DNA of 63,522 nt from a virus (Duplodnaviria; Caudoviricetes), in the IMG/VR virus record IMGVR_UViG_3300032234_000384, positions 1 through 63,522 of that record. The stretch is one strand, 5' to 3'. The notes below the pieces were generated by a model. It saw nothing but the letters and a program-made list of their open reading frames with translations, was not told where the DNA came from and did not search any database. The position numbers were made by a program, and so were the translations under genes. Each line of letters starts with the position of its first letter. Within the stretch, counting starts at the first letter, position 1. Below are positions 1 through 63,522 of the stretch, piece after piece.

Positions 1-252
1 ACCCATACCGGCGGTTCTTTGAACCCAACCAGCGTGTGCCATTTTTGTTGCGGCAGGTGTTACTTGTGTGTTTGATGCTTCTTGCGTATCGACACCATAA
101 ACACCAACTGCCTCAGAAAATGCTTGTGCTACGTTAGCGTTAGCGTAGATTACATTGGCGTTTGCACGTGTTGGTGCTAAGTTTAACGCAGTACCGGCAT
201 AAAGTGGTACGCCGGTGTTTGCATCGGTCATTGTCCAGAAAGCTGTTGACAT
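1..252 (-). CDS. Probable virion structural protein, partial (runs off the window)
   Basis: ATG at 252 with AAGGAG RBS; MSTAFWTMTD...HAGWVQRT, HAGWV motif common in T4-like virion proteins. Confidence 0.55.
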   Translation of the reverse strand, partial: MSTAFWTMTDANTGVPLYAGTALNLAPTRANANVIYANANVAQAFSEAVGVYGVDTQEASNTQVTPAATKMAHAGWVQRTAGMG

Positions 253-287
253 TTTTAATTTCTCCTTGAAAGAATTCTATTTACTAT

Positions 288-2315
288 TTATTGTTTCTGT
301 GAATTGGGTCTGGTCTTAAGAACCGGCTCAATCTCTACGGTATCACGTGGCTTTCCTGTCATAGTAGTGCCACCTTGCATTGTAATCTTGGCTGCGGGTT
401 TGTCATCCTTTTCCCAATCATATAAGCTCTCATTTTTACCCTTCTTTTTATAGATGGATTTAATGATACGTGCTGATTTCAGGTTCTTTTTACGTTGTTC
501 GGACTCCATAGCCTTCACAGAGTTTGTTGCTGACAATGGTGAATCTTCGATACCACCAATACCTTCTTTTACAACATCTTCTTTGACAGACTTCCAACCG
601 CCACCTTTTGACTTATACCATTTAGATGCCCAACCGTTTGCATATGCGGAAGGATAAACATCAAACTTGGAACGTGCCAGAGATTTTGCTCTGGACCAAA
701 GAGATGGATTTGTTGGACTATTTTTTTCGTCAATTTGTTCCACTTCTTCATTTTTTGGTACGCAATTAGGAACTACTTTACCACCCTTCATTTTTGTACC
801 AACTTGTTTGTGTGTATCCCAACATGCTTCATCAACGGTTTCTTCACCCAGTTTACCCTTACCATAATTCGAAACATTAATAGGTTTACCACCTTTACCT
901 GCACGGTCAGCAACAGGATCATGCTTGCGTTTAGTTGCTACTGCGGCCGCACGTTCACTCTTACTTAATTCAGCACGTTTTTCTTTTGACATGCATTTTG
1001 GTTTTGGTTCACCTGGCTCTCTGGCGCAAGGACCTGCAACTTCACCCTTTGAGTTGATTCTTTTCCAATCACCTTCAGGATCAGTTTTGCTAAACCACTT
1101 ACGTAAATCTTCACGTGTAATGCGGCTATCAAGTTCTTGATTATCGTCTTGATTTTTCAATTCGTTAATTTTTTTAGCATCATTATCAAATTGTTTTCTG
1201 GTGGCTTTCATGATACCAGAGAAACGTTTGTTACCTTTCGAATAATCACCAGCTTTGTCTGCGGCAGATGCTTGAGCACCAGCGGCTTTCTTGTATCGTC
1301 CTAGAAGGTCGGAAGAAAGTTCATCAATTTGTTCAGTTTCTTCTGAGTGGTATTGTTTTTGAATCTGACTACCATATCCGCCAATATCCAACTTCTTAGG
1401 AGTTTTGTCAGCATATGTACCTAAACGCTTGTCTGCATCGGCACGATTGATACCTTTAGAACGCTTGTTGGCTGTTGCATGGTATTCTTTACTGCTGATT
1501 TCACCAGCATGTCGAGCCACTGCATTTGCACCAAGAGATTTGTGTGCGGCAGTTTTGTAACTTTGAAGTGTGGTCGATTTCAATTCATCAATACGTTCAA
1601 TTTCTTCTTTGATTGCAACAATTTTATTGTACATGTCCATAGACAATGCACCTTCACCACGCATGTTGATTAGATTCTCAACAACTTTGTGTAGGTCCAT
1701 ATCAGTCTTTGCATCTTCACGTGCATACTCCAGAACACGAATCAACAAAGGAATATCCATTGTTACAGTGTCTTTAGCATCAACCGCTTCTTTCACTGGC
1801 TTCTTTTCTTCGTTCCAATCATCACCACGCTCACCCATACCGGATGTTTCTTTCATGTGGCGCATCTTGAAAATTCTGAATTCGGAAGAACGTGCATATG
1901 CTTTCTTTTGATTTCCATCCATGGTCAAAGGATTCAATCCTTTAGACTTAATAAAAGTCATTAGAAGACCAGTGCCGGCTTCATCAAGTTGTTCGGTTTC
2001 TTCGGAAACATCTTCTTGCTTCAAATTCTGTTTTTCACGGTCAAATGTGTGGCCAGATTTATAACGCTTAAAAGCATTTGAACGTGCATAAGAAGAACGT
2101 TGTGCAAAAGTCATAAACTCTGGATTGAATCCGAGTGAACGAATGTACTTCATCAAAAGACCATCCTCATTTAGGACTTCTTCTTTGACGGGTTGTGCAT
2201 ATTTTGCAGACCAAGGCTCCATTGGATCCTCATATGGTGAATCGCCAAGTTTGCCCATAACAGACTCTTTCTTGGCCTTCACTATGTCCTTGACTAATTT
2301 ACCAGCTTTGCTCAT
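288..2315 (-). CDS. Modular internal head protein / polyprotein
   Basis: 675 aa; small basic modules separated by repeated E-(Q/R)-(I/L/V)-D-E linkers resembling gp21 cleavage sites. Confidence 0.6.
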   Translation of the reverse strand: MSKAGKLVKDIVKAKKESVMGKLGDSPYEDPMEPWSAKYAQPVKEEVLNEDGLLMKYIRSLGFNPEFMTFAQRSSYARSNAFKRYKSGHTFDREKQNLKQEDVSEETEQLDEAGTGLLMTFIKSKGLNPLTMDGNQKKAYARSSEFRIFKMRHMKETSGMGERGDDWNEEKKPVKEAVDAKDTVTMDIPLLIRVLEYAREDAKTDMDLHKVVENLINMRGEGALSMDMYNKIVAIKEEIERIDELKSTTLQSYKTAAHKSLGANAVARHAGEISSKEYHATANKRSKGINRADADKRLGTYADKTPKKLDIGGYGSQIQKQYHSEETEQIDELSSDLLGRYKKAAGAQASAADKAGDYSKGNKRFSGIMKATRKQFDNDAKKINELKNQDDNQELDSRITREDLRKWFSKTDPEGDWKRINSKGEVAGPCAREPGEPKPKCMSKEKRAELSKSERAAAVATKRKHDPVADRAGKGGKPINVSNYGKGKLGEETVDEACWDTHKQVGTKMKGGKVVPNCVPKNEEVEQIDEKNSPTNPSLWSRAKSLARSKFDVYPSAYANGWASKWYKSKGGGWKSVKEDVVKEGIGGIEDSPLSATNSVKAMESEQRKKNLKSARIIKSIYKKKGKNESLYDWEKDDKPAAKITMQGGTTMTGKPRDTVEIEPVLKTRPNSQKQ

Positions 2316-2851
2316 TACTGATTTCCTTTTTCTTTAGGTATAATTTGACCTAATTTTTTTACTTTTCTAACATCCATATTTAGAGTGTCACAAGCCGTTT
2401 TTAAACTCTCATAAGTTTTTCCGAAAATTGTAATTTTTTTAGAAGAACCTTTTGGATGATTTATTTTTGCATTATGTATACTACCCTGTCTTTTAGACCA
2501 ATGGTTATCACCAGACATTTTCTTAACTATTTCTGGATCATGCATTGGATTTTGCTTGAAAATATTATGTGTTTTTCCTGGTCTTTTAGACCAATGGTTA
2601 TCACCAGACATTTTTTCTAATACATCAGGCCTGTACATTGGATTATTTTCTTTTAACATCGACAATCTGGCTTCTTGCACAGAAATTTGACCAGAAAGTG
2701 TTTTCCAAGCAATTTTATCTTGCCAATGTCCATATTTTTCCCAAAGTTTCTTATGTTCTTCAGCATGTTCTTCAACAGTCAAAGAAATAAGATTGGAAGG
2801 ATCATCGGATCCTCCCATGTGTTTTGGAATAATATGGTGTTTGTGAATCAT
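2315..2851 (-). CDS. HNH homing endonuclease
   Basis: HKHHIIPKHMGGSDDPSNL..LT..EH..EH motif; C-terminal repeats of NUMOD type. Confidence 0.8.
   Translation of the reverse strand: MIHKHHIIPKHMGGSDDPSNLISLTVEEHAEEHKKLWEKYGHWQDKIAWKTLSGQISVQEARLSMLKENNPMYRPDVLEKMSGDNHWSKRPGKTHNIFKQNPMHDPEIVKKMSGDNHWSKRQGSIHNAKINHPKGSSKKITIFGKTYESLKTACDTLNMDVRKVKKLGQIIPKEKGNQ
2488..2614. repeat. 34-bp direct repeat inside the HNH gene (KMSGDNHWSKR x2)
   Basis: gtcttttagaccaatggttatcaccagacatttt at 2488-2521 and 2581-2614. Confidence 0.9.
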
Positions 2852-3663
2852 TATTTCTTGGCTCTTGCTGTGGCCGTAGCGTACATTACGGATTTAGCTT
2901 TGTCGCCGTAACGTGCTTTGAAACCAGCAAGTGATTTTTTCATACCTTTTACGATACGCTCTTTTTCAGCAGTTTCACCTTTAGAAAGTTCACGTTCATC
3001 AACTTGTTCAACTTCTTCCTTTTTCATTTCACGTTCTTTTTTGTTGATTTTATCACCAACGTGAAGTGCTCTAGCAGCATAATCTCTGGCTCCTGCCTTA
3101 TTGTCATCCATATGAGCACCATATGCACGATTAGTTAGCTCTTTTTTAGCTGCCTTCATCGTGTCAACTGAAAGTTCAGCAATTTGCTCGGCTTCTTCCT
3201 TAACATTACCTGCAACGTCCATCATCACTTTTTTTGGTGCAAATGGATTAGAAGTTTTACCTTTAACACGACCAGATAATGTGTCTGTCGTTACTTTATC
3301 AGGATCAATTTCTTCTTTTTTGACCTTTTCGTCATCATGTTCTGGTTTTTCTTTTTGCTTGGAACCACCATAGCGGGAACCTTGCTTCATACCAGAACCA
3401 CCTGAAGGTTGTGGACCCGATTTAGCTTTTACAGCCTTCAACATGTCATCCCAGCCTTCTTCGACTTGTTCTTCTTCGTTGACTTTCTTTTCGCCACGGA
3501 GAATTTTAAAGTCATCAGCATCAACTTTATTGTTTTTGTTTTTATCAATTTTATGCTGATTACCCTTTAGTGCTTCCATTTTAGCTTTATAGTCAGCTTC
3601 ATTGATGCCCTTGATAAGGTCGGCGATAGGATCAGATTGGGTGAATGCGTTTTTAGTGAACAT
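2851..3663 (-). CDS. Probable internal head protein
   Basis: 270 aa; EEQVEE/EQIAE/EQVDE linkers; C-terminal ...YATATARAKK module. Confidence 0.55.
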   Translation of the reverse strand: MFTKNAFTQSDPIADLIKGINEADYKAKMEALKGNQHKIDKNKNNKVDADDFKILRGEKKVNEEEQVEEGWDDMLKAVKAKSGPQPSGGSGMKQGSRYGGSKQKEKPEHDDEKVKKEEIDPDKVTTDTLSGRVKGKTSNPFAPKKVMMDVAGNVKEEAEQIAELSVDTMKAAKKELTNRAYGAHMDDNKAGARDYAARALHVGDKINKKEREMKKEEVEQVDERELSKGETAEKERIVKGMKKSLAGFKARYGDKAKSVMYATATARAKK

Positions 3664-3680
3664 TTATTTCTCCGTTATAA

Positions 3681-4157
3681 TTAGCAGTTCCATTTGCGTA
3701 GTGATAATGCTTTTCTAGTTGGTCTGCCTTTTTCGTCCTTCATCGGACCTGGCATTCCACCCATTCTAGCACAGAATGATTTTCTTCTATTGGCCGCTTT
3801 GCTTCCAGGTTTTAATTTGGAAGGTGGTGTAGTAACAGCCATCGATAATTTCGAACCTGGATTTTCACGGCGATAAGAAGCAATACCTTTACGATTCAAA
3901 CCACCTTCAGGGTTTTTACCTGCTTTTCTTTGCCAAGCAGGTGACTTTTCTTCGTTCAGAGCATTCTTCAAGAACTCACCTTGCGTTATAGCATGGTGAT
4001 GTTTAGCCATAAATGTATGGTAGCCATCCATGTCACCCATATCTTTAAGAGAATTAGCCTTCTCAACATACTGTTTGGCAGTATCAAAAAAGCGATTCAT
4101 TTGCCTTTCAAAATCTTTTTTTTCTTGCTCTTTTGAGTATTGCAAAAATGTTTTCAT
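3681..4157 (-). CDS. DUF6321-like phage protein with a capsid-targeting-type N-terminus
   Basis: MKTFLQY start; KSPAWQRKAGKNPEGGLN...RRKSFCARM...LRKWNC. Confidence 0.6.
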   Translation of the reverse strand: MKTFLQYSKEQEKKDFERQMNRFFDTAKQYVEKANSLKDMGDMDGYHTFMAKHHHAITQGEFLKNALNEEKSPAWQRKAGKNPEGGLNRKGIASYRRENPGSKLSMAVTTPPSKLKPGSKAANRRKSFCARMGGMPGPMKDEKGRPTRKALSLRKWNC

Positions 4158-6070
4158 TTCTTTTTCTTCTTTAGAAGTGGAGGATTAACGGGTATCTTAT
4201 TCAGAGTATCCATTGGTTCTTTATTTGATGGTCCATGATAACCACCGGTGACTCCCATTTCAGTGCTAGGAGAATCAATAGATTCTTTTCTAAATTTATT
4301 AAATGATTTGCGTGTCACCTCTGCGGTACTACTATATTTATGCTCTGTCTGTTCTTTAAAGTTAACATTACTTAGACCAGCCATTGGATAAACTGTACCC
4401 TGACCACGTGTATCATACTCTGGTGATACACCGGAAGTTTTGATTACTTTTCCACTTTCGGCGTTTGAGGTTTTCTGCCTCTTGGCTTTTTGTTTGTCTG
4501 CGTCTTGTTGGAATCTGGTTTCTTTGGCTGGACTTTTGACTGTGATGGTTGGTCCACTACTTTCGTAGGTTCTGAAGGTGTAACCGGAGTTTGAGGTAAT
4601 TCCTCCGTCTTTAATGTCGTCTGGCTTGCCTTGTCTTCTGACAAGTTCACAGCTTGGACAGATGTTGTCGGCAATTCTGTAGCGTTTGTAAGAACCGCTT
4701 TTTTGGTCGGTCCGTCCAGAGGATGTGGCTTTGTCTCCACAGGAGCAACTGGGTCCTTCGGCGAGAACAGCTTTGCTAATTGTTTTAGTTTCTGAAACAT
4801 ATTTTTTGTATCCCTTTTCTAATATAGGTTTTGTTATAAAAGTTTCGAACATCTTATTGATGTTGTGTTTTTTGTGCCTTACCATCCAAGATTCGGCGAG
4901 TTCATTGTCAACAGGGGTATCAAAGAACCAGTTAGTCATTTCATAAATGATAGAAATGTCTTCCTCTTTCTCTGACGTTTCAAAATCGTTGGCTTCATTC
5001 AAGTCCACGGAGTTGTCAAACTCAAGATACTTTTTAAAATCTTGATTGAATTTTTCTGCAACTAACTGTGTGACTTCCCATCTTTGCTGACGGACAGATT
5101 CTGCCATCATTCTTTCGTGGCCTTCGTTACGCTTTCTTGATGATTCATTCGATGTATTCACAAAAATCATCATAGTTTCGTAACCAAGTTCTTCCAATTC
5201 TTCACGAATAGCAAGAATGTTATATTGTTCGTTTGTCGTACCAGTGATAATCAGGGGTTGGCGTTGACGAATAGCTTCACGGCGAGTGTCACGTGAGAAC
5301 TCATATAATTTGTGTTTATCATTCAGTATTGATACTGCCGTTGTTGAAGTGATTTCTACTGCATTCTGTTGTGCAATTGCTTCACGTATGATAATGTCTT
5401 TGCCGGAACCTGGTCCACCAGATATGAAAACGGCTTTGAACAGACCATGATTGGCACTTTCGTGTATACCCATACCTTGTCTAACATCACGGAACAATTC
5501 TTTTGCATGTTTTTCTGGAACGTGTGAAGGAATACCCTGTTTGAATGAATGAAAATCATTATTTTGAGCATGTTCACGCATCTTAGATGCAGACATACCT
5601 TCCGTACCTTCAGAATCGGGATCACGTTGGCCAGCAGACTTAACTTCAATCTTTTTGAAATTATATAATGAACCCTTTGCGGTGCCATTATATTGTTGTA
5701 ATTTCTTTTCGTATTCAGGTATTCTGTCCGAACCAGCAACCATAATTAAATGGTCATGACCCATGGCATGTAATCTTGCGGCATGTTGCAAGAATGTTGG
5801 ATGTTCCTTAGATGATGCTTCGATATTAGTATTGGGGAAGAAACGTTTTGCGTGTTTTACTTTTGAAGTAATATCAAGTGGATTCTTTTTAGCATCAACA
5901 GAGTGTGAAATAATGATGTGGTGAGGAGCGTTATGATCTTTGGCAATTTCTTTAACTTTATTGACCAACTTTTCGTGTCCCGTAGTTGGAGGATTCATGC
6001 GACCAAAGGCCATCACCACAGGTTTGTGGGTTTTAGAATTCGCTTCTAATTTTTCTAAAAATGATTTCAT
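4154..6070 (-). CDS. HIGH-type nucleotidyltransferase fused to a P-loop kinase-like domain
   Basis: FGRMNPPTTGH, VAGSDR and MSASKMR motifs; GGPGSGKD Walker A; MKSFLE start. Confidence 0.75.
   Translation of the reverse strand: MKSFLEKLEANSKTHKPVVMAFGRMNPPTTGHEKLVNKVKEIAKDHNAPHHIIISHSVDAKKNPLDITSKVKHAKRFFPNTNIEASSKEHPTFLQHAARLHAMGHDHLIMVAGSDRIPEYEKKLQQYNGTAKGSLYNFKKIEVKSAGQRDPDSEGTEGMSASKMREHAQNNDFHSFKQGIPSHVPEKHAKELFRDVRQGMGIHESANHGLFKAVFISGGPGSGKDIIIREAIAQQNAVEITSTTAVSILNDKHKLYEFSRDTRREAIRQRQPLIITGTTNEQYNILAIREELEELGYETMMIFVNTSNESSRKRNEGHERMMAESVRQQRWEVTQLVAEKFNQDFKKYLEFDNSVDLNEANDFETSEKEEDISIIYEMTNWFFDTPVDNELAESWMVRHKKHNINKMFETFITKPILEKGYKKYVSETKTISKAVLAEGPSCSCGDKATSSGRTDQKSGSYKRYRIADNICPSCELVRRQGKPDDIKDGGITSNSGYTFRTYESSGPTITVKSPAKETRFQQDADKQKAKRQKTSNAESGKVIKTSGVSPEYDTRGQGTVYPMAGLSNVNFKEQTEHKYSSTAEVTRKSFNKFRKESIDSPSTEMGVTGGYHGPSNKEPMDTLNKIPVNPPLLKKKKK
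4444..4800 (-). CDS. Possible overprinted small protein nested in 4154-6070
   Basis: 118-aa alternative frame with ATG and AAAGGGA RBS; amphipathic N-terminus, Pro/Thr-rich body, KKPRGRKP tail. Confidence 0.45.
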   Translation of the reverse strand: MFQKLKQLAKLFSPKDPVAPVETKPHPLDGPTKKAVLTNATELPTTSVQAVNLSEDKASQTTLKTEELPQTPVTPSEPTKVVDQPSQSKVQPKKPDSNKTQTNKKPRGRKPQTPKVEK

Positions 6071-7057
6071 TTAATCTTTATGTCCCAAAGTCTTTTTAAA
6101 GTTGTGTAAATCTTCATCTTTATCTAAATCATATGTACTTTTATTTAAACCAGACTTACCATCAGGATGAAATGCTACAGTCCTAGCAAATTTATTACCT
6201 TTTTGTTTTTCTCTAATTCTCCAGGCACCTTTACCTGATATGTTAGGAAGACCATGGCCAGTTTCATCTTTTTTACCAACACTATAAGTTCCGTATCCAC
6301 CAACTTGTAAAACGTGTACATGATGGTCTTGTAGGTATGCATGTGCTGGATCTAAATTTGGATGCTTTATTTCAATAGTCTTTGCTCTACCAGAACTTGT
6401 CGATTCGGCCTTGTCTGGTTCTCCATGCATTTTGTTCATGTAATGTAAAATGCCTGCCTTATCAATCTCTTTTGCGTATTCTGGTCTATTCTTTCTCGCT
6501 TTATCACCAATGTGCCAGCCTTTTTCTTTTGTGTGATGTATTGTCAATTGTCCCATGGATGCTGTAACACCGTCTTTTGTTTCTCCATTTAATAGTGAAC
6601 CGGTGACGGCACCAGGGTGAGCAACTTTTTTCTTTCTATTCTCCACAGCAAAGTCTGTACCGGCCGTTGAGCCTGCACCTGTGAGATGGTGTGGCATAAT
6701 ACCATGTTTCTTTAATCTTTCGACAAATTTATTTTCATAGTCATGACCCTTGTTTGACGGTGCCTCACCGGGTTTATACAATTTAGACAAAGGTATTAGT
6801 TGGTCATTTCCAGTTTGATCTTCCGCATGTACGTGCAGTTTATTATTAACAAGATCAAAACTTTTTAATTTAACATGAGAGCCGGCCGGTAAATCTTCAT
6901 GTTCTGCGGCCAAAGTGTGTGTATATCCTTCCGAATTTAAATGAGGTAACACATACTTCATTAAATGGTCTTCGGCAGCGGCACCAGAAGAAGCCATTCT
7001 TGCACGGCCTTCATTTAAATTATAGGAGTCGAATTGTTTAAATCTTAAAAAATTCAT
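6071..7057 (-). CDS. Hypothetical protein, PD-(D/E)XK nuclease-like
   Basis: GHDYE...TDF...GETK pattern; shares motifs with 14897-15646. Confidence 0.45.
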   Translation of the reverse strand: MNFLRFKQFDSYNLNEGRARMASSGAAAEDHLMKYVLPHLNSEGYTHTLAAEHEDLPAGSHVKLKSFDLVNNKLHVHAEDQTGNDQLIPLSKLYKPGEAPSNKGHDYENKFVERLKKHGIMPHHLTGAGSTAGTDFAVENRKKKVAHPGAVTGSLLNGETKDGVTASMGQLTIHHTKEKGWHIGDKARKNRPEYAKEIDKAGILHYMNKMHGEPDKAESTSSGRAKTIEIKHPNLDPAHAYLQDHHVHVLQVGGYGTYSVGKKDETGHGLPNISGKGAWRIREKQKGNKFARTVAFHPDGKSGLNKSTYDLDKDEDLHNFKKTLGHKD

Positions 7058-7058
7058 T

Positions 7059-8255
7059 TTAAATATTCCTTATGCCCGCAAAATTCCTACGGGAAAATTC
7101 TGCACGGTTAACAAATTTGTCAGACTCTTTGCCGTGGTGGAAGACATAACCTTCTGGATTTGCCGCTTCACCACCGTGTTCGTGCTGGAATTCTTGATGC
7201 TGGTTCATTACATTAATTAGCACGTTTTTTGCTTTCTGCAAATGCTGGTGCATTTTAAATAAATTATTGTAATGTTTTCGGTTTCTATCAATTTTACCCA
7301 ACTCGTCCTTCATTTCGGATTGTTTTGCGGTTCTATTCTTTTCAACCTTCAGTTTATCAATTTCTTTATTCTTTTTGGTTTCCAACCAATTACTGAAATT
7401 TTGGTGGTTTGGTGTTTCACCTGTACGAACGGTGTGATTCATATAAGTTTCTAAGTGACCACCAACACCATGATGTGTTTTGGTACCAGCATACATGTCA
7501 TCACCATGTGTGTCATGTACAGATTGTGCGGCCGCAATGTGTTTGTTGAACTCTGCTCGGTCTTTAGGACCAAAGTGGACTTTGGATGTGTCCATCCTTG
7601 GATCAACAGAGAATACGTCTGGGTGCTGTTTGAACTTTTCATGGTTCACTTCATGTGAAGCATTTAGGCTTCCTGCGTCCTTGCCCGAATAAGAAAGGTG
7701 TGTCACAACACCAATCTTAGACTTTTTAACAGAGGCAGCATGTGTACCATGGGCGGTGTATGTTAGACCAGATGGGTTTGGATGAAAAGAAACACCTCCA
7801 CCTTTTGCTGGTGTTTTGTCATCATGTGAGAACATCATGTCACCCTGATATACACCTTTTTCTGGTGCTACCTTAGGTAGATGCTGTAGTGCATCTTTCA
7901 GTTTCTTTACCAAACCTGGTGCGTGTCCGTGGTTCTTTTCGATATCAGCAGGTGTGTAGTTAATCTTTGGAGTCTTATTGAATGCTGATTTTGATGCTAC
8001 GAAAAACTTACCATTCTCTGGATGGTGACCATAAACAATAGCTGGTGAACCATCATATTTTGTTGTTAATTCGGAGGACTTTTTACCTTGTTGTATGTGT
8101 TGTGCGGCGGCGGTAAGTGAAGCGATAGCATGTTTAGCACCCTTCTCTCCATTCTGGAGTGGACGGTCTTCCACGTGCGTAAGATGTTTAATCTGACGGC
8201 TTGCCCCTTCTTCAGGGTCTTCTTGCTCTGTTAAAAAACGGGAAAAAGATAACAT
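7059..8255 (-). CDS. DUF6267-like protein, ligase/nucleotidyltransferase fold
   Basis: TTKYDGSP (KxDG), YQGD, EGYV and KFVNR motifs; MLSFSRFLTE start. Confidence 0.65.
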   Translation of the reverse strand: MLSFSRFLTEQEDPEEGASRQIKHLTHVEDRPLQNGEKGAKHAIASLTAAAQHIQQGKKSSELTTKYDGSPAIVYGHHPENGKFFVASKSAFNKTPKINYTPADIEKNHGHAPGLVKKLKDALQHLPKVAPEKGVYQGDMMFSHDDKTPAKGGGVSFHPNPSGLTYTAHGTHAASVKKSKIGVVTHLSYSGKDAGSLNASHEVNHEKFKQHPDVFSVDPRMDTSKVHFGPKDRAEFNKHIAAAQSVHDTHGDDMYAGTKTHHGVGGHLETYMNHTVRTGETPNHQNFSNWLETKKNKEIDKLKVEKNRTAKQSEMKDELGKIDRNRKHYNNLFKMHQHLQKAKNVLINVMNQHQEFQHEHGGEAANPEGYVFHHGKESDKFVNRAEFSRRNFAGIRNI

Positions 8256-8292
8256 TAAATCCTCGATCTAGTACACTGTGACTATGTATTAT

Positions 8293-9018
8293 TTAGTAAC
8301 CCCAAATTTTAATATCTACCCATTTGTCCATATCTTCTCTAACTAAGGAATGCTTTCCAATGTTAAATTTACCGTCTGTAAAGGGGTGGTCGATATCAAT
8401 ACGTTCAACTGGGATGGAATTTCTGGTTAGTTGTTCTTGTAACATTTCGTGACCACAAAGTGGAACACCAAGCCTTCTCAAATTCAAAAAGGTTGAAGCA
8501 TACACATTCATCGTATCCGGATCAGCAATCGCAAATTGGTCATTCAATAATGGATTGGGACCATCGGTATCTTTTGATATGTAAACTTTACCTTTTTCAA
8601 GGTTCGAAAAGTCTATAACTTTGTTGAGTGCTAGGTCAAACCTGCTTCTAATAACAAAGTCATATTTTACATCATTTAGAACTTGATGGCGAATCCTAAG
8701 GTCGTTTGCTTTATAAATTGAATAAAACATTGACGTACAGAAGTTTGCCGGATGTGAAGCATTCGGAACAAACATGTCGGAGTTTATTGTTGCCGGTAAT
8801 GGCATATCGTATGCCAAATATATTGGATCGTAGATGAAATTTATATCCTCATACATTTTCATCTGTGTTATACCACCTGGCGGCTTCCAGGTATGACAGA
8901 AAACATCTACATTGTAAACATCTAGAAGATTTTTCTTGACGTAATTTTGTGCTCGAAATAAACCTCTAGCTTGCCCCGACAGACATAGTGCTAGTTTCAG
9001 TGATGAATTTTTCGACAT
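8293..9018 (-). CDS. Glycosyltransferase-like protein
   Basis: LCLSGQAR, DVFCHTW, YDFVIRSRFD, NDQFA; paralog of 9442 and 33737. Confidence 0.6.
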   Translation of the reverse strand: MSKNSSLKLALCLSGQARGLFRAQNYVKKNLLDVYNVDVFCHTWKPPGGITQMKMYEDINFIYDPIYLAYDMPLPATINSDMFVPNASHPANFCTSMFYSIYKANDLRIRHQVLNDVKYDFVIRSRFDLALNKVIDFSNLEKGKVYISKDTDGPNPLLNDQFAIADPDTMNVYASTFLNLRRLGVPLCGHEMLQEQLTRNSIPVERIDIDHPFTDGKFNIGKHSLVREDMDKWVDIKIWGY

Positions 9019-9445
9019 AATCTGTACACACTCCAACAATATTAACAGTCTTTACATATTCCCAATACTTATCACACCTTTCAGGCATAACAGCAACTGA
9101 GTTATTAGTTAGGTGTTTTCCTGGATAGGTCCAAATAACATCATTTGAAGTTAAGGTGAAATCGTCCTCTTGATGCCAAAAATATGTATATTTAAAAGGT
9201 CGGTTTATCAATTCATGGAGTGCGTCTAAGTTTTTACAATGAAGCCAAAGACCTTGTTTACCGATGAATTCTTCTTCGACCATGTATTGTGGCTCATCAT
9301 GTCCTAACCACCATTCATCTTTGATTCTCCAAAGGTCTACTTCACAATCGTATCCTTTGTTCAGTGCCAGTAGAATTTGGCTTGGGTGATTTTCTTTTTC
9401 TTTGTCTGGTCCCTGGAAAAGACCACGGTGTGCAATCATTTTCAT
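8966..9445 (-). CDS. Glycerophosphodiester phosphodiesterase-like protein
   Basis: IAHRG...EN, EVD, LGHD, HCKN, GVCTD. Confidence 0.75.
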   Translation of the reverse strand: MKMIAHRGLFQGPDKEKENHPSQILLALNKGYDCEVDLWRIKDEWWLGHDEPQYMVEEEFIGKQGLWLHCKNLDALHELINRPFKYTYFWHQEDDFTLTSNDVIWTYPGKHLTNNSVAVMPERCDKYWEYVKTVNIVGVCTDYVEKFITETSTMSVGAS

Positions 9446-10155
9446 TGATAAAGACTCTTATGTTTGTACTCACCTAATGGTGTGTGCATAATTGTTTTGT
9501 TAATCATAAATTCTTCCCATGGTAATCCAAGCCTACGGATGAAATGCTCAGAGATAACATGTGGGCAAAGAAGTCCAGTTTCTTTGTAAAGTTGCGGCAA
9601 GTGATACAACACCTTACAGAACAAACTCATTGTAAAGAAGTTTCCAACCTGAATCATATCGGAAGTTCCTTGTCCCATGTGATTCTTGTAACCTAGTGTG
9701 TAGAATTTATTTGGAATGAATTCAGGTAGTGCCTCATTAAACATCAAATCTGGTCTCATACGAATCACCAAATCATATGTTTTACCGGATAACATCATGT
9801 GTTCTTCAATGGCAAGCATACCACGACCAACTTTGAACCACATCGAAAGCTGGTTCTTTGGAACATGGTAAAAGGTTTCAAACTGTTTTGCTCTAGTTGA
9901 AAAATTATCTTCGTATTCTTCATAATTCTCATCATTCATACAAACAGGTTTGTATGCTTGCTTTACAGCAGTAACATTCAACTTCGGTCCACCTTCTGTG
10001 ATACCTTTAGAAGAATGTGGGTCCCAATATGCCTCAGAATCCCAAGTGTCAATGAAAACATCTGGATTGTATTTGTCGATGATGTGTCGTTTGGTGTTGG
10101 GAAAAACTTGGTCCCAACACCTCATGTGACCGGTTAATAAGAGTGCTACATTCAT
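9442..10155 (-). CDS. Glycosyltransferase-like protein
   Basis: ALLLTGHMR, DVFIDTW, YDLVIRMRPD. Confidence 0.6.
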   Translation of the reverse strand: MNVALLLTGHMRCWDQVFPNTKRHIIDKYNPDVFIDTWDSEAYWDPHSSKGITEGGPKLNVTAVKQAYKPVCMNDENYEEYEDNFSTRAKQFETFYHVPKNQLSMWFKVGRGMLAIEEHMMLSGKTYDLVIRMRPDLMFNEALPEFIPNKFYTLGYKNHMGQGTSDMIQVGNFFTMSLFCKVLYHLPQLYKETGLLCPHVISEHFIRRLGLPWEEFMINKTIMHTPLGEYKHKSLYQ

Positions 10156-10763
10156 TCTTTTCTTTCGAAATAAAGATTGTCTTCATTCACCTGTGATTTT
10201 ACATCTGTGATTTTAAAATTGTTTTGTTCAAGGAATGAAAGAGCATCTTCTTTGGTGTGTTGCCCCTTGTACAGTCTAACTTCTGCCGACTGTGGAACTT
10301 CAACCACTCCAGATTTAACGATCTTAAGTTTTTCACCAAGGCCTTTGAGTACAGCCAAGTCCGAGCCTTGTGCATCAATATGAAGATGGTCAATTTGTGT
10401 AATTTCGGGAGCATAAATTGACAACCAGGTATCAAGTCGATACACATTCACCTTTTTGGAAGCACGTACAACAAAGTCTGTTCTTCCTGGCCATGTTTCA
10501 GTTAAATTATCGGAGAAAGTGTTGAGTGAGGCTGAACCAGTATCATCCTGCACCATATGGAAATCTGCTTCTCCGTCAAAATCGGAAATAGCGGTTTCAT
10601 AAACATGATAACGGTCTTTCATACCTCTCGCTTCTGCGGCAATACGTAGAAGCCTGGCAAGTTCAGGTGTAGGTTCAAACGCATAACAAATAACATTTGG
10701 ATTATGCTGTGTTACGTCCAACGAATCTTGACCCCAATGAGCACCAACATCAAATAGTATCAT
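10152..10763 (-). CDS. FkbM-family methyltransferase
   Basis: FDVGAHWG, YAFEP, LHIDAQGSD. Confidence 0.85.
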   Translation of the reverse strand: MILFDVGAHWGQDSLDVTQHNPNVICYAFEPTPELARLLRIAAEARGMKDRYHVYETAISDFDGEADFHMVQDDTGSASLNTFSDNLTETWPGRTDFVVRASKKVNVYRLDTWLSIYAPEITQIDHLHIDAQGSDLAVLKGLGEKLKIVKSGVVEVPQSAEVRLYKGQHTKEDALSFLEQNNFKITDVKSQVNEDNLYFERKE

Positions 10764-10765
10764 TT

Positions 10766-12148
10766 TTATTCCTTGTGATTGTCTAAGAAGTAATTAAGGT
10801 CTTCAGGTGTACCGATACCCCACATCTTCTCGATATTTTTAACACGAATCTTTTTACCATCACCGATGGCTTCATTGAACACGGGACAAGTATAGAATTC
10901 ACCATTTGTTCGAATGTTTTTAGAGATCATTTGTTCAGCATACTTCACATAATCTGAACCGTGACGCCAGTAGTAAATACCAACGGTTGCTTCATCTGAA
11001 ATAACTTTCTTCTCTGCAACTTCGGAAACAAAACCATCTTCATTCAGTTTTGCATATGACCATTTTGGATGTGTCGCTTTGAATGTTAGAATACCACCAT
11101 CGATAGAATCTGCTGAGAATGCATACATACATTCATTAGAGTTCCACTCAACAAATTGGTCTGAGTTAGCCATAACCAAAGGTGCATCGTTGTCGATGTG
11201 TTCTTTAGCAAGCAATGTGGTGCAGGCGGCACCATCTGTGAGTCCGTCAACTTGAACAATTTTGCAACCTGGTGCAATGAGATTCAACAAGTATTTCAGA
11301 TTATATGTTTCATAGTGTTCTTTTTGCACCAAGAAAATATAGTTTGCTTCAATGTTCAAGTTCTCAACTACAACCTGAATCATTGGCTTACCACGCACTT
11401 CAATAAGTGGTTTCGGGAAAGTGTATCCGGCTTGTGCAAAGCGTGATCCTGCGCCAGCCATTGGAATCAAAACATTCAGCTTTTTGTCTCTCCACGGTAG
11501 AGACTTTTTACTTGTACCTTCAATCGTATTCATAAGGTCATAAATCCTTTGCATCATATATTCAGAGTTAACTTCTTTTGCATTTTCGACCGCAAGCAGG
11601 TGTGCTCCAGAGTCCAATGCGCCTTGGCGTCCAATATGACTATCTTCCACAATAATTGTATTTTTGGGAAGTGCATTTAGTGCAGTCATACATTTCCAAT
11701 ACATTTCAGGATAGGGTTTCGTGCGAGACACATCCTCATTACTGACAAAATAATCAACTTCGTCCATCACACCAATACTTAGTAGAGATAATTTTACAGT
11801 CTCACGGATAGAGTTTGATGCAACAGCAATTTTGTAACCACGTGCTTTGATTTGACGGAAGATAGTCTGTAACATATACTCTTTACAGAACCCACGAACA
11901 AGATTAAAAGTTGCTTCTTGTTTATCTTTCCATATTTTGTCATATACGGATACGGGTAGATTCTTTTGCTCAGTGAGCATCTTCAGTTTTTTGGTGGTGT
12001 TCAAACCATCATACTTACTGAGATGTTCTTCACGTGTGATTACAAATTCTTCACCAACTTTACGGAGTGCATCATTCAGTGCATCATAATGAAGTTCACG
12101 GGAATCAATCAAAACTCCATCAAGGTCGAAAATAACTAACTTACTCAT
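10766..12148 (-). CDS. HAD phosphatase fused to a sugar-phosphate nucleotidyltransferase
   Basis: FDLDGVL, KPYPE, EDS; IPMAGAGSRF...PKPLI, GTPEDL. Confidence 0.85.
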   Translation of the reverse strand: MSKLVIFDLDGVLIDSRELHYDALNDALRKVGEEFVITREEHLSKYDGLNTTKKLKMLTEQKNLPVSVYDKIWKDKQEATFNLVRGFCKEYMLQTIFRQIKARGYKIAVASNSIRETVKLSLLSIGVMDEVDYFVSNEDVSRTKPYPEMYWKCMTALNALPKNTIIVEDSHIGRQGALDSGAHLLAVENAKEVNSEYMMQRIYDLMNTIEGTSKKSLPWRDKKLNVLIPMAGAGSRFAQAGYTFPKPLIEVRGKPMIQVVVENLNIEANYIFLVQKEHYETYNLKYLLNLIAPGCKIVQVDGLTDGAACTTLLAKEHIDNDAPLVMANSDQFVEWNSNECMYAFSADSIDGGILTFKATHPKWSYAKLNEDGFVSEVAEKKVISDEATVGIYYWRHGSDYVKYAEQMISKNIRTNGEFYTCPVFNEAIGDGKKIRVKNIEKMWGIGTPEDLNYFLDNHKE

Positions 12149-12971
12149 GTTTATTGAACTTTCTTAGAATAGAACGAACATCTTCAATGGGCGCATCAAG
12201 TGGCATCTTATGGAGTTCATACATATCGGGATTTTTGAAATATGCCATTAGCAATAAACCTTGGTCATCATCAACTAGACCGAGGTTCATTAGATATTCT
12301 AACGCTTCTTTCATATCGATGGCAAGAGTTCGCCACTGTTCTTTTTGTGCAACAAAGACACCACCAATAATAAACACCACATTATTTTGTACTGCCAAAG
12401 CGGCTTGTTGTTTAGCTTGTGTTAGAATTGGATCACGGTAATTAAAATAGTGCATCTTACCTGGAGTGAAATCGTATTCCCATTTTTTACTGAGTGGAAT
12501 ATGTTCATCGTCACGGCAATAACCAAAGTCTACCCATGATGCAAACTCATTTGTGATTAGACCACGTTCATATGCATCAGCAACATAGAATGCTTTGAGT
12601 GATGTAACACCAACATAGTCTTTAGACCAATATTCAGGATTACGTACTTGATAGGGATTAATTTTTTTGATGAACTCAGGTGATGTTTGAATTGCTTCAA
12701 TCTTATCACGAAGTTCTTGGTGAATATTGAAGTAGTCATACTCAACTACTTTAACATTGGGAGAAATTGCGGCTAAACGTGGTGCAATATCGGGTGATGT
12801 ATATACAATAATTTCTGTATCAATCTCACACATGCGTGTGAAGTGGTCGATGTACTTATCAACGGAACGTTGTAGATAATGTGGAAGTGGTCCGCCATTT
12901 TTCTGGACGTTCATCGACCAATCACCTCGGCCGATATCATAGAATGCAGTAACGATGCTAATTTTGCTCAT
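12141..12971 (-). CDS. HtrL/YibB-family glycosyltransferase-like protein
   Basis: IVTAFYDIGR, RNPEYW, WVDFG, DDDQ. Confidence 0.75.
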   Translation of the reverse strand: MSKISIVTAFYDIGRGDWSMNVQKNGGPLPHYLQRSVDKYIDHFTRMCEIDTEIIVYTSPDIAPRLAAISPNVKVVEYDYFNIHQELRDKIEAIQTSPEFIKKINPYQVRNPEYWSKDYVGVTSLKAFYVADAYERGLITNEFASWVDFGYCRDDEHIPLSKKWEYDFTPGKMHYFNYRDPILTQAKQQAALAVQNNVVFIIGGVFVAQKEQWRTLAIDMKEALEYLMNLGLVDDDQGLLLMAYFKNPDMYELHKMPLDAPIEDVRSILRKFNKHE

Positions 12972-13003
12972 TTCAAAGTCCCATATTTATTAAATTATAA
13001 ATT

Positions 13004-13900
13004 TTACGTATTGTACAAGAAGTATTTAGGCGAACTGCCAGTATTGGTATCTTTTGTGATGTTTGTTCCATATTTTTTAGAGAAATATTCCATCCATTCT
13101 GGAACTCTATCGTACTGGTGAACAATAACAAAAGGCTTGCCGTCAGAATTTACAACAAGACCCCCATCATTCATTGAAGGTCTTTCTTCCAATAAATATG
13201 GTCCAAATTTTTCAAGCATGTCAGGTTTGTTTGTTACATGTGCATTCACAGCCCACGCATCTTTCAATCTTGTCATGTGCGCCATAGATGACCAAAGTTT
13301 TGAACCGAGCAGTATATTATATGCGGCTTGGTCTGCAACCCAATCTGGACGATTGATTGAAAACTGATATAGATAGAAACATAATTCTTTAATCCATTTA
13401 GAACGGCCTGCTAGAACACCGACATTACAAACTTCATTCTCTTTCACTTCATTGTAGAAGTAGTCACCAAAGTTTTTACGAATGTTCTCACGGTTCCATT
13501 CTTCATCTTGAATCTTAATAGATTCTGATGATGCAATTATTCCGGGGACATACATTGGATTGACAGAATCTTCCATGAATTTGGTTGGATCAAATTGGAA
13601 GATAACATCACGCACATCAGTCGAAACGACATAACGATACACACCTTCATTCTCTTTCAAGAAATTATAGATGTGTATGAATCGTTGCATGTGAATCATC
13701 ATCTTATCATTGCGTTCAACTGGTATGACAATAACACCTTCTTCGATCAATTTCTTCACCAAGTCTGGTGTAGTTCCAATCGCAAATAGAACCGTGTCAC
13801 CTTTGAAACCGGTATCTTTGATTGATTGCACCCAAGGCTTGAGTACATCATAATCTGTATAGTTGTTAAATGCACCTATGATTAGGTCTTTTTCCGCCAT
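13004..13900 (-). CDS. GT-A fold glycosyltransferase-like protein
   Basis: TDVRDVIFQ, NVGV, DQAAYN, VHQYDR. Confidence 0.7.
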   Translation of the reverse strand: MAEKDLIIGAFNNYTDYDVLKPWVQSIKDTGFKGDTVLFAIGTTPDLVKKLIEEGVIVIPVERNDKMMIHMQRFIHIYNFLKENEGVYRYVVSTDVRDVIFQFDPTKFMEDSVNPMYVPGIIASSESIKIQDEEWNRENIRKNFGDYFYNEVKENEVCNVGVLAGRSKWIKELCFYLYQFSINRPDWVADQAAYNILLGSKLWSSMAHMTRLKDAWAVNAHVTNKPDMLEKFGPYLLEERPSMNDGGLVVNSDGKPFVIVHQYDRVPEWMEYFSKKYGTNITKDTNTGSSPKYFLYNT

Positions 13901-14610
13901 GGGTATTCTCCATTCATTTTTTGTTTCATCACTTCATTTCCTTTAATAAAGAAAACATCTTGTACCGAATCTGCTCGACTGGCTACTCTGTAGTTTACAG
14001 TATACTCACCATTCGTGTCAAATTTTGGTAGATTTTGCATCATAAATGGAGATAAAATTCTATCAACTTCTGGTTGCTCCTGTGGGTGCCTCGCACGGCG
14101 ATACCAGTAAGGAGAGAATTGAATTGCCGCCATCTTTGGAATCATAAAGCAATTCACATCAATAAATTTATCATTGATAACCGAGGTCCATTTACCAAGA
14201 GATTCACAATCGTCATTACATATGTATGTACCCTCTTGTGATACAATCTTTCTGAGTGAATATGCCCAATCGTTACCACGTTGAATAACGTCAACAAGCG
14301 ATTCGATATGATGGTCTTCATACCAGTTGTCTTGGTCAAGGAAACAAATGTAGTCACCATTTGCAATGTATGACAATGCACCATAGATTCGGTGACCATT
14401 GTATTGGCTATGACCAGTATTGTATGGAAGTTGTAGTAACAAGGCTTGTGAGCCTTCTAATATTCCACTGGATGTTTTTGCATAATCTGGTCCATCAACT
14501 ACCACAATATGCTCTATGTTGGAATAAGTCTGTTTATTTACAGAGTTCAATGCATCATATAATTGATGACTACCTGTTGTTGGGGTAATCACCGTCACCA
14601 ATGGTTTCAT
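13882..14610 (-). CDS. Family 2 glycosyltransferase
   Basis: VTVITPT, QTY..IEHIVVVDG, FLDQDN. Confidence 0.8.
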   Translation of the reverse strand: MKPLVTVITPTTGSHQLYDALNSVNKQTYSNIEHIVVVDGPDYAKTSSGILEGSQALLLQLPYNTGHSQYNGHRIYGALSYIANGDYICFLDQDNWYEDHHIESLVDVIQRGNDWAYSLRKIVSQEGTYICNDDCESLGKWTSVINDKFIDVNCFMIPKMAAIQFSPYWYRRARHPQEQPEVDRILSPFMMQNLPKFDTNGEYTVNYRVASRADSVQDVFFIKGNEVMKQKMNGEYPWRKKT

Positions 14611-14613
14611 AAT

Positions 14614-14895
14614 TTATCCTCTTGTTACTTTTAAGATTCTTTGTATTTGTGCTTCAATAACTGGACCACGATTTGGCCACTTAATGATTGGTTGATCCGC
14701 AGTTTTGAGTAATTTCATCAAAAAAGGAATAATAAGTTTTTCAGCTTCAGCTAGCCTTGCTTTATACTGTTCTACCGTATCTTCTTTTTCTGAAATGATA
14801 GAGTTGTATTCTTCTTCATCGGTGGCGGTGAAGCCGAAATCGAAATCATCTTCATACTCACTGAGAATTTTTTGTGTGTCTTTGTCTAATGGCAT
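14614..14895 (-). CDS. Hypothetical phage protein
   Basis: 93-aa ORF; DFDFGF and IKWPNR motifs. Confidence 0.6.
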   Translation of the reverse strand: MPLDKDTQKILSEYEDDFDFGFTATDEEEYNSIISEKEDTVEQYKARLAEAEKLIIPFLMKLLKTADQPIIKWPNRGPVIEAQIQRILKVTRG

Positions 14896-14896
14896 T

Positions 14897-15646
14897 TTAA
14901 ATGAAACAAGAAAGGTTTAGTTGGTCTTTTTTAATTGTAACAGATTTTCCATCAACTGGCGCTATGTTAAATGGTGATTTTTTACTTGCAGGTATGGAAA
15001 ATTGCATTTCAAAAGTAAATTGATAATTACCACCACCTTTGTACTGTACACGGGCACGATATGTAGCCTTTGCAGATTTACCAAACATTGGAACATCCTT
15101 TAGCTTCAATGGGTTTTTAGAACCCATCAAATAGAAACCATGCGTACCAACATTCACATAAAAGGTATCTTTTTTATTGTAGTATTCTTCGATCTTACTT
15201 GCCGCAATCTCACCACGAATATCGGGAAATGTATCCCTATCTCTTTCGTATCTCTGTTGGTTCGTTAACTTACCGGCAGTTGATTCCCACAACAAGTCTT
15301 TATCACGTTTGAATGGAATTTCTTTCCATTGTTTTTTTATGATATCGAATAGACCAACTTCTTCGGCTAAATCGGCAATGAATTGTTTTTCATCATCATC
15401 TTTTTTGATATCACCGAATTTCCATGGGTTCTTTTTGTCTTTACTATCATACTTCATTACAAGAGAACCAGCAGATGCGGCGGTGATTTTCAATTCACAA
15501 CCAGCCTTTTTCTTGTTATATTCAAGCATCAGGTCTGGTTGATCGTGTCCTGCACCGGCTGGAACAAAAGATTTTGGTACAAAACCCAAAGGTTTTAATA
15601 TATTTGCGGCATTCACTTCGTATTGAAAACCTTGTTGTGCGGCCAT
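14897..15646 (-). CDS. PD-(D/E)XK nuclease-like protein
   Basis: Start reassigned to MAAQQGFQYE (GGAG RBS, late promoter upstream); PDL...ELK motif. Confidence 0.55.
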   Translation of the reverse strand: MAAQQGFQYEVNAANILKPLGFVPKSFVPAGAGHDQPDLMLEYNKKKAGCELKITAASAGSLVMKYDSKDKKNPWKFGDIKKDDDEKQFIADLAEEVGLFDIIKKQWKEIPFKRDKDLLWESTAGKLTNQQRYERDRDTFPDIRGEIAASKIEEYYNKKDTFYVNVGTHGFYLMGSKNPLKLKDVPMFGKSAKATYRARVQYKGGGNYQFTFEMQFSIPASKKSPFNIAPVDGKSVTIKKDQLNLSCFI

Positions 15647-15668
15647 TTCTAAACACTCCAAATGGAAG

Positions 15669-15676
15669 TATTTATA
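15669..15676 (-). promoter_or_regulatory. T4-type late promoter TATAAATA
   Basis: Exact consensus upstream of 15646. Confidence 0.6.
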
Positions 15677-17072
15677 CTTTGAACCCTCCAAAATCTTTCT
15701 TCTTGAAGTTACCATTTTGTTGTTGTGGTGGTCTTTGTGTTGGGTTATGTCCTGCATCAGCTAAACCGGATTGTGCATCTTGTTCAACATCATACAGTTT
15801 CATCTTTGACCTGTCAATACCAAGAACGAACCTTTTATATGCTGTTGGATCGGAGTAACGGTTCTTCAACTGTTTCACCATGATCTGATTTAATGCCTCA
15901 AGTTCTTCGGAAGAAATGAGAGCAAACATCAAGTCAGCGGTTGCTGGCAAACCAAAACTTTCACTTGTATCTTCGAGTCCGGGGTCGGATGAAGTAAAAC
16001 CAGACCGTGTTGTTTGTGTAGCAGATACAATTGGGACTCCGAATTCAACTGCAAGTCCTCGCAATTCTTCTGCAATTGATTTGACATAGGTGTATGAGTT
16101 AATGTTTGCACCCGCTTTGATACGAGAAGAACAGCAAATATTAAGATAATCAATAAAAATGATATCAGGAACAAAAGATTTTTTAAGGTTAAGTTCATTC
16201 AATAGTGTTCTAAAATGTACAGCAGATGCAGATGCTGTTGGATATTCTTTAATAATCAATTTACCTGTTGTCATCTCTTTGACACGTTTGACCTTTCGGT
16301 CATACATGTCTTTAGGAAGTTTCATCAAATCATCGATGGACACATTAAGCAAATTTGCATCTATACGTTCTGCAATTTTCTCCTCAGCCATTTCCATAGT
16401 GATGTACAGTACATTTTTACCTTGTGACATAGCACCAGCGGCAACATGACACATAAAAAGAGACTTACCAACACCAGTACCAGCCAAGGCGATATTAAGG
16501 GTTTTTGTCGGAAGACCGCCCTTAGTGATTTTGTTGAAGTAATCGAGGTCGAAAGGAATTCGTTCTTCTGTTCTGTGATAGAATTCATATCGCCCATCGG
16601 AGTCCTCCAAATAATCGTGACCAACTGAATTGTCGAAACTTACTGCAAGAGCATCCGACAAAATTTTGGGAATCGCACCTTTGTCATTCGTCTTATCTTT
16701 ACCATCAAGGATGGAAATTGAATTTAAGACTGCATTATAAATGGCTTTTTCCTGGCAAAACTTTTCAGTTTTGTCGATGAGCCAATTGTTATCAGTTTTT
16801 TGTTCCGTCTTTGAAGATTGTTCAATTTCTTGTAGATAAGTTTCGCACTTTTCCACTTCTTCATTTGTGAGATTACGCCTCTCTTTGATGGCCAATGTAA
16901 TCGCTTCAACTGATGGTGTACTATTGTAAGCATTTGTAAATGATAAGATTTCATCATAAATCACCTTTTCAGTTCTATCTGTGAAATATTCATCTTTAAG
17001 GAAGGGCAAAGCCTTCCTCAAATAGTCTTCATTTTGTATCAGGTTCCTCAGAATAGTCTGTTCCAACTTCAT
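15672..17072 (-). CDS. gp41: Replicative DNA helicase gp41
   Basis: AGTGVGKS, YITMEMAEE, IDYLNIC, SATQTTR, KNRY. Confidence 0.95.
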   Translation of the reverse strand: MKLEQTILRNLIQNEDYLRKALPFLKDEYFTDRTEKVIYDEILSFTNAYNSTPSVEAITLAIKERRNLTNEEVEKCETYLQEIEQSSKTEQKTDNNWLIDKTEKFCQEKAIYNAVLNSISILDGKDKTNDKGAIPKILSDALAVSFDNSVGHDYLEDSDGRYEFYHRTEERIPFDLDYFNKITKGGLPTKTLNIALAGTGVGKSLFMCHVAAGAMSQGKNVLYITMEMAEEKIAERIDANLLNVSIDDLMKLPKDMYDRKVKRVKEMTTGKLIIKEYPTASASAVHFRTLLNELNLKKSFVPDIIFIDYLNICCSSRIKAGANINSYTYVKSIAEELRGLAVEFGVPIVSATQTTRSGFTSSDPGLEDTSESFGLPATADLMFALISSEELEALNQIMVKQLKNRYSDPTAYKRFVLGIDRSKMKLYDVEQDAQSGLADAGHNPTQRPPQQQNGNFKKKDFGGFKV

Positions 17073-17361
17073 CAATAATCCCTTTATCAATATTTTCCGA
17101 CATGATACTAACCAAAACATCACCAATGTGATTCTTGAAATTCATGTCTCTTTCGAGTTCGTCCTTCTGTAACGGAGTCTCTAACACATTATACACGAAT
17201 TGGAGATAGATGGCACCATCTTTCTCCTCCTCAAACTTCACTTTACCATATTGATAAACGGTATCAATGTATTTTCCAGATAATAGTTTGATACCAACTG
17301 TGGTGTTTTCCGATTCAGGAATCACATAATTAAAATCAACACCTTCCTTATACTGGTTCAT
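17029..17361 (-). CDS. gp40-like head vertex assembly chaperone
   Basis: Syntenic position between uvsX and gp41; YQYGKV motif. Confidence 0.5.
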   Translation of the reverse strand: MNQYKEGVDFNYVIPESENTTVGIKLLSGKYIDTVYQYGKVKFEEEKDGAIYLQFVYNVLETPLQKDELERDMNFKNHIGDVLVSIMSENIDKGIIDEVGTDYSEEPDTK

Positions 17362-18403
17362 CTTCTGCCTCGATTTCTTCTTGAATAATTTCTCCTGCCG
17401 CAACACGATATTTGTCCTCAATAAATTGACGGAACGATTCTGTCTTTAAAATTGGTAACCAAAAGTCTTTGGTGTCAGTATCTTTGATACGATACTTTTT
17501 ATCTTCTACTTCACCGGAGGATACATCCACTTTGCTATACCAACCGTTTGACGGTTTGATGACATGTCCGGACTCCAATGCAATATCAAGTAAGCCTGAC
17601 CAACGGCTAATACCACCATCAAAAGATACTGAAACAGGGATTTTAGATTTTTCTTTAACATAGCGGGATTTTTCTACGTTGATAATAAAATTGTAACCGA
17701 CAATTTCGGTACCCTCTTTTTCTTGCTGACGACCAATAATGAAGATGTTATCGGCAGAGTAATAAGAACCTGTACCACCACCAACAATGTCTTTAGGGAA
17801 CATACCAATTTCTTTGTATGTATGATTCACAACAACCATCGGAATATCTTTGAGTGAAAGATGTGGTGTCACCATACGGAACAAGGACTTAACCTGTTTA
17901 GCACGTGACATATCTGCAACAGATTTACCTTCAAGTGCATCTTCAACCTCTTTCTTAGATGCAAGGTTACCGATAGAATCGATAACAATAATCAATCTCT
18001 CACCACGTTCAAGATTGGTGAGTTGTTGCATAATATCAAACTTTAGCTGTTCAATATCTGTAAGAGGAGTATGGAGTACACGGTTAGTATCGATACCGAA
18101 GCTATCAAAATAACTCTGCGGAGTACCAAACTCAGAATCGTAAAAAAGAAGTGCGGAGTCTTCATATTTGTCCATGTAAGATTTTGCCATCAAAAGTGAG
18201 AATGCGGTCTTAAAGTGTTTTGATGGGCCTGCCCACATTGTAAGACCTGGTGTTAAACCACCATCGAGTTTACCTGATAACGCAACGTTGATGATAGGTA
18301 CGGATGTCGGAATCATATCCTTGTCCGTGAAGAATTTAGACTTTGCCAGAATGGCCGAGTCTTTAATAGAACTGTTCTTTTTAATTTTGTCCAAAATGCT
18401 CAT
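17348..18403 (-). CDS. uvsX: RecA-like recombinase UvsX
   Basis: AGPSKHFKT, YDSEFG, DSIGNLAS. Confidence 0.95.
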   Translation of the reverse strand: MSILDKIKKNSSIKDSAILAKSKFFTDKDMIPTSVPIINVALSGKLDGGLTPGLTMWAGPSKHFKTAFSLLMAKSYMDKYEDSALLFYDSEFGTPQSYFDSFGIDTNRVLHTPLTDIEQLKFDIMQQLTNLERGERLIIVIDSIGNLASKKEVEDALEGKSVADMSRAKQVKSLFRMVTPHLSLKDIPMVVVNHTYKEIGMFPKDIVGGGTGSYYSADNIFIIGRQQEKEGTEIVGYNFIINVEKSRYVKEKSKIPVSVSFDGGISRWSGLLDIALESGHVIKPSNGWYSKVDVSSGEVEDKKYRIKDTDTKDFWLPILKTESFRQFIEDKYRVAAGEIIQEEIEAEDEPV

Positions 18404-18412
18404 AATTTTCCT

Positions 18413-20947
18413 TTAATCGAATAGTGAGTTTGTTCGCTCAGTTGTCCAGTCCATACAATCAAGAATGACTTTAATTGGTTCTAAAAACGTTTTGTCAAAT
18501 TGTAGATTGTAGTCGATACAATCTTGGAGACCAAACTCAGGAGGTAATCTTCCTGGGAATGACACCACATTCTCTTTGAATATGTTTGGTGTTTTGAGAT
18601 AGGTAAATTTAATCTTTTCACCCTCTTGAATCAACGGATACTTCTTTGATAGACCTTTTTCTTCAAGGTACTTATTATATAGCAAGGCACCTCTCACATG
18701 GATTGGTGTACCTTTCGAATATATGGTAGTCTTGTTAGCGTACTCTTTCAGTCCATTGATACCACGTGGAAATGAAATGTCTTCCACATTTAACTTCTTG
18801 AATTGTGTCCGGAAGTTTTCAATGAATTTGTGCATGTCTGACTCGGTACCCTTCATCATAATCTGAAGTGCTTCTTTCATCTTCTCACGCACAGGCGCAG
18901 GCGTGGAGGACTTAATCATTTCGAGACCCATGACCTTCATGTCAGGTTCAGTGTACTGAACACCTTCATTGTTATACACGTGCATGATATAACGTTTCTT
19001 GGCAGTCCAAATACCTTTGTCAGCCAATGCTTCACGCTTCATTTGCATCTTCTGTGCATATGCATGAACATAGTCTGCTAATTCACCATAAGATTTGTCG
19101 ATGAATGGTTGAATCTTTTCTTCACAAACTTTATCCATAAATTGGATTACTTTGTCTTTTGGTAGTTTTACTTCACCGCCAGCACCATAAACCTTTTCAA
19201 CCAATTCACCAAGACGGAGATAAATGGAATCTGTGTCAGACGCAATAACATAATCTTTATCGGTCTTCAACAAACCATTCATGTAAGAATTGATCTTCTG
19301 TTCAATCCAACGAATACTCAATTGACCAGCAGTGGTGACACCCAAGGCCATACGTAGATCATAAAACCGAAAATATTGGGAACCCAAAGCGCCATAAGCA
19401 CTATTAAGTGATACTTTTTTTGCCAACTGTAGGTTGTTGTATCTGGCGATACGTTTCTCAATGTCATATTTCTTAGTATCATCTTTTTCAACCTCATAGT
19501 CTTTCTTGGCTTGAATCATCATCTTCTTGAACTTCTTACGGTCTTCATACATATCTTCCATCATTTTAGGTAAGAAGCCTTGTATATCGGTACGGAAGAA
19601 CTGACCATTCGGAGTGATTGTCACATTTTCCAAAGTAGACAAGTCAACTTCTTTTTTCAGAAGTTTATCAACAGATACACCTTGCGAAAGAATATCACGC
19701 ATATCTTGTGTGTAATTTGCAGGTTCAATCAAAGTCTCTGGCGAGATATTGTACTGCATCATCAAGTGGGGATACAGAGAGTTCAAGTCAAATGATGCAA
19801 CCCAATTGTGAAGACCAACTTGTGGTTCTTTCACATATGCACCTTCGAAAGCGGCATCTTTATCTTTGACAATACGTGGAGGAACCACAATGTTCTGATT
19901 CATCAAGTGATTGTATGTTAGAGCATCCCACATACGTGTCTGTGCAAACACATCATCATAGTTTGTCTTTGTGTCATAAGCCAGAGTGAGTGCCAGTTCC
20001 AACAACTTAAGTTTATCTTCGAGTTTGAGAATCAAGTCAACGTCTTTGATGTTGTATTCGATAAACAGTTGGTAATTCAAACGATAAAGCTGGTGCAGGT
20101 TCTCATATTCTTCATATGAAATTTTACCTTCACCGAGTTCAAATTGTGCGATTGCATCCAAACGATAGGATTCTTGCGACTTGCCGTTTGGTGAATACCA
20201 TTTGTACAGTTCAAGATAGTCGAGGTCACCAACGCCAACAAGTTCATACACCGTCATTTTACGGTTCATAACAAATGCTTGACGTTCAGAGATAATATTC
20301 CACGGAGAAAGTTTCTTAGCCTCATCTTCACCGAGAACTTTACGCATACGATTCACAAGATACGGTACGTCAAAGAACTTGGTGTTCCAGCCAGTGAGTG
20401 CATCTGGACATTTCTCTTGCCAGAGTTTGAGGAAGAACTTGAGCAGGTGATATTCATCTTTACACTTCATGTAACGTTCTTCACCCTTGACCTGATAATC
20501 ACCGCAACCGAAAACGAACATATGCCCACCGATAAAACGGAGGGCAATAGCAGTAACTGGTTCATTTGCGAGATATGGATCAGGGAAACCATTCTCTGAA
20601 CCAACCTCAATGTCAACAATAGCAATCGAGACTTTATCAAAGTCCCAATCAATCATTTCTTTGTGCTGTTCACCGATGAATGCGTACTCAAAACGGTTTT
20701 GACCATAAATTGTTTTACCTGAAACACCTTCAAACTGGCGCAGGTAATCACGTGCTTCACGCATTGTGTCAAACTTATGTGGTTGAAGATATACACCATC
20801 AAGCGAGGTGTAATTTGTAACCTTGTTTGATTTTTCATATAGTGTTGGCTGATATGGAATCTTTAACTTCGTTCTCTTACCGTCAGCGATACCACGGTAA
20901 AGAATGTTGCTACCAACAGATTGTACGTTTGTGTAGAAAAGAGACAT
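18413..20947 (-). CDS. gp43: Family B DNA polymerase gp43
   Basis: DIEV exonuclease motif, SFDLNSLYP, KVSLNSAYG, DTDS. Confidence 0.97.
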   Translation of the reverse strand: MSLFYTNVQSVGSNILYRGIADGKRTKLKIPYQPTLYEKSNKVTNYTSLDGVYLQPHKFDTMREARDYLRQFEGVSGKTIYGQNRFEYAFIGEQHKEMIDWDFDKVSIAIVDIEVGSENGFPDPYLANEPVTAIALRFIGGHMFVFGCGDYQVKGEERYMKCKDEYHLLKFFLKLWQEKCPDALTGWNTKFFDVPYLVNRMRKVLGEDEAKKLSPWNIISERQAFVMNRKMTVYELVGVGDLDYLELYKWYSPNGKSQESYRLDAIAQFELGEGKISYEEYENLHQLYRLNYQLFIEYNIKDVDLILKLEDKLKLLELALTLAYDTKTNYDDVFAQTRMWDALTYNHLMNQNIVVPPRIVKDKDAAFEGAYVKEPQVGLHNWVASFDLNSLYPHLMMQYNISPETLIEPANYTQDMRDILSQGVSVDKLLKKEVDLSTLENVTITPNGQFFRTDIQGFLPKMMEDMYEDRKKFKKMMIQAKKDYEVEKDDTKKYDIEKRIARYNNLQLAKKVSLNSAYGALGSQYFRFYDLRMALGVTTAGQLSIRWIEQKINSYMNGLLKTDKDYVIASDTDSIYLRLGELVEKVYGAGGEVKLPKDKVIQFMDKVCEEKIQPFIDKSYGELADYVHAYAQKMQMKREALADKGIWTAKKRYIMHVYNNEGVQYTEPDMKVMGLEMIKSSTPAPVREKMKEALQIMMKGTESDMHKFIENFRTQFKKLNVEDISFPRGINGLKEYANKTTIYSKGTPIHVRGALLYNKYLEEKGLSKKYPLIQEGEKIKFTYLKTPNIFKENVVSFPGRLPPEFGLQDCIDYNLQFDKTFLEPIKVILDCMDWTTERTNSLFD

Positions 20948-21261
20948 TAACCTGTAATGATTTGAGTTGGAGGAGTAATGATACCAGAACCGAACATCTG
21001 GTTGTAATTGTCAGAAATATCTGTTGCAGGTGTATAATTATACACTACATGTAAGGGTTCTACAAGAATTGTTTCACCTTCTTTTTGTTGTGAGAAGGTT
21101 GGAAAAGGAACAAAACCCATCTGAGGTGGAGCACCAGCAACTTTTGGTGGTACCATACGGAGTTGCACTGGATTTTTTAGTTGTAGTTGACCTTGCAGTG
21201 ACACGGAAATGTCGGCGATAACTTCTTCACCTGTCACCAATTTAATACCTTGAATATTCAT
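20947..21261 (-). CDS. Small Sm-like phage protein
   Basis: IKLVTGEEVIA; paralog-like to 51630-52022. Confidence 0.55.
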   Translation of the reverse strand: MNIQGIKLVTGEEVIADISVSLQGQLQLKNPVQLRMVPPKVAGAPPQMGFVPFPTFSQQKEGETILVEPLHVVYNYTPATDISDNYNQMFGSGIITPPTQIITG

Positions 21262-21263
21262 AA

Positions 21264-21833
21264 TTATACCTCTGTGTTGAAAAAGAATGTTTGGAACAAT
21301 CGTCCATTATACAATGAATCACCAAAGCCTGGCAACATACTTCTGTGGTAATATTCACCACGGTACATTACCAATCTATTGAAGATGTTGGATACCTGAA
21401 CGATTGGTTCCCATCTATCCAAATCTGTTATTTCTTCTGTATTGTTGTTGTAATCCGTTGCTGGGTTTTTTGGATCATACATCGAAATCTTTGTTTTTTT
21501 GTTCCGATAAATTGCTGTTCCAGCCTCCAACGGAGCATCCGGTGTTAGATAAAGTACCGCAGCCCAATTAGTCGGATCATGATGTATCCAAGTGGTATCA
21601 TTGGAGGTGGTGTACTGGAATGCTGTATTGTATTGTTCTGGCCACCAAGTAATTTTTTTCCTTAGTATGTCCTCAAACATCGTTTTGGCGTTGGTGTTAT
21701 GTTCTCCACGCATTACGTCTGTTCTGACACCTGGATAGTTACCAGAAACGGTGTAGGGGAGTGAAAGTGCATAATTTCTAACTTGGAGTGGATTTCCATA
21801 GAAATTATCAAAAATCATAAGTGATGGAGTCAT
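21264..21833 (-). CDS. 2OG-Fe(II) oxygenase-like protein (DUF6445 type)
   Basis: DNFY, GNYPG.RT, HHD, NRLV.Y...H, R..Q.FF. Confidence 0.75.
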   Translation of the reverse strand: MTPSLMIFDNFYGNPLQVRNYALSLPYTVSGNYPGVRTDVMRGEHNTNAKTMFEDILRKKITWWPEQYNTAFQYTTSNDTTWIHHDPTNWAAVLYLTPDAPLEAGTAIYRNKKTKISMYDPKNPATDYNNNTEEITDLDRWEPIVQVSNIFNRLVMYRGEYYHRSMLPGFGDSLYNGRLFQTFFFNTEV

Positions 21834-21891
21834 TTAAAATCCCAAATAATTATATAGTTGTCTATAAAGCTAAATACTTTTGTCAAAGTGG

Positions 21892-21920
21892 ATTTTAGCA
21901 CTTTTCTGATGGAATGTCAA
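21892..21920 (-). promoter_or_regulatory. Sigma70-type promoter
   Basis: TTGACA-17-TAAAAT. Confidence 0.7.
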
Positions 21921-21959
21921 GGGGTTAAGTGGTATGAATAATTTGGAGAAAGTAAAAAA

Positions 21960-22508
21960 ATGTTTAAAAAATTTGTTATTCACACATTATTGTTTATAAG
22001 CATTGGTGTAGTGAATGCACAACCCATAGTTACAGAATCTACTACCAAAAGCACAGTAGATTCCACATCTAATTCTGTAACAACATTAAAATCTCCACCA
22101 CCATCGGCGATCACTCCAACCATGAACATATCAAATTCTGATTTATGTACTGTTGGTGTAGCTGGTGCCGTCCAAACACAGATTCTTGGTCTTTCCGCTG
22201 GTACTACCGTTAGGGATATGAATTGTGAAAGACTAAAGCTATCCAAAACATTATTTGATATGGGTATGAAAGTTGCGGCCGTATCTACGTTATGTCAAGA
22301 TAAGCGAGTATTTGATGCTATGATGATGGCAGGCACTCCATGTCCGTATGATGGCGCCATTGGAAATGAAGCTAAACAGCAATGGAAAGTTAATGAAGCC
22401 AAGCAGCCAGGTAATAGAGAACAAACAAAGGGAGAATTGAGTGATGGCACTAAGACATTCTTTGGTGGTATGGGTATTCTTAGCCTATTGCTCCTTCTCT
22501 TACTCTGA
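21960..22508 (+). CDS. Secreted / membrane-anchored protein
   Basis: Signal peptide, S/T-rich linker, Cys-bracketed beta-hairpin, C-terminal hydrophobic tail. Confidence 0.7.
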   Translation: MFKKFVIHTLLFISIGVVNAQPIVTESTTKSTVDSTSNSVTTLKSPPPSAITPTMNISNSDLCTVGVAGAVQTQILGLSAGTTVRDMNCERLKLSKTLFDMGMKVAAVSTLCQDKRVFDAMMMAGTPCPYDGAIGNEAKQQWKVNEAKQPGNREQTKGELSDGTKTFFGGMGILSLLLLLLL

Positions 22509-23298
22509 AATCATTAGCGGCACTACACTCAATGCGGCTGGTAATGGATTAACATGGTCTATGGGCAATGTATTGCCTGCCGCCACGGGATTGACAGTTG
22601 ATGGTGTTATATATCAATATTCCGCAGTAAAGAATACCAGAGATCCAATGGTCGTTAACATACAAAATAAAGACGCTATTCGACCTGGATTTGTTTTTAG
22701 GAGTCAAGATGATTGGTCTGGTTTACCCGGTAATACCATAACAAAAGTGATGCCATTAGACAATATTCCAATTACTCGTTGGGGTGCTGGAAGCATTACC
22801 GTGGATGGTATTGGAGAGGTGAGAAATCCATCAGTAATTTATAAATACAAATATGATACCTGTGTTGATCCATTGAGTAGTCCAACCTGTCCAGGATATG
22901 CAGAGGCAATGGCGAAAAAATTGACTGAAAAACCAGCTGAAATATATGATCCCCTATCAGATCAAAATATACGAAATGTATTAGATGCAAAGTATGTAGA
23001 TGAAGAAGAAAAAAGAGTTCCAGTATCTTCCGTTACAAGAAGAAATGATAAACCTATCGATAGAAAATCAATAGCTTCACCATTGAGTCCAGATGATGCT
23101 GATAAAGCATTGCAATTAGAAATGTTGAATAACATACCAGGAATTGAATTGTATAGAGTGAGTATTCCTGGTGGAGTTTATAATGATGTACTTCGTTATC
23201 CTGATAAAAAATTACCGGATAGTAGAAATGCAAGAAGATTTGGCTTCGCCCAAGAAAGTTTGCATAATGCTATGATGGATTTACAATATAAAAAGTAA
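22444..23298 (+). CDS. Secreted beta-rich protein (adhesin-like)
   Basis: Signal peptide, beta-rich N-domain, CVDPLSSPTCPGY motif. Confidence 0.65.
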   Translation: MALRHSLVVWVFLAYCSFSYSEIISGTTLNAAGNGLTWSMGNVLPAATGLTVDGVIYQYSAVKNTRDPMVVNIQNKDAIRPGFVFRSQDDWSGLPGNTITKVMPLDNIPITRWGAGSITVDGIGEVRNPSVIYKYKYDTCVDPLSSPTCPGYAEAMAKKLTEKPAEIYDPLSDQNIRNVLDAKYVDEEEKRVPVSSVTRRNDKPIDRKSIASPLSPDDADKALQLEMLNNIPGIELYRVSIPGGVYNDVLRYPDKKLPDSRNARRFGFAQESLHNAMMDLQYKK

Positions 23299-23313
23299 AA
23301 AAGGAAAACAGAA

Positions 23314-23811
23314 ATGTTTAAAAAAATCGTATTAGCAAGTTTGCTTGCTACTCCGCTATTATCAATAGCACAAGACGTTCCAATCACTGGTGTGGTTTCT
23401 TCTAAGTGTATCATCTACACTGAAACGCCTGGTGTATATGGTAACCCATCACCAAACGTGTTAAGCACTTTACCAGCCGATGGTGGTGTTCAACCAATAA
23501 TCAGATATGATGTACTTCAATCTGGTTTCTACAAGGCTGTTATTACAACACCAAACAGTTTTTCATCTTCACCATCATTATCCGATAATGTAACATGGAC
23601 CGGAAGTGTTGATGTGAGTAGAGTAACTAATGCTGCCATGTCGGCGTATTCAACTAATAAAATAACATACAACAACACCACAGAAATTGTTTTATCTGTT
23701 CCTGGTACAGTTTGGTTCAAAGCAGAATCAAAGGCTGAGTATGGATACAATAAAGCATTTCCTGCTGGAACTTATAGGGCTATGGTAACAGCAAGCTGTA
23801 TAGCAATATAA
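23314..23811 (+). CDS. Chaperone-usher-type pilin-like protein
   Basis: Signal peptide; ITGVVSSKC near the N-terminus and AGTYRAMVTASC at the C-terminus. Confidence 0.55.
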   Translation: MFKKIVLASLLATPLLSIAQDVPITGVVSSKCIIYTETPGVYGNPSPNVLSTLPADGGVQPIIRYDVLQSGFYKAVITTPNSFSSSPSLSDNVTWTGSVDVSRVTNAAMSAYSTNKITYNNTTEIVLSVPGTVWFKAESKAEYGYNKAFPAGTYRAMVTASCIAI

Positions 23812-23815
23812 GATT

Positions 23816-24190
23816 ATGTTTCGTTATGTTTTTATGGTAATGGCTTTAATCGGTGGCTATGCAAATGCCCACCAATTTTTGCCAACTTATCCCAAGTTTG
23901 AACATTCGTTTATTACTGGTGTCATGCAAACTAAAATGGAATTGTTTAACAAACGGAGTGATGTTGAATACTATGAATTGGGTGTTTACGATAAAGACTG
24001 GAATGCATTGCCTTTTGCATCAGAAAGCAAAATAATTCAAGTCAATTATCTGCAAACAAAGCCTGTCAATGTTTATATCAAGCGAGAGGATTTGATAAGA
24101 GTTACTTATATTTGTACTGAATCTAAGCATAAAAGAGAAGGTAGTCGAAATACAGTAATATCAACTCAAATTTGCTCCAAAATAAAATGA
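23816..24190 (+). CDS. Secreted protein, PapD-like chaperone N-domain candidate
   Basis: Signal peptide; P-x-Y, L-F-N, YICT...C pattern; follows the pilin-like gene. Confidence 0.45.
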   Translation: MFRYVFMVMALIGGYANAHQFLPTYPKFEHSFITGVMQTKMELFNKRSDVEYYELGVYDKDWNALPFASESKIIQVNYLQTKPVNVYIKREDLIRVTYICTESKHKREGSRNTVISTQICSKIK

Positions 24191-24582
24191 AATATTTTGT
24201 TGCTATTGTCTTATTATTTTTGAGCACTTTAAGTAATGCACAAAATGGTTCAATGACTCTTTCAATGCCTAGTGCGCCTGGTAGTTTTCAATCTGATAGA
24301 TTTAGGGCTGGTGATTTAGATTGTTCCATGGCAATAGGTTCGGCGACTAATCTTGAATTTGGTGTACTTGGAGTAATTAACAATAACCAGCAAATAACTA
24401 ACGGAGCACCACAAAATAGAGATGTTGGTGTATATGGAAGAATCATTATACCCATTGGCGCACCAAAGGGACGTGTTGATTGTAATAGATTATATGAGAT
24501 GGAATTAAAAAAGAGAGCAATGGAAATCCAAAAATTAGAAAGTGAACTTAATAATTTAAGAAACCTGAGATTCGAAAAATAA
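24187..24582 (+). CDS. Secreted protein with amphipathic beta-hairpin and coiled coil
   Basis: Signal peptide; C..LEFGVLG..VGVYGRIIIPIG..C followed by heptad repeats. Confidence 0.6.
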   Translation: MKYFVAIVLLFLSTLSNAQNGSMTLSMPSAPGSFQSDRFRAGDLDCSMAIGSATNLEFGVLGVINNNQQITNGAPQNRDVGVYGRIIIPIGAPKGRVDCNRLYEMELKKRAMEIQKLESELNNLRNLRFEK

Positions 24583-24615
24583 AATTTTTGGCATATCCGT
24601 ATAACGGAGAATAAA

Positions 24616-25224
24616 ATGCCAGATATAGATAAAAAAATAGATCAGTTAGAAGAAGCTAAACAAAAATACGCCAGTAAAGACACTGTAATTAGCATTGGTG
24701 GTTATGAGTTTACCCCCGCAAAACTAATGGTTGCGTTCACATTAGTTTCATCGATACTTGGTGGTTTATACGGTGCATTTGAAGTCTATAAAGACTATCA
24801 AAGCATGAAGAAAAAGATTGCTGAATATGAAGCACCTGATTTATCAGAGTTTGATAAACGTTTGGCCGTCATTGAAGAAAATTCTGGTAAAACCAGTGAC
24901 TATACACGTGATATCAAAAACGATTTAAAGAATGATATTCGCCGTAATGAATCTGTTACGGAACAAATTGAACGTAGTGTAAAGCAAGCCCAACGTGAGA
25001 CTGAATCAGAAATGCGTGATATGCGTAAAGCTGTACGTGAAGATTTGGAAAGAGCCAGAGTTGAAGCCAACCAAATACGCAAGGATATGGAACTGACACG
25101 TAAAGAAATCAATTCAGAATTTAACAGTGCCCGTAGGGAAATTTCCAGAGAAGTGGAAACACTTAAAAAGGAAGTCGATAACAAGATACAAAAGGCTATC
25201 GACAATCCACTAGCAGGTAAATAA
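24616..25224 (+). CDS. Single-pass membrane protein with long coiled coil
   Basis: TM segment LMVAFTLVSSILGGLYGAF; ~140-aa helical repeat. Confidence 0.7.
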   Translation: MPDIDKKIDQLEEAKQKYASKDTVISIGGYEFTPAKLMVAFTLVSSILGGLYGAFEVYKDYQSMKKKIAEYEAPDLSEFDKRLAVIEENSGKTSDYTRDIKNDLKNDIRRNESVTEQIERSVKQAQRETESEMRDMRKAVREDLERARVEANQIRKDMELTRKEINSEFNSARREISREVETLKKEVDNKIQKAIDNPLAGK

Positions 25225-25299
25225 TGGTGCGACCGGGGAATTCCGACATCCCGACCAAGGGATTATGAGTCCCCTGCTCTACCTCTGAGCTACGGTCGC
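25225..25299 (-). tRNA. tRNA-CAT (Ile2 or Met)
   Basis: Cloverleaf, loop CTCATAA, CCA encoded, atypical T-loop. Confidence 0.8.
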
Positions 25300-25302
25300 A
25301 TC

Positions 25303-25384
25303 TGGTGCGGGTAGCCGGACTCGAACCAGCACGCCGAAGCGGGAGATTTTAAGTCTCCTGTGTCTACCATTCCACCATACCCGC
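25303..25384 (-). tRNA. tRNA-Leu(TAA)
   Basis: Cloverleaf with variable arm, CTTAAAA, CCA. Confidence 0.92.
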
Positions 25385-25387
25385 ATA

Positions 25388-25476
25388 TCCATTTTTAACC
25401 ACATTTAAACCGTTCTTCAGCGTTTAGTCGCTATCTCCCTTACTAATCGGGCGTAGGGTATGTGGTTAAAAATGGA
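25388..25476 (-). ncRNA. Long-terminal-stem ncRNA (family B)
   Basis: 17-bp perfect inverted repeat at 25388-25404 / 25460-25476 enclosing a structured loop. Confidence 0.55.
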
Positions 25477-25498
25477 CACCTTTCGGTGCCCATAGCCG

Positions 25499-26920
25499 TT
25501 ACAGCACTTTGTAACGGTCATCCATGATGGTCTTAAGCATCACAGATTCTGGTGTGAAGGTTTCAATGTCACCAGCAAGGAGTGGCTTAACCACGGCTGG
25601 AGAGAAACCAGACACCAGTGCAGTACCAGACTTGTCAAACTTCACAGGCGCATTGCCATATGAAGCGTTCAAGTTCCAGAATACAACCTTTGGAAGGGTG
25701 TAGCCTGCGGCTTCGTACTTACGTGCAATCATTTCGATTGCAGAGTCATCATGCTTGACACATTGGTCAAATTGCATGTCTGACAGAATCAACACCATTC
25801 CTGGCATATCTTCTTGTGCTACGTTACCTTTTACAGCAACGTCTAGGATTTTTGCAAAGGCCTTGTTCAGGTCAGTGTTCATATCCCAGTTGGACTTAAC
25901 CATTTGGTCAATCTTAGAATTGATACCACCCTTTAGGTGCATCAATTCTGGCTTACCAGAGAAGGTCAAGAATGTGTCCTTGAACGCACCCTTGTTCTTG
26001 TCAGCAAGGTACAATCCCAAAGAGACTGCAACTTCCAAACAGGTCAACTTACCAGTCTTGCCTGCGGTGCAGGTCATAGAACCAGATACGTCAACCAGAG
26101 GCAGAATGTTTGCATCACCAACATAGTTAGGCAATGCATTCCATTGTGCTTCAATCAAGTCCATTTCGGTCTTGTTGTATGTAACTCCATAGTTGGAGAT
26201 ACGACCCTTCAACACATCATATGGAAATACCGCAGATGCGTTAACCTTAACTTCAGGGTTATCACCCTTCACCAAAGATGCAACATATGCCGCATACTTT
26301 TCAGTGTTACGGTTGAAAGCCTTTTTGTAACGTGCAGACGCTACGGAAGGAACATGTGAGAAGTTAATGGAATCCCAGTCCTTTGCACACATGTTGGTTT
26401 CAACGACCTTGGTCATTTCGACCAAAGACTTACGGTAGAACTTTGGTGACATTCCGAAGAATGTACGGATTTCTGCCGCAATTGGACCTTGGCGAGGTGT
26501 CCACTTAGCCGCAAGTCCATTCTTTTCACGCAAAGCGTTACCGAGCATGGTGTATGCGGCTTCTTTCAGTGCCTTGGTCTTGAAGACAAACAAGTCATCC
26601 CAACGACCCAATTCTGGCACTTTAGCCAACAGAGCCTTAGCGGCTTCTGTATCAGTCTTTTCCAGATATACTAGGATATCACGGAAAAGTTGACGTTCAC
26701 CGGCACCACCACGTGCGTCACGTAGCCATGCGGCAACTCGTAGAGCCAATTCACGGTTCTCTGCCAAGGCAGCCGCAAATGCAGGCTTAATATCTTTTCC
26801 ACGGGATGCACCCGCATTGTAAAACAAATCTACCACCGCATTGGCAGTTGACTTGCGAGCCTTCATACCGTTTGTGGTACGGGCTTCTTGGTTCTTAACA
26901 GCTTCGACAAATGTTGACAT
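25499..26920 (-). CDS. DUF2828-type TROVE/Ro60-like protein with C-terminal vWA domain
   Basis: AAAAGGAG RBS; LRDARGGAGER, GRWDDL, AAKWTPR helical region; MIDAS DVSGSM and SDMQFD, VFWNL, SGFS. Confidence 0.8.
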   Translation of the reverse strand: MSTFVEAVKNQEARTTNGMKARKSTANAVVDLFYNAGASRGKDIKPAFAAALAENRELALRVAAWLRDARGGAGERQLFRDILVYLEKTDTEAAKALLAKVPELGRWDDLFVFKTKALKEAAYTMLGNALREKNGLAAKWTPRQGPIAAEIRTFFGMSPKFYRKSLVEMTKVVETNMCAKDWDSINFSHVPSVASARYKKAFNRNTEKYAAYVASLVKGDNPEVKVNASAVFPYDVLKGRISNYGVTYNKTEMDLIEAQWNALPNYVGDANILPLVDVSGSMTCTAGKTGKLTCLEVAVSLGLYLADKNKGAFKDTFLTFSGKPELMHLKGGINSKIDQMVKSNWDMNTDLNKAFAKILDVAVKGNVAQEDMPGMVLILSDMQFDQCVKHDDSAIEMIARKYEAAGYTLPKVVFWNLNASYGNAPVKFDKSGTALVSGFSPAVVKPLLAGDIETFTPESVMLKTIMDDRYKVL

Positions 26921-26939
26921 AATGAACTCCTTTTCAATC

Positions 26940-27060
26940 AACAGGTTAAACTTTTTGCATCCCCTATGCTACCATTACATTAGACACCCATTCGGGTGAG
27001 CCGGAATCGAACCGGTCTCGGGGTTTTCAGTTGCATTAAAATTGTTGCGGAACTTAACCT
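26940..27060 (-). ncRNA. Y-RNA-like RNA A1 containing a circularly permuted tRNA-Phe
   Basis: AGGTTAAG/TTTAACCT terminal stem, CCGCAA motif, then CTGAAAA, T-arm, closed acceptor stem, D-arm. Confidence 0.75.
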
Positions 27061-27068
27061 AAAAAAAC

Positions 27069-27168
27069 AACAGAATAGTTTTCTACTTTTTGATTTAAGT
27101 GAGAACTCGAAACTCACTATCTTATGATACGGGTATGAATCCGTGATAAGTGTTGCTGAAACTATTCT
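27069..27168 (-). ncRNA. Y-RNA-like RNA A2
   Basis: AGAATAG/CTATTCT stem, TTTCAGCAA; CAT-loop hairpin and T-arm-like hairpin. Confidence 0.7.
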
Positions 27169-27187
27169 AAAAATCTCCAAAAAAAAC

Positions 27188-27284
27188 AACAGAGTAGTTT
27201 GATTGCCACCTTGGCGATCACGCTAGTTTTGGTGCGTAACATAGGAATCGAACCTACAAATTTTGATTTTGCTGAACCTACTCT
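27188..27284 (-). ncRNA. Y-RNA-like RNA A3 with permuted tRNA domain
   Basis: AGAGTAG/CTACTCT stem, GTTCAGCAA; GTAGG-TTCGATT-CCTAT, GTTACGC-ACCA-loop-GCGTGAT, short D-arm. Confidence 0.75.
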
Positions 27285-27300
27285 AAAACTTTCAAAAAAT

Positions 27301-27522
27301 AACAGGATGGTCGGTTTGTATTTTAACTTGGTTCTTAAACCACAGAGTACCCTTACGGCAAATGCAACCCTCTGAAATCATATGGTTTACCATAATCTTT
27401 TCTGTCTTTCCAGAGTCCAATTTAGTTCAGGTTATTTCCCTAGCTTCGTAATTACACCTTACGGTGGTTCTCCTATAGAAGCACTTCAGCTTTAGTACGT
27501 TTAAACTTGCTGTATCCATCCT
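27301..27522 (-). ncRNA. Y-RNA-like RNA A4 (long)
   Basis: AGGATGG/CCATCCT stem, ATACAGCAA; ~200-nt multi-hairpin insert. Confidence 0.65.
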
Positions 27523-27550
27523 AAAAAACTTTAATAATCTCCATATAAAG

Positions 27551-27579
27551 ATTATATCACGTTAAGTGTAATTTGTCAA
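27551..27579 (-). promoter_or_regulatory. Consensus sigma70 promoter for the A4-A1 / DUF2828 operon
   Basis: TTGACA-17-TATAAT. Confidence 0.85.
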
Positions 27580-27611
27580 GTCTTTTTTAGCATTGTTGCC
27601 AAAAAACAACA

Positions 27612-27686
27612 TGGTGTCCTCAACAGGAATCGAACCTGTATCCAGAACTTAGGAGGTTCTTATTCTATCCGTTGAACTATAAGGAC
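27612..27686 (-). tRNA. tRNA-Arg(CCT)
   Basis: Cloverleaf, CTCCTAA, CCA. Confidence 0.9.
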
Positions 27687-27688
27687 GG

Positions 27689-27778
27689 TGGAGGAAGAAG
27701 GAGGAATTGAACCCCGACCAGCATCAGCCAGTCTTCCGCTTTCCAGGCGGACGTAGGAACCATCCTACTGCATCTTCC
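27689..27778 (-). tRNA. tRNA-Ser(GGA), apparent 8/4 fold
   Basis: CTGGAAA loop, long variable arm, 6-bp D stem, CCA. Confidence 0.8.
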
Positions 27779-27779
27779 G

Positions 27780-27856
27780 TGGTGCCTCAGGGGGGATTCG
27801 AGCCCCCAAAATCCAGTGTTTGAGACTGGCACGTATACCGATTCCGTCACCGAGGC
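27780..27856 (-). tRNA. tRNA-Leu(CAA), short variable loop
   Basis: CTCAAAC loop, CCA. Confidence 0.85.
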
Positions 27857-27857
27857 G

Positions 27858-28052
27858 TTATGTCATTTGATCTATGTTATTACCGATTTTTTGTGTCGAA
27901 TCTATTTGACCATTTTTCGTGTACGTTTGATACGTAAACTCTACCACATCTTTAATTTTTACTCCGGCATCATCAACAATGGTTTTCCTTTTTGTCGTGC
28001 GGATTAAATCGTAGTATATATGTGTTTGTGTTGATACAGAAGACACGTGCAT
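27858..28052 (-). CDS. Small hypothetical protein
   Basis: 64 aa, AAAGGAG RBS, fills the gap between tRNAs. Confidence 0.6.
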   Translation of the reverse strand: MHVSSVSTQTHIYYDLIRTTKRKTIVDDAGVKIKDVVEFTYQTYTKNGQIDSTQKIGNNIDQMT

Positions 28053-28068
28053 ATAGAAAACTCCTTTA

Positions 28069-28142
28069 TGGTGCTCTCAACAAGAATTGAACTTGTGTTT
28101 CACCCTTACCAAGGGTGTGTAATGCCATTATACTATGAGAGC
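28069..28142 (-). tRNA. tRNA-Thr(GGT)
   Basis: TTGGTAA loop, CCA. Confidence 0.9.
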
Positions 28143-28147
28143 GAAAT

Positions 28148-28275
28148 TGGTGGAGATGGTGGGATTCGAACCGCACACAAGAACTTTTACAGAGTTATAG
28201 CTTAGGTTGTTGCAGAACTTATCCTTTACAGGATAATTTTTTTGCTTTGCTATGCTACCATTACATCACATCTCC
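28148..28275 (-). ncRNA. tRNA-Tyr-like / Y-motif hybrid RNA A5
   Basis: GGAGATG/CATCTCC-ACCA acceptor, D-arm, inserted TTATCCT-GTAA-AGGATAA-GTTCTGCAA, CTGTAAA loop, T-arm. Confidence 0.75.
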
Positions 28276-28280
28276 AAAAT

Positions 28281-28355
28281 TGGTGGGGTGCCGCAGATTC
28301 AAACTGCGTTCTCTCGGCTTAAGAGGCCGGACTTCATCATCAAAGTTTGCTCCCC
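28281..28355 (-). tRNA. tRNA-Lys(CTT), atypical
   Basis: CTCTTAA loop, CCA; D-loop lacks GG. Confidence 0.75.
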
Positions 28356-28453
28356 ATATAGAAACACACTAACGAACCTGGTTGTGGGATTCGAACCCAC
28401 GTTTTCCCGTAGCACCAGCGGCACTGCTACTTACCGATCAATGTATTTCTATA
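28356..28453 (-). ncRNA. Long-terminal-stem ncRNA (family B) with internal T-arm
   Basis: TATAGAAATACATT/AGTGTGTTTCTATA stem; GTGGG-TTCGAAT-CCCAC inside. Confidence 0.6.
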
Positions 28454-28529
28454 TGGTGCGTCCTAGAGGGATCGAACCTCTTTCCACGGTGCTTCAAACC
28501 GTTGCTATGACCACATCAGCTAAAGACGC
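28454..28529 (-). tRNA. tRNA-Phe(GAA)
   Basis: TTGAAGC loop, CCA. Confidence 0.85.
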
Positions 28530-28581
28530 AAATGACACACTACTTATCTCATTGTACGCCGAGTGTCATGGCGATATTGAA

Positions 28582-28783
28582 TTTGTAAGTAGTTCCACCA
28601 CGTTATTGGAACCATTCAGCCGATTATACAAGTCCGGACGGCAGTCGGTACGCCACTTGGAATACTCGTCAGAGGAAACCCAAACGTTACTAAGATGGGA
28701 TACGAGCCCATACCTCTTTTTACACTGAAAGGTCCTTCGAAGTAACCTAGACAATGTGACTTTCTCTTGCTGACACTTACAAA
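28582..28783 (-). ncRNA. Probable divergent long member of the CAGCAA RNA family
   Basis: TTTGTAAGT/ACTTACAAA terminal stem followed by GTCAGCAA. Confidence 0.5.
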
Positions 28784-28786
28784 ACT

Positions 28787-28862
28787 TGGTACCTGGTGTT
28801 GGACTCGAACCAACATCGCTCTCCTTGTAAGGGAGACGTATCACCTCTCTACGCAACCAGGC
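28787..28862 (-). tRNA. tRNA-Val(TAC)
   Basis: CTTACAA loop, CCA. Confidence 0.88.
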
Positions 28863-28863
28863 A

Positions 28864-29106
28864 TTAATCTTCAAATACTGCAATCACATCATCAATGTGA
28901 ATGCGATACATTTCTTTCTCTATTTTATACGCTTTATTCCAATTTAGCAATAGTTCTTCACCAATCTTTACCGAATCAACGGAAGTGGCAACAACAATTG
29001 CACGATCCGGTTCCATTGAACTTTGTAAAATAATACCACCAGAAGAAACTTTCTCAGGTGCTTTTCGTTCAATGATAACACCATTATTCAATGGAACATA
29101 CGTCAT
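28864..29106 (-). CDS. groES: GroES-like co-chaperonin
   Basis: PL...VII, SSGGIIL, A.VVA, DDVIAV. Confidence 0.8.
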   Translation of the reverse strand: MTYVPLNNGVIIERKAPEKVSSGGIILQSSMEPDRAIVVATSVDSVKIGEELLLNWNKAYKIEKEMYRIHIDDVIAVFED

Positions 29107-29127
29107 AAAATATCCTTTTTAAAAAAT

Positions 29128-29202
29128 TGGGGTAACTAATGGGTATCGATCCCATGCTACGACTTTCACAGAGTCGGGTGCTACCATTACACCATAGCCA
29201 CC
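29128..29202 (-). tRNA. tRNA-His(GTG)
   Basis: CTGTGAA loop, G-1/C73, CCA. Confidence 0.88.
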
Positions 29203-29210
29203 ATAAAAAC

Positions 29211-29284
29211 TGGAGCGGGTAGAGAGAATCGAACTCTCACATTAACCTTGGCAAGGTCATAAGCTACCATTACATCATACCCGC
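29211..29284 (-). tRNA. tRNA-Gly(GCC)
   Basis: TTGCCAA loop, TCCA. Confidence 0.9.
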
Positions 29285-29290
29285 AACAAC

Positions 29291-29776
29291 TTAATCCGCC
29301 ATTTCTTGTTCTGCAAGAATCCGCTTTAGACGGTCTGCACAGAAAGAAGCGGCTGGTGCATCTGGTTTAACCATTGGTGTCATGTTACATGTACCTTTGA
29401 TATAACCAATTGCTTGTTGAACAACACAAGAAGAACCGTGTTCATCAGACTTGTTAAGGTCTAGGTGAACTTCAACATGACGGTCTTCTAGCACATCTTG
29501 CATTTCCTGAAACAACTCGGAAACTTTATATACTTCTGTCATCAGACGCATAGCAGGCTTGGACTTCTTGTGGTCATAATCCAATTCACGGTCAACAAAT
29601 CCGAAGATTTTACAACCGTGGCGACCATCGATATGAACAACGACAGCCAAAGCGTAATCTGCATACCAAACACCGTTAACACGCATACGTTCGGAATCTG
29701 CACCAAGGTAAACACGTGTGTCTGGACCTTGAGCCATAATAAAGTCTTTTACTTTTTGGATATCGAAATTTTTCAT
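29291..29776 (-). CDS. RNase H-like YkuK-family protein
   Basis: YLGADS, RL..E, EVHLDLN, KP.A.AAS..AD. Confidence 0.75.
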   Translation of the reverse strand: MKNFDIQKVKDFIMAQGPDTRVYLGADSERMRVNGVWYADYALAVVVHIDGRHGCKIFGFVDRELDYDHKKSKPAMRLMTEVYKVSELFQEMQDVLEDRHVEVHLDLNKSDEHGSSCVVQQAIGYIKGTCNMTPMVKPDAPAASFCADRLKRILAEQEMAD

Positions 29777-29791
29777 ATCATTTCCTTAAAT

Positions 29792-29865
29792 TGGCATCCC
29801 GCCAGGGACTCGAACCCCGACCAACAGTTTTGGAGACTGGTATGCTGCCATTACACTAGCGAGAT
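29792..29865 (-). tRNA. tRNA-Trp(CCA)
   Basis: CTCCAAA loop, GCCA. Confidence 0.9.
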
Positions 29866-29873
29866 ATTATTTT

Positions 29874-30047
29874 TCAACTACTTTTTTCAGAATTGGAATT
29901 AGCAAGTCTTACAAACTCCTCATCTTCAATTTTTTGATCTTCTTCTTCTTTCAAATCACGACTAAAGATTGCATCCCAACGTTTTGAGTATTCGTCATTT
30001 GCAATGCTGAATGGTCGTGGTCTTGAACCTTTTCCACCATCACTCAT
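29874..30047 (-). CDS. Small hypothetical protein
   Basis: MSDGGKGSRPRP...WDAIF; AAGGA RBS. Confidence 0.6.
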   Translation of the reverse strand: MSDGGKGSRPRPFSIANDEYSKRWDAIFSRDLKEEEDQKIEDEEFVRLANSNSEKSS

Positions 30048-30174
30048 ATAATCTTCCTTTAATGTCTTTTTGTTGAGCCTTGCGTTCTGTTTTCCAGAAC
30101 ACACGTTTAAAATCTCTTAGGTGTTTCCACCACTGTGGAGCACCAGTCAGATTGCCTTTTTTAACATTAGCCAT
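30040..30174 (-). CDS. Small basic hypothetical protein (44 aa, absent from ORF track)
   Basis: AGGAG RBS; MANVKKGNLTGAPQWWKHLRDFKRVFWKTER. Confidence 0.55.
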   Translation of the reverse strand: MANVKKGNLTGAPQWWKHLRDFKRVFWKTERKAQQKDIKGRLYE

Positions 30175-30191
30175 TTGGAACTCCTAAAAAT

Positions 30192-30266
30192 TGGCCGGTC
30201 CTGAGAGAATCAAACTCCCACTTCTAGGTTCGTAGCCTAGTGTAATATTCATTTTACTAAGGACCG
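30192..30266 (-). tRNA. tRNA-Arg(ACG)
   Basis: CTACGAA loop, GCCA. Confidence 0.85.
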
Positions 30267-30269
30267 AAT

Positions 30270-30344
30270 TGGTGGTGCTAGAAGGTACCGAGCCTTCCTC
30301 ATCGGCTTATGAAACCGTTACGCATCCGTCTACGTCATAGCACC
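30270..30344 (-). tRNA. tRNA-Met(CAT), atypical T-loop
   Basis: TTCATAA loop, ACCA. Confidence 0.75.
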
Positions 30345-30447
30345 ATATAGAAACACACTGATGTTTTGAGGCTCTTAAACTAGGCACGTGGACTTAATTT
30401 GCCAAATGCCACGGACTTCCCGGTCCTGATCTCAATGTGTTTTTATA
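30345..30447 (-). ncRNA. Long-terminal-stem ncRNA (family B)
   Basis: TATAAAAACACATTGA/TCAGTGTGTTTCTATA stem, near-identical to the ends of 28356-28453. Confidence 0.6.
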
Positions 30448-30522
30448 TGGTGGAATCACGGGGAATCGAACCCCGAACTGTAACTTGCAAGGCTACTGCG
30501 TTCCCAATTACGCCATGACCCC
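30448..30522 (-). tRNA. tRNA-Ala(TGC)
   Basis: CTTGCAA loop, G3-U70, ACCA. Confidence 0.92.
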
Positions 30523-30528
30523 ATATAC

Positions 30529-30591
30529 AACAGAATAGTTTTTGCGTTTTCAATTACAAGTTGAATGCTTTATATTTGCTGAACCTATTCT
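30529..30591 (-). ncRNA. Y-RNA-like RNA A6 displaying a Thr(TGT) anticodon arm
   Basis: AGAATAG/CTATTCT, GTTCAGCAA; TTCAA-CTTGTAA-TTGAA. Confidence 0.72.
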
Positions 30592-30596
30592 AAATC

Positions 30597-30755
30597 TTAC
30601 TTCTTGCTTGAAGGCTGACGGATATCAGACTTCAAAATATCAACGAAACTTTTAATAACCGATCCACGCTTATGTGCATCAAGTTCCGATGCGGCCAAAC
30701 GTTTCACACTCTTAGGCACTTTTACTGCCTTTGCATCATAACCACGACAAGTCAT
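30597..30755 (-). CDS. Small basic hypothetical protein (52 aa, absent from ORF track)
   Basis: AAGGAG RBS; MTCRGYDAKAVKVPKSVKRLAA. Confidence 0.55.
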   Translation of the reverse strand: MTCRGYDAKAVKVPKSVKRLAASELDAHKRGSVIKSFVDILKSDIRQPSSKK

Positions 30756-30776
30756 AAAAACTCCTTTTAATAAAAA

Positions 30777-30851
30777 TGGCTCCAGTGGCAGGGATCGAAC
30801 CTACGACCAATTGATTAACAGTCAACTGCACTACCGCTGTGCTACACTGGA
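30777..30851 (-). tRNA. tRNA-Asn(GTT)
   Basis: CTGTTAA loop, GCCA. Confidence 0.92.
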
Positions 30852-30859
30852 ATAAAAAC

Positions 30860-30925
30860 AACAGGATGATTTTTGTCGCTAGACAACCAAAAAGTTTAGC
30901 TAATTTTATTTGCTGTACTCATCCT
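30860..30925 (-). ncRNA. Y-RNA-like RNA A7
   Basis: AGGATGA/TCATCCT, GTACAGCAA; hairpin with TTTTGGT loop. Confidence 0.68.
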
Positions 30926-30931
30926 AAAAAC

Positions 30932-31005
30932 TGGTCTCGATGGCAAGAATCGAACTTGCGCCACATGCTCCCAAAGCACGGATGATACCATTTCACCACA
31001 CCGAG
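30932..31005 (-). tRNA. tRNA-Pro(TGG)
   Basis: TTTGGGA loop, ACCA. Confidence 0.9.
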
Positions 31006-31010
31006 AAAAC

Positions 31011-31076
31011 TGGAGCAGTCACTACGATTCCCACGTAGATGATGGGTGGACCCCATCACGGTTAATATCCGACTGC
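31011..31076 (-). ncRNA. Minimised tRNA-Gly-like RNA
   Basis: GCAGTC/GACTGC-TCCA acceptor, GGTCCAC loop, non-canonical D and T loops; 66 nt. Confidence 0.6.
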
Positions 31077-31084
31077 ATAAAAAC

Positions 31085-31158
31085 TGGAGCGGAGTGAGAG
31101 AATCGAACTCTCAACAACAGATTGGAAATCTGTAGTTTTACCATTAAACTAACCCCGC
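31085..31158 (-). tRNA. tRNA-Gly(TCC)
   Basis: TTTCCAA loop, TCCA. Confidence 0.92.
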
Positions 31159-31166
31159 AAAATACT

Positions 31167-31240
31167 TGGTGCCCCATGACAGAATCGAACTGCCGTAACC
31201 GCGTTACAAAGGCGGTGTAATACCATTATACTAATAGGGC
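31167..31240 (-). tRNA. tRNA-Thr(TGT)
   Basis: TTTGTAA loop, ACCA. Confidence 0.88.
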
Positions 31241-31245
31241 AAAAT

Positions 31246-31319
31246 TGGGAGCAGGTGACAGATTCGAACTGCCGATGCACCTGGCTTATGAGACCGGTGT
31301 GGTGACCACCCTACCTGCA
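31246..31319 (-). tRNA. tRNA-CAT with truncated D-arm (initiator-like 1:72 mismatch)
   Basis: CTCATAA loop, T-arm, CCA; D region only GGTGGTCACC. Confidence 0.6.
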
Positions 31320-31325
31320 AAACTT

Positions 31326-31354
31326 ATTATAACATACTTTATATATGTTGGCAA
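31326..31354 (-). promoter_or_regulatory. Sigma70-type promoter
   Basis: TTGCCA-17-TATAAT with TGn extension. Confidence 0.7.
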
Positions 31355-31355
31355 C

Positions 31356-31443
31356 TGGTGGAGCCTGAAGGAATCGAACCATCCGCCAACCACCCCTCAA
31401 TTAAAGGCAACGGATTTACAGTCCGCTGAGAGGAACAGGCTCC
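31356..31443 (-). tRNA. tRNA-Tyr(GTA) lacking a normal D-arm
   Basis: GCGGA-CTGTAAA-TCCGT, T-arm, ACCA; 10-nt D region and 25-nt variable region. Confidence 0.65.
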
Positions 31444-31451
31444 AAAAATAC

Positions 31452-31511
31452 AACAGAATCCGCTTTTAGTTTCATTTTCAGTGAAAGTTTTTTATTTGCT
31501 GAATGGATTCT
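31452..31511 (-). ncRNA. Y-RNA-like RNA A8 displaying a Phe(GAA) anticodon arm
   Basis: AGAATCC/GGATTCT, ATTCAGCAA; TTTCA-CTGAAAA-TGAAA. Confidence 0.72.
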
Positions 31512-31517
31512 AAAACT

Positions 31518-31591
31518 TGGTCCTCTCGACAAGAATTGAACTTGTGATAACCGCTTATCAAGCGGACGTTATACCATTTAACTACAAGAGG
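31518..31591 (-). tRNA. tRNA-Ile(GAT)
   Basis: TTGATAA loop, ACCA. Confidence 0.88.
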
Positions 31592-31600
31592 AAAACTAAC

Positions 31601-31675
31601 TGGCGGTCCTAAGGGGTAACGATCCCCTTCTTTTGGCGTGACAAGCCAACGTGCGTCCATGAACACTTTAGAACC
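31601..31675 (-). tRNA. tRNA-Asp(GTC)
   Basis: TTGTCAC loop, GCCA. Confidence 0.85.
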
Positions 31676-31682
31676 TAAAACA

Positions 31683-31758
31683 TGGTGCCCTAGGAGAGAC
31701 TCGAACTCTCAGAACCTGGTTTCTAAGACCAGTACGTATACCATTCCGTCACCAGGGC
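31683..31758 (-). tRNA. tRNA-Leu(TAG), short variable loop
   Basis: CTTAGAA loop, ACCA. Confidence 0.88.
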
Positions 31759-31768
31759 AAAAATCATT

Positions 31769-31842
31769 TGGTAGGGCTGGAGAGAATCGAACTCTCGTTG
31801 ACCGGTTAAAAGCCGGATATTCTGCCATTGAATTACAACCCC
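31769..31842 (-). tRNA. tRNA-Lys(TTT)
   Basis: CTTTTAA loop, ACCA. Confidence 0.9.
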
Positions 31843-31847
31843 ATACT

Positions 31848-32000
31848 ACCATTTGTTTAGTGTTATCGTGCCCATTTGCCAACAAAGGTGCTTCCTCTGG
31901 CAAGCGACTAGCGGTTATATTAGGACCTGTTCCTCGCACAGTTAGGCCCGCATAGCTATAGCGTCCTATAGCGATACCCTGATAACACTAAACAAATGGT
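31848..32000 (-). ncRNA. Long-terminal-stem ncRNA (family B-like)
   Basis: 20-bp perfect inverted repeat ACCATTTGTTTAGTGTTATC enclosing a GC-rich multi-hairpin core. Confidence 0.6.
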
Positions 32001-32071
32001 ACACCGTACGGGTAACGATCCCGTCTAGTCACCTTGAAAGGGTGATGACCTCACCTGAAGTCGAACGGTGT
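31997..32071 (-). tRNA. tRNA-Glu(TTC)
   Basis: CTTTCAA loop, ACCA. Confidence 0.85.
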
Positions 32072-32077
32072 ACAAAA

Positions 32078-32183
32078 AATTACACTTAACTTTTTAAAGA
32101 ACATTTGATTGATTTCTCAATTCATGGATGAATTATATCACAACCAGAATCTTTGTCAACCATGTTGTTGTAATTTAACAACA
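32078..32183 (-). promoter_or_regulatory. rrn-like promoter with boxB-boxA leader and upstream palindrome
   Basis: TTGACA-16-TATAAT (32159-32132); ATTGA-GAAA-TCAAT; TGTTCTTTAAAAA; TGTTG-N8-CAACA. Confidence 0.7.
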
Positions 32184-32191
32184 ACTAAATT

Positions 32192-32267
32192 TGGAGTCGG
32201 TAACAGGATTCGAACCTGCATGTAACGGATTTGCAATCCGCTCCCTAGCCTTTCGGGTCACACCGAC
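32192..32267 (-). tRNA. tRNA-Cys(GCA)
   Basis: TTGCAAA loop, TCCA. Confidence 0.9.
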
Positions 32268-32455
32268 ATATCTTTCTTGCGAGATATCCATCCATTATAC
32301 AACGGATCTTTTACCTCGTCAACACCAAACTTACCAACAATTTCAAAGTCCGGACCCTTGATGGTCACAAACTCATTCATATGTTTAGCAAGATTCATTG
32401 CTTCGGCAAGTGTAAGAACCTTGAACGATTCTTCTTTTCCTATCACTTTAAACAT
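32258..32455 (-). CDS. Small hypothetical protein
   Basis: AAGGTGAG RBS; FVTI...FEIVGKFGVD. Confidence 0.55.
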   Translation of the reverse strand: MFKVIGKEESFKVLTLAEAMNLAKHMNEFVTIKGPDFEIVGKFGVDEVKDPLYNGWISRKKDMSV

Positions 32456-32469
32456 ACTCACCTTTCATT

Positions 32470-32561
32470 TGGTACCTCGACTGAGAATCGAACTCAGATG
32501 AACCAATTATCTGTTGCTTACGGGATATAAATCCGCCGTTTTACCATTAAACTACCGAGGC
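32470..32561 (-). tRNA. tRNA-Ile(TAT) with an extra arm
   Basis: TTTATAT loop; extra hairpin AAGCAA-CAGATAA-TTGGTT; ACCA. Confidence 0.7.
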
Positions 32562-32562
32562 A

Positions 32563-32654
32563 TGGTGGTGAGTGTGGGATTTGAACCCACGGACCCAATT
32601 TCTTGAGCCAACACCTTAGCAGGGTGCCGATTTAAACCACTCATCCAACTCACC
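32563..32654 (-). tRNA. tRNA-Ser(GCT)
   Basis: CTGCTAA loop, long variable arm. Confidence 0.9.
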
Positions 32655-32662
32655 ATATTAAT

Positions 32663-32749
32663 TGGAGGAAGGTAACAGAATCGAACTGTCACCCCGTCAA
32701 GGATGGACCGGATTTCAAGTCCAGTTAGCTTCCAAAGCATCTACCTTCC
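32663..32749 (-). tRNA. tRNA-Ser(TGA)
   Basis: CTTGAAA loop, long variable arm, TCCA. Confidence 0.82.
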
Positions 32750-32751
32750 AA

Positions 32752-33165
32752 TTATGTTCCACGATAATACTTTGCCCTAGGTCTTCCTTGTTTCTTGTTT
32801 GCACCTTTCCAGGTTGCAGTCAATGAGTGACAATTTGGACATAAAAGTTTTAGATTATCTTCTTTGTTGTTGGTGTAATCACCATCAACATGTTCTAATT
32901 CTAATGGTATTTTGTCAGTAAATATGTTTGTTTTAGACCAACCACATTCACAACATTTGTTTTCATACTTCTCAAAAAGATAACGGCGTATATGATATGA
33001 TGTTGCGGTTTTACCTCGCATTCCATCATGTTCGTCGTTTTTCCATTGTTTGATGAATTCTTTATATTGATAGTCATTTTGACATTTAACATCACAATAT
33101 TTTTTATTCTGTGATGGATAAGCATCAAATTCTTTATTGCAACATAAACACTTATAAGTTTCCAT
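32752..33165 (-). CDS. HNH endonuclease
   Basis: CxxC pairs, LELEHVDG...N...NL.LLCPNCHS. Confidence 0.85.
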   Translation of the reverse strand: METYKCLCCNKEFDAYPSQNKKYCDVKCQNDYQYKEFIKQWKNDEHDGMRGKTATSYHIRRYLFEKYENKCCECGWSKTNIFTDKIPLELEHVDGDYTNNKEDNLKLLCPNCHSLTATWKGANKKQGRPRAKYYRGT

Positions 33166-33220
33166 AAAAATCTCCTTCAATATTATTTATACCGATAGTG
33201 ATTTATACAGTCGCTCATTA

Positions 33221-33317
33221 CCATATTAAAACACATTACCTTCACTCACTTACGATTGACGTAACCAGCGGAAGTTAATGACCTGCTCATGTGTCACTAT
33301 AACATGTTTTAATATGG
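33221..33317 (-). ncRNA. Long-terminal-stem ncRNA (family B)
   Basis: CCATATTAAAACATGTTA/TAATGTGTTTTAATATGG. Confidence 0.55.
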
Positions 33318-33388
33318 CACCCGAGGTAGGAATCGAACCTACAATAACAGAGTCAAAGTCTGGTGTGTTACCACTACACTACTCGGGA
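33315..33388 (-). tRNA. tRNA-Gln(TTG)
   Basis: CTTTGAC loop, GCCA. Confidence 0.9.
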
Positions 33389-33391
33389 TCA

Positions 33392-33497
33392 AATTACACT
33401 TAACTTTTTAAAGAACGTTGTTGATTTCTCAACTGAAGATACGTATTGTACAGGCTTTTTAAACTTTGTCAACACATGTTGTTGTAAGATTACAACA
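33392..33497 (-). promoter_or_regulatory. rrn-like promoter with boxB-boxA leader and upstream palindrome
   Basis: TTGACA-16-TACAAT (33472-33445); GTTGA-GAAA-TCAAC; CGTTCTTTAAAAA; TGTTG-N8-CAACA. Confidence 0.7.
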
Positions 33498-33502
33498 TCT
33501 CC

Positions 33503-33538
33503 AAACAAAAACCCTCAGATTTTTTAGGTCTGAGGGTT
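33503..33538 (-). terminator. Intrinsic terminator of the leader/attenuator
   Basis: AACCCTCAGA-loop-TCTGAGGGTT followed by a U-tract. Confidence 0.8.
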
Positions 33539-33565
33539 GTGAAACTTTGGTTTACTTTTATAGAT

Positions 33566-33682
33566 TTACCGTGTTCCACTACCCCCTACGTGCGCCCATG
33601 ACTGATTATCGCTACCAATAAACGGTGTGCGATACTCAACCTTTGAGGCTGTTATGGAGAGGGGTGTGTATAAATTTGTCAT
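33566..33682 (-). CDS. Leaderless 38-aa attenuator leader peptide
   Basis: MTNLYTPLSITASKVEYRTPFIGSDNQSWAHVGGSGTR; ATG 6 nt after the -10 box; 3' end overlaps the antiterminator strand. Confidence 0.65.
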   Translation of the reverse strand: MTNLYTPLSITASKVEYRTPFIGSDNQSWAHVGGSGTR

Positions 33683-33688
33683 AGTGCT

Positions 33689-33717
33689 ATTATATAGGCA
33701 TTTTTTTCTTTTGGCAA
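33689..33717 (-). promoter_or_regulatory. Sigma70-type promoter
   Basis: TTGCCA-17-TATAAT. Confidence 0.75.
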
Positions 33718-33736
33718 CACATTTTTAAAAATATTT

Positions 33737-34462
33737 TTAAATTTCTTTCCACTTACCATGTTCGATAGGTACCCAATGTTGTGGGTCACGGAGAATTTCA
33801 AACGTTGTCGGTGGCCATGTGATACCGTGGCTTGCAAGATGCGTTTGCACCAAATGTTCTGGATTGTATTTGACACCACGATTATACATCTGGTCAAAAT
33901 AATCTACTGCATCGGTATAAATTGACATGGCATGTGGAAGTCCAATGGCAAATTGGTCATTGAAGTTTGGTTCATAACCATATCGCTGATTGTTTGGAAT
34001 GTATATTGTACCTGGTGATTCCAATAAACATCTGTGTGCCAATTTCAAATCAATCGGCTCAGATAAACCTAAATCTGTACGTGAACGAATTACCAAATCG
34101 TATGCGTCAAGTTCTCTACGCCACATATCACAATACTGGAGGCACTTGTATTGTTGCCAAACGTTTGCTGGTGTACTGTTATATGGTTCATACTCTTTAG
34201 GTATTTCTCCTAATGCAGAAGGATCAAGAACCTCAATGAATTTGATTTTGTACCAAGGTGGTAGATGTGCTTGGAGTTTGTCTCTGACTTGACCGGCAGA
34301 TTTTAAATCACACCAATTCTCGGAGAGTTTTGGGTCCCATCCAAAATCTCTACGCCAAAATACGATGTAAACATCGATTGCTGATTTGGTTAGATTTTGT
34401 AATTGCGAATCAAAGTCTGCTGAGAATCGGGGATTACCCGTTAGTAGTAATGCGGTTTTCAT
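33737..34462 (-). CDS. Glycosyltransferase-like protein
   Basis: ALLLTGNPR, YDLVIRSRTD, NDQFA; paralog of 8293 and 9442. Confidence 0.6.
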   Translation of the reverse strand: MKTALLLTGNPRFSADFDSQLQNLTKSAIDVYIVFWRRDFGWDPKLSENWCDLKSAGQVRDKLQAHLPPWYKIKFIEVLDPSALGEIPKEYEPYNSTPANVWQQYKCLQYCDMWRRELDAYDLVIRSRTDLGLSEPIDLKLAHRCLLESPGTIYIPNNQRYGYEPNFNDQFAIGLPHAMSIYTDAVDYFDQMYNRGVKYNPEHLVQTHLASHGITWPPTTFEILRDPQHWVPIEHGKWKEI

Positions 34463-34973
34463 CGTTCACATGTTTCCATTTTATATCTTCTTTAACAATC
34501 GGAGCATCTGGATTAGATATACCCTCAAAAATATTCCAAAGTTCCTCTTTGACGGCAAATTTTGTCCAGAGTCCAGTTTCGAGACTGTATGCTTCTAGTT
34601 CCCAGGGGTGGTGATAGTAATCGATTGAATCGGCATCAACTGTTATACCTTTCCATTTCGAAAGTGTTTCATTTGTTTCACCATTAACGAATTGTTTTAT
34701 ATGCACCATTTCGTGTGCAAGTGTTTTGAATATCTCTGCGGCACCAATCCAAGGATGAATTTCAATTAAAAATTCTCTTGCTTTGTTTGATGCATTATAT
34801 TCTTCTATTGATGCTAGAGCCCAAACTTGCAGTTTGTCGTCAAATTTTATTGTGAGGAAAATGTTATCTCTTAGTCTTTTTGAAGGTATAAGATTTTCAG
34901 CATAAAAATCTACTGCCCTTTTCACGAAGGGTTTAAAATCTTTGTCTGGACAATTTATGACCTTGACTTGCAT
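34434..34973 (-). CDS. Zinc metallopeptidase-like protein
   Basis: TLAHEMVH..Q, PWELEA. Confidence 0.75.
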   Translation of the reverse strand: MQVKVINCPDKDFKPFVKRAVDFYAENLIPSKRLRDNIFLTIKFDDKLQVWALASIEEYNASNKAREFLIEIHPWIGAAEIFKTLAHEMVHIKQFVNGETNETLSKWKGITVDADSIDYYHHPWELEAYSLETGLWTKFAVKEELWNIFEGISNPDAPIVKEDIKWKHVNDENRITTNG

Positions 34974-35027
34974 TTTGACTCCAGTTTCTATTCATATTTA
35001 TCTACTGGAAAATTTCATATTATGAAA

Positions 35028-35459
35028 TTAAACTTGAGTCACCAGAACTCCTGCTTTCTCCAGGAATTGAAGGCCATCATCATTACGATAAGAATTACGA
35101 TAATACACAGAACTGATACCACTTTGATAAACAAGTTTGGCGCAATCAAGACAAGGGGCATGAGTAATAAAGATAGAAGCACCGTCACCAGATTCAGTTG
35201 ATCTAGCCAACTTAGCAATAGCGTTTGTTTCTGCATGTAGCACCTCCGGCTTTGTTACCAATGTTCGTTTACCTTTAAGATCAAGTCCAAAATCATTTTC
35301 ACAAGTATTGTCCCATCCAGATGGCATTCCATTGTAACCAATAGAAATGATGCGATCATCTTTTACGACAATAGCACCAACATGAAGTCTCACAGCAGAT
35401 GAAAGTTCCGCAAATGTTTCTGCGGTTTTCATATATGCTTCAATAAATTTTTGTTTCAT
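35028..35459 (-). CDS. cd: dCMP deaminase
   Basis: GYNG, HAE.NAI, PCLDC. Confidence 0.92.
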   Translation of the reverse strand: MKQKFIEAYMKTAETFAELSSAVRLHVGAIVVKDDRIISIGYNGMPSGWDNTCENDFGLDLKGKRTLVTKPEVLHAETNAIAKLARSTESGDGASIFITHAPCLDCAKLVYQSGISSVYYRNSYRNDDGLQFLEKAGVLVTQV

Positions 35460-35869
35460 TTAGTTTGTTCGGCTAGTATCTTATAACCCTTACCTGTCGG
35501 ATGAACACCATCAGCACTCATGTTATTGGTAGGTCTTGGAATTACAACGTCACCATATTCCTTGGCAAGTGTCATTATAGCTTCATGCGGAATAGGCTTA
35601 CGATCTTTTCCTGGATCAATCCAAAAGACACGTTTACCTTTAATGGCTTCACGCATCTTTCTCAGTTCTTGTTCCGTTTTCACGCCTTTGTGGTCATTCG
35701 CACCAAGACTGATGATGATTGTTTCGTATGATTTTGTAGTTGCAGAAGAAAGATAATCTTTATTCCAAGCCCAACTATTCCAACCATTTTTAGAATATGA
35801 TACGCATTCTTTTCGGTACATTGCTGTACCAACCGCAATGCTGTCACCAATCACCATACAATCAATCAT
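35456..35869 (-). CDS. SGNH/GDSL hydrolase-like protein
   Basis: GDSI, LGAND, DGVHP. Confidence 0.8.
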   Translation of the reverse strand: MIDCMVIGDSIAVGTAMYRKECVSYSKNGWNSWAWNKDYLSSATTKSYETIIISLGANDHKGVKTEQELRKMREAIKGKRVFWIDPGKDRKPIPHEAIMTLAKEYGDVVIPRPTNNMSADGVHPTGKGYKILAEQTK

Positions 35870-36000
35870 AGCGTTTCGTATTCGTCTTTACCAACACCAC
35901 ATTCTGGACAAGTAAAATCATCAGGCAACGTATTCCACGCACCTTCGGTTGCTTCATCGTGTTCGTGGCCACAGACCACACATACATGTACTTCACTCAT
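35866..36000 (-). CDS. Rubredoxin (44 aa, absent from ORF track)
   Basis: CVVCG...LPDDFTCPECGVGK. Confidence 0.88.
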   Translation of the reverse strand: MSEVHVCVVCGHEHDEATEGAWNTLPDDFTCPECGVGKDEYETL

Positions 36001-36461
36001 TATAATGTCTCCCAAATTTCTTTATATGCATATGCATGACGTTCTTCAACTTTCTTCAAAGCATTGAAACGCTTTTCAGCTTTTTCTAGGATCGCTTTGA
36101 ATGCTTGAGCATGTTCATTAGATTCGCGACCTTGTTCATTGAATTCTTTTACGGCTTCAATGTTTTGTTCAGCTTTGGCAATTCGTTCAAACTGTGGATA
36201 CATTTCTGTAAACTCATAGGTCTCACCTTCGATGGCAAGTTCTAAGCATTCTTTAGTAGTTGGTTTACCAACCAACAATTCCAAATGACCCCATGCATGT
36301 TTGATTTCTTGGTCCGCAGTGTGTTCAAAATGTTTTGCAACATCTTCAAAACCCTCAGCACGTGCAAGTTTCGCAAAATAGCGGTACTTGATGTGTGCCA
36401 TCGACTCACCGGCCAATGCACTCTCAAGATTTTTTAACGTAACAGAATTTTGTTCTTTCAT
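36000..36461 (-). CDS. Rubrerythrin-family protein
   Basis: AGESMA...Y, E..HA, GETYE...MYP, E..HA. Confidence 0.88.
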   Translation of the reverse strand: MKEQNSVTLKNLESALAGESMAHIKYRYFAKLARAEGFEDVAKHFEHTADQEIKHAWGHLELLVGKPTTKECLELAIEGETYEFTEMYPQFERIAKAEQNIEAVKEFNEQGRESNEHAQAFKAILEKAEKRFNALKKVEERHAYAYKEIWETL

Positions 36462-36477
36462 ATGGTTCCTTATTAAT

Positions 36478-36552
36478 TGGTCCGGCGTGCAGGAATCGAA
36501 CCCACATTCAAGGTGTAGAAGACCTTTGTATTGTCCATTATACGAACGCCGG
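36478..36552 (-). tRNA. tRNA-Arg(TCT)
   Basis: CTTCTAC loop, ACCA. Confidence 0.88.
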
Positions 36553-36557
36553 AGTTT

Positions 36558-36839
36558 TTATTTAGTGTAATCAATCTTATGTATAAGTTTATCTTCCATC
36601 CAGTAAGAACAGAGTTCAGACTTATCATCTTTCAAACGATCAATCATTTTAGCAACTTCTTCACGTGTAGTCTCACGACCCTCGATGATTTGCTCACCGA
36701 GGAACTTCTGAGTTACTTCATCAAATTCACGATTATGCTCAGTCATTACCAATTCGTCATATGCATGTTCAAGGCTTTCAGCCTCAATAATATACTTATT
36801 ACGAAAAGAAACCAACACATCAACTTCAAATAATGCCAT
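36558..36839 (-). CDS. Hypothetical protein
   Basis: ORF in operon context. Confidence 0.6.
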   Translation of the reverse strand: MALFEVDVLVSFRNKYIIEAESLEHAYDELVMTEHNREFDEVTQKFLGEQIIEGRETTREEVAKMIDRLKDDKSELCSYWMEDKLIHKIDYTK

Positions 36840-37032
36840 AATCAAATTCTTTCAATAGTTTAGTAATCACATCTTCACGTTTAACACCCATCACTTCGTC
36901 CAACATACGTTTCAACAAATCAATTTGACCTTGTTTCCACTTACGGTCTTCTAAACTAAAAGACGAATTCATAATATCGGTATGCCAAAGGATTTCAAAC
37001 TCAAGATAATTGAGAATAACATCCTTCGACAT
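36826..37032 (-). CDS. Hypothetical protein
   Basis: ORF in operon context, GAGG RBS. Confidence 0.5.
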   Translation of the reverse strand: MSKDVILNYLEFEILWHTDIMNSSFSLEDRKWKQGQIDLLKRMLDEVMGVKREDVITKLLKEFDYGII

Positions 37033-37033
37033 A

Positions 37034-37936
37034 TCAAACCTCAATAAATTGCAATTGGAAAATATCGGCTTGATGTTCATAATTATGATAACCACGTGGG
37101 TTAGCAACAATACGTGTTGAGCCAATCATGTAATCAAAATTGTGATGTGTGTGGCCATGCGTCCACAGTTTGATTTGTGGATGATCCAAAATGAATTCAG
37201 ACAAATCAGAACTGTAAGCACCGTTCACCATAACATCTTTTTCATACTGTGGCTTCGTTGATTGCTTAGAAGGAGCGTGATGACCTACGACAATCCAGTT
37301 TTTAAGTGGCTGTGCGGTAATTGCTTCATTCAATGCAACCAAAGTAGCTTTGTGTTCACGTACAGATTTTTCCGGAGAAAATTTACCAGTACGTGTGTGA
37401 AACTCTTGACTTACAATGTTATTGTAGTCCGTACTTCCATCTTCTTTGGCACCATAAACAGGTACTTTGTAATGAACTACTTCATCACTATCTTCAATGA
37501 TACGATAATCGTTCATGTAACCTTTGATACCATACAAGGTGTGTGGGTCTTCCTTGTTCATATCGGTCCATAGTGAAGCGCCAAAAAACATTGTGCCATT
37601 GATATCAACACATTCTTTTTCTAGAATATGAAGATTGACCAGATAACCAAGGTTAGTACGGAGAGTTGTAAGAGACTTAGCAAAGTCACCGTGATAATGT
37701 TCATGGTTTCCGAGAATGTAAATGACATGAGGAAATCTTGCACAACATTCTTGGAAGAATGTATGAATTTTATTAGACCTATCATGCTCACCTCGGAGGT
37801 TATAAGCATCATGAGCAAAGACTTCCTTGGCAATACAAATGTCACCAGAGAGAATTAATACCTCGGCATTTTCGGTGTTCTCCAAGGAAATTGTACCGAA
37901 TTCCAGGTGAACATCGGAACAGAGAGCAACTTTCAT
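37034..37936 (-). CDS. Calcineurin-like metallophosphoesterase
   Basis: SDVHLE, GDI, GNHE, HH.P, GHTH, NPRGY. Confidence 0.9.
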   Translation of the reverse strand: MKVALCSDVHLEFGTISLENTENAEVLILSGDICIAKEVFAHDAYNLRGEHDRSNKIHTFFQECCARFPHVIYILGNHEHYHGDFAKSLTTLRTNLGYLVNLHILEKECVDINGTMFFGASLWTDMNKEDPHTLYGIKGYMNDYRIIEDSDEVVHYKVPVYGAKEDGSTDYNNIVSQEFHTRTGKFSPEKSVREHKATLVALNEAITAQPLKNWIVVGHHAPSKQSTKPQYEKDVMVNGAYSSDLSEFILDHPQIKLWTHGHTHHNFDYMIGSTRIVANPRGYHNYEHQADIFQLQFIEV

Positions 37937-38048
37937 TTTAATCTTTCTTCGTCTTAATACTTAACATGCAACCAAGCGCCAACAAAAACCACCAAGGTGA
38001 CCAATCATAAAATTGGACCAAACAAGCGGTACCTGAAAGAACAGCCAA

Positions 38049-38077
38049 ATTATAACACAAAACCATTGCAATGTCAA
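38049..38077 (-). promoter_or_regulatory. Consensus sigma70 promoter
   Basis: TTGACA-17-TATAAT. Confidence 0.8.
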
Positions 38078-38092
38078 GCGAATTTTTATTCA

Positions 38093-38287
38093 TTATGCTT
38101 TGACCTTTTCCAAGGAATCTTTCCGCATATAGTGAATATTTTGTGTCATTGATTGTGAGGGTGGTTGTTTTACAACCGGCAAAAATTCAACACCATCTAT
38201 ATTTTTAGATGGCCAATGTGAATATGTGTAATATACTTCTGTTTGAGAAATTCTATTACGCATTTTAATGGGGTTATGCATTTTCAT
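38093..38287 (-). CDS. Small hypothetical protein
   Basis: IDGVEFLPV...MRKDSLEKV. Confidence 0.6.
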   Translation of the reverse strand: MKMHNPIKMRNRISQTEVYYTYSHWPSKNIDGVEFLPVVKQPPSQSMTQNIHYMRKDSLEKVKA

Positions 38288-38451
38288 AATCTAATCAACA
38301 TAATCAAAAAACAAACGGCAAGAATTCCAAAAGTAAATGTTCGACCCAACAGTGCGCCTAGGAATGCACCTAAAACAAAAAGACTATATGAGGATAAGAA
38401 GATTTCCATGTTAGAATCCAAGTAACTTACAAGGATTCTAACAGACTCACG

Positions 38452-38922
38452 TTACTTTGTCAAGGCTTCTGTTGTATTTTTGCTACAACCAATCTCGATT
38501 TTTCGTGGTTTCTTTTCTTCTGGGATGATGTTTACCAGATTGATGACCAATAAACCGTCAACGATATCAGCATCCTTAACAACAACGGTGTCGGAGAGTA
38601 CAAATTTATGGGAAAAATCCCTTGTACCGATACCACGGTGTAGATACTTATCAGAGGTTCTTGCGGTCTTGATAGCCCCATTCACGTAAAGTTTTCCACC
38701 TTCCGAAGTGATTTCGATTTCATCACGCTTGAAGCCAGAAACGGCAATTTCAATCGTGTAATGTTCATCATCTTCTTTAAGAATGTTGTATGGTGGATAG
38801 CTTTGTGCCTTAGCACCTTGGCCGAGAAGATTGTCGAATTCCTCGAAAGTGCTTAGTAGTCGGTCGAAACCAACTGTGGAAGGAAGCAAAGTTTTGCCGT
38901 ATGGCAGAGATAGATGTGTCAT
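38452..38922 (-). CDS. Small heat-shock protein (Hsp20/IbpA family)
   Basis: GFD, YPPYNI, YLHRGI..RDF, DGLL.I.L, PEEKKPR. Confidence 0.92.
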   Translation of the reverse strand: MTHLSLPYGKTLLPSTVGFDRLLSTFEEFDNLLGQGAKAQSYPPYNILKEDDEHYTIEIAVSGFKRDEIEITSEGGKLYVNGAIKTARTSDKYLHRGIGTRDFSHKFVLSDTVVVKDADIVDGLLVINLVNIIPEEKKPRKIEIGCSKNTTEALTK

Positions 38923-38929
38923 AGTTTTC

Positions 38930-39190
38930 TCCTAAAAGCGAGTTAATTAAAGTTGATACCCCGAAGGCATATCATCCAGCTTACCTTATACTGGTCCGAA
39001 CTATCGTGTCGGAGGTGTAATTACACGGACGCCTTAAACCGTAGCATCAAACGGCCCTAAGGTGGGCAAACCCTTCGCACACTGCTTGAAATCACCTAGC
39101 TAGTAGGGAGCGCAATTGCAGTAGACTTCAATTGGCACCGCTGGACATTTTACTACCCTTCAGCGGCATGGTAGTTCCCATCCCGAGTGA
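38930..39190 (-). ncRNA. Structured leader with tandem pseudoknots upstream of hsp20
   Basis: GC-rich 260-nt intergenic region with several stem-plus-loop-pairing blocks. Confidence 0.5.
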
Positions 39191-39197
39191 GATACTT

Positions 39198-39611
39198 TTA
39201 TTTATCCACGGATTGTGGTTTTTTGCTACCAATATTATACTTGGGTACAAGTTGCCAATCGTTCTTCTCTTTGTGAGACAGAATCTTAACTTGAGATAGT
39301 GACACCGTTGGCTCCACAGTCTGGTCTTTTTTGACAATCTTAATAAGTTCCCAATCTTCCAATAGATTAGTTACCGTGTTTCTCCGAGCAATATCATTCT
39401 CTGTAAGGTCGGTTGGTTTACCGTCCAAAGAGAATAGTTCTTTGAAATGTACAATATAATACTTGCCTTGCTTATGCAAGATATGGCAAGATTGATACAG
39501 AATTTTTTCTTTTTTTGATGCTACACCAATACGTGTGAGTGTTTCTCGGACCTTTAGGAAATCATCCTTTTCATTCAAGGTCACCTCTACCATGTCTTCT
39601 ATTTTAATCAT
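39198..39611 (-). CDS. regA: Translational repressor RegA
   Basis: DFLKVRETLTRIG, LYQSCHILHKQG.YYIVHFKE. Confidence 0.95.
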   Translation of the reverse strand: MIKIEDMVEVTLNEKDDFLKVRETLTRIGVASKKEKILYQSCHILHKQGKYYIVHFKELFSLDGKPTDLTENDIARRNTVTNLLEDWELIKIVKKDQTVEPTVSLSQVKILSHKEKNDWQLVPKYNIGSKKPQSVDK

Positions 39612-39994
39612 TATTTTTTCACTCCGCCTTTTTCTAGTTTTTCTTTTATCAAAGCGATTTGTTGATCCGATAGAATGCGTAGGGCTTCTTTTGCTTTTTC
39701 ATCAGAATAACCAAAATACTCCTTAACACAATCTAAATCTTTAATGACCGCTTGCTTTTGCCAAGATTGAAACTTGCGTTTCATCGGTCTAATTGTATTT
39801 AGAAAATATTGGTATTGTAGTGTTTTGGGTACACTGTGACTCTTATTCAATTCATTTACATATAGAATGCAATCAGGTTGATATGAAAGGGAACGATTAA
39901 CAAGAAAGGGTTTGTATGCATCAAAATCCAATTCTTCTTCAGCAAACTTATTACGTTTGCTTAGTATAATTTCTACAAAATCAAAAGGACTCAT
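39611..39994 (-). CDS. gp62: Clamp loader small subunit gp62
   Basis: Y.PFLVNRSLS, EYFGYS; synteny. Confidence 0.9.
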   Translation of the reverse strand: MSPFDFVEIILSKRNKFAEEELDFDAYKPFLVNRSLSYQPDCILYVNELNKSHSVPKTLQYQYFLNTIRPMKRKFQSWQKQAVIKDLDCVKEYFGYSDEKAKEALRILSDQQIALIKEKLEKGGVKK

Positions 39995-40001
39995 TTTAAC
40001 C

Positions 40002-40943
40002 TCACTTGAAAGTGCAATCGGCCATGAGTTCCGTTAAGAATGCCATCAAATTAATTTCTTGATCCGCAACGAATGCGGCTTGGTACTGATACTTGGCTAG
40101 ATGCAGAACAGCCTGTGGAATGCTGTCCCGTGTCATTGTATCGTAAAGAGATTCATAAATCTTTCTGAAGATTGAGGCTGAATCCGAATCGATATTGTTA
40201 ATGACCCATTTACGTGCAGTACCAAAGTCTTTCTCTTTAACAGCTTTGATTAAGTCGGAAACTTGCAAATCGGATACTGCGGCAAGAATACCTTTGTCAA
40301 TTGTACCACCAATAGAATAACGCTGGAGTTCATTGAGAACACGGCGGTTATCTGGAAAATGTTTGGTGATTACTGAGGCGACAACTTGTTTGTCATATGC
40401 AATGTTTTCTTGTTCAAGAATCCACTCCACACGCTTGAAAAATTGTGCGGCCATCTTTGCTTTTTGACCATTTTGAATCTTAAATTCAACCACGGAACAA
40501 CGAGAGTGTAGTGGGTCAATGATACGATTCTTAAAGTTACAAGTAAAGATGAAAGAACAGTTAACTGCAAATTCTTCCATTGCACCACGAAGTGCAGGCT
40601 GAGTAGAATTTGGATTTAGATAATCAGCTTCATCGATAATGATGACCTTGCGGCCACCAGAAAGGCTCATTGATGATGCGTAGTTTTTGATTTTGTTTCG
40701 GAATGTGTCAATACCGCTTTCGTCCGAGCCGTTGATGACGATGTAGTCACACCCGACTTCCTCGCATAATGCCTTTGCAATCGTTGTTTTACCGACCCCA
40801 GCGGATCCAGCAAGTAACAAATTTGGGATTTCTTTTCTGTTAACATATTCCTGAAACGTTGATTTAATAGAATCCGGAAGAATACAGTCCTCAATTTTGT
40901 GAGGACGATACTTTTCCACCCATAGCATTTGGTTGCTTTCCAT
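40002..40943 (-). CDS. gp44: Clamp loader large subunit gp44
   Basis: WVEKYRP, GVGKTT, DEAD, SRC. Confidence 0.95.
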   Translation of the reverse strand: MESNQMLWVEKYRPHKIEDCILPDSIKSTFQEYVNRKEIPNLLLAGSAGVGKTTIAKALCEEVGCDYIVINGSDESGIDTFRNKIKNYASSMSLSGGRKVIIIDEADYLNPNSTQPALRGAMEEFAVNCSFIFTCNFKNRIIDPLHSRCSVVEFKIQNGQKAKMAAQFFKRVEWILEQENIAYDKQVVASVITKHFPDNRRVLNELQRYSIGGTIDKGILAAVSDLQVSDLIKAVKEKDFGTARKWVINNIDSDSASIFRKIYESLYDTMTRDSIPQAVLHLAKYQYQAAFVADQEINLMAFLTELMADCTFK

Positions 40944-40974
40944 TCACATACTCCATCATAAAAAAATTATTATA

Positions 40975-41322
40975 TCACATCTTACGCCAAGTGTCATTCT
41001 CTTTGACGTAAAGTTTACCATCGGGACCTGGTACAATATTTACCGAAACACGTTTCTCAGTTCCAGGTTTGTAATTTGGTCCTGTACCAATAATAAAATA
41101 GTTTCCATAACTACTCTGTTGTGGTGGTAATTCTTCACCGTATGTTGCTTGTAGTTGCAACACTGGTTTTCCTTCAAGTTGTTTTTCTAACTCGGCAGTT
41201 GGTAGTTCATCTTGCTTATAAACAATACGTTCTTTGACTTGTTTATAACCTTCAACACCAACTGCGAGTAAACCAACCAGCCCTAGACTTTTTGCAAAAC
41301 TTCTACGGCTTGTTGGGTTCAT
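40975..41322 (-). CDS. Hypothetical protein with twin-arginine signal
   Basis: SRRSFAK followed by a hydrophobic stretch. Confidence 0.6.
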   Translation of the reverse strand: MNPTSRRSFAKSLGLVGLLAVGVEGYKQVKERIVYKQDELPTAELEKQLEGKPVLQLQATYGEELPPQQSSYGNYFIIGTGPNYKPGTEKRVSVNIVPGPDGKLYVKENDTWRKM

Positions 41323-41594
41323 TTTGTTTCAGTCATTCCGATGTAGAGTGCTTCAAACTCATTATCTTCTGTAACTTCTTCCTGGAAAGATTGTTTGTGG
41401 TGTGTCTTTGCCATACGGCGAAGAACCTTTTTTGGAATTTTGAAGTTATCATAGAGTGCATCGATAACATCTTTGATAGCTTCTTTGTGTGAATCAATTA
41501 CCGACATTTCATTTGAAATTTCAGAGAGTGCATCACGAATAGATTTCAGTTGGTTCTCATCGAAAGAACCGTAGAGTGTAGTCACAGCAGTCAT
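41319..41594 (-). CDS. T4 DsbA-like dsDNA-binding protein
   Basis: IKD......F.IPKK..RRMAK..HKQ helical pattern. Confidence 0.6.
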   Translation of the reverse strand: MTAVTTLYGSFDENQLKSIRDALSEISNEMSVIDSHKEAIKDVIDALYDNFKIPKKVLRRMAKTHHKQSFQEEVTEDNEFEALYIGMTETK

Positions 41595-41596
41595 AA

Positions 41597-42280
41597 TTAT
41601 TCTCCGTACTTAGAACCAGTTTCAGTAGTCACCCAGTATTCAACAGGAACAGTTGTGTTCTTGAAATGACCAATACCTTTAGAAGCAATAGTAACTTCAT
41701 ATGCACCAGGAACAAAACGTAGGTTTTCAGTTGCAAAGACCATACGATATACTGAGCCGTTTCCTGTTACATTCAAGGTCGTTGAGTTGACATGTGAAGC
41801 ATCATCTTTTGCATCGAATGTTTCGATTGTGACATTTTGACCGTCAGAAACGAATGCAATGTTTGGTGAACCAAGTGCAGATGCAACTTTAGAAATCCAC
41901 TCAAGGTCTTGTGCATCAAGTGAGAATTTAATCTCTGCATTGTCCATAGAGATAGTTTTATCAGGTGGGACAAGAATAGTTTCTTTAGCTGCCTTACGAT
42001 ACTTGGTGCTTGAACGACCACCAAGGCTTTTGATAACAATATTCTTTTCTTCAATTTCAATCTCTGGTTGTGCATCACGTGCGAGAGTGAGTGTACCCAA
42101 GAAATTGTTGAGATCGTGAATACCGAATTCGGTATCGAATGTATCGGTTAATTCTGCTTTAGCAAGAATGTTTTTTTGCTTAGAGATAGTTTCAATAACA
42201 TTTCCAGGTTTAACGAAGATACCCTCATTAATCGTTGCAAAGTTTTTCAAAATACTCATTGTGTTTGTGGAAAGTTTCAT
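41597..42280 (-). CDS. gp45: Sliding clamp gp45
   Basis: MKLS..T..ILKNFATIN, FGIHDL..FL. Confidence 0.95.
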   Translation of the reverse strand: MKLSTNTMSILKNFATINEGIFVKPGNVIETISKQKNILAKAELTDTFDTEFGIHDLNNFLGTLTLARDAQPEIEIEEKNIVIKSLGGRSSTKYRKAAKETILVPPDKTISMDNAEIKFSLDAQDLEWISKVASALGSPNIAFVSDGQNVTIETFDAKDDASHVNSTTLNVTGNGSVYRMVFATENLRFVPGAYEVTIASKGIGHFKNTTVPVEYWVTTETGSKYGE

Positions 42281-42942
42281 TACAATACTCCTTTAGTAGA
42301 TTCACGAATTGTATCAGTTCCAAAAGAACTAATCAAGCAATTCGTCAAGTTTTTTTTCAAATCTTCCAGACTTCCATCATTATCGATTGTGTGGTCAATA
42401 TTACCACCAATCCATTTCCATTCCGATTCGTGAACACCAGACTGCTCAAGCATAAATGCTTCTGCTTTATAATCTCCACGATTCGCTTTTAACGCAATAT
42501 CATACCAATGAGGTGTAATACCACGTTTAATTTCAATTAGTGTACCACCATTTTTATTAATGAAGTCGATCTCATTTTGAAATCTAACATCGGTGATAAC
42601 GTAATTCTGTTCAGGTGAGTTATCGATATAATTTTTAAGTTTGATTACCCAAAAATCTTTATGAAATACATCACGACCAACTTCTGTGCCCATTAATTGT
42701 AGAGCATAACGAGGTGTAAAATCTTTTCCGAATTCTTTGGACCAAAAGTTGTCAGGTTGCTCTCGCCAGTCACGTGAGTGTTGTGTATCACCCTCAAGTA
42801 AGTGACGAGGCCAACCGAACATTTCTGCTGTGACATCCTTAACTCCTTTTGCAAAAGAGATGGGTGTGAAACCCATATCTTTAAGAATGTCACCTGCTGT
42901 GCCTTTACCTGAACCAATAAATCCAAGTAAACCAACAATCAT
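42280..42942 (-). CDS. dNMP kinase (gp1-like)
   Basis: GFIGSGKGT, LQLMGTE.GR, ITDVRFQNE, HESE. Confidence 0.88.
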   Translation of the reverse strand: MIVGLLGFIGSGKGTAGDILKDMGFTPISFAKGVKDVTAEMFGWPRHLLEGDTQHSRDWREQPDNFWSKEFGKDFTPRYALQLMGTEVGRDVFHKDFWVIKLKNYIDNSPEQNYVITDVRFQNEIDFINKNGGTLIEIKRGITPHWYDIALKANRGDYKAEAFMLEQSGVHESEWKWIGGNIDHTIDNDGSLEDLKKNLTNCLISSFGTDTIRESTKGVL

Positions 42943-43739
42943 TACATTTCCCCAACGAAATTCGCAACGGCAGGCATATCGCCTTGGAAGTGATAAGTTC
43001 CAATGTGTGTAGTACGCATCCAAGGGCATAGCCAAATTTGACCACCCATGTTACGCCACCATTGACAGAACATATAATCTTCAGAAAGATAACGTTCAGA
43101 CTTTGGATCAATCACGGTGTCAAAGTATGCATGAATGTAGCGGGAGCCATCAAAGTGTGCTTGGCCAACGTGGTCTGGCTTGTACTTGAGATGTGGATAT
43201 TGTTCCGCAAACTTAGGGAACACTTCACGTTTAATCATCATAAAACCGGTACCGATTTCCATGACTTCAAGTGGTTCAGAAACAGAGAACTGTGCAGTAC
43301 CTTTAACTGGATTGAAAACATAATCACCAGTAACTTTCTCAAGATTATGCGGTTCAATGTCGGGATGCATCTGAACAGCTTTCTTTACGTTAGCCCACTT
43401 AATTGCTTTCTTAGGGTAAGGACCACCGATAACATCTTTATTGAGAGCCAACATCGCAATCACATCTTGTGGATTGAAATTGATATCGGAATCGATAAAC
43501 AACATATGTGTGCAGTCAGAACGGTGGAGGAATTCATCCACCAAATAGTTTCTTGCACGTGTAATCAAAGACTCATTAAACAAGAATGAGAATTTGACTT
43601 CGATTCCATATTGAATACACATACCTTGTAGATCAAGACATGCTTTCATATAGAGTCCATGGTTTTGCCCACCATACATCGGTGTGGCTACAAACAGTTT
43701 ATGTTTTCTTAATTCTTCTGTTTTGATTGAAATTTCCAT
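42942..43739 (-). CDS. GT-A fold glycosyltransferase-like protein
   Basis: ATPMYGG, ESLITRARN, FIDSDI, LSEDY.FC. Confidence 0.65.
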   Translation of the reverse strand: MEISIKTEELRKHKLFVATPMYGGQNHGLYMKACLDLQGMCIQYGIEVKFSFLFNESLITRARNYLVDEFLHRSDCTHMLFIDSDINFNPQDVIAMLALNKDVIGGPYPKKAIKWANVKKAVQMHPDIEPHNLEKVTGDYVFNPVKGTAQFSVSEPLEVMEIGTGFMMIKREVFPKFAEQYPHLKYKPDHVGQAHFDGSRYIHAYFDTVIDPKSERYLSEDYMFCQWWRNMGGQIWLCPWMRTTHIGTYHFQGDMPAVANFVGEM

Positions 43740-43806
43740 TTGCGCTCCAAAAATAAAAAAAAGGAGAGACCATTAGGAAATGGTACTCTCCTGTGTCAAA
43801 CCAAAA

Positions 43807-44079
43807 TTAAGCGGTTTGTGGACGAACGCCCATAGCACGGCATTGTGCTTTGAAAGACTTGGAAGGAGTTCCAAGACGATAAACAGCAACCTTAGAGCCA
43901 TCAGCACGTGACTTAATGTTTGTGTAGATAGCATAACCTTCATTACGCAACTCAGCAATACGAGCGGCAACGTTGGTGATACCAAAGCGTGAGCGAGCCT
44001 GTGCTACGCTGAATGTGTTGTAACCAGTCTTCTTGGTCAAGGTTTGCAACATTTTTTCCTTAGCGGATAATTTTTTCAT
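43807..44079 (-). CDS. Small winged-helix DNA-binding protein
   Basis: A..RFGITN.AARI.ELR.EGY.IY. Confidence 0.65.
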   Translation of the reverse strand: MKKLSAKEKMLQTLTKKTGYNTFSVAQARSRFGITNVAARIAELRNEGYAIYTNIKSRADGSKVAVYRLGTPSKSFKAQCRAMGVRPQTA

Positions 44080-44128
44080 AATAAACTCCATTTTAAAGTT
44101 AAGAACACTGCTCATATGAGCAAATCAC

Positions 44129-44157
44129 AGTATACAATTATGTAGGATAAAAGTCAA
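44129..44157 (-). promoter_or_regulatory. Sigma70-type promoter
   Basis: TTGACT-17-TATACT. Confidence 0.65.
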
Positions 44158-44271
44158 GTGTTTTAGTGGCACACTTGAGTATATGCCAAAATAATAGCAG
44201 ATTTGGATAAATAGGTGTGAGTCGCCGGACTGGCATCCGCACTCACTCTAATAAGAAAGTACCTTATCAGC

Positions 44272-44742
44272 ATGACTATTTATCACAAACATCATATAAT
44301 ACCCAAGCATATGGGTGGTACGGATGACTCATCAAACTTGGTGAAACTTACCGTAGAACAACATGCAGAGGCACATCGTTTATTATACGAACAATATGGA
44401 CATTGGCAAGATTATTCCGCTTGGATGGGGTTATCTAAACAAATGTCCATATCAGAAACAATTCGATATGTTCAACGAATGGCTATGTTGGGAAAGAAAG
44501 CGTGGAATAAAGGCATCCCAAACACAGACGAACAAAAACAAAAAATATCCGAAAAGTTATCGAAATCTTGGGAAATTGTTTATCCGGATGGTAAAATTAT
44601 ACAAATAAAAAATATGGATAAATTCTGTAGGGAAAATGGCTTATTTAAAAGCAATATGTATAAGGTAGCTTATGGACAACAAAAACACCACAGAGGTTTT
44701 ACTTGTAAAGAAGTTACCTACCGACTTGACCAAGGTACTTAG
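44272..44742 (+). CDS. HNH homing endonuclease with NUMOD3-like tail
   Basis: HKHHIIPKHMGGTDD..NL, WNKG, K.KIS; opposite strand to its neighbours. Confidence 0.8.
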   Translation: MTIYHKHHIIPKHMGGTDDSSNLVKLTVEQHAEAHRLLYEQYGHWQDYSAWMGLSKQMSISETIRYVQRMAMLGKKAWNKGIPNTDEQKQKISEKLSKSWEIVYPDGKIIQIKNMDKFCRENGLFKSNMYKVAYGQQKHHRGFTCKEVTYRLDQGT

Positions 44743-46069
44743 ATTTCGTTTCTTCCCAAGTCATGTAGACCAGGTCGTCATAGAAAAGAGTTTCGTATGA
44801 AACATTGTTCTTCTTTTGTAGTTGACGAATACGACCTTTGGCATACTTGGTCTTCCAAAGTTCCGAAAGTGCTTCTTCGGATGTATCGAAAGATTTAACG
44901 AGTTGGTCTTCCGTGATTTCTCCACGGAGAAACTCATTGGTATTATTGTAGAGTGGTGAGAAGTAGATACCACGTTGGTGTGCAGTACGTGTCAACTCTT
45001 TTGGAATACCAAGTTTCGGATACAAGAAGTGTAGCGAACGATTCTTGTGGTCACGTTTGAAAGGAAGACCTTTATCATTCTTAGCTTCCCACCATTCAAA
45101 ATACTTTTCTGTATGGTTCTCTTTCAGCCAAGCCCATAGCATATTCAGTGTCGATTTACGAGGCTCAAAAGCAACCGAACCAGATGAGAAACCCATTTTA
45201 TTCCAGTGTTCAAGACCATCGTACTGAGATAGACCACCAGATTTAGTATTTCCATAAAGAGAAGTAGTGGTAACACCAGCTAGAACGTCACCATACTTTT
45301 CTTTCCACAGACGTTGAACTGTATCAGACAGGCAAAGCAATGCAAGTAGTTTACCACCCATGTAATTGAAACCGAGTGGCTGAAGTGGAACAATAGATGA
45401 ACCGATTGCAGTATGGTTAATCATACCACCTTGTGTTTTCTTTTCACGTTCCCAACCAATGGCAGTATCACGTGGTGTCAAGTCCAAGAAATCGGAAGAA
45501 ATACAAATGACACCAAGATACTTACCAGTCACATCATCTTTCACAATAAAGTTAAGATTACGACCAATGTTTGAGTTGTTCTTCATCGTAGAGATAAAGG
45601 TACGTGTCGTGTTCCACAATATAGGAAGGTCTTTGGTACGCTTCTTGTCGCTTTTTATGGTCGTACCGTCAAGTCCTGTCGTGATTTTGTGTCCGGAGTC
45701 ATCGGTGAATTCCATAACTGGACGCAGGTCCATAAAGTCATCAGGTGATTTTGGTATCCAGATATTGCTCTTGGCAATGTCGATGTACTTACCCTGTTCT
45801 TCATCAACAAGAACCTTCTCATCACCCCAAAAGGTGTTATTGGTTTTTGTTGGGAACTTTTCCTGCACTTCACACCATTTTTGGTAGAGTGTATATTCTT
45901 TAACGTCCATGTTGGACGCATATGTCAAGTCTTCCGTCAGAACTTTCTTCAGTTCTTCGGTATCAATATGTTCAAACGAACTTTTAGGATTCTTTTCGGA
46001 CCATTCTTCCCATTGTTTCTGCACATGTGCAGGCCACTTTTCATTTTCAATATCAGAATCGTTTGACAT
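44714..46069 (-). CDS. DruA/DUF4338-like protein
   Basis: GRNL.F.V.D, LG.I, P.QPLGFNY.GGKLLA, TTTSLYG...SQY. Confidence 0.65.
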   Translation of the reverse strand: MSNDSDIENEKWPAHVQKQWEEWSEKNPKSSFEHIDTEELKKVLTEDLTYASNMDVKEYTLYQKWCEVQEKFPTKTNNTFWGDEKVLVDEEQGKYIDIAKSNIWIPKSPDDFMDLRPVMEFTDDSGHKITTGLDGTTIKSDKKRTKDLPILWNTTRTFISTMKNNSNIGRNLNFIVKDDVTGKYLGVICISSDFLDLTPRDTAIGWEREKKTQGGMINHTAIGSSIVPLQPLGFNYMGGKLLALLCLSDTVQRLWKEKYGDVLAGVTTTSLYGNTKSGGLSQYDGLEHWNKMGFSSGSVAFEPRKSTLNMLWAWLKENHTEKYFEWWEAKNDKGLPFKRDHKNRSLHFLYPKLGIPKELTRTAHQRGIYFSPLYNNTNEFLRGEITEDQLVKSFDTSEEALSELWKTKYAKGRIRQLQKKNNVSYETLFYDDLVYMTWEETKSKYLGQVGR

Positions 46070-46691
46070 TAAATTGTTCTTTCACCTTTTTAATCATTTG
46101 TTTCTGTAACTTACGTCTTTGGTCAGCAAGTTTGAAACGTTTCTTCTGTGCCAATTGCATAGCCAATGGCTTCACATGCATAGTATACACTATTCCGTTC
46201 ATGTGGTCAAGTTCATGTTGGAAACAACGAGCAGTTAATCCGGCAAACTTGGTTGTTTTGGTAGTACCCGTGAAATCTTGGTACTCAACTTCGATGGTAG
46301 CGGGACGCTCAATGTTCAGGAACAAATCCATATATGAAAGGCAACCTTCTTCCATTTTTGTTTTTTCTTCCGAAAAAGAAATAATTTTTGGATTGAAGAA
46401 CGCAACATATTCCTCACCTGAACCCATTACGAATACACGATAGTTGTATCCACATTGGTTGGCAGAAAGTCCAATACCATTATGCTTCTTGCAAGTCTCA
46501 ACTAAAGAACTTGCAAACTCTGATGGATTCACAGGAGGATTGGCAAAATCAAAATCTGGTAATCTAGACTTTAATGCAGGATGGGTTTCAGGTACAAGTG
46601 GAAAAATTTCAATCTGTTTTGAGATTGCAGGTAAGTCCTTTTTCCACGCATCGGTATCAAATACTAAAACATCATTTTTCATTTCATTCAT
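46053..46691 (-). CDS. def: Peptide deformylase
   Basis: GIGLSANQ, EGCLS, QHELDH. Confidence 0.93.
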   Translation of the reverse strand: MNEMKNDVLVFDTDAWKKDLPAISKQIEIFPLVPETHPALKSRLPDFDFANPPVNPSEFASSLVETCKKHNGIGLSANQCGYNYRVFVMGSGEEYVAFFNPKIISFSEEKTKMEEGCLSYMDLFLNIERPATIEVEYQDFTGTTKTTKFAGLTARCFQHELDHMNGIVYTMHVKPLAMQLAQKKRFKLADQRRKLQKQMIKKVKEQFNVKRF

Positions 46692-47146
46692 TTAGTCACC
46701 TCTTTTAAATATTTCTCAAACAAATCTTTTCTTTTTTCATATACACCCAAACCATTGTTACATGGAATACAAAGTATACCCCTATATTTACCTGTATTAT
46801 GGTCATGGTCCACTTGAGGTCTAGTCATATCACAATCACATATTTTACATTTATTATTTTGAATTTTCAATTCTTCAACATATTTTCCATAAGTCATATC
46901 AATGATTCCACGGGACTTCCATTGATTTTCAGCTAAAATTTCTTTATTTTCTTCTCTATATTTCTGATGCGTTTTTTTATACTTATTGTATTGGTCACTA
47001 TAGTGATTTGGATTTTTCTCTAATTGTTCCACTCTATATTGTTTACCATGTTCCCTTAATTTCTGTTTGTTCTTTTCCGCATACAATTTCATGTAGTTCG
47101 GATCGGACCTTTCAGGTAAGTCTGGATATTTCTTTTTTCTAGCCAT
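46688..47146 (-). CDS. Endonuclease VII-like homing endonuclease
   Basis: QNNKCKIC, VDHDH.TG..RG.LC..CN..LG. Confidence 0.8.
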   Translation of the reverse strand: MARKKKYPDLPERSDPNYMKLYAEKNKQKLREHGKQYRVEQLEKNPNHYSDQYNKYKKTHQKYREENKEILAENQWKSRGIIDMTYGKYVEELKIQNNKCKICDCDMTRPQVDHDHNTGKYRGILCIPCNNGLGVYEKRKDLFEKYLKEVTK

Positions 47147-47171
47147 AAGTATTCTCCTAAGTTATTTTTAG

Positions 47172-47179
47172 TATTTATA
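47172..47179 (-). promoter_or_regulatory. T4-type late promoter TATAAATA
   Basis: Exact consensus. Confidence 0.6.
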
Positions 47180-47197
47180 AAAATAACGAATTACAAC

Positions 47198-48913
47198 TTA
47201 TTTTTCTATCTGACTAAAGTTATTCTTTTTAGTGAAACGAATTATACTCCTGAACTTGTCAAAAAGTTGGTCACCTTTATGTGATATCACAAACACATTC
47301 GTACTATTATCTAGGCTGTTCAGAAGTTTCAAGAATTCTTCTGTACCAACACCGTCAAGAGAAGAATCAAATACTTCATCTAGAATCAACAGATTGGTAT
47401 TCACCGAGTTCTTCATCTTTGCAATCTGACGCCATGTAAACAATAGCGCCAAATCAATACGCATCTTCTCTCCCTCAGAGAAGGATGCATACGAGAATTC
47501 ATCACGATGCCTTGACTTGATAGTTTCTTCAAACGATTCATTCAAATTGAAGTTAACAAAGAAGTCCATTGAAGTGAGGTATTTGTTAATCAGTTTGTTC
47601 ATAACTGGCAAATACTGTTTGATAATCTTAGTTTTGATACCAGTATCTTTAAGAAGTGTTGCCGCAAATTCGTGATACTGTTTATCTAAAGAAAGATTTT
47701 CAGCAAGAGTTTCTGCTTCTTGGAGTTCAGCATTCAACACTCTCAACTTTTCATCATCATTTTCCGTTGAAACTGTACGTGTTCTAAGTTCATCAATCTC
47801 TTTCAGTAGCTTTGTATTGTACGTATTGATGCTTGTTACTTGTGTGTTCAACTTAACGATTTCGGAGTTATGTGCATTGATATGTTTTTGCACACCTTCA
47901 ATTTCATTCAAACGGTCATAAACATTTTGTAGTTCTTGCTCCAGCTTTGTCGTGGCGGTTGTTATTTCTGTAATCTTAAGTTGTTTGCTTGCTACTTGAC
48001 TTTCTTTTGTTTCGGATGCAATAGTTTGTTGGCATGTCGGACAGTTATCATTGTTCTCATAAAAAGAAATTTCTTTGTTTAACTTTCTAACATTGTCTTC
48101 GAACTTAGATTGTAGGGTTATCAGCTTTGTGCTTCTAGATGCTACAGTGGTTTTATCCGAAATTCTATCAGTCAACTGCTTGATATGTTTTTGTACCAAT
48201 ACAATATCTTTGGAAACCTTTTCCAGATATGTGTCGTTATCAGAAACTTCTTTGACCTTTTTGTTGATTTCAACAAGATGATTCTTTTTGTTTTCTTCCA
48301 GATTTTGCTTCTGTAGATTTATTTTTTCATTGGTCAACTTAATAGTGTAGTCAACCGTTTTTTGTTCATCTTTGATTGAAGTGATTCTATTCTTAACGAT
48401 TGAATTCATTGAAGAAAATATTTGAATGTCGAGGAGGTCTTCAATGATTGCTCTGCGGTCAGCAGGCGATAGTTGCATGAACGGAACAAAAGATGCGGAC
48501 CCAAGAATCACAACTTGCGTAAACGATTTATAATTGAGTTTAAGAATGAACTTTTCGAAGTGTTCTTGATAGTCTTTTGCCTTTGCGTCCTGATTAACCA
48601 GTACAGCGTCACAATAAATTTCAAACGCATTTGGTTTAATACTCCGAATGACTTTGTATTGTTTTTTACCAATCTTAAACTCAATCTCAACCACACAATC
48701 CGAATTGTTGATTGTGTTCATCAATTGTGGTTTATTGATTTTACGGAATGGCTTACCAAAAAGACCAAACGTGAGTGCATCCAAAATAGTGGACTTACCC
48801 GCACCGTTATGACCAACAATGAGTGTATTTGTTGACCGTGTTAGGTCAATTTCAGTGAATGCGTTTCCTGTTGAAAGAAAATTCTTCCAACGAACTTTTT
48901 CGAAAGTAATCAT
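47198..48913 (-). CDS. gp46: Recombination endonuclease subunit gp46 (Rad50/SbcC-like)
   Basis: GHNGAGKS, CPTC, FSEGE, LDEVFD. Confidence 0.95.
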   Translation of the reverse strand: MITFEKVRWKNFLSTGNAFTEIDLTRSTNTLIVGHNGAGKSTILDALTFGLFGKPFRKINKPQLMNTINNSDCVVEIEFKIGKKQYKVIRSIKPNAFEIYCDAVLVNQDAKAKDYQEHFEKFILKLNYKSFTQVVILGSASFVPFMQLSPADRRAIIEDLLDIQIFSSMNSIVKNRITSIKDEQKTVDYTIKLTNEKINLQKQNLEENKKNHLVEINKKVKEVSDNDTYLEKVSKDIVLVQKHIKQLTDRISDKTTVASRSTKLITLQSKFEDNVRKLNKEISFYENNDNCPTCQQTIASETKESQVASKQLKITEITTATTKLEQELQNVYDRLNEIEGVQKHINAHNSEIVKLNTQVTSINTYNTKLLKEIDELRTRTVSTENDDEKLRVLNAELQEAETLAENLSLDKQYHEFAATLLKDTGIKTKIIKQYLPVMNKLINKYLTSMDFFVNFNLNESFEETIKSRHRDEFSYASFSEGEKMRIDLALLFTWRQIAKMKNSVNTNLLILDEVFDSSLDGVGTEEFLKLLNSLDNSTNVFVISHKGDQLFDKFRSIIRFTKKNNFSQIEK

Positions 48914-49545
48914 TATCTAAACTTAGGTCCTACTGGCCAGATTGCTATTGATTCTCTAACACCAGAAATAACAGGTGCAACTCTATGTAATAGGAAAGAT
49001 GGGAAAAGTAAAACGTTACCTTTTTTAAGATTGGCATTCCATGGATATTGTTCCGAGAAATGGTTGATTTGAAACTCTCCACCTTCAAAGTCAACACCAG
49101 GTTCACCAAGCAGAAGAATTACCGTCATCTTTCGCAAATTTTCTAAAAGATTGTATTGTATAGTTTTTCCGTCCAATGGCAAGTCCATATGAAACTCATG
49201 TTTGCCACCTGGTTCATATTTTGCGTATTGTAGATAGTTGAAACCATACAAATCAAAATTATAATACTTGTCGTTATAGAATGCAATAAGATTGTTAAAC
49301 TTTTCCCACATCCATGCCAAATTGGGTTCTACACGGTCTAACAATACAACTTCAGCTTTTCTCTGTTGTGGTATAGAGTAGTCTTTATACTCACCACCAT
49401 TCACGGTTTTATAGTTATTGCGAAAATAATCTCTGATGAAATCACATTCACCCGGAGAAAACATCTCCGTGTCCACAACAAACCGTGGAATAAAAAACAT
49501 TTTTTCGGCTAACTCATCATTTACCATTTTTGTAGGTGAACTCAT
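48913..49545 (-). CDS. 2OG-Fe(II) oxygenase
   Basis: HMD, FEGG, FPSF..HRV.PV.SG.R.S. Confidence 0.85.
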   Translation of the reverse strand: MSSPTKMVNDELAEKMFFIPRFVVDTEMFSPGECDFIRDYFRNNYKTVNGGEYKDYSIPQQRKAEVVLLDRVEPNLAWMWEKFNNLIAFYNDKYYNFDLYGFNYLQYAKYEPGGKHEFHMDLPLDGKTIQYNLLENLRKMTVILLLGEPGVDFEGGEFQINHFSEQYPWNANLKKGNVLLFPSFLLHRVAPVISGVRESIAIWPVGPKFR

Positions 49546-50606
49546 TCTGAATCCTCATTCAATGCTTCAACATAAACCTCTTTCAAAAGATTCTTTATTT
49601 TATCTTTTTGTAGGTCAGTTGTCAAGTTATCAACATACTTATTTAAGATTGTTGTCGTATCTTCTGCTTGATCCACATCATCGTCCTGCATGTCTTCTTG
49701 TTCTGTGAAGTCCTCGGCAATGCTTAGGTCAATCGGTGAAATTTGATATAGTCTATTGATGAGTGTGTCGAACAAATATGGATTAGTTTTGTTTACAACC
49801 ACAACCTTCACGTAGCTAGACTTTAAGTGTGACAGGTCCATGGAAGTTATGGTCTTAATGTCATCCACTTTATCATCGTATATCAGTTTCTTAAAAATTT
49901 TATTTGGATTCTGTACGAATTCCAATTGATGTGTTTTCAAATCGAACAGGTGAAAACCTCTAGGGTCATCATAGTCTTGCCATGTCAACTCATATGGATT
50001 GCCAAGATAGTGAATATTTCCACGGCTAGACTTGTGGTGGTAATGTCCAGAAAACACCGTATCGAACTTATCGAACATCTTTGGTTCCAAACCTTCATGT
50101 GAAGGTGCACCACGATACATCTGGAAACCTTCAATTTCAAAGTGACCCATACAGATTGTTGCTTCTGTAAGTTTCAGAGTGGACATAGAATGTTCATAGT
50201 TCTCTGGACAAATCCACGGCATCATGCAAATTGAAGTGTCATCAATTCGTATTGTATCCGGATTCTTTATGATATTGATGTTATCGTATTCTTCCAGTAC
50301 CAGCTTTGGTGAATTAACTTCGTTTGTGTTTTTGTAGTAGGTGTCGTGGTTACCAACCAACATATGAACACGAATACCACGGTTTTGAAGTTTATCAAAG
50401 AACATCTTCTTCGCACGTTGAAGCGAATAGAAGTTTACATACTTACGCCTATCAAACGTGTCACCAAGAATAAGGAGAGTATTAATTCCGGCAGAATCAA
50501 TAGTAGGAAAAAATGTTTCATCATAAAATTTTTCATAAAAATCCAAAAAGTGTAGTGAATCATTTCTTGCACCAAAGTGTTGGTCAGTTATTATTGCGAC
50601 TTTCAA
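49542..50606 (-). CDS. gp47: Recombination endonuclease subunit gp47 (Mre11/SbcD-like)
   Basis: TDQHFG, GD.FD.R, GNHD, SGHYH. Confidence 0.95.
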   Translation of the reverse strand: MKVAIITDQHFGARNDSLHFLDFYEKFYDETFFPTIDSAGINTLLILGDTFDRRKYVNFYSLQRAKKMFFDKLQNRGIRVHMLVGNHDTYYKNTNEVNSPKLVLEEYDNINIIKNPDTIRIDDTSICMMPWICPENYEHSMSTLKLTEATICMGHFEIEGFQMYRGAPSHEGLEPKMFDKFDTVFSGHYHHKSSRGNIHYLGNPYELTWQDYDDPRGFHLFDLKTHQLEFVQNPNKIFKKLIYDDKVDDIKTITSMDLSHLKSSYVKVVVVNKTNPYLFDTLINRLYQISPIDLSIAEDFTEQEDMQDDDVDQAEDTTTILNKYVDNLTTDLQKDKIKNLLKEVYVEALNEDSE

Positions 50607-50988
50607 TTCGTTTCCTCAATTCGGTACTACTATACGTATGTGGACGGGAGTTGTAATAAAACTCCTTGTCTAGATGTTTGCCAGTAAAAGGTTTGATCCT
50701 ATACTCCTCACCCAGTATCCTAACATCATAGTTCACGGTTGTCAATAGGTTCAACAGGTCTTCTTCAGTGGAATACGGTATGATTTCATCTACGTACTTG
50801 CATCCTTTCAGTTGTACATACCGTTCGTAAACAGTTTGTACCGGTTTGTTTTTCTCCGGTCTGTCTATAGTTGGGTCTGTCTGTAGTCCTACAATCAAGT
50901 AGTCACATTGTGTCTTTGCTTCTTCAAGCATGAGAACGTGACCTGCATGGAACAAATCAAAGCATGAACATGTGAAACCGATTTTCAT
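50584..50988 (-). CDS. TagD-like cytidylyltransferase
   Basis: FDLFHAGH, KNKP, SST.LR. Confidence 0.85.
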   Translation of the reverse strand: MKIGFTCSCFDLFHAGHVLMLEEAKTQCDYLIVGLQTDPTIDRPEKNKPVQTVYERYVQLKGCKYVDEIIPYSTEEDLLNLLTTVNYDVRILGEEYRIKPFTGKHLDKEFYYNSRPHTYSSTELRKRIESRNNN

Positions 50989-50989
50989 A

Positions 50990-51553
50990 TTATTCTTCCA
51001 AAAACTTCTCGATACCTTTGTTCTTCTTTATTTCCTTTTTCTTCTTCTTTGTTTCTTCAAATGTTTCAATGAAATCGGAAATATTATCGTACAACTCGAA
51101 AGGTTTTGCTGGTGTATCATCGTATCCCATGAGTTCAGATTCATTGAAGATGCCGAACTGCTCAGTTGCTTTGTACTTTACATACAGTTGTTTCTTCTCT
51201 TTTTGAATTCTGCGGAGAAAAGCGTAGTAGATGATTTGTGTGAAGTATGCAAAAGGATTATTTGATTTCGAAACGTCAAAGTTCTCAAAGTACATCAGGC
51301 AGTTCTCAATGCCATCGGCAACCATTTCATCTCTGTACGTATAGTTGATGAAGTTAGGTTTGTGTGATAGACCTTCAGCAATCTTCATAAAGCATTCACC
51401 GATGTAATTGGGAATCTTTGGTTTTGGTTTGCCATTCTTTTTTGCTTCAGCTACTGCTGTTTGATACTCAATGAGTGCCTGACAAAAATCAGCGTTGTTG
51501 ATGTAATGCTTTTTTGGTTTTGACACCGGCATTGGTATTGTTTGTTCTTCCAT
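50990..51553 (-). CDS. gp55: Late sigma factor gp55
   Basis: HYINN, NF.NYTYR.EM..DG.E, NPFAYFTQI. Confidence 0.93.
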   Translation of the reverse strand: MEEQTIPMPVSKPKKHYINNADFCQALIEYQTAVAEAKKNGKPKPKIPNYIGECFMKIAEGLSHKPNFINYTYRDEMVADGIENCLMYFENFDVSKSNNPFAYFTQIIYYAFLRRIQKEKKQLYVKYKATEQFGIFNESELMGYDDTPAKPFELYDNISDFIETFEETKKKKKEIKKNKGIEKFLEE

Positions 51554-51629
51554 GATATATGTACCTTTTTAATGCTTGACTACCACTTGACAAAGGTCTA
51601 CACTCCAGTATGTAGCCTCTGCATGTTAA

Positions 51630-52022
51630 TTAATGAACTATGGATATATCTGGACCAACCTGATCCAGCATCATAGTCATCAAATCTTGACTCATTTCTT
51701 CTTCATTTGATTCGGACGATTCCTCCACCATAGACTTAGCTTTGTGGATAGAATTCACAGCATTCTCAAAGTACTCAGAGAATTCCGAAGTAGGGTCCAA
51801 AATAGTAACAATCTCATTCTCAGCAAGGAATGCCTCATTGTGCTTTAGAAGTGGTGCAGGCAACCAATGATCCATCATAACAATATCCTTACCTGTTTTA
51901 GGGTTAGTTTTAACCATAAAAACCATAGGTTCTCTTACAATAAAATTCAATTTATCTACTTGTTCTAGATATGTTATAATATCTTCACCTGATTTAAGAC
52001 GTAATACTTTTACTGCTTCCAT
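51630..52022 (-). CDS. Small Sm-like phage protein
   Basis: LRLKSGEDII; conserved position between uvsW and gp55. Confidence 0.6.
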   Translation of the reverse strand: MEAVKVLRLKSGEDIITYLEQVDKLNFIVREPMVFMVKTNPKTGKDIVMMDHWLPAPLLKHNEAFLAENEIVTILDPTSEFSEYFENAVNSIHKAKSMVEESSESNEEEMSQDLMTMMLDQVGPDISIVH

Positions 52023-53520
52023 TTTTTAATCCTATCTTGTAGAGTTTATAGGTGAACTTCTCCTCATTATATATCTTAGTTCTTTCTACAAAATGTTTCA
52101 GAGTAAAATTCATATAATTCTTGTAGCGGAGGTCATCTGCTATATCGTAAAGAACCGCTTTAGTCTTGTTGTCACCGATTCGTAAACCACGTCCAATAGA
52201 TTGGAGATTTCGAACTCTTGATTTGGACGGAGATGCGAATATAATATTATGGAGATTCCTAATATTAATTCCAGTACTAAAGGTACCATAACTAGCCACA
52301 ATAATAGCGTCATTTTCTTCTTCAGTGATCCGTCTTACTTCTTCCCTTGTTTCTGTGTCTGTTTTTCCGTAAACAAAGAAGACCTTCCTAGTACCAATTT
52401 TCTCGGTATTAGTTATCATATCATACAATATTTTACCGTGTTTGTCAACATATTGGTAAAGAATAAGTGTATTTCCATTCAAAGATACCGCAAGGTTTTT
52501 GATAAATTTGTTGCGTAACTCATTCAAGATTAAATATTCAATTTCTTCCTGATACGTTTTACCCTTCATTAACTGACACACTTCATCATCATGTTTCAGT
52601 ACCAAACATTTGATTGTGAAATCTGCAATCTGTTTATTGTCCATCAGTTCTTTGGTAGTTGTTACCTTTTGAACAGGACCAAAAAGACCCTCAAGCACCA
52701 ATTTGTGTGTCTTTGTACCGTCAAGTGTACCAGTTAGACCAATGCGATATTTTGCATTGATGCAGTTCGACATAATTGAGACAAGTGATTGTGCTTTGAA
52801 CAGGTGTGCTTCGTCACCAATGATAAAATCGAACTGATGAAAGTATTCTTCTGGTTGCGTGTACAACGATTGCCATGTAGATATCGTGAGTGGTAAGTCT
52901 GTGTGTTTATCCTTACCTTGATAAATTTTATGTACATTCTCTTGTACATCCCAACCGTTCTTGGTTGAGTAATCAGCAAAGTCTGAATACAACTGTTCAA
53001 CAAGAGAAGTTGTTGGAACAATAATCAATCCCTTCTTACACTTGTATGTCAATAGTTGACGCACTGTAAGGTAAATGATGAGAGATTTACCTGATGATGT
53101 TGGTGAGAGTAGAAGGCACCGATTGTTACGCATAGCATGTACGTATGCATTTTTTTGGTAATCTCTAACATCTATGTCTGTATTTCTTGACTGCAACTCC
53201 AAGTCTGTGATAAACTTATCAGCATGATATACAGGATAATCTTCAGTCAAATCTGGTCTAGGGTCTCCGTACTCCAGTACATACTCACGTTCTTCACAGA
53301 AGTTTTCAATGTACGGAAGAAGACCGTGGTAGACCTGAAACGTTCTAAGGTCAAAGAGCCTTATCTTACCGTCCCAAATTTTATTTCGAAATGCCGGAGT
53401 AAATTGATGACCGGGTACATAGAAGGTAAAAAACTCCGACAACTCTTGTGCTGTCGAACGTTCACACTTTACCTTAACATACGCTTCGTTTCGTTTCGTT
53501 ACTATTAGTTTAGTTTCCAC
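51994..53520 (-). CDS. uvsW: SF2 helicase UvsW
   Basis: WDGKIRL, PTSSGKS, DEAH, QSIGR.LR. Confidence 0.95.
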   Translation of the reverse strand: METKLIVTKRNEAYVKVKCERSTAQELSEFFTFYVPGHQFTPAFRNKIWDGKIRLFDLRTFQVYHGLLPYIENFCEEREYVLEYGDPRPDLTEDYPVYHADKFITDLELQSRNTDIDVRDYQKNAYVHAMRNNRCLLLSPTSSGKSLIIYLTVRQLLTYKCKKGLIIVPTTSLVEQLYSDFADYSTKNGWDVQENVHKIYQGKDKHTDLPLTISTWQSLYTQPEEYFHQFDFIIGDEAHLFKAQSLVSIMSNCINAKYRIGLTGTLDGTKTHKLVLEGLFGPVQKVTTTKELMDNKQIADFTIKCLVLKHDDEVCQLMKGKTYQEEIEYLILNELRNKFIKNLAVSLNGNTLILYQYVDKHGKILYDMITNTEKIGTRKVFFVYGKTDTETREEVRRITEEENDAIIVASYGTFSTGINIRNLHNIIFASPSKSRVRNLQSIGRGLRIGDNKTKAVLYDIADDLRYKNYMNFTLKHFVERTKIYNEEKFTYKLYKIGLKNGSSKSITS

Positions 53521-53950
53521 CGATGAATCTTTCCCATGCAATATAATCTTTTAGTTGGAAAGTCCTACTCTTTAATTCTTGCATGATAGATTCACAAACA
53601 GCAATCGCTTCATCATGGTACATTTTCTTTTCTAACAGTCGTATCAACTCAGTGTCAGATTCCATGTAGCGTTCGATACCCTGTTTAGTTTTCACATTCA
53701 AGAGGAAGGGTTCCCAACCGTATTCATCTAGTTCTTCTTGTGATAGAGAACCGTTATAATATTCTTCTTTGATTTTACGCATACGTGCATAGTCAAAGTT
53801 CACACGCTTCATAGCAAGCCTGTGGTTCACAAGAATCTTTAGATACTTATTATGTAGTGTAGGTATTTTTAGCAGTTCTTTGCCTGGTTCCGTGGAATCA
53901 ATAACAGAATCCTTTTCCCACTCTTTCAATATTTCTTCAAGTTTACTCAT
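53510..53950 (-). CDS. uvsY: Recombination mediator UvsY
   Basis: W..DS.ID, P.LH.KY, R.FQ.K..I.W..F; synteny. Confidence 0.85.
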   Translation of the reverse strand: MSKLEEILKEWEKDSVIDSTEPGKELLKIPTLHNKYLKILVNHRLAMKRVNFDYARMRKIKEEYYNGSLSQEELDEYGWEPFLLNVKTKQGIERYMESDTELIRLLEKKMYHDEAIAVCESIMQELKSRTFQLKDYIAWERFIGGN

Positions 53951-53979
53951 TATAATCTCCATTGCAAAATTACATTATA

Positions 53980-54477
53980 TCACGAAATATTTTCTAGGTC
54001 AAACCAATCGTACCTAAAAGTTGCAGTTGCCATTATATGTTCTTCTGCCGAAAGTGTAGTATCAAATTCCAAATCACTCAATGAAAGTGGAAAAATATTA
54101 GTAAACTTCACTCTCATTTTTGGATTGTTTAAGTTAGACATTACGGTAAGTATTGCCTGTTTTTTACTTTCTTTCCTTTGCGTGTAGGAATTGTCAACGG
54201 ATGATAGGTCTCTCATCCAGTTATATATTGTTGTCCATGCCGACAAGTCCTCATTCACCATGAACGTTATGTCAAAGGTGTTGTACTCTATTTTAGTGCC
54301 AGAGTGGTACAAATCTAGATTCGGTGTAACTTGCAAAGCGGGATTCAATGTAACACCAGGAATATTTGCTTTCTGGCAAAAATACATTGTTTCAGATATT
54401 TCTGGAAATGCAACCACATATTTTGTTGGTTGCAATAGATTTGTTGTACTTGGGTGAGTTATGATTGCTCCACTCAT
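53980..54477 (-). CDS. Tail tube terminator gp3-like
   Basis: FCQ.ANIPG, F.VNEDL, FP.SLS.L.F. Confidence 0.8.
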   Translation of the reverse strand: MSGAIITHPSTTNLLQPTKYVVAFPEISETMYFCQKANIPGVTLNPALQVTPNLDLYHSGTKIEYNTFDITFMVNEDLSAWTTIYNWMRDLSSVDNSYTQRKESKKQAILTVMSNLNNPKMRVKFTNIFPLSLSDLEFDTTLSAEEHIMATATFRYDWFDLENIS

Positions 54478-54503
54478 ATTATCTCCTTAATGACACATAG
54501 TAT

Positions 54504-54899
54504 TTAGGAACCAACTTTTATGCATTTCCAACCTTTGTTTTGTTTGATTCTTCCTTGGGAAACTTTGACCATATTGCCTTGGTCCAATCCATTTTCTAAA
54601 CAAAATTGTCTAAGGTTAACAATATTAATTTGTTTACCTTCTGGTGTTGTCAACAACCAAGCGCACTCTAAACTTTCTTTGGCTCTTTGTTTTTGGTGAT
54701 TCGTTTGTGGTTTACCTATTCTAGATTGGCGCACCTTTTCAATGTGTTCGGGTGTTTGTTTATGACCTTTTTTCATTTCACTTATTAATCTTTTAGTTTC
54801 TTCTGAGTGTTCTTTGACATAAAATCTGTGTACAACGCTTGATTCGTTTTTGTCAAATTCATATTTGAAATTTTTTAATGATTCTAATATATCGTCCAT
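54504..54899 (-). CDS. NUMOD3-containing protein (homing endonuclease remnant)
   Basis: HSEETKRLIS, KG.KQT.EH; no catalytic domain visible. Confidence 0.6.
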   Translation of the reverse strand: MDDILESLKNFKYEFDKNESSVVHRFYVKEHSEETKRLISEMKKGHKQTPEHIEKVRQSRIGKPQTNHQKQRAKESLECAWLLTTPEGKQINIVNLRQFCLENGLDQGNMVKVSQGRIKQNKGWKCIKVGS

Positions 54900-54925
54900 T
54901 TGTTAACTTAATGTAATGGTTATAC

Positions 54926-54951
54926 AAAAAGAGGAACCCGAAGGTTCCTCT
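54926..54951 (-). terminator. Intrinsic terminator after gp23
   Basis: GAGGAACC-TTCG-GGTTCCTC plus U-tract. Confidence 0.85.
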
Positions 54952-54989
54952 AAAAGTGCCACTCTTAATGGTGGCTCTGTATCACAGAA

Positions 54990-56342
54990 TCACATTAGGT
55001 TGGCGACTCTGAAAATACGGTAGTAAGTGTTACGCTTGGAGTACAACTGACCTAGGTCAACGTTTGAACCGCCTGCGAATGGGTTTGCAACCATGCCGTA
55101 ACGAGTCTTGAAACCAATCTTTGGTTGGAATGTGTACTGGTCAACTGCACGAACCATTTGTAGAGGAACGTATGGGCAGTAGAATAGACCAGCGTCATAA
55201 GGAGAAGAACCCTTATAACCGATTGTTACCAATTCTTGGTTACCTGTGTAACCACCGAAGTATGGGTCGATGTAGACCTTGATACGACCGTGCAACAGAC
55301 CAGCGAATGTGTTACCAGTGTCATCAACTTGCAAGTCAGCAGACAATGCAGGAGTGTACTGTAGAACACCAGCCATAGCCATAGCAGAAGCAACGTCAGA
55401 TGATACGATCATCACGTTACCTTTACCACGACGAGTTTCTTTAGCAATAACGTTAGCGTCACGCTCAACTTGGAAAATCAAGCCTTTGAAACGCTCAACA
55501 GACCAACGGCCGTTAGAGTCAGTGTCAAGGTCGAAAGTACCTGGAGTTGTTGTACCGAATTGAGCACCGTTCTTAGCAACTGCATAGATTGTATGGATAA
55601 CTTCACGGTTGATTTCAGCTAGAATTTCTGTAGACAGAATGTTAGACAATTCTGTTTCAGCGTCAAGACCGTGGATAGCCTTCAAGTCTTGAGCAAGTTC
55701 TAGTGAGTACTCAGCCTTCAACGCACGGCTTTGAGCAGTAACAGTAACCTTCTCGATAGAGAAAGCCATTTGACCGAAAGCGGTGTTTTGCTCTGAACCT
55801 AGGTATTCAGCGGTAGCTGTTGGCATACCGATACCAGTTGTGAATGTGTTAGCTGTTGTGAAACCGTTGCCAACTGGGTTGGTAATTGTGTCACCAGTGG
55901 TGTTGTTAGCGAAACCGAAACGGTTTGTGTCGGAACCAATACCAGCGAACTGTGTGTTAGCTTCGTTGTAGAACGCTTCACGTCCAGAAGCAACCATGTT
56001 CTCACCGTATTTGGCACGCATTGCAAAAATCAAACCGGTAGGACCAGTCATTGGCTGAACGCCAGCAACGTCATAAGCGATAAGATTTGGTAATGCACGG
56101 CGAACCAAGCTGATTAAGATTGGGTCAAAGTTCTGAACACCAGCACCAGTAACGTTGGAAGGACCACCGGAAGTAGTCTCATTCAACATACCCATTTGGG
56201 CACGGTCTGACGCCATAGCTTGAGATTGGTTTTCAAGGACCATGGCTGTAACAGCCTTCTTGTATGGATCCTTAATAGCTTCTAGTTCTGGGTGCTCCAG
56301 AACAGGTTGCCATTTTTGTTTTAGTTCTTCAGATAAAAACAT
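54990..56342 (-). CDS. gp23: Major capsid protein gp23
   Basis: LVRRA.P.LIA.D..GVQPM.GPTG, SRALKAEY..ELAQDL. Confidence 0.97.
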   Translation of the reverse strand: MFLSEELKQKWQPVLEHPELEAIKDPYKKAVTAMVLENQSQAMASDRAQMGMLNETTSGGPSNVTGAGVQNFDPILISLVRRALPNLIAYDVAGVQPMTGPTGLIFAMRAKYGENMVASGREAFYNEANTQFAGIGSDTNRFGFANNTTGDTITNPVGNGFTTANTFTTGIGMPTATAEYLGSEQNTAFGQMAFSIEKVTVTAQSRALKAEYSLELAQDLKAIHGLDAETELSNILSTEILAEINREVIHTIYAVAKNGAQFGTTTPGTFDLDTDSNGRWSVERFKGLIFQVERDANVIAKETRRGKGNVMIVSSDVASAMAMAGVLQYTPALSADLQVDDTGNTFAGLLHGRIKVYIDPYFGGYTGNQELVTIGYKGSSPYDAGLFYCPYVPLQMVRAVDQYTFQPKIGFKTRYGMVANPFAGGSNVDLGQLYSKRNTYYRIFRVANLM

Positions 56343-56377
56343 TTAAAATACTCCTGTTTTAATTAAATGTGGTTTAT

Positions 56378-57589
56378 TTATTTTGCCACAGATTTTGAGA
56401 TTGAATTAACAACGGCGTTAATCAGTGGATCAGCAGATGCTTTTGTTGGCTTATCTTCTGGCACTTCAACACCTTCTTCTAGGGCAGATTTTTCAGCAGG
56501 CTTAACAGACTTAGAAGGAGCATATGCTTCTTTCAATGTGCCAAGTTTTTCTGTGAATTCTTCCTCAGTTGTGAACTCAACACTCTCTGCGAGTGATTTA
56601 AGTTTTTCTACCTGAGTCTGCGTTAGGCCTTCGCAAACTGCTTGCACGGCCTGAATTTTCTTCTGTTCGTTTAGTTCTTTACGAACTTGAATTGAATTTT
56701 GGATTTCTTCGTTCAATTTGGCTTCTAGTTCTTCAACTTTGTCTGCCATTTCTTGAACAACATCAACTTTTTCTTCTGGAATGTCGATGTAGTGTTCTGC
56801 GAATAGATTCTTTAGACCACCAATAAAATCTTCTACGATTTCAGCACGTAGACCAGACTCGATAGCTAGTTCGTTTTCTTTCATCCATTCTTCTACCATG
56901 TAGTTTAGGTAGTCATCGATCTTAGATGCAAAGTCTTCTTTGAGTTCTTCAACTGCTTGTTCGAATTGTTCGTGAAGTTGTGCTTCTACTTCTTCTGCAA
57001 TTTCTTCTACACGTGACATAACGGCAGCTTCGAAAATTGTGGTAGCTTTAGAAACGAATTCTTCTGATAGGTCTTCACCTTGAAGCAATGCATCAATGTC
57101 TTCCTTCAGACCTTTCTTAGCCATCATTTTCTTCATCATGGCTTTATCATGCTTTTCATCTTCGTGGCCTTCTTTGTCTTCTGCTTCAGAAACGACTTCG
57201 CCGTCTTCTTCTACTTCTTCATTCTTTTGGCCACCATAAGATTGGATGCCAACGCCATTTTTGTTTTTGTCCATCATTTGTTTACCAGGCTTGCCTTCAG
57301 GTGCTTCAACAGAACCGTGTTCAGCAGGTTGACCTGATAGCTTCTTAGCTGGCTCAGCACCTACTGGAGGTGTAGCGCCTGGAGGTGTAGCTGTTGCAAC
57401 ACCTTTAGTGGCATCTGGACCACCATCTGTTGTTTTGGTAACTTCTGTACCAATTTCACCAACGTCTTTTTGACCTGCAACTACGGATGTAGGCAGTTTA
57501 GAAGGACCTTCGGTTCCTTTTTTTGCTGAAGAAATGCTTTTATTTAGAATTTCAGCGGCAGCTTCAGATAAATTAAACTTCTTAACCAT
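56378..57589 (-). CDS. gp22: Prohead core scaffold gp22
   Basis: LSEEF..KA.TIFEAAV, DDYL.Y.VEEW..EN. Confidence 0.9.
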   Translation of the reverse strand: MVKKFNLSEAAAEILNKSISSAKKGTEGPSKLPTSVVAGQKDVGEIGTEVTKTTDGGPDATKGVATATPPGATPPVGAEPAKKLSGQPAEHGSVEAPEGKPGKQMMDKNKNGVGIQSYGGQKNEEVEEDGEVVSEAEDKEGHEDEKHDKAMMKKMMAKKGLKEDIDALLQGEDLSEEFVSKATTIFEAAVMSRVEEIAEEVEAQLHEQFEQAVEELKEDFASKIDDYLNYMVEEWMKENELAIESGLRAEIVEDFIGGLKNLFAEHYIDIPEEKVDVVQEMADKVEELEAKLNEEIQNSIQVRKELNEQKKIQAVQAVCEGLTQTQVEKLKSLAESVEFTTEEEFTEKLGTLKEAYAPSKSVKPAEKSALEEGVEVPEDKPTKASADPLINAVVNSISKSVAK

Positions 57590-57618
57590 TTAAAACTCTC
57601 CTTGGTTTTGTATGTGGA

Positions 57619-57626
57619 TATTTATA
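57619..57626 (-). promoter_or_regulatory. T4-type late promoter TATAAATA
   Basis: Exact consensus upstream of gp22. Confidence 0.75.
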
Positions 57627-57629
57627 ATA

Positions 57630-58274
57630 TTATAGTTTTCTAAGGAAGTTTTCGAAAATTTGCAAACTTACTTGCTCGATCTCTTTACGAGATGCTTTGC
57701 GTACTTGTTGAATCGCTTCTTCAAGATGCATTTCAGTCCACTTACCATCTACTAACATCCATTCTTTGCCTTCCATAATTCCCTGTACGAATGCACCAGG
57801 TGCAGAAGGATCGGCCACAATATCTGCCGCTGTGGCAAGATAGAAATCGGGTTGCACAACGTTCACACCGTTGACCATTTTTAAAGAACCCATACCACGG
57901 GAAGACACACCTAATTGTGCGCCACCTTCGATAAGGCTTCTTGCAATGTTACCCATGGGTGTATCAAGAATCTTTGCTTTACCAATCCACTGGTTACCGT
58001 CTTCACGGAGACCAACAATCATGTGAGACACACGATCCAAGTTGATTGATGGTGAATCAGGATGACCTAATTCACCAAAAGCACGATTCTTATTGATATA
58101 ATCTTCGGTGTATCTGTGAACTTCTTTACGTAGTGTATTGAATTCGTAGATACGGCCGTTTTTGTTTTTCTTTTCGGCAACAAGGAAAGGCCCTTCAATA
58201 TGAAGGATCTTTTTACCATCAGCTTCTTCTGTGAGATAGCTGACTGTTTCGGTAATTTCTTTAATAAGTTTCAT
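57630..58274 (-). CDS. gp21: Prohead protease gp21
   Basis: N.NGR.Y, GELGHP, GVSSRG.GS, D.VADPSAP. Confidence 0.95.
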   Translation of the reverse strand: MKLIKEITETVSYLTEEADGKKILHIEGPFLVAEKKNKNGRIYEFNTLRKEVHRYTEDYINKNRAFGELGHPDSPSINLDRVSHMIVGLREDGNQWIGKAKILDTPMGNIARSLIEGGAQLGVSSRGMGSLKMVNGVNVVQPDFYLATAADIVADPSAPGAFVQGIMEGKEWMLVDGKWTEMHLEEAIQQVRKASRKEIEQVSLQIFENFLRKL

Positions 58275-58681
58275 TTTAGACCCATTGCCTTTCGTTTTCT
58301 TAACGATATTTTTCTTTTTCGTAAGATTTGATTCTTCTTACTTCTAAGTTTAATCTTTGCCCTACGTGCCCCCATCATACGATGACGGCGTTCTTGTGAA
58401 GACATTCTTACGACTTTGCCTCCACGTATTGTATAACCAGGTACAGTTGAGAATTTCTTCCTTCTCTGTACTTTGCCAGCACGTATACGTACACGTACTA
58501 ACTTTGTTCTGCCCATTTTTAGGATGTTTGCCTCATCCAAGCCTAATTTCTCGGCTTCTTCCACAACTATTCGTTGTTTAATTATTTCTAATTTTTGTTC
58601 GAATAGTTCTTTAATTCTTTCGTCTATTAACTTTCTGGCTTCCGTTAAGTTACCAGAAAGAAAACAATCAACAAGTGACAT
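58271..58681 (-). CDS. Prohead core protein gp68-like
   Basis: Highly basic C-terminus; synteny. Confidence 0.65.
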   Translation of the reverse strand: MSLVDCFLSGNLTEARKLIDERIKELFEQKLEIIKQRIVVEEAEKLGLDEANILKMGRTKLVRVRIRAGKVQRRKKFSTVPGYTIRGGKVVRMSSQERRHRMMGARRAKIKLRSKKNQILRKRKISLRKRKAMGLK

Positions 58682-59217
58682 TATGGTCTCAAACTAAAAT
58701 TAGGACCATAGTTGAATGCCGCAGGATCATTGAATTGACCACGCTGATAATGTGCATTATCTTTACGTAGTTCCAAAATAATTGTGTAACTATCACCGTT
58801 CACCATACCACGTGTGGTGATACCAATGTTTCCGTTTGAGCCTGCCGCACCTGCTGTTGGGTTTGGAATTGTGATCCAGTTACCTGCACCATCATATTCA
58901 CCATTACCATTCAAGAAGAATGCTGTGTTGGATGCTGTTGCTGTCCAATACAATTCAACATCAGCATTTGCAGTTGCAGAGCAATCATACCACAGACGAT
59001 TGATAGCCAAACCGTAATATGATAACGTGGTGTTTGCAGAACCACCTTGTGTGTTAGCCACAAGAAAACCATTTGTTGCTAAAGCACCAGAAAGTGTGTT
59101 AGCAACGATACGTGCTGTGTTAGACTCTTGACCTGTACCATCAAATTTAGCTGTTAGTTTAATCACAGCATGTTGTGTGTCATCTTTTAGTACGTTAATT
59201 CCATATACGTTTGCCAT
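58681..59217 (-). CDS. Probable virion structural protein
   Basis: Beta-rich; YTIILELRK; within the head operon. Confidence 0.6.
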   Translation of the reverse strand: MANVYGINVLKDDTQHAVIKLTAKFDGTGQESNTARIVANTLSGALATNGFLVANTQGGSANTTLSYYGLAINRLWYDCSATANADVELYWTATASNTAFFLNGNGEYDGAGNWITIPNPTAGAAGSNGNIGITTRGMVNGDSYTIILELRKDNAHYQRGQFNDPAAFNYGPNFSLRP

Positions 59218-59219
59218 TT

Positions 59220-59927
59220 TTATTCCTTAGAAAACTTAGCGATAGTTTGAAAATGTTTTGCAGAGGCTTCCAACATATCCAACATCTTCGCTTTATTAGC
59301 CTCATTAATTTTTTTGTGTAACTCTATCATTTGTTTTGCCATTTGAGGAGTTATTTCTGATGTAGAGCCATCCAAATGTTCTACAACAATGGTTTTTCTG
59401 TCTTCATTTACCTGTTTAATCTTATCGAAAACAGTTTCCTCATTAGCCGACCATTGCATATCTTCATATGGAACAGTAACATATTTGTTAATTTTATCTA
59501 CGTAATAAAGAGCAACACGTTGACCGTTTGGAAATTGACGCACAGATTTTCTACGCATAATTAAAACGGCAGGTGGATCCAATTCACGTGCTTGAGAAGT
59601 TTTACCTTCCATAACTGGAGTTGAAGTTGCCATTAAAGCTGAATTGTTTTTCAACTTAGAAAGAACAGGATCGTGTGCGTTTATTTCATGACCAGCCGCA
59701 TGTAATCTCTGAATATCATTAAACTTCTCCATAACTGGAGCAAGATATTCTGGATGGTGTGCATGAAACATAACGTGTGCCGCATAATCAGCAAGGTCAA
59801 CAATACCACGTTTTTGAATATCTAAATGATGGTGCAATTCTGTCGGCGACAGTACACCATCTCCATTCTCATCTGGAGATCCGTCTTCTTTAATTTCTCT
59901 CTGAAGAAAATCTTTTAGACTTTTCAT
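59220..59927 (-). CDS. Head-operon protein with EF-hand-like motif
   Basis: MKSLKDFL start; DENGDGVLSPTE; DPP.VL.MRRK. Confidence 0.6.
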   Translation of the reverse strand: MKSLKDFLQREIKEDGSPDENGDGVLSPTELHHHLDIQKRGIVDLADYAAHVMFHAHHPEYLAPVMEKFNDIQRLHAAGHEINAHDPVLSKLKNNSALMATSTPVMEGKTSQARELDPPAVLIMRRKSVRQFPNGQRVALYYVDKINKYVTVPYEDMQWSANEETVFDKIKQVNEDRKTIVVEHLDGSTSEITPQMAKQMIELHKKINEANKAKMLDMLEASAKHFQTIAKFSKE

Positions 59928-60103
59928 TCTTCTGTTTCGGTTTCAGGTTGATGTTGTGCAATTAAATTTTGTGCAATAACTTGTTTTCTTTGCTCAATAG
60001 CGGCAAAGATTTTATCATTGATTTCATTGTACAATGCATCACGCATCTGTGTTGCGTTATCTGTAAATGCATTGTCAACTACTGCTCTAAGATTATCATT
60101 CAT
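59924..60103 (-). CDS. Prohead core protein gp67-like
   Basis: Small acidic ORF directly after the portal. Confidence 0.6.
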   Translation of the reverse strand: MNDNLRAVVDNAFTDNATQMRDALYNEINDKIFAAIEQRKQVIAQNLIAQHQPETETEE

Positions 60104-60129
60104 ATTATTCTCCATTAAACATCAAATAT

Positions 60130-61827
60130 TTATAACACTCTCTGTAGCATACGCATCGTAGGTGTATACTCATTATTTAAGCTAAGGTCACCTCTAGGTG
60201 TTTGTGCGTTATCTTGTGGTGATGGATTTGGAGCAGGCACTGGTGCACCACCACCTCCGCCACCTCCGCCACCGCCACCAGCACCATCAGGATTCATTAA
60301 CTCTTGTTGACCTTGTTGTGCGATTTGCATTGGATCCATAATTAGACCGGCTGCTTTTTCTTTGTCAATTTGTTTTTGCATCTCTTTAATGTCATCGTCA
60401 GATAGACGTAGAACATTACGTTGAATCCATTCCATAGAATAGTAACGACCAACATATGGATCAACTGAGCCAAGCAAAGATAGACGTTCACGTACCAACT
60501 CTGCTTCTTTAAGTTCGGCAAAGTTATTATCTTTTAAGAAATCGAAATAAATGTTTTCTCTGAATTCATCGAATTCTTCTGATGTACAAATACCTTTTAA
60601 AACACACTGTACACGGAGTGCTTGTGAAAAAATCTCAGAAAACTTTTGACGTTGACGGTCAACAAACTTACCAAACTTAACTTCATCACGTGTTATTTCA
60701 CCAACACGACCTAAAGAAAAGCCTGATTGATTTGGGTCTAAACGTGAAACAGGTACGTTGAGTGACTTGTATAGTTTCTTTTCGAAATACTTAACGTCTT
60801 CAAGTTCACCAAGGTTTTGACCACCAGGAAGTGTAGTGATTTCGGTACCTTTACCACCTTCACGGCGAGGTAACCAAAAGTCTTCCATCATAGAAAGGAA
60901 TTTACGGTCATCACGTACTTCACCTGTCTGTGCATCATACACCAACTTGTTTTTGTACTTGACCATAATATCACGGAGATATTGTTCCGCTTTTAACTTT
61001 GGTAGATTACCAACGTCAATGTAGAAAATTCTACGTTCTGGCGCACGTGAGATACGGTAAATAACCGTAGCGTCTTCAATCATGCGGAGTTGGTTTAGAG
61101 GTTTGATTGCCTTGTGTAGATAAGAAAGAACAACTGCACGGCGAGAGTCCATCAAACCAGAATTGATATTAATGATTGCATCTTTAGCGATACGAACACC
61201 AACTGGTCCGTAGCTTGAAGATGTTCCAGAAACTACCTTATCATTATAGATGTAGTATTCGTTGACTGTCTGTACAACATCGACCGATGTTCCAGTGTCT
61301 TTGTCTTTTTTGATTTCACGTACCTTACGTATCTTACGTGGATCAATATATCTGAGTGCTTTAATACCGTCTTGTGGTCTTTCTTCATCAAGAATAATGT
61401 GGTAAAAAAGTCTACCATCGACATAGAATCTACGGAAAGTATCTGTAGACATGTTTTGGTAATTCAACAATCTAAGAACGATAGTGAATTCTTCTTCGAT
61501 TGCTTTTTTAATTTTCTCGGGTTGCCTCAAATCGTCCATGATAATACGAACAGATTTTCCGTCATCGTTCTGTACAATCGCTTCATTGACAATATCATCA
61601 ATCGCAGATTCAATTTCTGGTTGCATTGCCATTTCACGATATCGGGAAATCAACTCGACTTCGTTTTTTGCTGTGCCATCTAAATCAACATATGTGCCGT
61701 AATAAGCGGCTGACGAAATGGTTAAAGCTCCATCTTCGTTAGAAGGTGGTGCAAAGGTTTTCTCCGACTGCTGTTCAATATCAGTCTTTTGTCGAGAGAT
61801 TTGGAAACCGAAAAGATTTAGTGCCAT
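60130..61827 (-). CDS. gp20: Portal protein gp20
   Basis: YRISRAPERRIFYIDVGN, EDFWLPRREGG.GTEI. Confidence 0.97.
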   Translation of the reverse strand: MALNLFGFQISRQKTDIEQQSEKTFAPPSNEDGALTISSAAYYGTYVDLDGTAKNEVELISRYREMAMQPEIESAIDDIVNEAIVQNDDGKSVRIIMDDLRQPEKIKKAIEEEFTIVLRLLNYQNMSTDTFRRFYVDGRLFYHIILDEERPQDGIKALRYIDPRKIRKVREIKKDKDTGTSVDVVQTVNEYYIYNDKVVSGTSSSYGPVGVRIAKDAIININSGLMDSRRAVVLSYLHKAIKPLNQLRMIEDATVIYRISRAPERRIFYIDVGNLPKLKAEQYLRDIMVKYKNKLVYDAQTGEVRDDRKFLSMMEDFWLPRREGGKGTEITTLPGGQNLGELEDVKYFEKKLYKSLNVPVSRLDPNQSGFSLGRVGEITRDEVKFGKFVDRQRQKFSEIFSQALRVQCVLKGICTSEEFDEFRENIYFDFLKDNNFAELKEAELVRERLSLLGSVDPYVGRYYSMEWIQRNVLRLSDDDIKEMQKQIDKEKAAGLIMDPMQIAQQGQQELMNPDGAGGGGGGGGGGGAPVPAPNPSPQDNAQTPRGDLSLNNEYTPTMRMLQRVL

Positions 61828-61884
61828 GTTTGTTTATTTCCAATTCAAGTAAACATAAAGGGGGGAATTAATCCCCCCATATAA

Positions 61885-62427
61885 TTAGGAAGTTGTGTCA
61901 GATTCCCACCACTGATATGCTAGGGTCGTTGAGAATTCTTCGATAGAATCATTTGAACCCCAATCTAAATCAATTGGTGACAAGTCCACTGGGAATGCTC
62001 CGACAAATTTATATGTCTTTATAATATTGCCAGCTTTGTCATATTGGTCAACCTTAGCGTCAACTGAGTAGCCTGTTGGGCTACCAGCAGTTGCAGTACG
62101 CAGGTTACCACCGTGGGAATTAATACCGTTCATCCACGATTCGAATGCTCTACGCACTTTGAAGTTTTCATCGTTGATAATGGTAATTGTCCAGTCAGCA
62201 AAGTTTCTGTTTCCAGCAAACTTCAACTCACGACCAAAATAATACAGTGGAACAGTACCAACAGTTGAACCTGGCAATTGTGCAGTCTTGCAAAGGAATG
62301 TTAGTGCTTGTCCAGAATTTACTGGGTCGTTAGCGAATACTGGGAAAGTCATTGTGACTTGGAACAGGTTGGGACGAGCACCATCTCCGATGAGATTTGC
62401 ACGAAACTCTGTTACGTTGAAAGCCAT
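61885..62427 (-). CDS. gp19: Tail tube protein gp19
   Basis: GARPNLF, AG.R.F.DWT.T..ND, F.G.FP. Confidence 0.92.
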   Translation of the reverse strand: MAFNVTEFRANLIGDGARPNLFQVTMTFPVFANDPVNSGQALTFLCKTAQLPGSTVGTVPLYYFGRELKFAGNRNFADWTITIINDENFKVRRAFESWMNGINSHGGNLRTATAGSPTGYSVDAKVDQYDKAGNIIKTYKFVGAFPVDLSPIDLDWGSNDSIEEFSTTLAYQWWESDTTS

Positions 62428-62453
62428 TGTTTTCTCCTATTTCTTATTATTTA

Positions 62454-63522
62454 TTACACAGAGCCAACGATTTCACTGAAACTTACACCTGTGCGTACAG
62501 CAACAAAGTTCAACTGAATATAGTTGATAGAGCGTGCAGGCTTAATGTAAATGTCACCAACAAACCTGTTAGCATCAATAACGTCACCTGTGTTATTTGT
62601 TGTATCACAAACAACACGATAGTCATAGATACCACGGCGACCTTTAACGTCACGTAGGAATGGTTCAACTAGAGCAACAAATTGAGCACGTGTAAACTCA
62701 TCATTCAATTCGAATAGAGAATACTTAGATGCTGTTGAAATGGCTTTTTCTAGCACAATAAACAATCTACGTACATTGATACGGCTAAACGCTGATGGTT
62801 GTGTTATCAGAGTCTTATCACCGTACAACATTGTACCTTGACCAGGGAAGGAAACAACTGGGTTAACACCAACGGAGTAAATTGCATCACGTTGAGCTTC
62901 TGATGGATTCCATGCCAATTTAACAACGTTCTTGATTGCACCACGGTTTACACCTGCTGGAGAGAACCAAGGATCACGTGTTTGATCTGTACGTACACAT
63001 AGACCGGCAATATCACCATTCAATGGAATCCAACGGTATACGTTGTTATACTTGTCGAATTGGTATTTCCAGCCAGAGTCTGCAACCGCATATGTTGAAG
63101 CACGTGATAGTGTTGTTACCCATGAAGTAACTGCTGTTTCAGGTGTTGCACCACCAACAATACCAGATTGTGGAGGAGACACAAAAGCGATACAATCTTT
63201 ACGTGCAGAAGAAATGGAATCAATTGCATATTGTTGAACTGTTGTGAAGTTGGAAGCACCACCTGCATCACCAGTAACAACTAGAGAAATGTCAACAATA
63301 TCTGGATTGGTAAACTCACTATAAGCTATTGTGTAGTCTGCCGCTGTCAAAGCTAGGTCTGAACCAGAAGCAAGAGATACTGTTGAACCAACGTTAGCAG
63401 AAGCCATGAAGCAACCAGAGAACGATGTATTTGCTGTTTGACCCCAAGTACCAGATGTATTTGCATTGTCTACTGGACCAAGTGCGTAAACATATTTTGA
63501 TTGATTGCGTAGAACTGTTCTG
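62454..63522 (-). CDS. gp18: Tail sheath protein gp18, partial (5' end outside the window)
   Basis: PWFSPAG..RG, GDKT, RINVRRLF, IKPARSINYI. Confidence 0.95.
   Translation of the reverse strand, partial: RTVLRNQSKYVYALGPVDNANTSGTWGQTANTSFSGCFMASANVGSTVSLASGSDLALTAADYTIAYSEFTNPDIVDISLVVTGDAGGASNFTTVQQYAIDSISSARKDCIAFVSPPQSGIVGGATPETAVTSWVTTLSRASTYAVADSGWKYQFDKYNNVYRWIPLNGDIAGLCVRTDQTRDPWFSPAGVNRGAIKNVVKLAWNPSEAQRDAIYSVGVNPVVSFPGQGTMLYGDKTLITQPSAFSRINVRRLFIVLEKAISTASKYSLFELNDEFTRAQFVALVEPFLRDVKGRRGIYDYRVVCDTTNNTGDVIDANRFVGDIYIKPARSINYIQLNFVAVRTGVSFSEIVGSV

What the first reader, a model, noticed from the sequence alone, without database searches (positions are those of the whole stretch)
30529..31511. 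Minimal CAGCAA RNAs that display single anticodon stem-loops (possible tRNase decoys)
Seen: the only cargo of A6 (30529-30591) is TTCAA-CTTGTAA-TTGAA, a 5-bp stem with a canonical 7-nt Thr(UGU) anticodon loop. A8 (31452-31511) carries TTTCA-CTGAAAA-TGAAA, a canonical Phe(GAA) loop. A7 (30860-30925) has a weaker TTTTGGT (Gln UUG-like) loop, and A2 (27069-27168) has a CAT loop plus a T-arm-like hairpin. Inference: anticodon arms mounted on a protein-bound handle could act as decoys or sensors for anticodon nucleases, or titrate synthetases or modification enzymes. The phage's real tRNA-Phe has a different loop (TTGAAGC), which would fit altered tRNAs working alongside host-like decoys.
Basis: partly seen in the sequence, partly recalled or inferred. 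Interest (0 to 1): 0.85.

Follow-up and report, generated by a model that had tools for sequence, protein, structure and literature searches.

The report
Phage small RNAs displaying anticodon arms
Among the tRNA genes of a T4-like phage, next to a Ro-like protein gene, lie small RNAs that share one conserved handle and present a lone look-alike of a tRNA anticodon arm whose 'anticodon' letters change fast between related phages, which suggests a bait for proteins that read or cut tRNA anticodon loops.

Summary
The window has eight minus-strand RNAs of one family: UUUU-AG, a 7-bp closing stem, N3, CAGCAA, cargo, the 3' stem strand ending CU, then GUUGU. They lie in a tRNA array upstream of a DUF2828/DUF7788 protein whose model matches only Ro60 structures. 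The handle accompanies this protein in very different phages (Felix-O1-like, Vibrio, Listeria, Campylobacter, Mycobacterium, cyanophage).

In 80 related loci plus the window, 67 of 90 distinct short cargos hold a 5-bp stem with a 7-nt loop (shuffles: mean 12). Forty-four loops read YU-NNN-RA (shuffles: mean 0.7). The consensus C-U-N-N-N-A-A equals that of the real tRNAs in the same loci. Stems covary, and positions 35 and 36 are the most variable columns between close relatives. Other family members carry whole or permuted tRNA-like bodies.

The signature is specific to some clades: 0 of 45 Felix-like short cargos are canonical. The stems are AU-rich, unlike real tRNAs.

The decoy function is untested. 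I rate bait for anticodon-loop-binding proteins at about 0.4. There is no Rfam family and I found no paper. A8-type RNAs nearly reach the Rfam threshold of dictyostelid Class I RNAs.

The parts
30528..30595 (-). A6, a minimal CAGCAA-handle RNA. Layout: UUU-AGAAUAG / GUU / CAGCAA / 10 nt / anticodon-arm mimic UUCAA-CUUGUAA-UUGAA ('UGU') / 10 nt / CUAUUCU / GUUG. tRNA-Ala starts 5 nt further on.
   Evidence: Fourteen distinct orthologous cargos keep the hairpin; 13 read CUUGUAA and one CUUCUAA.
30549..30565 (-). A6 anticodon-arm mimic: 5-bp stem and 7-nt loop C32 U33 U G U A37 A38.
31451..31515 (-). A8, a minimal CAGCAA-handle RNA. Layout: UUUU-AGAAUCC / AUU / CAGCAA / 9 nt / UUUCA-CUGAAAA-UGAAA ('GAA') / 8 nt / GGAUUCU / GUUG. 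It lies between tRNA-Ile and a tRNA-Tyr-like gene.
   Evidence: Rfam RF01414 scores 33.2 bits over the full model length. Five orthologs with the same handle read GGA, GUC, GUU, GUU, GUU.
31470..31486 (-). A8 anticodon-arm mimic: 5-bp stem and 7-nt loop C32 U33 G A A A37 A38.
30859..30929 (-). A7. It has the same handle (AGGAUGA/UCAUCCU), but its cargo is not an anticodon arm: GCUA/UAGC stem, GG-containing loop, invariant GUCUAGCGACAAAA.
27068..27172 (-). A2. Handle plus two hairpins: a 4-bp stem with an 8-nt loop, and GUGAG-UUUCGAGUU-CUCAC.
26939..27064 (-). A1, with the CCGCAA variant of the handle. Cargo in order: a hairpin UUUUA-AUGCAAC-UGAAA, a T-arm, an acceptor-like stem closed by a loop, and a D-arm. 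This is a circularly permuted tRNA-like body. A1 ends just upstream of the Ro-like gene.
   Evidence: sequence read. No YrlA hit at E<=10.
27187..27288 (-). A3. Handle plus T-arm (GGUUCGAUUCC), a closed acceptor-like stem containing ACCA, and a D-arm-like hairpin. It has no anticodon arm.
27300..27526 (-). A4. Handle plus a 196-nt structured cargo of unknown kind, conserved in relatives.
28582..28783 (-). A5, a looser member. It has a 9-bp stem UUUGUAAGU and CAGCAA but no GUUG tail. Cargo is about 176 nt with a T-arm-like hairpin.
   Evidence: The stricter scan did not find it.
25499..26941 (-). Ro-like protein gene, the proposed partner of the handle. Pfam DUF2828 + DUF7788, a MIDAS DxSxS motif, and the Ro60 fold. 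An ATG at 26922 is the likelier start.
29291..29776 (-). YkuK-like RNase-H-fold protein (PF04308) inside the array. It co-occurs with the anticodon-arm type of RNA. This is a lead only.

Best explanation
A6 and A8 belong to a phage family of Y-RNA-like small RNAs. They are cut out of the tRNA-array transcript. A Ro60-fold protein (DUF2828/DUF7788) holds them through a conserved handle: a closing stem starting AG and ending CU, CAGCAA on the 5' side of an internal loop, an A-run on the 3' side, and a G-rich 3' tail.

The handle carries exchangeable cargo made of tRNA parts. In the minimal forms the cargo is a single mimic of a tRNA anticodon arm: a 5-bp stem with loop C32-U33-NNN-A37-A38.

I propose that the displayed arm acts as bait for proteins that recognise anticodon loops. 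The most likely targets are host tRNA-cleaving defence nucleases. The bait would titrate them, or hand them to the Ro-like particle, and the triplet would be retuned as hosts change.

Shown here: the family, its strand, the linkage to the protein, the protein's fold, the conserved and covarying hairpin, the tRNA-like loop consensus, and the fast change at positions 35/36.

Inferred: that the protein binds the handle, that the RNAs are processed and abundant, and the whole bait function.
For: Family and strand:
- There are 8 copies in the window with covarying stems.
- In 1.12 Mb of 80 related loci plus the window, 312 handle hits lie on the protein's strand and 45 on the other. Of the 312, 256 have the AG...CT stem. 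They occur in 76 of 80 loci and in the window.

Linkage to the protein across clades:
- Felix-O1-like loci: 114 hits against 4 on the other strand, in 27 of 27 loci.
- A diverse set: 110 against 2, in 54 of 79 loci.
- Copies lie directly beside the gene in Synechococcus phage BUCT-ZZ01, Vibrio phage CZ01, E. coli phage AYO145A, Listeria phage LMTA-34, Mycobacterium phage Rose5 and Campylobacter phage CP30A.

Protein: the AlphaFold2 model has pLDDT 91.9. All 12 PDB matches with E<=0.001 are Ro60/TROVE structures.

Hairpin:
- 67 of 90 distinct short cargos have it (shuffles: mean 12.1).
- 44 are canonical (shuffles: mean 0.72).
- 42 of 69 alignment-anchored windows pair 5/5, against 0-1 in slid registers.
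- There are 21 distinct stems, with 4-6 standard pair types at each of the five stem positions.

Loop consensus: C 50/67, U 61/67, N, N, N, A 55/67, A 58/67. In 528 distinct real tRNA arms of the same loci it is C/U, U 526/528, N, N, N, A 485/528, A 418/528.

Descent from tRNA-like bodies: other members carry D-arm, anticodon arm and T-arm in tRNA order, or arm, T-arm, closed acceptor and D-arm in permuted order, with the same loop types CUUCUAA, CUUUUAA and CUUAUAA.

Fast change: within close ortholog groups, position 35 changes 0.50-0.55 times per column and position 36 changes 0.20-0.45 times. Stems and the 3' spacer change 0.01-0.09 times, and CAGCAA 0-0.02 times.

Conflict context:
- The Felix-like homolog Bas63 gp130 counters the Ppl defence (PMC11482910, passages).
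- RtcB, an RNA ligase and phosphoesterases follow the gene in Listeria phage LMTA-34.
Against: - No experiment or read data shows these RNAs, their ends or any binding. The metatranscriptome contigs laid mostly matched tRNA genes.
- The canonical loop is specific to some clades. It is found in 0 of 45 Felix-like short cargos (shuffles: mean 1.41). In the diverse set it is found in 7 of 58 (shuffles: mean 0.48), and some of those are close to this phage's clade. Only 16 of 58 there have any 5/7 hairpin.
- The stems are AU-rich (22% against 61% G+C) and no arm equals a real tRNA arm. RNAfold gives the hairpins only -0.4 to -2.7 kcal/mol, and they are not in the full-length minimum-energy folds of A6 and A8.
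- The 'anticodons' are not a random tRNA sample. A is nearly absent at position 34 (1/67) and 35 (2/67). The UGG mimic has A37, where tRNA-Pro has G37 (recalled).
- The phage already encodes real tRNA-Thr(UGU) and tRNA-Phe(GAA).
- Bas63 gp130 alone, from a plasmid or in T7, restored plaquing on Ppl without the phage RNAs.
- A decoy must compete with very abundant tRNAs.
Confidence: 0.4

Rival explanations
1. Tether, as in the classical Y RNA model. The arm does not inhibit anything. It recruits a tRNA-handling enzyme to the Ro-like particle, so that damaged or unwanted tRNAs are repaired or degraded. Candidate enzymes are a repair ligase or kinase-phosphatase, a modification enzyme, or the array-encoded YkuK-like RNase-H-fold protein.
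For: - Y RNAs tether Ro60 to effectors such as PNPase (abstracts and passages of PMC4201824).
- RtcB, an RNA ligase and phosphoesterases lie next to the gene in LMTA-34.
- The YkuK-like gene sits beside the Ro-like gene in Vibrio phage CZ01.
- YkuK-like genes occur in 51 of 80 loci of this clade, 0 of 27 Felix-like loci and 3 of 84 loci of the diverse set. In the 57 diverse-set loci that hold a handle RNA, all three with YkuK also have an anticodon-arm RNA, and 0 of the 48 without such an RNA have YkuK.
- The loop frame C32, U36, A37, A38 equals the determinants I recall for t6A37 formation (recalled, not checked).
Against: - The co-occurrence follows phylogeny and depends on how much flank each locus holds, so it is not independent evidence.
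- No repair genes were found in this window.
- A fixed enzyme partner does not explain the fast turnover of positions 35/36.
Confidence: 0.25
2. A structural or protein-binding hairpin, inherited from a tRNA-like ancestor. The 5-bp/7-nt U-turn hairpin is kept because the Ro-like protein or the RNA's stability needs it. The three middle bases point outward and are simply less constrained, so no anticodon-reading partner exists.
For: - Felix-like relatives also keep 5-bp/7-nt hairpins: 36 of 45 (shuffles: mean 14.3). Their middles are variable (AGGUAAA, AGAUAAA, AGCUAAA) but they lack U33. So the hairpin format is more general than the anticodon signature.
- The stems are AU-rich, unlike tRNAs.
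- gp130 works without the phage RNAs.
Against: - The variable positions are not neutral. A is 1/67 and 2/67 at positions 34 and 35 in very A-rich cargos, and U or G fills position 34 in 63 of 67 loops, as at the wobble position of tRNA genes.
- The whole frame C-U...A-A matches tRNAs.
- Many short cargos of the diverse set have no such hairpin (42 of 58), so the handle protein does not need it.
Confidence: 0.2
3. Anti-anticodon guide. The displayed triplet pairs loop-to-loop with tRNAs of complementary anticodon, or with other pre-organised loops, and brings them to the Ro-like ring for protection or decay.
For: - The triplet alone is retuned between close relatives, as expected of a specificity element.
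- Anticodon-anticodon complexes are unusually stable for three base pairs (recalled).
Against: - The complementary sets are incoherent. UGU would fit Cys, Tyr or His anticodons. GAA would fit Glu or Lys. GUC, GUU and GUA would all fit Val or Ile. This is my own reading of the triplets.
- Three bases give little specificity.
- There is no supporting context.
Confidence: 0.1
4. Not functional RNAs. They are spacer or processing signals of the tRNA array, terminators, or a mobile repeat.
For: - They lie between tRNAs, 5-12 nt from the neighbours.
- Handles and cargos are recombined between phages.
Against: - The same handle stands beside the Ro-like gene in Rose5 and CP30A, where those copies are not flanked by tRNAs.
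- Both stems covary, CAGCAA is invariant, and the strand bias is strong.
- There is no G+C-rich hairpin followed by a U-run.
Confidence: 0.03

Closest known systems
Bacterial and phage Y RNAs of the YrlA type with Ro60/Rsr (Rfam RF02553; Chen et al. 2014, PMC4201824, abstract and passages read)
   Same: - Small RNAs encoded next to a Ro60-fold protein.
- The 5' and 3' ends form a stem.
- A module mimics tRNA. A1, A3 and the Rose5 copy have T-arm, closed acceptor and D-arm in the YrlA order. The Rose5 copy aligns to RF02553 over those arms at 36.4 bits.
   Different: - The protein is Pfam DUF2828/DUF7788, not TROVE.
- The handle (CAGCAA, A-run, CUG tail) is not the YrlA stem.
- No window copy hits RF02553 at E<=10, and the best score is far below the threshold of 69 bits.
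- There are many copies per genome.
- The minimal forms show only an anticodon arm, the one arm that YrlA lacks.
Dictyostelid Class I RNAs (Rfam RF01414; Kjellin et al. 2021, PMC7919456, passages read)
   Same: - About 60 nt long.
- A short stem joins the ends, with a conserved 5' G paired to C.
- The motif ...CAGCAA stands next to the 5' strand of the stem. The positions reported as invariant (C..CAA) are kept in both the CAGCAA and CCGCAA forms.
- The middle is variable.
- The mature 3' end is CUGU; the phage RNAs end CU+GU.
- All four A8-type RNAs scanned hit the full model at 33.2-40.4 bits, best E=3e-4 in a 63-kb search of all families.
   Different: - All scores are below the gathering score of 41.5.
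- Only the A8 type hits.
- There are 3 rather than 5 nt between the stem and CAGCAA.
- Class I RNAs have a eukaryotic promoter element and a known RRM partner (Rnp1A/CIBP), and the authors found them only in Dictyostelia.
- I could not test whether dictyostelids have a DUF2828 protein.
Phage tRNAs that evade or replace tRNAs cut by host anticodon nucleases (for example the T5 tRNA-Lys against PARIS, PMC11464382, seen in a search listing only; mycobacteriophage tRNAs with altered loops, recalled)
   Same: - A phage tRNA array in a conflict centred on anticodon loops.
- This phage's tRNA-Phe has an unusual loop, UUGAAGC.
   Different: Those are complete, decoding tRNAs. A6 and A8 have no D-arm, T-arm or acceptor end and are not called tRNA by ARAGORN or Rfam.
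T4 stable RNAs C and D in the tRNA cluster (recalled, not checked)
   Same: Small stable RNAs of unknown function, co-transcribed and processed with phage tRNAs.
   Different: I know of no shared motif, and no Ro-like gene is recalled in T4. Not tested here.

Membership tests
Y RNA (partner of a Ro60-type protein) | Encoded next to a Ro60 ortholog | tested here: met
   The gene at 25499-26941 has the Ro60 fold: all 12 PDB hits at E<=0.001 are Ro60/TROVE. RNA copies lie beside it in all clades sampled. By Pfam, however, it is DUF2828/DUF7788 and not TROVE.
Y RNA (partner of a Ro60-type protein) | The 5' and 3' ends pair into a stem that holds the protein-binding site | tested here: inconclusive
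   A covarying terminal stem with conserved flanking motifs is present. Binding cannot be tested here.
Y RNA (partner of a Ro60-type protein) | Physically bound to the protein in cells | not testable with these tools
   Needs immunoprecipitation or a gel-shift assay.
YrlA (Rfam RF02553) | Reaches the family's gathering score of 69 bits | tested here: not met
   There is no hit at E<=10 in window 26900-27320 and none at E<=1 in 24000-38000. The Rose5 copy scores 36.4 bits.
YrlA (Rfam RF02553) | tRNA-like domain with T-arm, closed acceptor stem and D-arm | tested here: not met
   A1 and A3 have it. A6 and A8, the subject of this finding, do not.
Dictyostelid Class I RNA (Rfam RF01414) | Reaches the gathering score of 41.5 bits | tested here: not met
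   A8 scores 33.2 bits. Its orthologs score 40.4 (L006), 38.6 (L012) and 34.5 (L001). A6, A7 and the other members give no hit at E<=10.
Dictyostelid Class I RNA (Rfam RF01414) | Terminal stem with 5' G, an 11-nt motif ending CAGCAA, and a 3' CUGU | tested here: met
   Alignment and consensus, compared with the passages of PMC7919456. The motif is 2 nt shorter on its 5' side.
Dictyostelid Class I RNA (Rfam RF01414) | DUSE promoter about 60 nt upstream; dictyostelid genome | tested here: not met
   This is a phage record with T4-like genes. The RNAs lie within a tRNA array.
tRNA | Cloverleaf recognised by ARAGORN or Rfam RF00005 | tested here: not met
   A6 and A8 are not among the 29 ARAGORN genes or the Rfam tRNA hits.
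tRNA anticodon arm (as a structural module) | 5-bp stem, 7-nt loop, U33, purine 37 | tested here: met
   A6 has CUUGUAA and A8 has CUGAAAA. Clade-wide, 47 of 67 loops fit Y32-U33-NNN-R37 and 44 also have A38.
tRNA anticodon arm (as a structural module) | Stem composition and sequence like real tRNAs of the phage or host | tested here: not met
   22% against 61% G+C. None of 42 distinct hairpins equals any of 528 real arms. The host is unknown.

The most novel reading that the evidence does not exclude
The anticodon arms are host-tuned RNA baits, held by a Ro-like protein, that neutralise tRNA-cutting defence nucleases. This would be an RNA-based, quickly retunable anti-defence system carried by a very large phage protein family. 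Its handle may be the same device as in dictyostelid Class I RNAs, which would give both DUF2828 proteins and Class I RNAs their missing partners.
Probability: 0.25. Interest if true: 0.9.

Novelty: new variant of a known kind. Interest (0 to 1): 0.8.

Why it matters
The DUF2828 Ro-like protein is common in phages. It matched 700 phage records and 6,099 protein clusters at 50% identity. One member is a proven counter-defence gene (PMC11482910). Two papers guessed that it has Y RNA partners, but neither identified them.

This analysis defines a candidate partner RNA family that can be searched with a simple handle rule. It shows that the cargo is built from tRNA parts. It also shows that in one clade a lone anticodon arm is conserved while its triplet turns over.

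That makes several questions directly testable:
- what phage Ro-like particles do;
- whether RNA mimics of single tRNA arms act in the conflict over tRNA cleavage;
- whether dictyostelid Class I RNAs, of unknown mechanism, use the same protein-RNA device.

Tried and rejected
- Expression. One search found 5 metatranscriptome runs, each holding 5-7% of the sampled words. I laid four of them. Their contigs mostly cover tRNA genes, with many mismatches (relatives or other organisms). They show nothing usable about A6 or A8, their ends or their level.
- RNA-side linkage test. Only 9 of the 119 matches had a 3' partner for the stem. Of the 80 matches checked by tblastn, 1 lay in a locus with the protein. 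That is chance level for a collection of this size, so the scan was uninformative.
- My 'own genome' pattern was one N too long and found nothing. The record is only the window.
- Searches that returned nothing: megablast of the array against phages; a sequence search of PDB with the protein; a search for longer homologs; earlier notes of this scan.
- Pseudoknot CAGC:GUUG. It is possible on paper (4 bp) but leaves no linker across the 7-bp stem. I rejected it on steric reasoning only.
- Listeria phage expression claim. The CAGCAA trio maps to 25,259-25,575 of phage cka15. The one highly transcribed region whose coordinates I saw is 26,236-26,727 (PMC12282133, passages). So I cannot say that the trio is among the three abundant RNAs. 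Supplements were not available.
- RtcB and RNA ligase next to the gene are not general: they occur in 1 of 6 named loci and in at most 1 of the 191 metagenomic loci with the protein.
- Dictyostelium DUF2828. I found no tool route to eukaryotic proteomes. DDB_G0281243, which was pulled down with a Class I RNA, is named only in the preprint of the Class I paper.
Full report
**What the window is.** The record is a 63.5-kb fragment of a T4-like phage. It has a portal, a major head protein, a clamp loader and a gp43-type polymerase about 50% identical to those of cyanomyophages. Between 25.2 and 36.6 kb the minus strand carries a tRNA array. ARAGORN finds 29 genes, and Rfam adds at least a tRNA-Tyr-like gene at 31359-31444.

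**The observation.**
- A6 reads UUU-AGAAUAG-GUU-CAGCAA-AUAUAAAGCA-UUCAA-CUUGUAA-UUGAA-AACGCAAAAA-CUAUUCU-GUUG.
- A8 reads UUUU-AGAAUCC-AUU-CAGCAA-AUAAAAAAC-UUUCA-CUGAAAA-UGAAA-CUAAAAGC-GGAUUCU-GUUG.
- A scan for C[AC]GCAA preceded by a stem whose complement follows within 330 nt finds eight copies (A1-A8). The stems differ and covary: AGAAUAG, AGAGUAG, AGGAUGG, AGGAUGA, AGAAUCC, AGGUUAA and others.
- CAGCAA is over-represented in the window: 56 occurrences against 35.4 expected, and 0 of 100 shuffles reach 56.
- The phage's tRNA-Phe loop is UUGAAGC, as stated.

**The neighbour is a Ro-like protein.** A1 ends just upstream of the gene at 25499-26941.
- Its product is phrog_850 'RNA-binding protein' and Pfam DUF7788 (E=2.8e-49) plus DUF2828 (E=2.2e-22). 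It is not TROVE.
- An alignment of 76 family members shows a MIDAS-type DxSxS motif.
- The AlphaFold2 model is confident (pLDDT 91.9, pTM 0.90).
- All 12 PDB matches with E<=0.001 are Ro60/TROVE structures from frog, human, Deinococcus and Thermus phage. The query TM-score is up to 0.67.
- The family is large: 700 phage records and 6,099 clusters at 50% identity.

**The handle goes with the protein.**
- I fetched 80 loci encoding relatives 67-96% identical. In these plus the window (1.12 Mb) the handle rule gives 312 hits on the protein's strand and 45 on the other.
- Of the 312, 256 have the AG...CT stem. They lie in 76 of 80 loci and in the window.
- A MAFFT alignment of 94 distinct short members shows invariant A5 G6, C15, G17 C18 A19 A20, an A-run before the 3' strand of the stem, and C-U-G-U-U after it.
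- With a stricter rule (second base G, penultimate C, next base G) the count is 114 against 4 in 27 of 27 Felix-O1-like loci, 9 against 0 in 3 of 5 distant loci, and 110 against 2 in 54 of 79 loci of a diverse set.
- In annotated genomes the copies stand directly beside the gene: three just upstream in Listeria phage LMTA-34, three just downstream in Mycobacterium phage Rose5, two upstream in Campylobacter phage CP30A, four at the head of the tRNA array that follows the gene in E. coli phage AYO145A, and others in Vibrio phage CZ01 and Synechococcus phage BUCT-ZZ01.
- This is the pattern of a protein and its RNA partner. Binding itself is inferred.

Cargo lengths fall into two groups: 125 of 256 are 29-54 nt and 131 are 65-241 nt. 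The 125 short ones give 90 distinct cargos in 33 sequence clusters.
- Sixty-seven of the 90 hold a 5-bp stem with a 7-nt loop (200 dinucleotide shuffles: mean 12.1, max 22). Forty-four loops fit [CT]T...[AG]A (mean 0.72, max 3).
- Picking hairpins by pairing is circular, so I also anchored 23-nt windows on the MAFFT columns of the loop. Forty-two of 69 distinct windows pair 5/5 and 13 more pair 4/5. With the 3' strand slid by 1-3 nt, 0 or 1 pair 5/5. Five hundred column shuffles give mean 3.7, max 10.
- There are 21 distinct stems among 42 distinct hairpins, and each of the five pair positions shows 4-6 standard pair types.
- Loop composition: position 32 C 50, A 14, U 3; position 33 U 61/67; position 34 U 37, G 26, C 3, A 1; position 35 G 31, U 28, C 5, A 2; position 36 U 43, A 16, C 6, G 2; position 37 A 55/67; position 38 A 58/67.
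- In 528 distinct anticodon arms from the 1,420 real tRNAs of the same loci the frame is the same: position 32 C 337, U 187; position 33 U 526; position 37 A 485; position 38 A 418.

**The triplet turns over.** RNAs with the A8 handle in six phages are nearly identical, yet their loops read CUGAAAA, CUGGAAA, CUGUCAA, AUGUUAA, CUGUUUA and CUGUUAA.
- Across 10-11 groups of close orthologs, the minimum number of changes per column is 0.50-0.55 at position 35 and 0.20-0.45 at position 36.
- It is 0.20-0.32 in the first spacer, 0.01-0.09 in the arm's stems and the 3' spacer, and 0-0.02 in CAGCAA. The result is the same whether or not positions 34-36 are masked when forming the groups.
- The numbers are small and the groups are related. 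It is still the clearest signal in these RNAs.
- The variable positions are not free, because A is almost excluded at 34 and 35 although the cargos are very A-rich.

**Descent from tRNA-like bodies.** Among 107 distinct longer cargos, 52 contain a T-arm motif.
- Some have a D-arm, an anticodon arm (CUUCUAA, CUUUUAA or CUUAUAA) and a T-arm in tRNA order, with the handle where the acceptor stem would be.
- Others, including A1, the AYO145A copy at L083 14428-14555 and two loci with CUGUAAA, have an arm, T-arm, closed acceptor stem and D-arm. That is a tRNA opened between positions 26 and 27 and closed by the handle.
- A3 has the same arrangement without the arm.
- The Rose5 copy aligns to Rfam YrlA over T-arm, acceptor and D-arm at 36.4 bits, below the threshold of 69. 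No window copy hits YrlA.
- The minimal RNAs therefore look like members that kept only the anticodon arm. This argues that the likeness is inherited and maintained, not accidental.

**Limits.**
- The canonical loop is specific to some clades. Felix-like phages keep 5-bp/7-nt hairpins (36 of 45; shuffles: mean 14.3), but none is canonical (shuffles: mean 1.41). Their loops (AGGUAAA, AGAUAAA, AGCUAAA, CACGAAA, UGCGGAU, GCGCAUA) lack U33.
- In the diverse set only 16 of 58 short cargos have such a hairpin (shuffles: mean 7.0) and 7 are canonical (shuffles: mean 0.48). Some of those phages are near the window's clade.
- Single canonical or near-canonical arms do occur far away: Rose5 AUGGUAA, CP30A CUGCUAA, CZ01 AUUUUGA, BUCT-ZZ01 CUUUUAC.
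- The stems are AU-rich (22% G+C against 61%) and match no real arm.
- The hairpins are marginal in free energy.
- A7 and A2 are not anticodon arms.

**Function.** Nothing here measures function. The context is as follows.
- In the Felixounavirus Bas63, gp130 is described as structurally like Ro60 and as lying directly upstream of the tRNA genes. It counters the Ppl defence. The authors guessed that some 'tRNAs' are Y RNAs. However, gp130 alone also rescued T7 (PMC11482910, passages). I did not verify that gp130 is the DUF2828 homolog beyond this description and the identical gene position in AYO145A.
- In the Listeria phage cka15 the homolog was found in purified virions, and abundant non-coding transcripts lie within 2 kb upstream (PMC12282133, passages). 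My mapping does not show that these transcripts are the CAGCAA trio.
- RtcB, an RNA ligase and phosphoesterases follow the gene in LMTA-34 but not elsewhere.

Taken together, a role in the conflict over tRNA integrity is the best-supported setting. I rate bait for anticodon-loop-binding proteins, above all host anticodon nucleases, at about 0.4. I rate a Y-RNA-style tether for a tRNA enzyme or the YkuK-like protein at 0.25, a merely structural hairpin at 0.2, an anti-anticodon guide at 0.1, and a non-RNA explanation at 0.03.

**Comparison and novelty.** Rfam 15 has no family for these RNAs. The only non-tRNA hit is RF01414, dictyostelid Class I RNA.
- A8 scores 33.2 bits and its orthologs 34.5-40.4, against a threshold of 41.5. 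The best E is 3e-4 in a 63-kb search of all families.
- The published description matches point by point: about 60 nt, a terminal stem with a conserved 5' G, an 11-nt motif ending CAGCAA with C..CAA invariant, a variable middle, and CUGU at the 3' end.
- Membership fails on score, promoter and host. Common ancestry or convergence on one kind of protein remains open.

Searches of the paper library found no description of this RNA family or of arm-only mimics. The searches were: DUF2828; YrlA/Y RNA/tRNA-like; Ro-like/phage/tRNA/Y RNA; anticodon nuclease/decoy/phage-encoded/anticodon stem-loop/tRNA mimic; and CAGCAA with noncoding RNA, bacteriophage and tRNA. Supplements were closed, so tables there may hold more.

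I file the finding as a new variant of a known kind: Y-RNA-like tRNA mimics with a Ro-fold protein.

Noticed in passing
window 31451-31515 (A8); L006 4086-4139; L012 4938-4992; L001 1534-1587: These are near-threshold, full-length matches to Rfam RF01414 (dictyostelid Class I RNA), at 33.2-40.4 bits against a threshold of 41.5. Shared features are the terminal stem, CAGCAA and the 3' CUGU. One of the four proteins pulled down with a Class I RNA, DDB_G0281243, has no known function (preprint passage).
   Followed up: partly
window 28345-28456 (-) and 30338-30450 (-): Two RNAs share a different, roughly 20-bp terminal stem (CCAUAUAGAAAUACA...UGUGUUUCUAUAUGG). The first encloses a T-arm-like hairpin GUGGGUUCGAAUCCCAC. 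Fold z-scores are -4.6 and -3.7. This is a second family of structured RNAs in the array.
   Followed up: partly
window 31848-31994 (-) and 31004-31086 (-): Two more structured intergenic RNAs. One is 147 nt, closed by a 14-bp stem (z -3.6). The other is a roughly 60-nt three-way junction between tRNA-Pro and tRNA-Gly (z -2.5).
   Followed up: no
window 28143-28280 (-): A tRNA-like gene with an acceptor stem, D-arm, T-arm and encoded CCA, but with an insert of about 65 nt where the anticodon arm should be. The insert contains AGCAAAGCAA and CUGCAA. ARAGORN does not call it, and Rfam gives only a weak tmRNA hit.
   Followed up: no
window 31359-31444 (-): A long-arm tRNA, probably tRNA-Tyr (GUA), that ARAGORN missed. 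Rfam scores it 33.5 bits as tRNA-Sec.
   Followed up: no
window 29291-29776 (-); L082 13511-14029: A YkuK-like RNase-H-fold gene (PF04308) sits in the array here and directly after the Ro-like gene in Vibrio phage CZ01. Across loci it tracks the anticodon-arm type of RNA: 51 of 80 in this clade, 0 of 27 Felix-like loci, and 3 of 84 in the diverse set, all three with arm RNAs. The pattern is confounded by kinship and by flank length.
   Followed up: partly
L001-L080 (alignment A1): Handles and cargos are recombined. The same cargo (for example GCAUUCAACUUGUAAUUGAAAACGC) occurs on handles AGAAUAG, AGGAUAG, AGAGUAG and AGGAUCG, and one handle carries different cargos.
   Followed up: no
window 30859-30929 (A7) and 9 distinct relatives: The A7 class keeps a 4-bp GCUA/UAGC stem with a 13-15-nt loop containing GG, plus an invariant GUCUAGCGACAAAA. 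It is reminiscent of a D-arm, but this was not tested.
   Followed up: no
L206-L232 (Felix-O1-like): The hairpin UCUGA-NNNNNAA-UCGGA keeps its stem while its loop reads AGGUAAA, AGAUAAA, AGCUAAA, AAGUUAA or CACGAAA. The loop centre is variable here too, but there is no U33.
   Followed up: partly
L238-L316 (diverse set), handles TGGTTCC and AGATTCC: Many short cargos have no hairpin but repeat AGCAA or CGCAA two or three times (for example ...AAAGCAAAACUAUUAAGCAAAUGG...). These may be extra copies of the protein-binding word.
   Followed up: no
L084 (Listeria phage LMTA-34) 6006-7077 and 7667-7932: The three CAGCAA RNAs lie 70-340 nt upstream of the Ro-like gene. A further unannotated stretch of about 1 kb upstream corresponds to the highly transcribed region 26,236-26,727 reported for phage cka15. 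The Ro-like protein was reported in purified virions.
   Followed up: partly

Follow-up and report, generated by a model that had tools for sequence, protein, structure and literature searches.

A candidate ribosome-dependent transcription attenuator with a leader peptide spanning nearly all amino acids at the head of a T4-like phage tRNA island

Analysis of the 63,522-nucleotide stretch of viral DNA considered here (hereafter, the window) revealed, at the head of the tRNA island of an uncultured T4-like phage, an element that, with a probability of roughly 0.6, attenuates transcription in a ribosome-dependent manner, by means of a pan-amino-acid leader peptide that senses tRNA supply. All features of the leader and attenuator lie on the minus strand, and the promoter, the ATG, the open reading frame (ORF) of 38 codons, the pairing between the two antiterminator strands (denoted R2 and R3) and the terminator were all confirmed on the sequence at the positions given in a preliminary description that was made from the DNA letters alone. 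In the order of transcription, the region is laid out as follows:

33689..33717, minus strand: promoter P1, with the -35 element TTGCCA (33717-33712), a 17-nt spacer and the -10 element TATAAT (33694-33689)
33566..33682, minus strand: leader ORF, with a leaderless ATG, 38 codons, a TAA stop and 19 amino-acid types
33656..33665, minus strand: candidate anti-antiterminator R1, the C/U-rich 5' segment ACCCCUCUCC, placed by its MFE pairing with the G-run of R2; doubtful
33604..33637, minus strand: central hairpin inside the ORF, at the codons for EYRTPFIGSDN, suggested by RNAalifold and by synonymous-site constraint
33573..33586, minus strand: R2, the 5' strand of the antiterminator, which consists of the last sense codons, GGGGGUAGUGGAAC; delineated by duplex energy and covariation
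33532..33545, minus strand: R3, the 3' strand of the antiterminator, GUUUCACAACCCUC; delineated by duplex energy and covariation
33503..33536, minus strand: intrinsic terminator, with an 8-bp stem, a 9-nt loop and a T5GT3 tract
33480..33497, minus strand: TGTTGTAATCTTACAACA, which forms a hairpin or inverted repeat past the terminator and ahead of the -35 element of P2; conserved in the alignment of relatives
33445..33472, minus strand: promoter P2, TTGACA, a 16-nt spacer and TACAAT, matching 11 of 12 consensus positions
33315..33388, minus strand: tRNA-Gln(TTG), the first gene of the tRNA island

The -10 element of P1 is separated by 6 nt (AGCACT) from the ATG at 33682-33680, which opens 38 sense codons followed by TAA at 33568-33566 and encoding the peptide MTNLYTPLSITASKVEYRTPFIGSDNQSWAHVGGSGTR. 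That this leader is translated, and that the leaderless start is used, can be deduced from sequence comparison. Frame 0 is open in 35 of the 35 distinct relatives, compared to 2 of 35 for frame +1 and none for frame +2, the stops of these two frames falling in the variable flanks of the leader; the indels visible within the ORF in the alignments of relatives come in blocks of 3, 6 or 15 nt; and the start is kept in the relatives, either as a leaderless ATG located 6 nt past the -10 element or as GGAG followed, after 5-7 nt, by GTG, TTG or ATG. A core of 14 codons, EYRTPFIGSDNQSW, encodes an invariant peptide within the closest family and shows synonymous variation only in the set of sequences chosen via the neighbouring gene; the searches with degenerate core patterns were by design able to recover synonymous variants only. 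Two core replacements appear in the wider sets: the penultimate residue of the core changes from Ser to Pro in many relatives, and its first residue changes from Glu to Gly in L045 and L068. In an independent sample of relatives, ascertained through a gene located 4 kb away and not through the leader, the core is replaced by EYRTINCADASW and EYRSISTPNCADMPW, and unrelated cores are found in L105, L152, L155 and L134.

These observations bear on two alternative interpretations of the locus. The first is a nascent-peptide arrest element, in which a specific peptide would stall the ribosome, possibly upon sensing a small molecule, TnaC and SpeFL being examples; the invariance of the core in the closest family, with synonymous changes only, is what such an element would lead one to expect. 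However, the cores differ across the independent sample while the architecture persists, no conserved arrest motif of the SecM, TnaC or SpeFL type is found across the clade, the core being invariant in the closest family only, and the conserved E-Y-R and D codons are located at the base of the central RNA hairpin, which makes this interpretation highly unlikely. The second alternative, a structured non-coding small RNA in which the open frame is incidental, deserves hardly any credence. The leader transcript is indeed strongly structured (-55 kcal/mol, z -3.77) and has its own promoter and terminator, and the synonymous sites of the central hairpin are under extra constraint (3 of 13 vs 121 of 172, p=0.001), but this alternative is at odds with the openness of frame 0 alone across the variable flanks, with the retention of start signals in two distinct forms, with the confinement of amino-acid completeness to frame 0 and with the result of an Rfam cmscan search (E<=1, positions 25000-37000), which yielded no match, T-box included, in 33389-33740. 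As for the central hairpin itself, RNAalifold keeps its 12 pairs in 37 of 37 sequences, with one compensatory change from A-U to G-C, and all divergent lineages have a hairpin as well, albeit one that differs in its apical sequence (mean z -2.17, with z<-2 in 19 of 30). Possibly, this is a pause hairpin for the RNA polymerase.

The amino-acid composition of the leader sets it apart from a typical attenuator peptide. A recount of the window leader agreed with the preliminary description: 31 distinct codons specify 19 amino-acid types, Cys being the one that is missing. Each amino acid is used at most 5 times, runs are lacking, and a cluster of codons for one supplied amino acid, as expected of leader-peptide attenuators, is absent from this leader. 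The GC-rich codons of the leader are indeed unusual for the phage: codons with RSCU <0.5 account for 10 of 36, whereas windows of 38 codons from phage genes contain 3.1 such codons on average (P=0.0026). Taken alone, the window leader is only mildly unusual in the number of types (the probability of at least 19 is 0.074 for shuffled ORFs and 0.024 for windows of phage proteins), so the significance of completeness comes from the relatives. The 30 distinct peptides of the independent sample (32-43 aa) include 25 with all 20 types, 4 with 19 and a single one with 18. When all distinct leaders are pooled, 37 of 53 hold all 20 amino acids; these leaders form ten clusters, with 3-49% identity between them, and 7 of the 10 cluster representatives are complete. 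Column permutation predicts 4.5 of 53 and 0.54 of 10 complete leaders, respectively, and the observed counts were reached in none of the 3000 runs; the null probability of 20 types is 0.04-0.46% for the leaders. When the same DNA is read in the two alternative frames, it yields 15.8 types on average and never more than 18. Thus, codon diversity is maintained upstream of the tRNA arrays of related phages while the peptides diverge, as anticipated in the preliminary description, and most of the peptides keep all 20 types. The same trend is apparent at the level of decoding: the leaders touch 24.6 of the 29 anticodon species on average, compared to 17.6+-2.2 for gene windows, and 0 of 2376 windows reach 24.6; the gene windows with at least 19 amino-acid types touch 20.7. 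Chimeras of N- and C-terminal flanks within the closest family gave no compensation signal, as swapping the flanks left completeness unlowered (0.66 vs 0.67).

The RNA downstream of and including the last leader codons has the layout of a switch. The R2 segment GGGGGTAGTGGAAC (33586-33573) pairs with the R3 segment GTTTCACAACCCTC (33545-33532): of the 14 positions, 13 are paired, 2 of these as G-U, and the remaining one is an A.A mismatch. The energy of this duplex in the window is -20.3 kcal/mol, compared to -9.5+-2.4 for shuffles of R2, of which 0 of 300 are as strong. R3 overlaps the terminator in that its last 5 nt also begin the terminator's 5' arm, so that the antiterminator and the terminator are mutually exclusive. 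The terminator consists of CCCTCAGA (33536-33529), the 9-nt loop, TCTGAGGG (33519-33512) and the T5GT3 tract (33511-33503); it was not listed by the consensus scan because the loop limit of the scan is 8 nt. This terminator is present in 38 of 38 distinct relatives and in all 31 parsable members of the independent sample. The R2:R3 duplex is at or below -13.8 kcal/mol in 28 of 29 variants, with 0-5 of 300 shuffles being as strong, and measures -20.2 kcal/mol in the remaining one, L010; in all 29, its stability exceeds that of the terminator hairpin.

RNAalifold, when applied to the whole 37-sequence MAFFT alignment, recovered the central hairpin alone and missed R2 and R3 because their register shifts between lineages; therefore, for the covariation tests, the helices were specified by hand on A3, a MAFFT alignment fitted to no structure. 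For the antiterminator, 86.4% of the cells in A3 are paired and 23 are double-change cells (0 of 500 shuffles), with slid controls at 26-54%; for the terminator, the respective values are 84.1% and 25 (0 of 500 shuffles). Both partners of column 88 in A3 covary with it, in the combinations G-C-G, U-A-U or C-G-U. Compensatory changes thus preserve, in the relatives, the pairing that had been noticed in the window, and the overlapping terminator is preserved as well. The placement of the stop codon relative to R2 is restricted as well: the distance from the 3' end of R2 to the stop is between -1 and +3 nt in 27 of 29 variants, and in the independent sample the stop lies between -3 and +10 nt from that end in 31 of 31 cases, with 52-64 nt from the stop to the T-tract. 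With a masked ribosome footprint, the predicted terminator probability goes from 0.91-0.99 (0.51 in L010) to <0.5 in 9 of 10 representatives. An equilibrium model of the window's own sequence predicts a partial switch, with the terminator probability at 0.3-0.7 over much of the ORF. In MFE folds, R1 pairs with the G-run of R2; this R1:R2 pairing is no better than that with shuffled 5' regions, RNAalifold keeps only 4 bp of it, with one double change, and a role of R1 as an anti-antiterminator is doubtful.

Given that cassettes consisting of a promoter, an ORF and a terminator are common in the early regions of phages, the locus could also be read as a typical early gene that encodes a small protein acting in trans and has a promoter and a terminator of its own; the R2:R3 helix would then be no more than a stabilising structure at the 3' end of the mRNA. 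The coding signatures of the ORF and the 14-residue core that is invariant in the closest family are compatible with such a gene. Nevertheless, the RNA switch and the completeness persist while peptide identity drops to 3-49%, the residues of the leader tail vary freely while the R2:R3 pairing is restored, and the synonymous sites are constrained beyond coding; moreover, a small-protein gene gives no reason for a stop codon that adjoins a helix competing with the terminator. Protein searches likewise argue against this possibility. The leader peptide has no Pfam or PHROG match; the 44-aa ORF of L010 used as a protein query matched 2 short proteins; an all-against-all search with representative proteins gave 3 matches, one of these being a 19-residue stretch in a 1239-aa protein; and the remaining matches of the two large protein searches are short ORFs only (P0002, P0003 and P0005). 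The AlphaFold2 model of the leader as a folded small protein, obtained with the family alignment, was uninformative, its low scores (mean pLDDT 59.8, pTM 0.15) adding to the case against such a protein. Altogether, we consider the small-protein explanation improbable.

The attenuator interpretation, which is supported by the sequence comparisons, entails the following scenario, in which translation, the site where transcription begins, the sign and magnitude of the response and its physiological trigger are all inferred. The P1 transcript would start at or beside the leader AUG. Under fast translation, the ribosome at the stop codon would cover R2, the terminator would form, and the transcript would end after ~180 nt; a ribosome held up before reaching R2 would instead let the R2:R3 helix, the more stable of the two structures, form first, allowing read-through into tRNA-Gln and the rest of the array. 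Because the leader samples nearly every amino acid, each once or a few times, and contains codons for ~25 of the 29 phage anticodon species, the delay could follow shortage of almost any charged tRNA, and the element would monitor tRNA supply, or translation capacity, in general and adjust tRNA transcription accordingly, through feedback. The original proposal that stalling at almost any codon opens read-through appears too broad: according to a simple model of the ribosome footprint, the final 8-13 codons fall within R2 or adjacent to it, and 15-20 (mean 16.8) amino-acid types are found upstream of the point where the ribosome begins covering R2, with Trp, Val, His and Gly often present only in the leader tail. 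In this model, a stall in the tail should favour termination.

The same attenuator might instead gauge overall translation capacity, that is, ribosome availability, elongation rate, transcription-translation coupling or ribosome-targeting stress, and not tRNA supply, in which case completeness would do no more than make the leader representative of ordinary translation. The entire switch architecture applies equally to this possibility, and there are precedents: the bmrCD leader-peptide attenuator is reported to respond to general ribosome stalling (PMC4191407), and the tRNA array of Anabaena is induced by translational stress (PMC10272220). Yet a sensor of translation capacity leaves unexplained both the tight completeness across peptides with 3-49% identity and the excess of anticodon species in the leaders over gene windows that are themselves rich in amino-acid types, and the regulated genes are tRNAs for all 20 amino acids. 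We regard this explanation as rather unlikely, albeit one to be taken seriously. Extending the tRNA supply interpretation, we tentatively suggest that the element might be a viral tRNA homeostat, whereby delayed decoding of any codon of this pan-amino-acid, pan-isoacceptor test peptide would open the terminator and raise the synthesis of phage tRNAs, the triggers being, for instance, cleavage of host tRNAs by anticodon nucleases or host shut-off. The connection to anticodon-nuclease defence that was drawn in the preliminary description is speculation that fits the literature: in recent publications, phage tRNAs are reported to be tied to escape from tRNA-cleaving defences (PMC10264068, PMC11555353, PMC11464382).

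The relationship between the module and the tRNA island was traced across the relatives. Both P1 and P2 match 11 of 12 consensus positions; the promoter scan detected 30 promoter-like sites compared to 28.6 expected, so the promoter count alone carries no weight. P1 is kept in the relatives, with the L152 version matching 12 of 12 positions, and P2 is kept in most of them and absent from the L152 lineage. Because the near-consensus P2 follows the terminator, read-through from P1 can only add to tRNA transcription where P2 exists; in the lineage of L152, L153 and L157, there is no promoter-like site from the terminator through the first four tRNAs. Accordingly, the earlier caveat that a second promoter also feeds the island stands for the window and most of the relatives and is weakened by this lineage. 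The repeat TGTTGTAATCTTACAACA, which exists as RNA only in read-through transcripts from P1, keeps a TGTTG/CAACA stem, with differing loops and some paired changes (L038, L059). In all 32 loci of relatives that were examined, tRNA-Gln and the tRNA array follow the module, and the island covers all 20 amino acids, counting a tRNA-Tyr found by Rfam only. A lineage with a rearranged array (L104, L109 and L111) has no such module at the array head, and in Stenotrophomonas phage DLP_6, the only cultured relative that was inspected, no analogue was found at the head of the 37-tRNA array, where an annotated 56-aa ORF is present without a terminator. The relatives of the module are uncultured T4-like freshwater phages; a blastn search with 401 nt against 50,697 phage records gave no match in cultured phages, where the nearest major capsid protein is 63% identical, and the degenerate core pattern gave 0 matches in cellular genome contigs. 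Comparison among these relatives establishes, at the level of sequence, the ORF along with its start signals, the two mutually exclusive helices, the spacing of the stop codon and R2, the location ahead of the array and the amino-acid completeness.

Why phages carry large sets of tRNAs, and how these are controlled, has long been debated. A full-text literature search retrieved no description of a leader peptide or attenuator before a phage tRNA array, nor of a leader peptide selected to hold every amino acid. If the tRNA supply interpretation is correct, the element would be without known precedent in two respects, as an attenuator that monitors the entire tRNA pool instead of a single amino acid and as a mode of regulation for phage tRNA arrays. 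It would then provide a concrete regulatory model for viral tRNA islands and, at ~200 nt, a small and portable genetic module for reporting a lack of any charged tRNA. The composition rule, under which all 20 amino acids fit into 32-43 codons even as the sequence drifts to <25% identity, would represent an unusual form of selection on a coding sequence.

Several known systems share parts of this design. Like the leader-peptide attenuators of trp, his, thr, ilv, pheA and leu, the phage element combines a short leader ORF, an intrinsic terminator and an antiterminator helix that shares a strand with it, with the stop placed such that a finishing ribosome would mask the antiterminator strand and with a hairpin within the leader that is a potential pause site. 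In contrast to these attenuators of amino-acid operons, the phage leader lacks a codon run for a single amino acid, most of its relatives holding all 20 types; the element would control tRNAs and not biosynthetic enzymes; it is viral, with a leaderless start in many copies; and an anti-antiterminator of the 1:2 type is unsupported. The attenuators of the bmrCD type in B. subtilis are similar in that read-through would follow the speed of the ribosome through the leader rather than one amino acid; they differ in that their targets are genes for resistance or export and their signals are antibiotics, and no composition rule such as completeness is described for them in the text consulted (PMC4191407). 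The trn operon of Anabaena, with 26 tRNA genes and the repressor TrcR, resembles the phage island as a large accessory tRNA array with expression that goes up under translational stress, but is cellular, not viral, and is controlled by a ribbon-helix-helix protein at the promoter, with neither a leader peptide nor a terminator switch described in the accessible sections of the source (PMC10272220). Finally, T-box riboswitches are also transcription attenuators that couple the charging status of tRNA to read-through; there was no match at the site to the T-box leader model, with its specifier loop and T-box sequence (Rfam cmscan, E<=1). A T-box binds one uncharged tRNA directly, without translation, whereas the phage element would read many tRNAs at once, via the ribosome.

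The head of the tRNA island carries the following features, among them every element that the preliminary description had proposed there, each in its proposed place:

minus strand: P1 promoter (TTGCCA, 17 nt, TATAAT)
33682-33566, minus strand: leader ORF, with the ATG at 33682, 6 nt past the P1 -10 element; 38 codons; TAA at 33568-33566
33586-33573 and 33545-33532, minus strand: R2 (the last sense codons) and R3 (running into the terminator 5' arm), two stretches able to base-pair at 13 of 14 positions
33536-33503, minus strand: terminator (8-bp stem, 9-nt loop, T tract)
33480-33497, minus strand: hairpin or inverted repeat TGTTGTAATCTTACAACA, between the terminator T tract and the P2 -35 element
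33472-33445, minus strand: P2 promoter (TTGACA, 16 nt, TACAAT)
33388-33315, minus strand: tRNA-Gln

The leader peptide in the window indeed uses 19 amino-acid types and 31 distinct codons, and its unusual codon choice holds up, with 10 of 36 codons rare for this phage (P=0.0026). The P1 transcript folds at -55 kcal/mol (z -3.77), matched by none of 200 shuffles. The TGTTGTAATCTTACAACA hairpin keeps the stem TGTTG/CAACA in relatives, with varying loops and a few paired changes (loci L038 and L059); the repeat could be present as RNA only in read-through transcripts and, as DNA, could be a P2 operator.

Related loci from uncultured phages (L-handles) were collected by three routes. The neighbouring 241-aa gene yielded 21 loci; DNA patterns of the core, the 14-codon middle part of the leader ORF that is near-constant in the closest family, yielded 46, 50 and 59 loci, the last set including an unrelated large ORF (L073); and, independently of the leader, a 161-aa gene ~4 kb inside the island yielded 80 loci, 79 of them new and scanned after exclusion of L034, which was already in the earlier sets. 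Among these 79, 41 loci with a plus-strand tRNA-Gln and at least 460 nt upstream gave 33 distinct upstream sequences, in which leaders were assigned by a -10 element, start geometry and a stop 40-90 nt before the T tract. These positional rules left a single candidate frame in 31 of the 33; the remaining two are the L104/L109/L111 lineage and L140, a contig that begins within the tRNA array. The motif PFIGSDNQ also occurs within the large unrelated ORF of L073 (minus strand, around 4590 of the reversed locus), and a 1239-aa protein, P0004, matches 19 leader residues (E 1.8e-7); this resemblance is probably due to chance or a common short motif.

Comparison of the loci argues that the leader is translated. 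The first two routes gave 35 distinct ORF sequences, all of them open in frame 0, with frame +1 open in two and +2 in none, the stops in these frames being located in the variable flanks and the core alike; the indels seen in the ORF alignments are blocks of 3, 6 or 15 nt. Relatives show two forms of start. In one, the ATG follows the -10 element at a distance of exactly 6 nt, which leaves no room for a Shine-Dalgarno sequence, so that translation would be leaderless; in the other, the 5' end is longer and carries GGAG (or GGAA/GAAAG), then 5-7 nt and an in-frame GTG, TTG or ATG. Core changes in the closest family are synonymous (CCN with all four bases, AGC/AGT, GGT/GGC, ACA/ACG, CAG/CAA), apart from two replacements: Pro for Ser at the penultimate position of the core in many relatives, and Gly for Glu at its first position in L045/L068. 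Because the core-pattern searches by design recover synonymous variants only, the unbiased evidence on the core comes from the 19-20 genomes picked via the neighbouring gene; in these, synonymous variation is rarer in the core than in that gene (3 of 13 vs 121 of 172 invariant-residue codons; Fisher p=0.001), suggesting that the nucleotides are also constrained as RNA. The peptide has no family match in Pfam or PHROG and no confident fold predicted by AlphaFold2, and its look-alikes in two very large protein collections are a few short ORFs.

The proposed antiterminator pairing, between the last codons and a stretch entering the terminator 5' arm, was recovered in every variant. Each of the 38 distinct 340-nt stretches from the first two routes contains a terminator, and the R2:R3 duplex is at or below -13.8 kcal/mol in 28 of 29 R2/R3 combinations, a stability reached by 0-5 of 300 shuffles; in L010, where the ORF is six codons longer, it is -20.2 kcal/mol. 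Between lineages, R2 and R3 change in compensatory fashion (GGGGGUAGUG / CACAACCCUC, UGGGUUUUGUG / CACAAAACCCA, GGGUCUUGU / ACAAGACCC, GGGGUUUUUGAA / UUCAAAAACCUC, GGGUUAGGUGA / UCACCAAACCC). When both helices were written by hand onto a plain MAFFT alignment of 29 distinct sequences (A3), 86.4% of the cells of the antiterminator (14 pairs) were paired, with double-sided changes at 5 pairs (23 cells), as high as in none of 500 shuffles, compared with 26-54% paired when the partner was slid by 1-3 columns; the terminator (8 pairs) was 84.1% paired, with 25 double-change cells (0 of 500 shuffles). Column 88 of A3 takes part in both helices, with column 20 as its partner in one and column 113 in the other, and covaries with both (G-C-G, U-A-U, C-G-U), a pattern that, at the level of the alignment, marks selection on each of two mutually exclusive structures. 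In all 29 sequences the antiterminator exceeds the terminator hairpin in stability; in 27 of them (all but L010 and L059) R2 adjoins the stop codon, at -1 to +3 nt, so that a ribosome finishing the leader would sit on R2. In the leader-independent set, the whole switch architecture is kept in all 31 parsable sequences, with R2:R3 at -11.2 to -22.7 kcal/mol (reached by 0-5 of 100 shuffles) and the stop -3 to +10 nt away from R2 and separated from the T tract by 52-64 nt.

In MFE folds, an early C/U-rich stretch of the ORF (R1, 33665-33656) pairs with the G-run of R2, like the classical 1:2 element. Shuffled 5' regions form such pairing about as often, just 4 bp of it survive in RNAalifold, where a single double change is seen, and an anti-antiterminator role of R1 is doubtful. 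The central hairpin inside the ORF is itself supported, by 12 pairs that are invariant or compensated across the close family and by its presence in 30 of 30 distinct sequences of the divergent set, with a different apical sequence (mean z -2.17); by the trp/his paradigm, it may be a polymerase pause site.

Taken alone, the 19 types in the window leader are only mildly unusual (P 0.02-0.07). The leader-independent sample comprises 30 distinct peptides of 32-43 residues, 25 of which contain 20 types, four 19 and one 18; across the pooled sets, 53 distinct peptides contain 20 (37 peptides), 19 (13), 18 (2) or 17 (1). They form 10 clusters (<50% identity; pairwise 3-49%), 7 of whose 10 representatives are complete, for example MSLIHKPFSLQPEYRTINCADASWPTGFCVEKDC (34 aa), MLSLSFKSQHEYRTISSPNCADMPWLVDRGFV (32 aa) and MMNKHSFKQPTRINSWLANYCLEDSRVIGESGKGVSEGRDN. 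Codon diversity combined with divergent peptides before tRNA arrays, as envisaged in the preliminary description, is what these relatives display: 37 of 53 are complete despite 3-49% identity between clusters. All 20 types occur in 0.04-0.46% of 32-41-residue windows from 1057 long ORFs of these phages and in 0.13-1.2% of nucleotide-shuffled leader ORFs; permutation of residues within columns, which preserves positional conservation, expects 4.5 of 53 and 0.54 of 10 complete, and the observed 37 and 7 were reached in 0 of 3000 trials. The other two frames of the same DNA encode a mean of 15.8 types (maximum 18, none complete), and shuffling in 12-nt blocks gives a mean of 16.5. All these are given as counts rather than formal probabilities because the completeness tests ignore phylogeny. 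The frame, shuffle and permutation controls place completeness in this reading frame; judged by them, it is neither a by-product of RNA composition nor simply inherited sequence. In single cases residues also relocate: the L074 lineage has lost the Glu of the core but carries one in the tail, and His lies either after Trp or at residue 3-5; a chimera test of the N and C flanks in the close family gave no compensation between them. Leader codons are read by a mean of 24.6 of the window's 29 anticodon species, compared with 17.6±2.2 for 36-codon gene windows (leader mean reached by 0 of 2376) and 20.7 for the 27 gene windows with at least 19 amino-acid types.

Comparison thus supports the leader, the two exclusive helices, the stop at the R2 edge, the position before the array and the completeness; the steps of the mechanism follow established leader-peptide attenuation logic. 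A ribosome reaching the leader end in time would cover R2, the terminator would form and the transcript would end, and a ribosome delayed upstream would leave R2 free to pair with R3, so that the polymerase would continue into the tRNA genes. In ribosome-masked folds, which give equilibrium estimates, the terminator, with a predicted probability of 0.91-0.99 (0.51 in L010), fell below 0.5 once a 28-nt footprint was masked; 9 of 10 representatives showed this drop, at P-site codons of about 2-12, with L059 as the exception. With ribosome-spanning pairs forbidden, many relatives had low terminator probability at A-site codons 2 to about 26, followed by an abrupt return to about 1 at, or immediately past, the Trp codon; the sequence of the window itself was balanced (0.3-0.7). 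The standard footprint places 15-20 (mean 16.8) amino-acid types upstream of where R2 coverage begins. Trp, Val, His and Gly are often in the leader tail only, and R2, being G/U-rich, inevitably includes codons for Gly, Val, Cys, Phe and Trp; either the footprint boundary is off by a few nt or these residues are not sensed. As to the physiological trigger, we can only speculate on cleavage of host tRNAs by defence nucleases, host shut-off or starvation, a speculation that fits recent work on phage tRNAs and tRNA-targeting immunity (PMC10264068, PMC11555353, PMC11464382).

The window is part of a viral contig (63.5 kb, estimated completeness 38%) of a T4-like myovirus, in which UvsX, gp43-type polymerase, clamp loader, SbcCD-like nuclease, major head, portal and sheath families were found; its nearest cultured relative is distant (best major capsid match 63% identical). 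To the 29 minus-strand tRNA genes identified by ARAGORN, Rfam adds a tRNA at 25299-25228 (52.8 bits) and tRNA-Tyr(GTA) at 31444-31359, with which the island supplies all 20 amino acids. The latter, a probable tRNA-Tyr with the anticodon loop CUGUAAA and a long variable arm, is called tRNA-Sec-like by Rfam (33.5 bits, under the gathering score) and occupies the position of tRNA-Tyr(GTA) in relatives. Gaps between tRNAs at 28148-28275 and 31454-31510 (minus strand) have weak sub-threshold Rfam matches to tmRNA (18.3 bits) and Dictyostelium class I RNA (33.2 bits), and the island may contain further small RNAs. It also encodes a 480-aa protein with DUF2828 and DUF7788 domains (25499-26941, minus strand; PHROG 850, labelled 'RNA-binding protein') and an HNH endonuclease (142 aa; 32752-33180, minus strand) inserted between tRNA-Gln and the remaining array; the distance from tRNA-Gln to the next tRNA differs widely across relatives. 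A conserved box, GTTCTTTAAAAAGTTAAGTGTAATTT, immediately 5' of tRNA-Gln (33389-33416, minus strand) recurs deeper in relatives' islands (e.g. L009 5303-5335) and may serve tRNA precursors as a common 5' leader or processing signal.

tRNA-Gln(TTG) and the array lie 3' of the module in 32 of 32 loci examined, and the gene upstream is not constant between lineages. The caveat that P2 also feeds the island stands for the window and most relatives but not for the L152/L153/L157 lineage, where a consensus scan found no promoter-like site from the terminator to tRNA-Gln, Ser, Ser and Cys (e.g. L152 6854-7500). This lineage has the leader, the terminator and a P1 with a 12/12 consensus match, and, judging from the sequence, sigma-70-type transcription appears to reach the first four tRNAs by read-through alone. 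In L104/L109/L111, the array is rearranged, with tRNA-Gln 13th, and its head (~500 nt upstream of tRNA-Arg(TCT), e.g. L104 5480-6003) contains a promoter and a 72-codon ORF, with no terminator after this ORF and no leader/attenuator module.

Among known systems, a T-box was rejected, with no Rfam match at the module, and an arrest peptide is unlikely given the divergence of the leader peptides. In the full text of openly accessible papers, we found neither a phage tRNA array preceded by a leader peptide or attenuator nor a leader selected for amino-acid completeness; the nearest published idea found is the stress-induced tRNA operon of Anabaena, controlled by a protein repressor (PMC10272220). 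The phage element shares four structural features with the trp/his attenuators; their defining feature, however, is a cluster of codons for a single amino acid, which the phage leader lacks. The element appears to be a regulator of the known attenuator kind with a new sensing rule.
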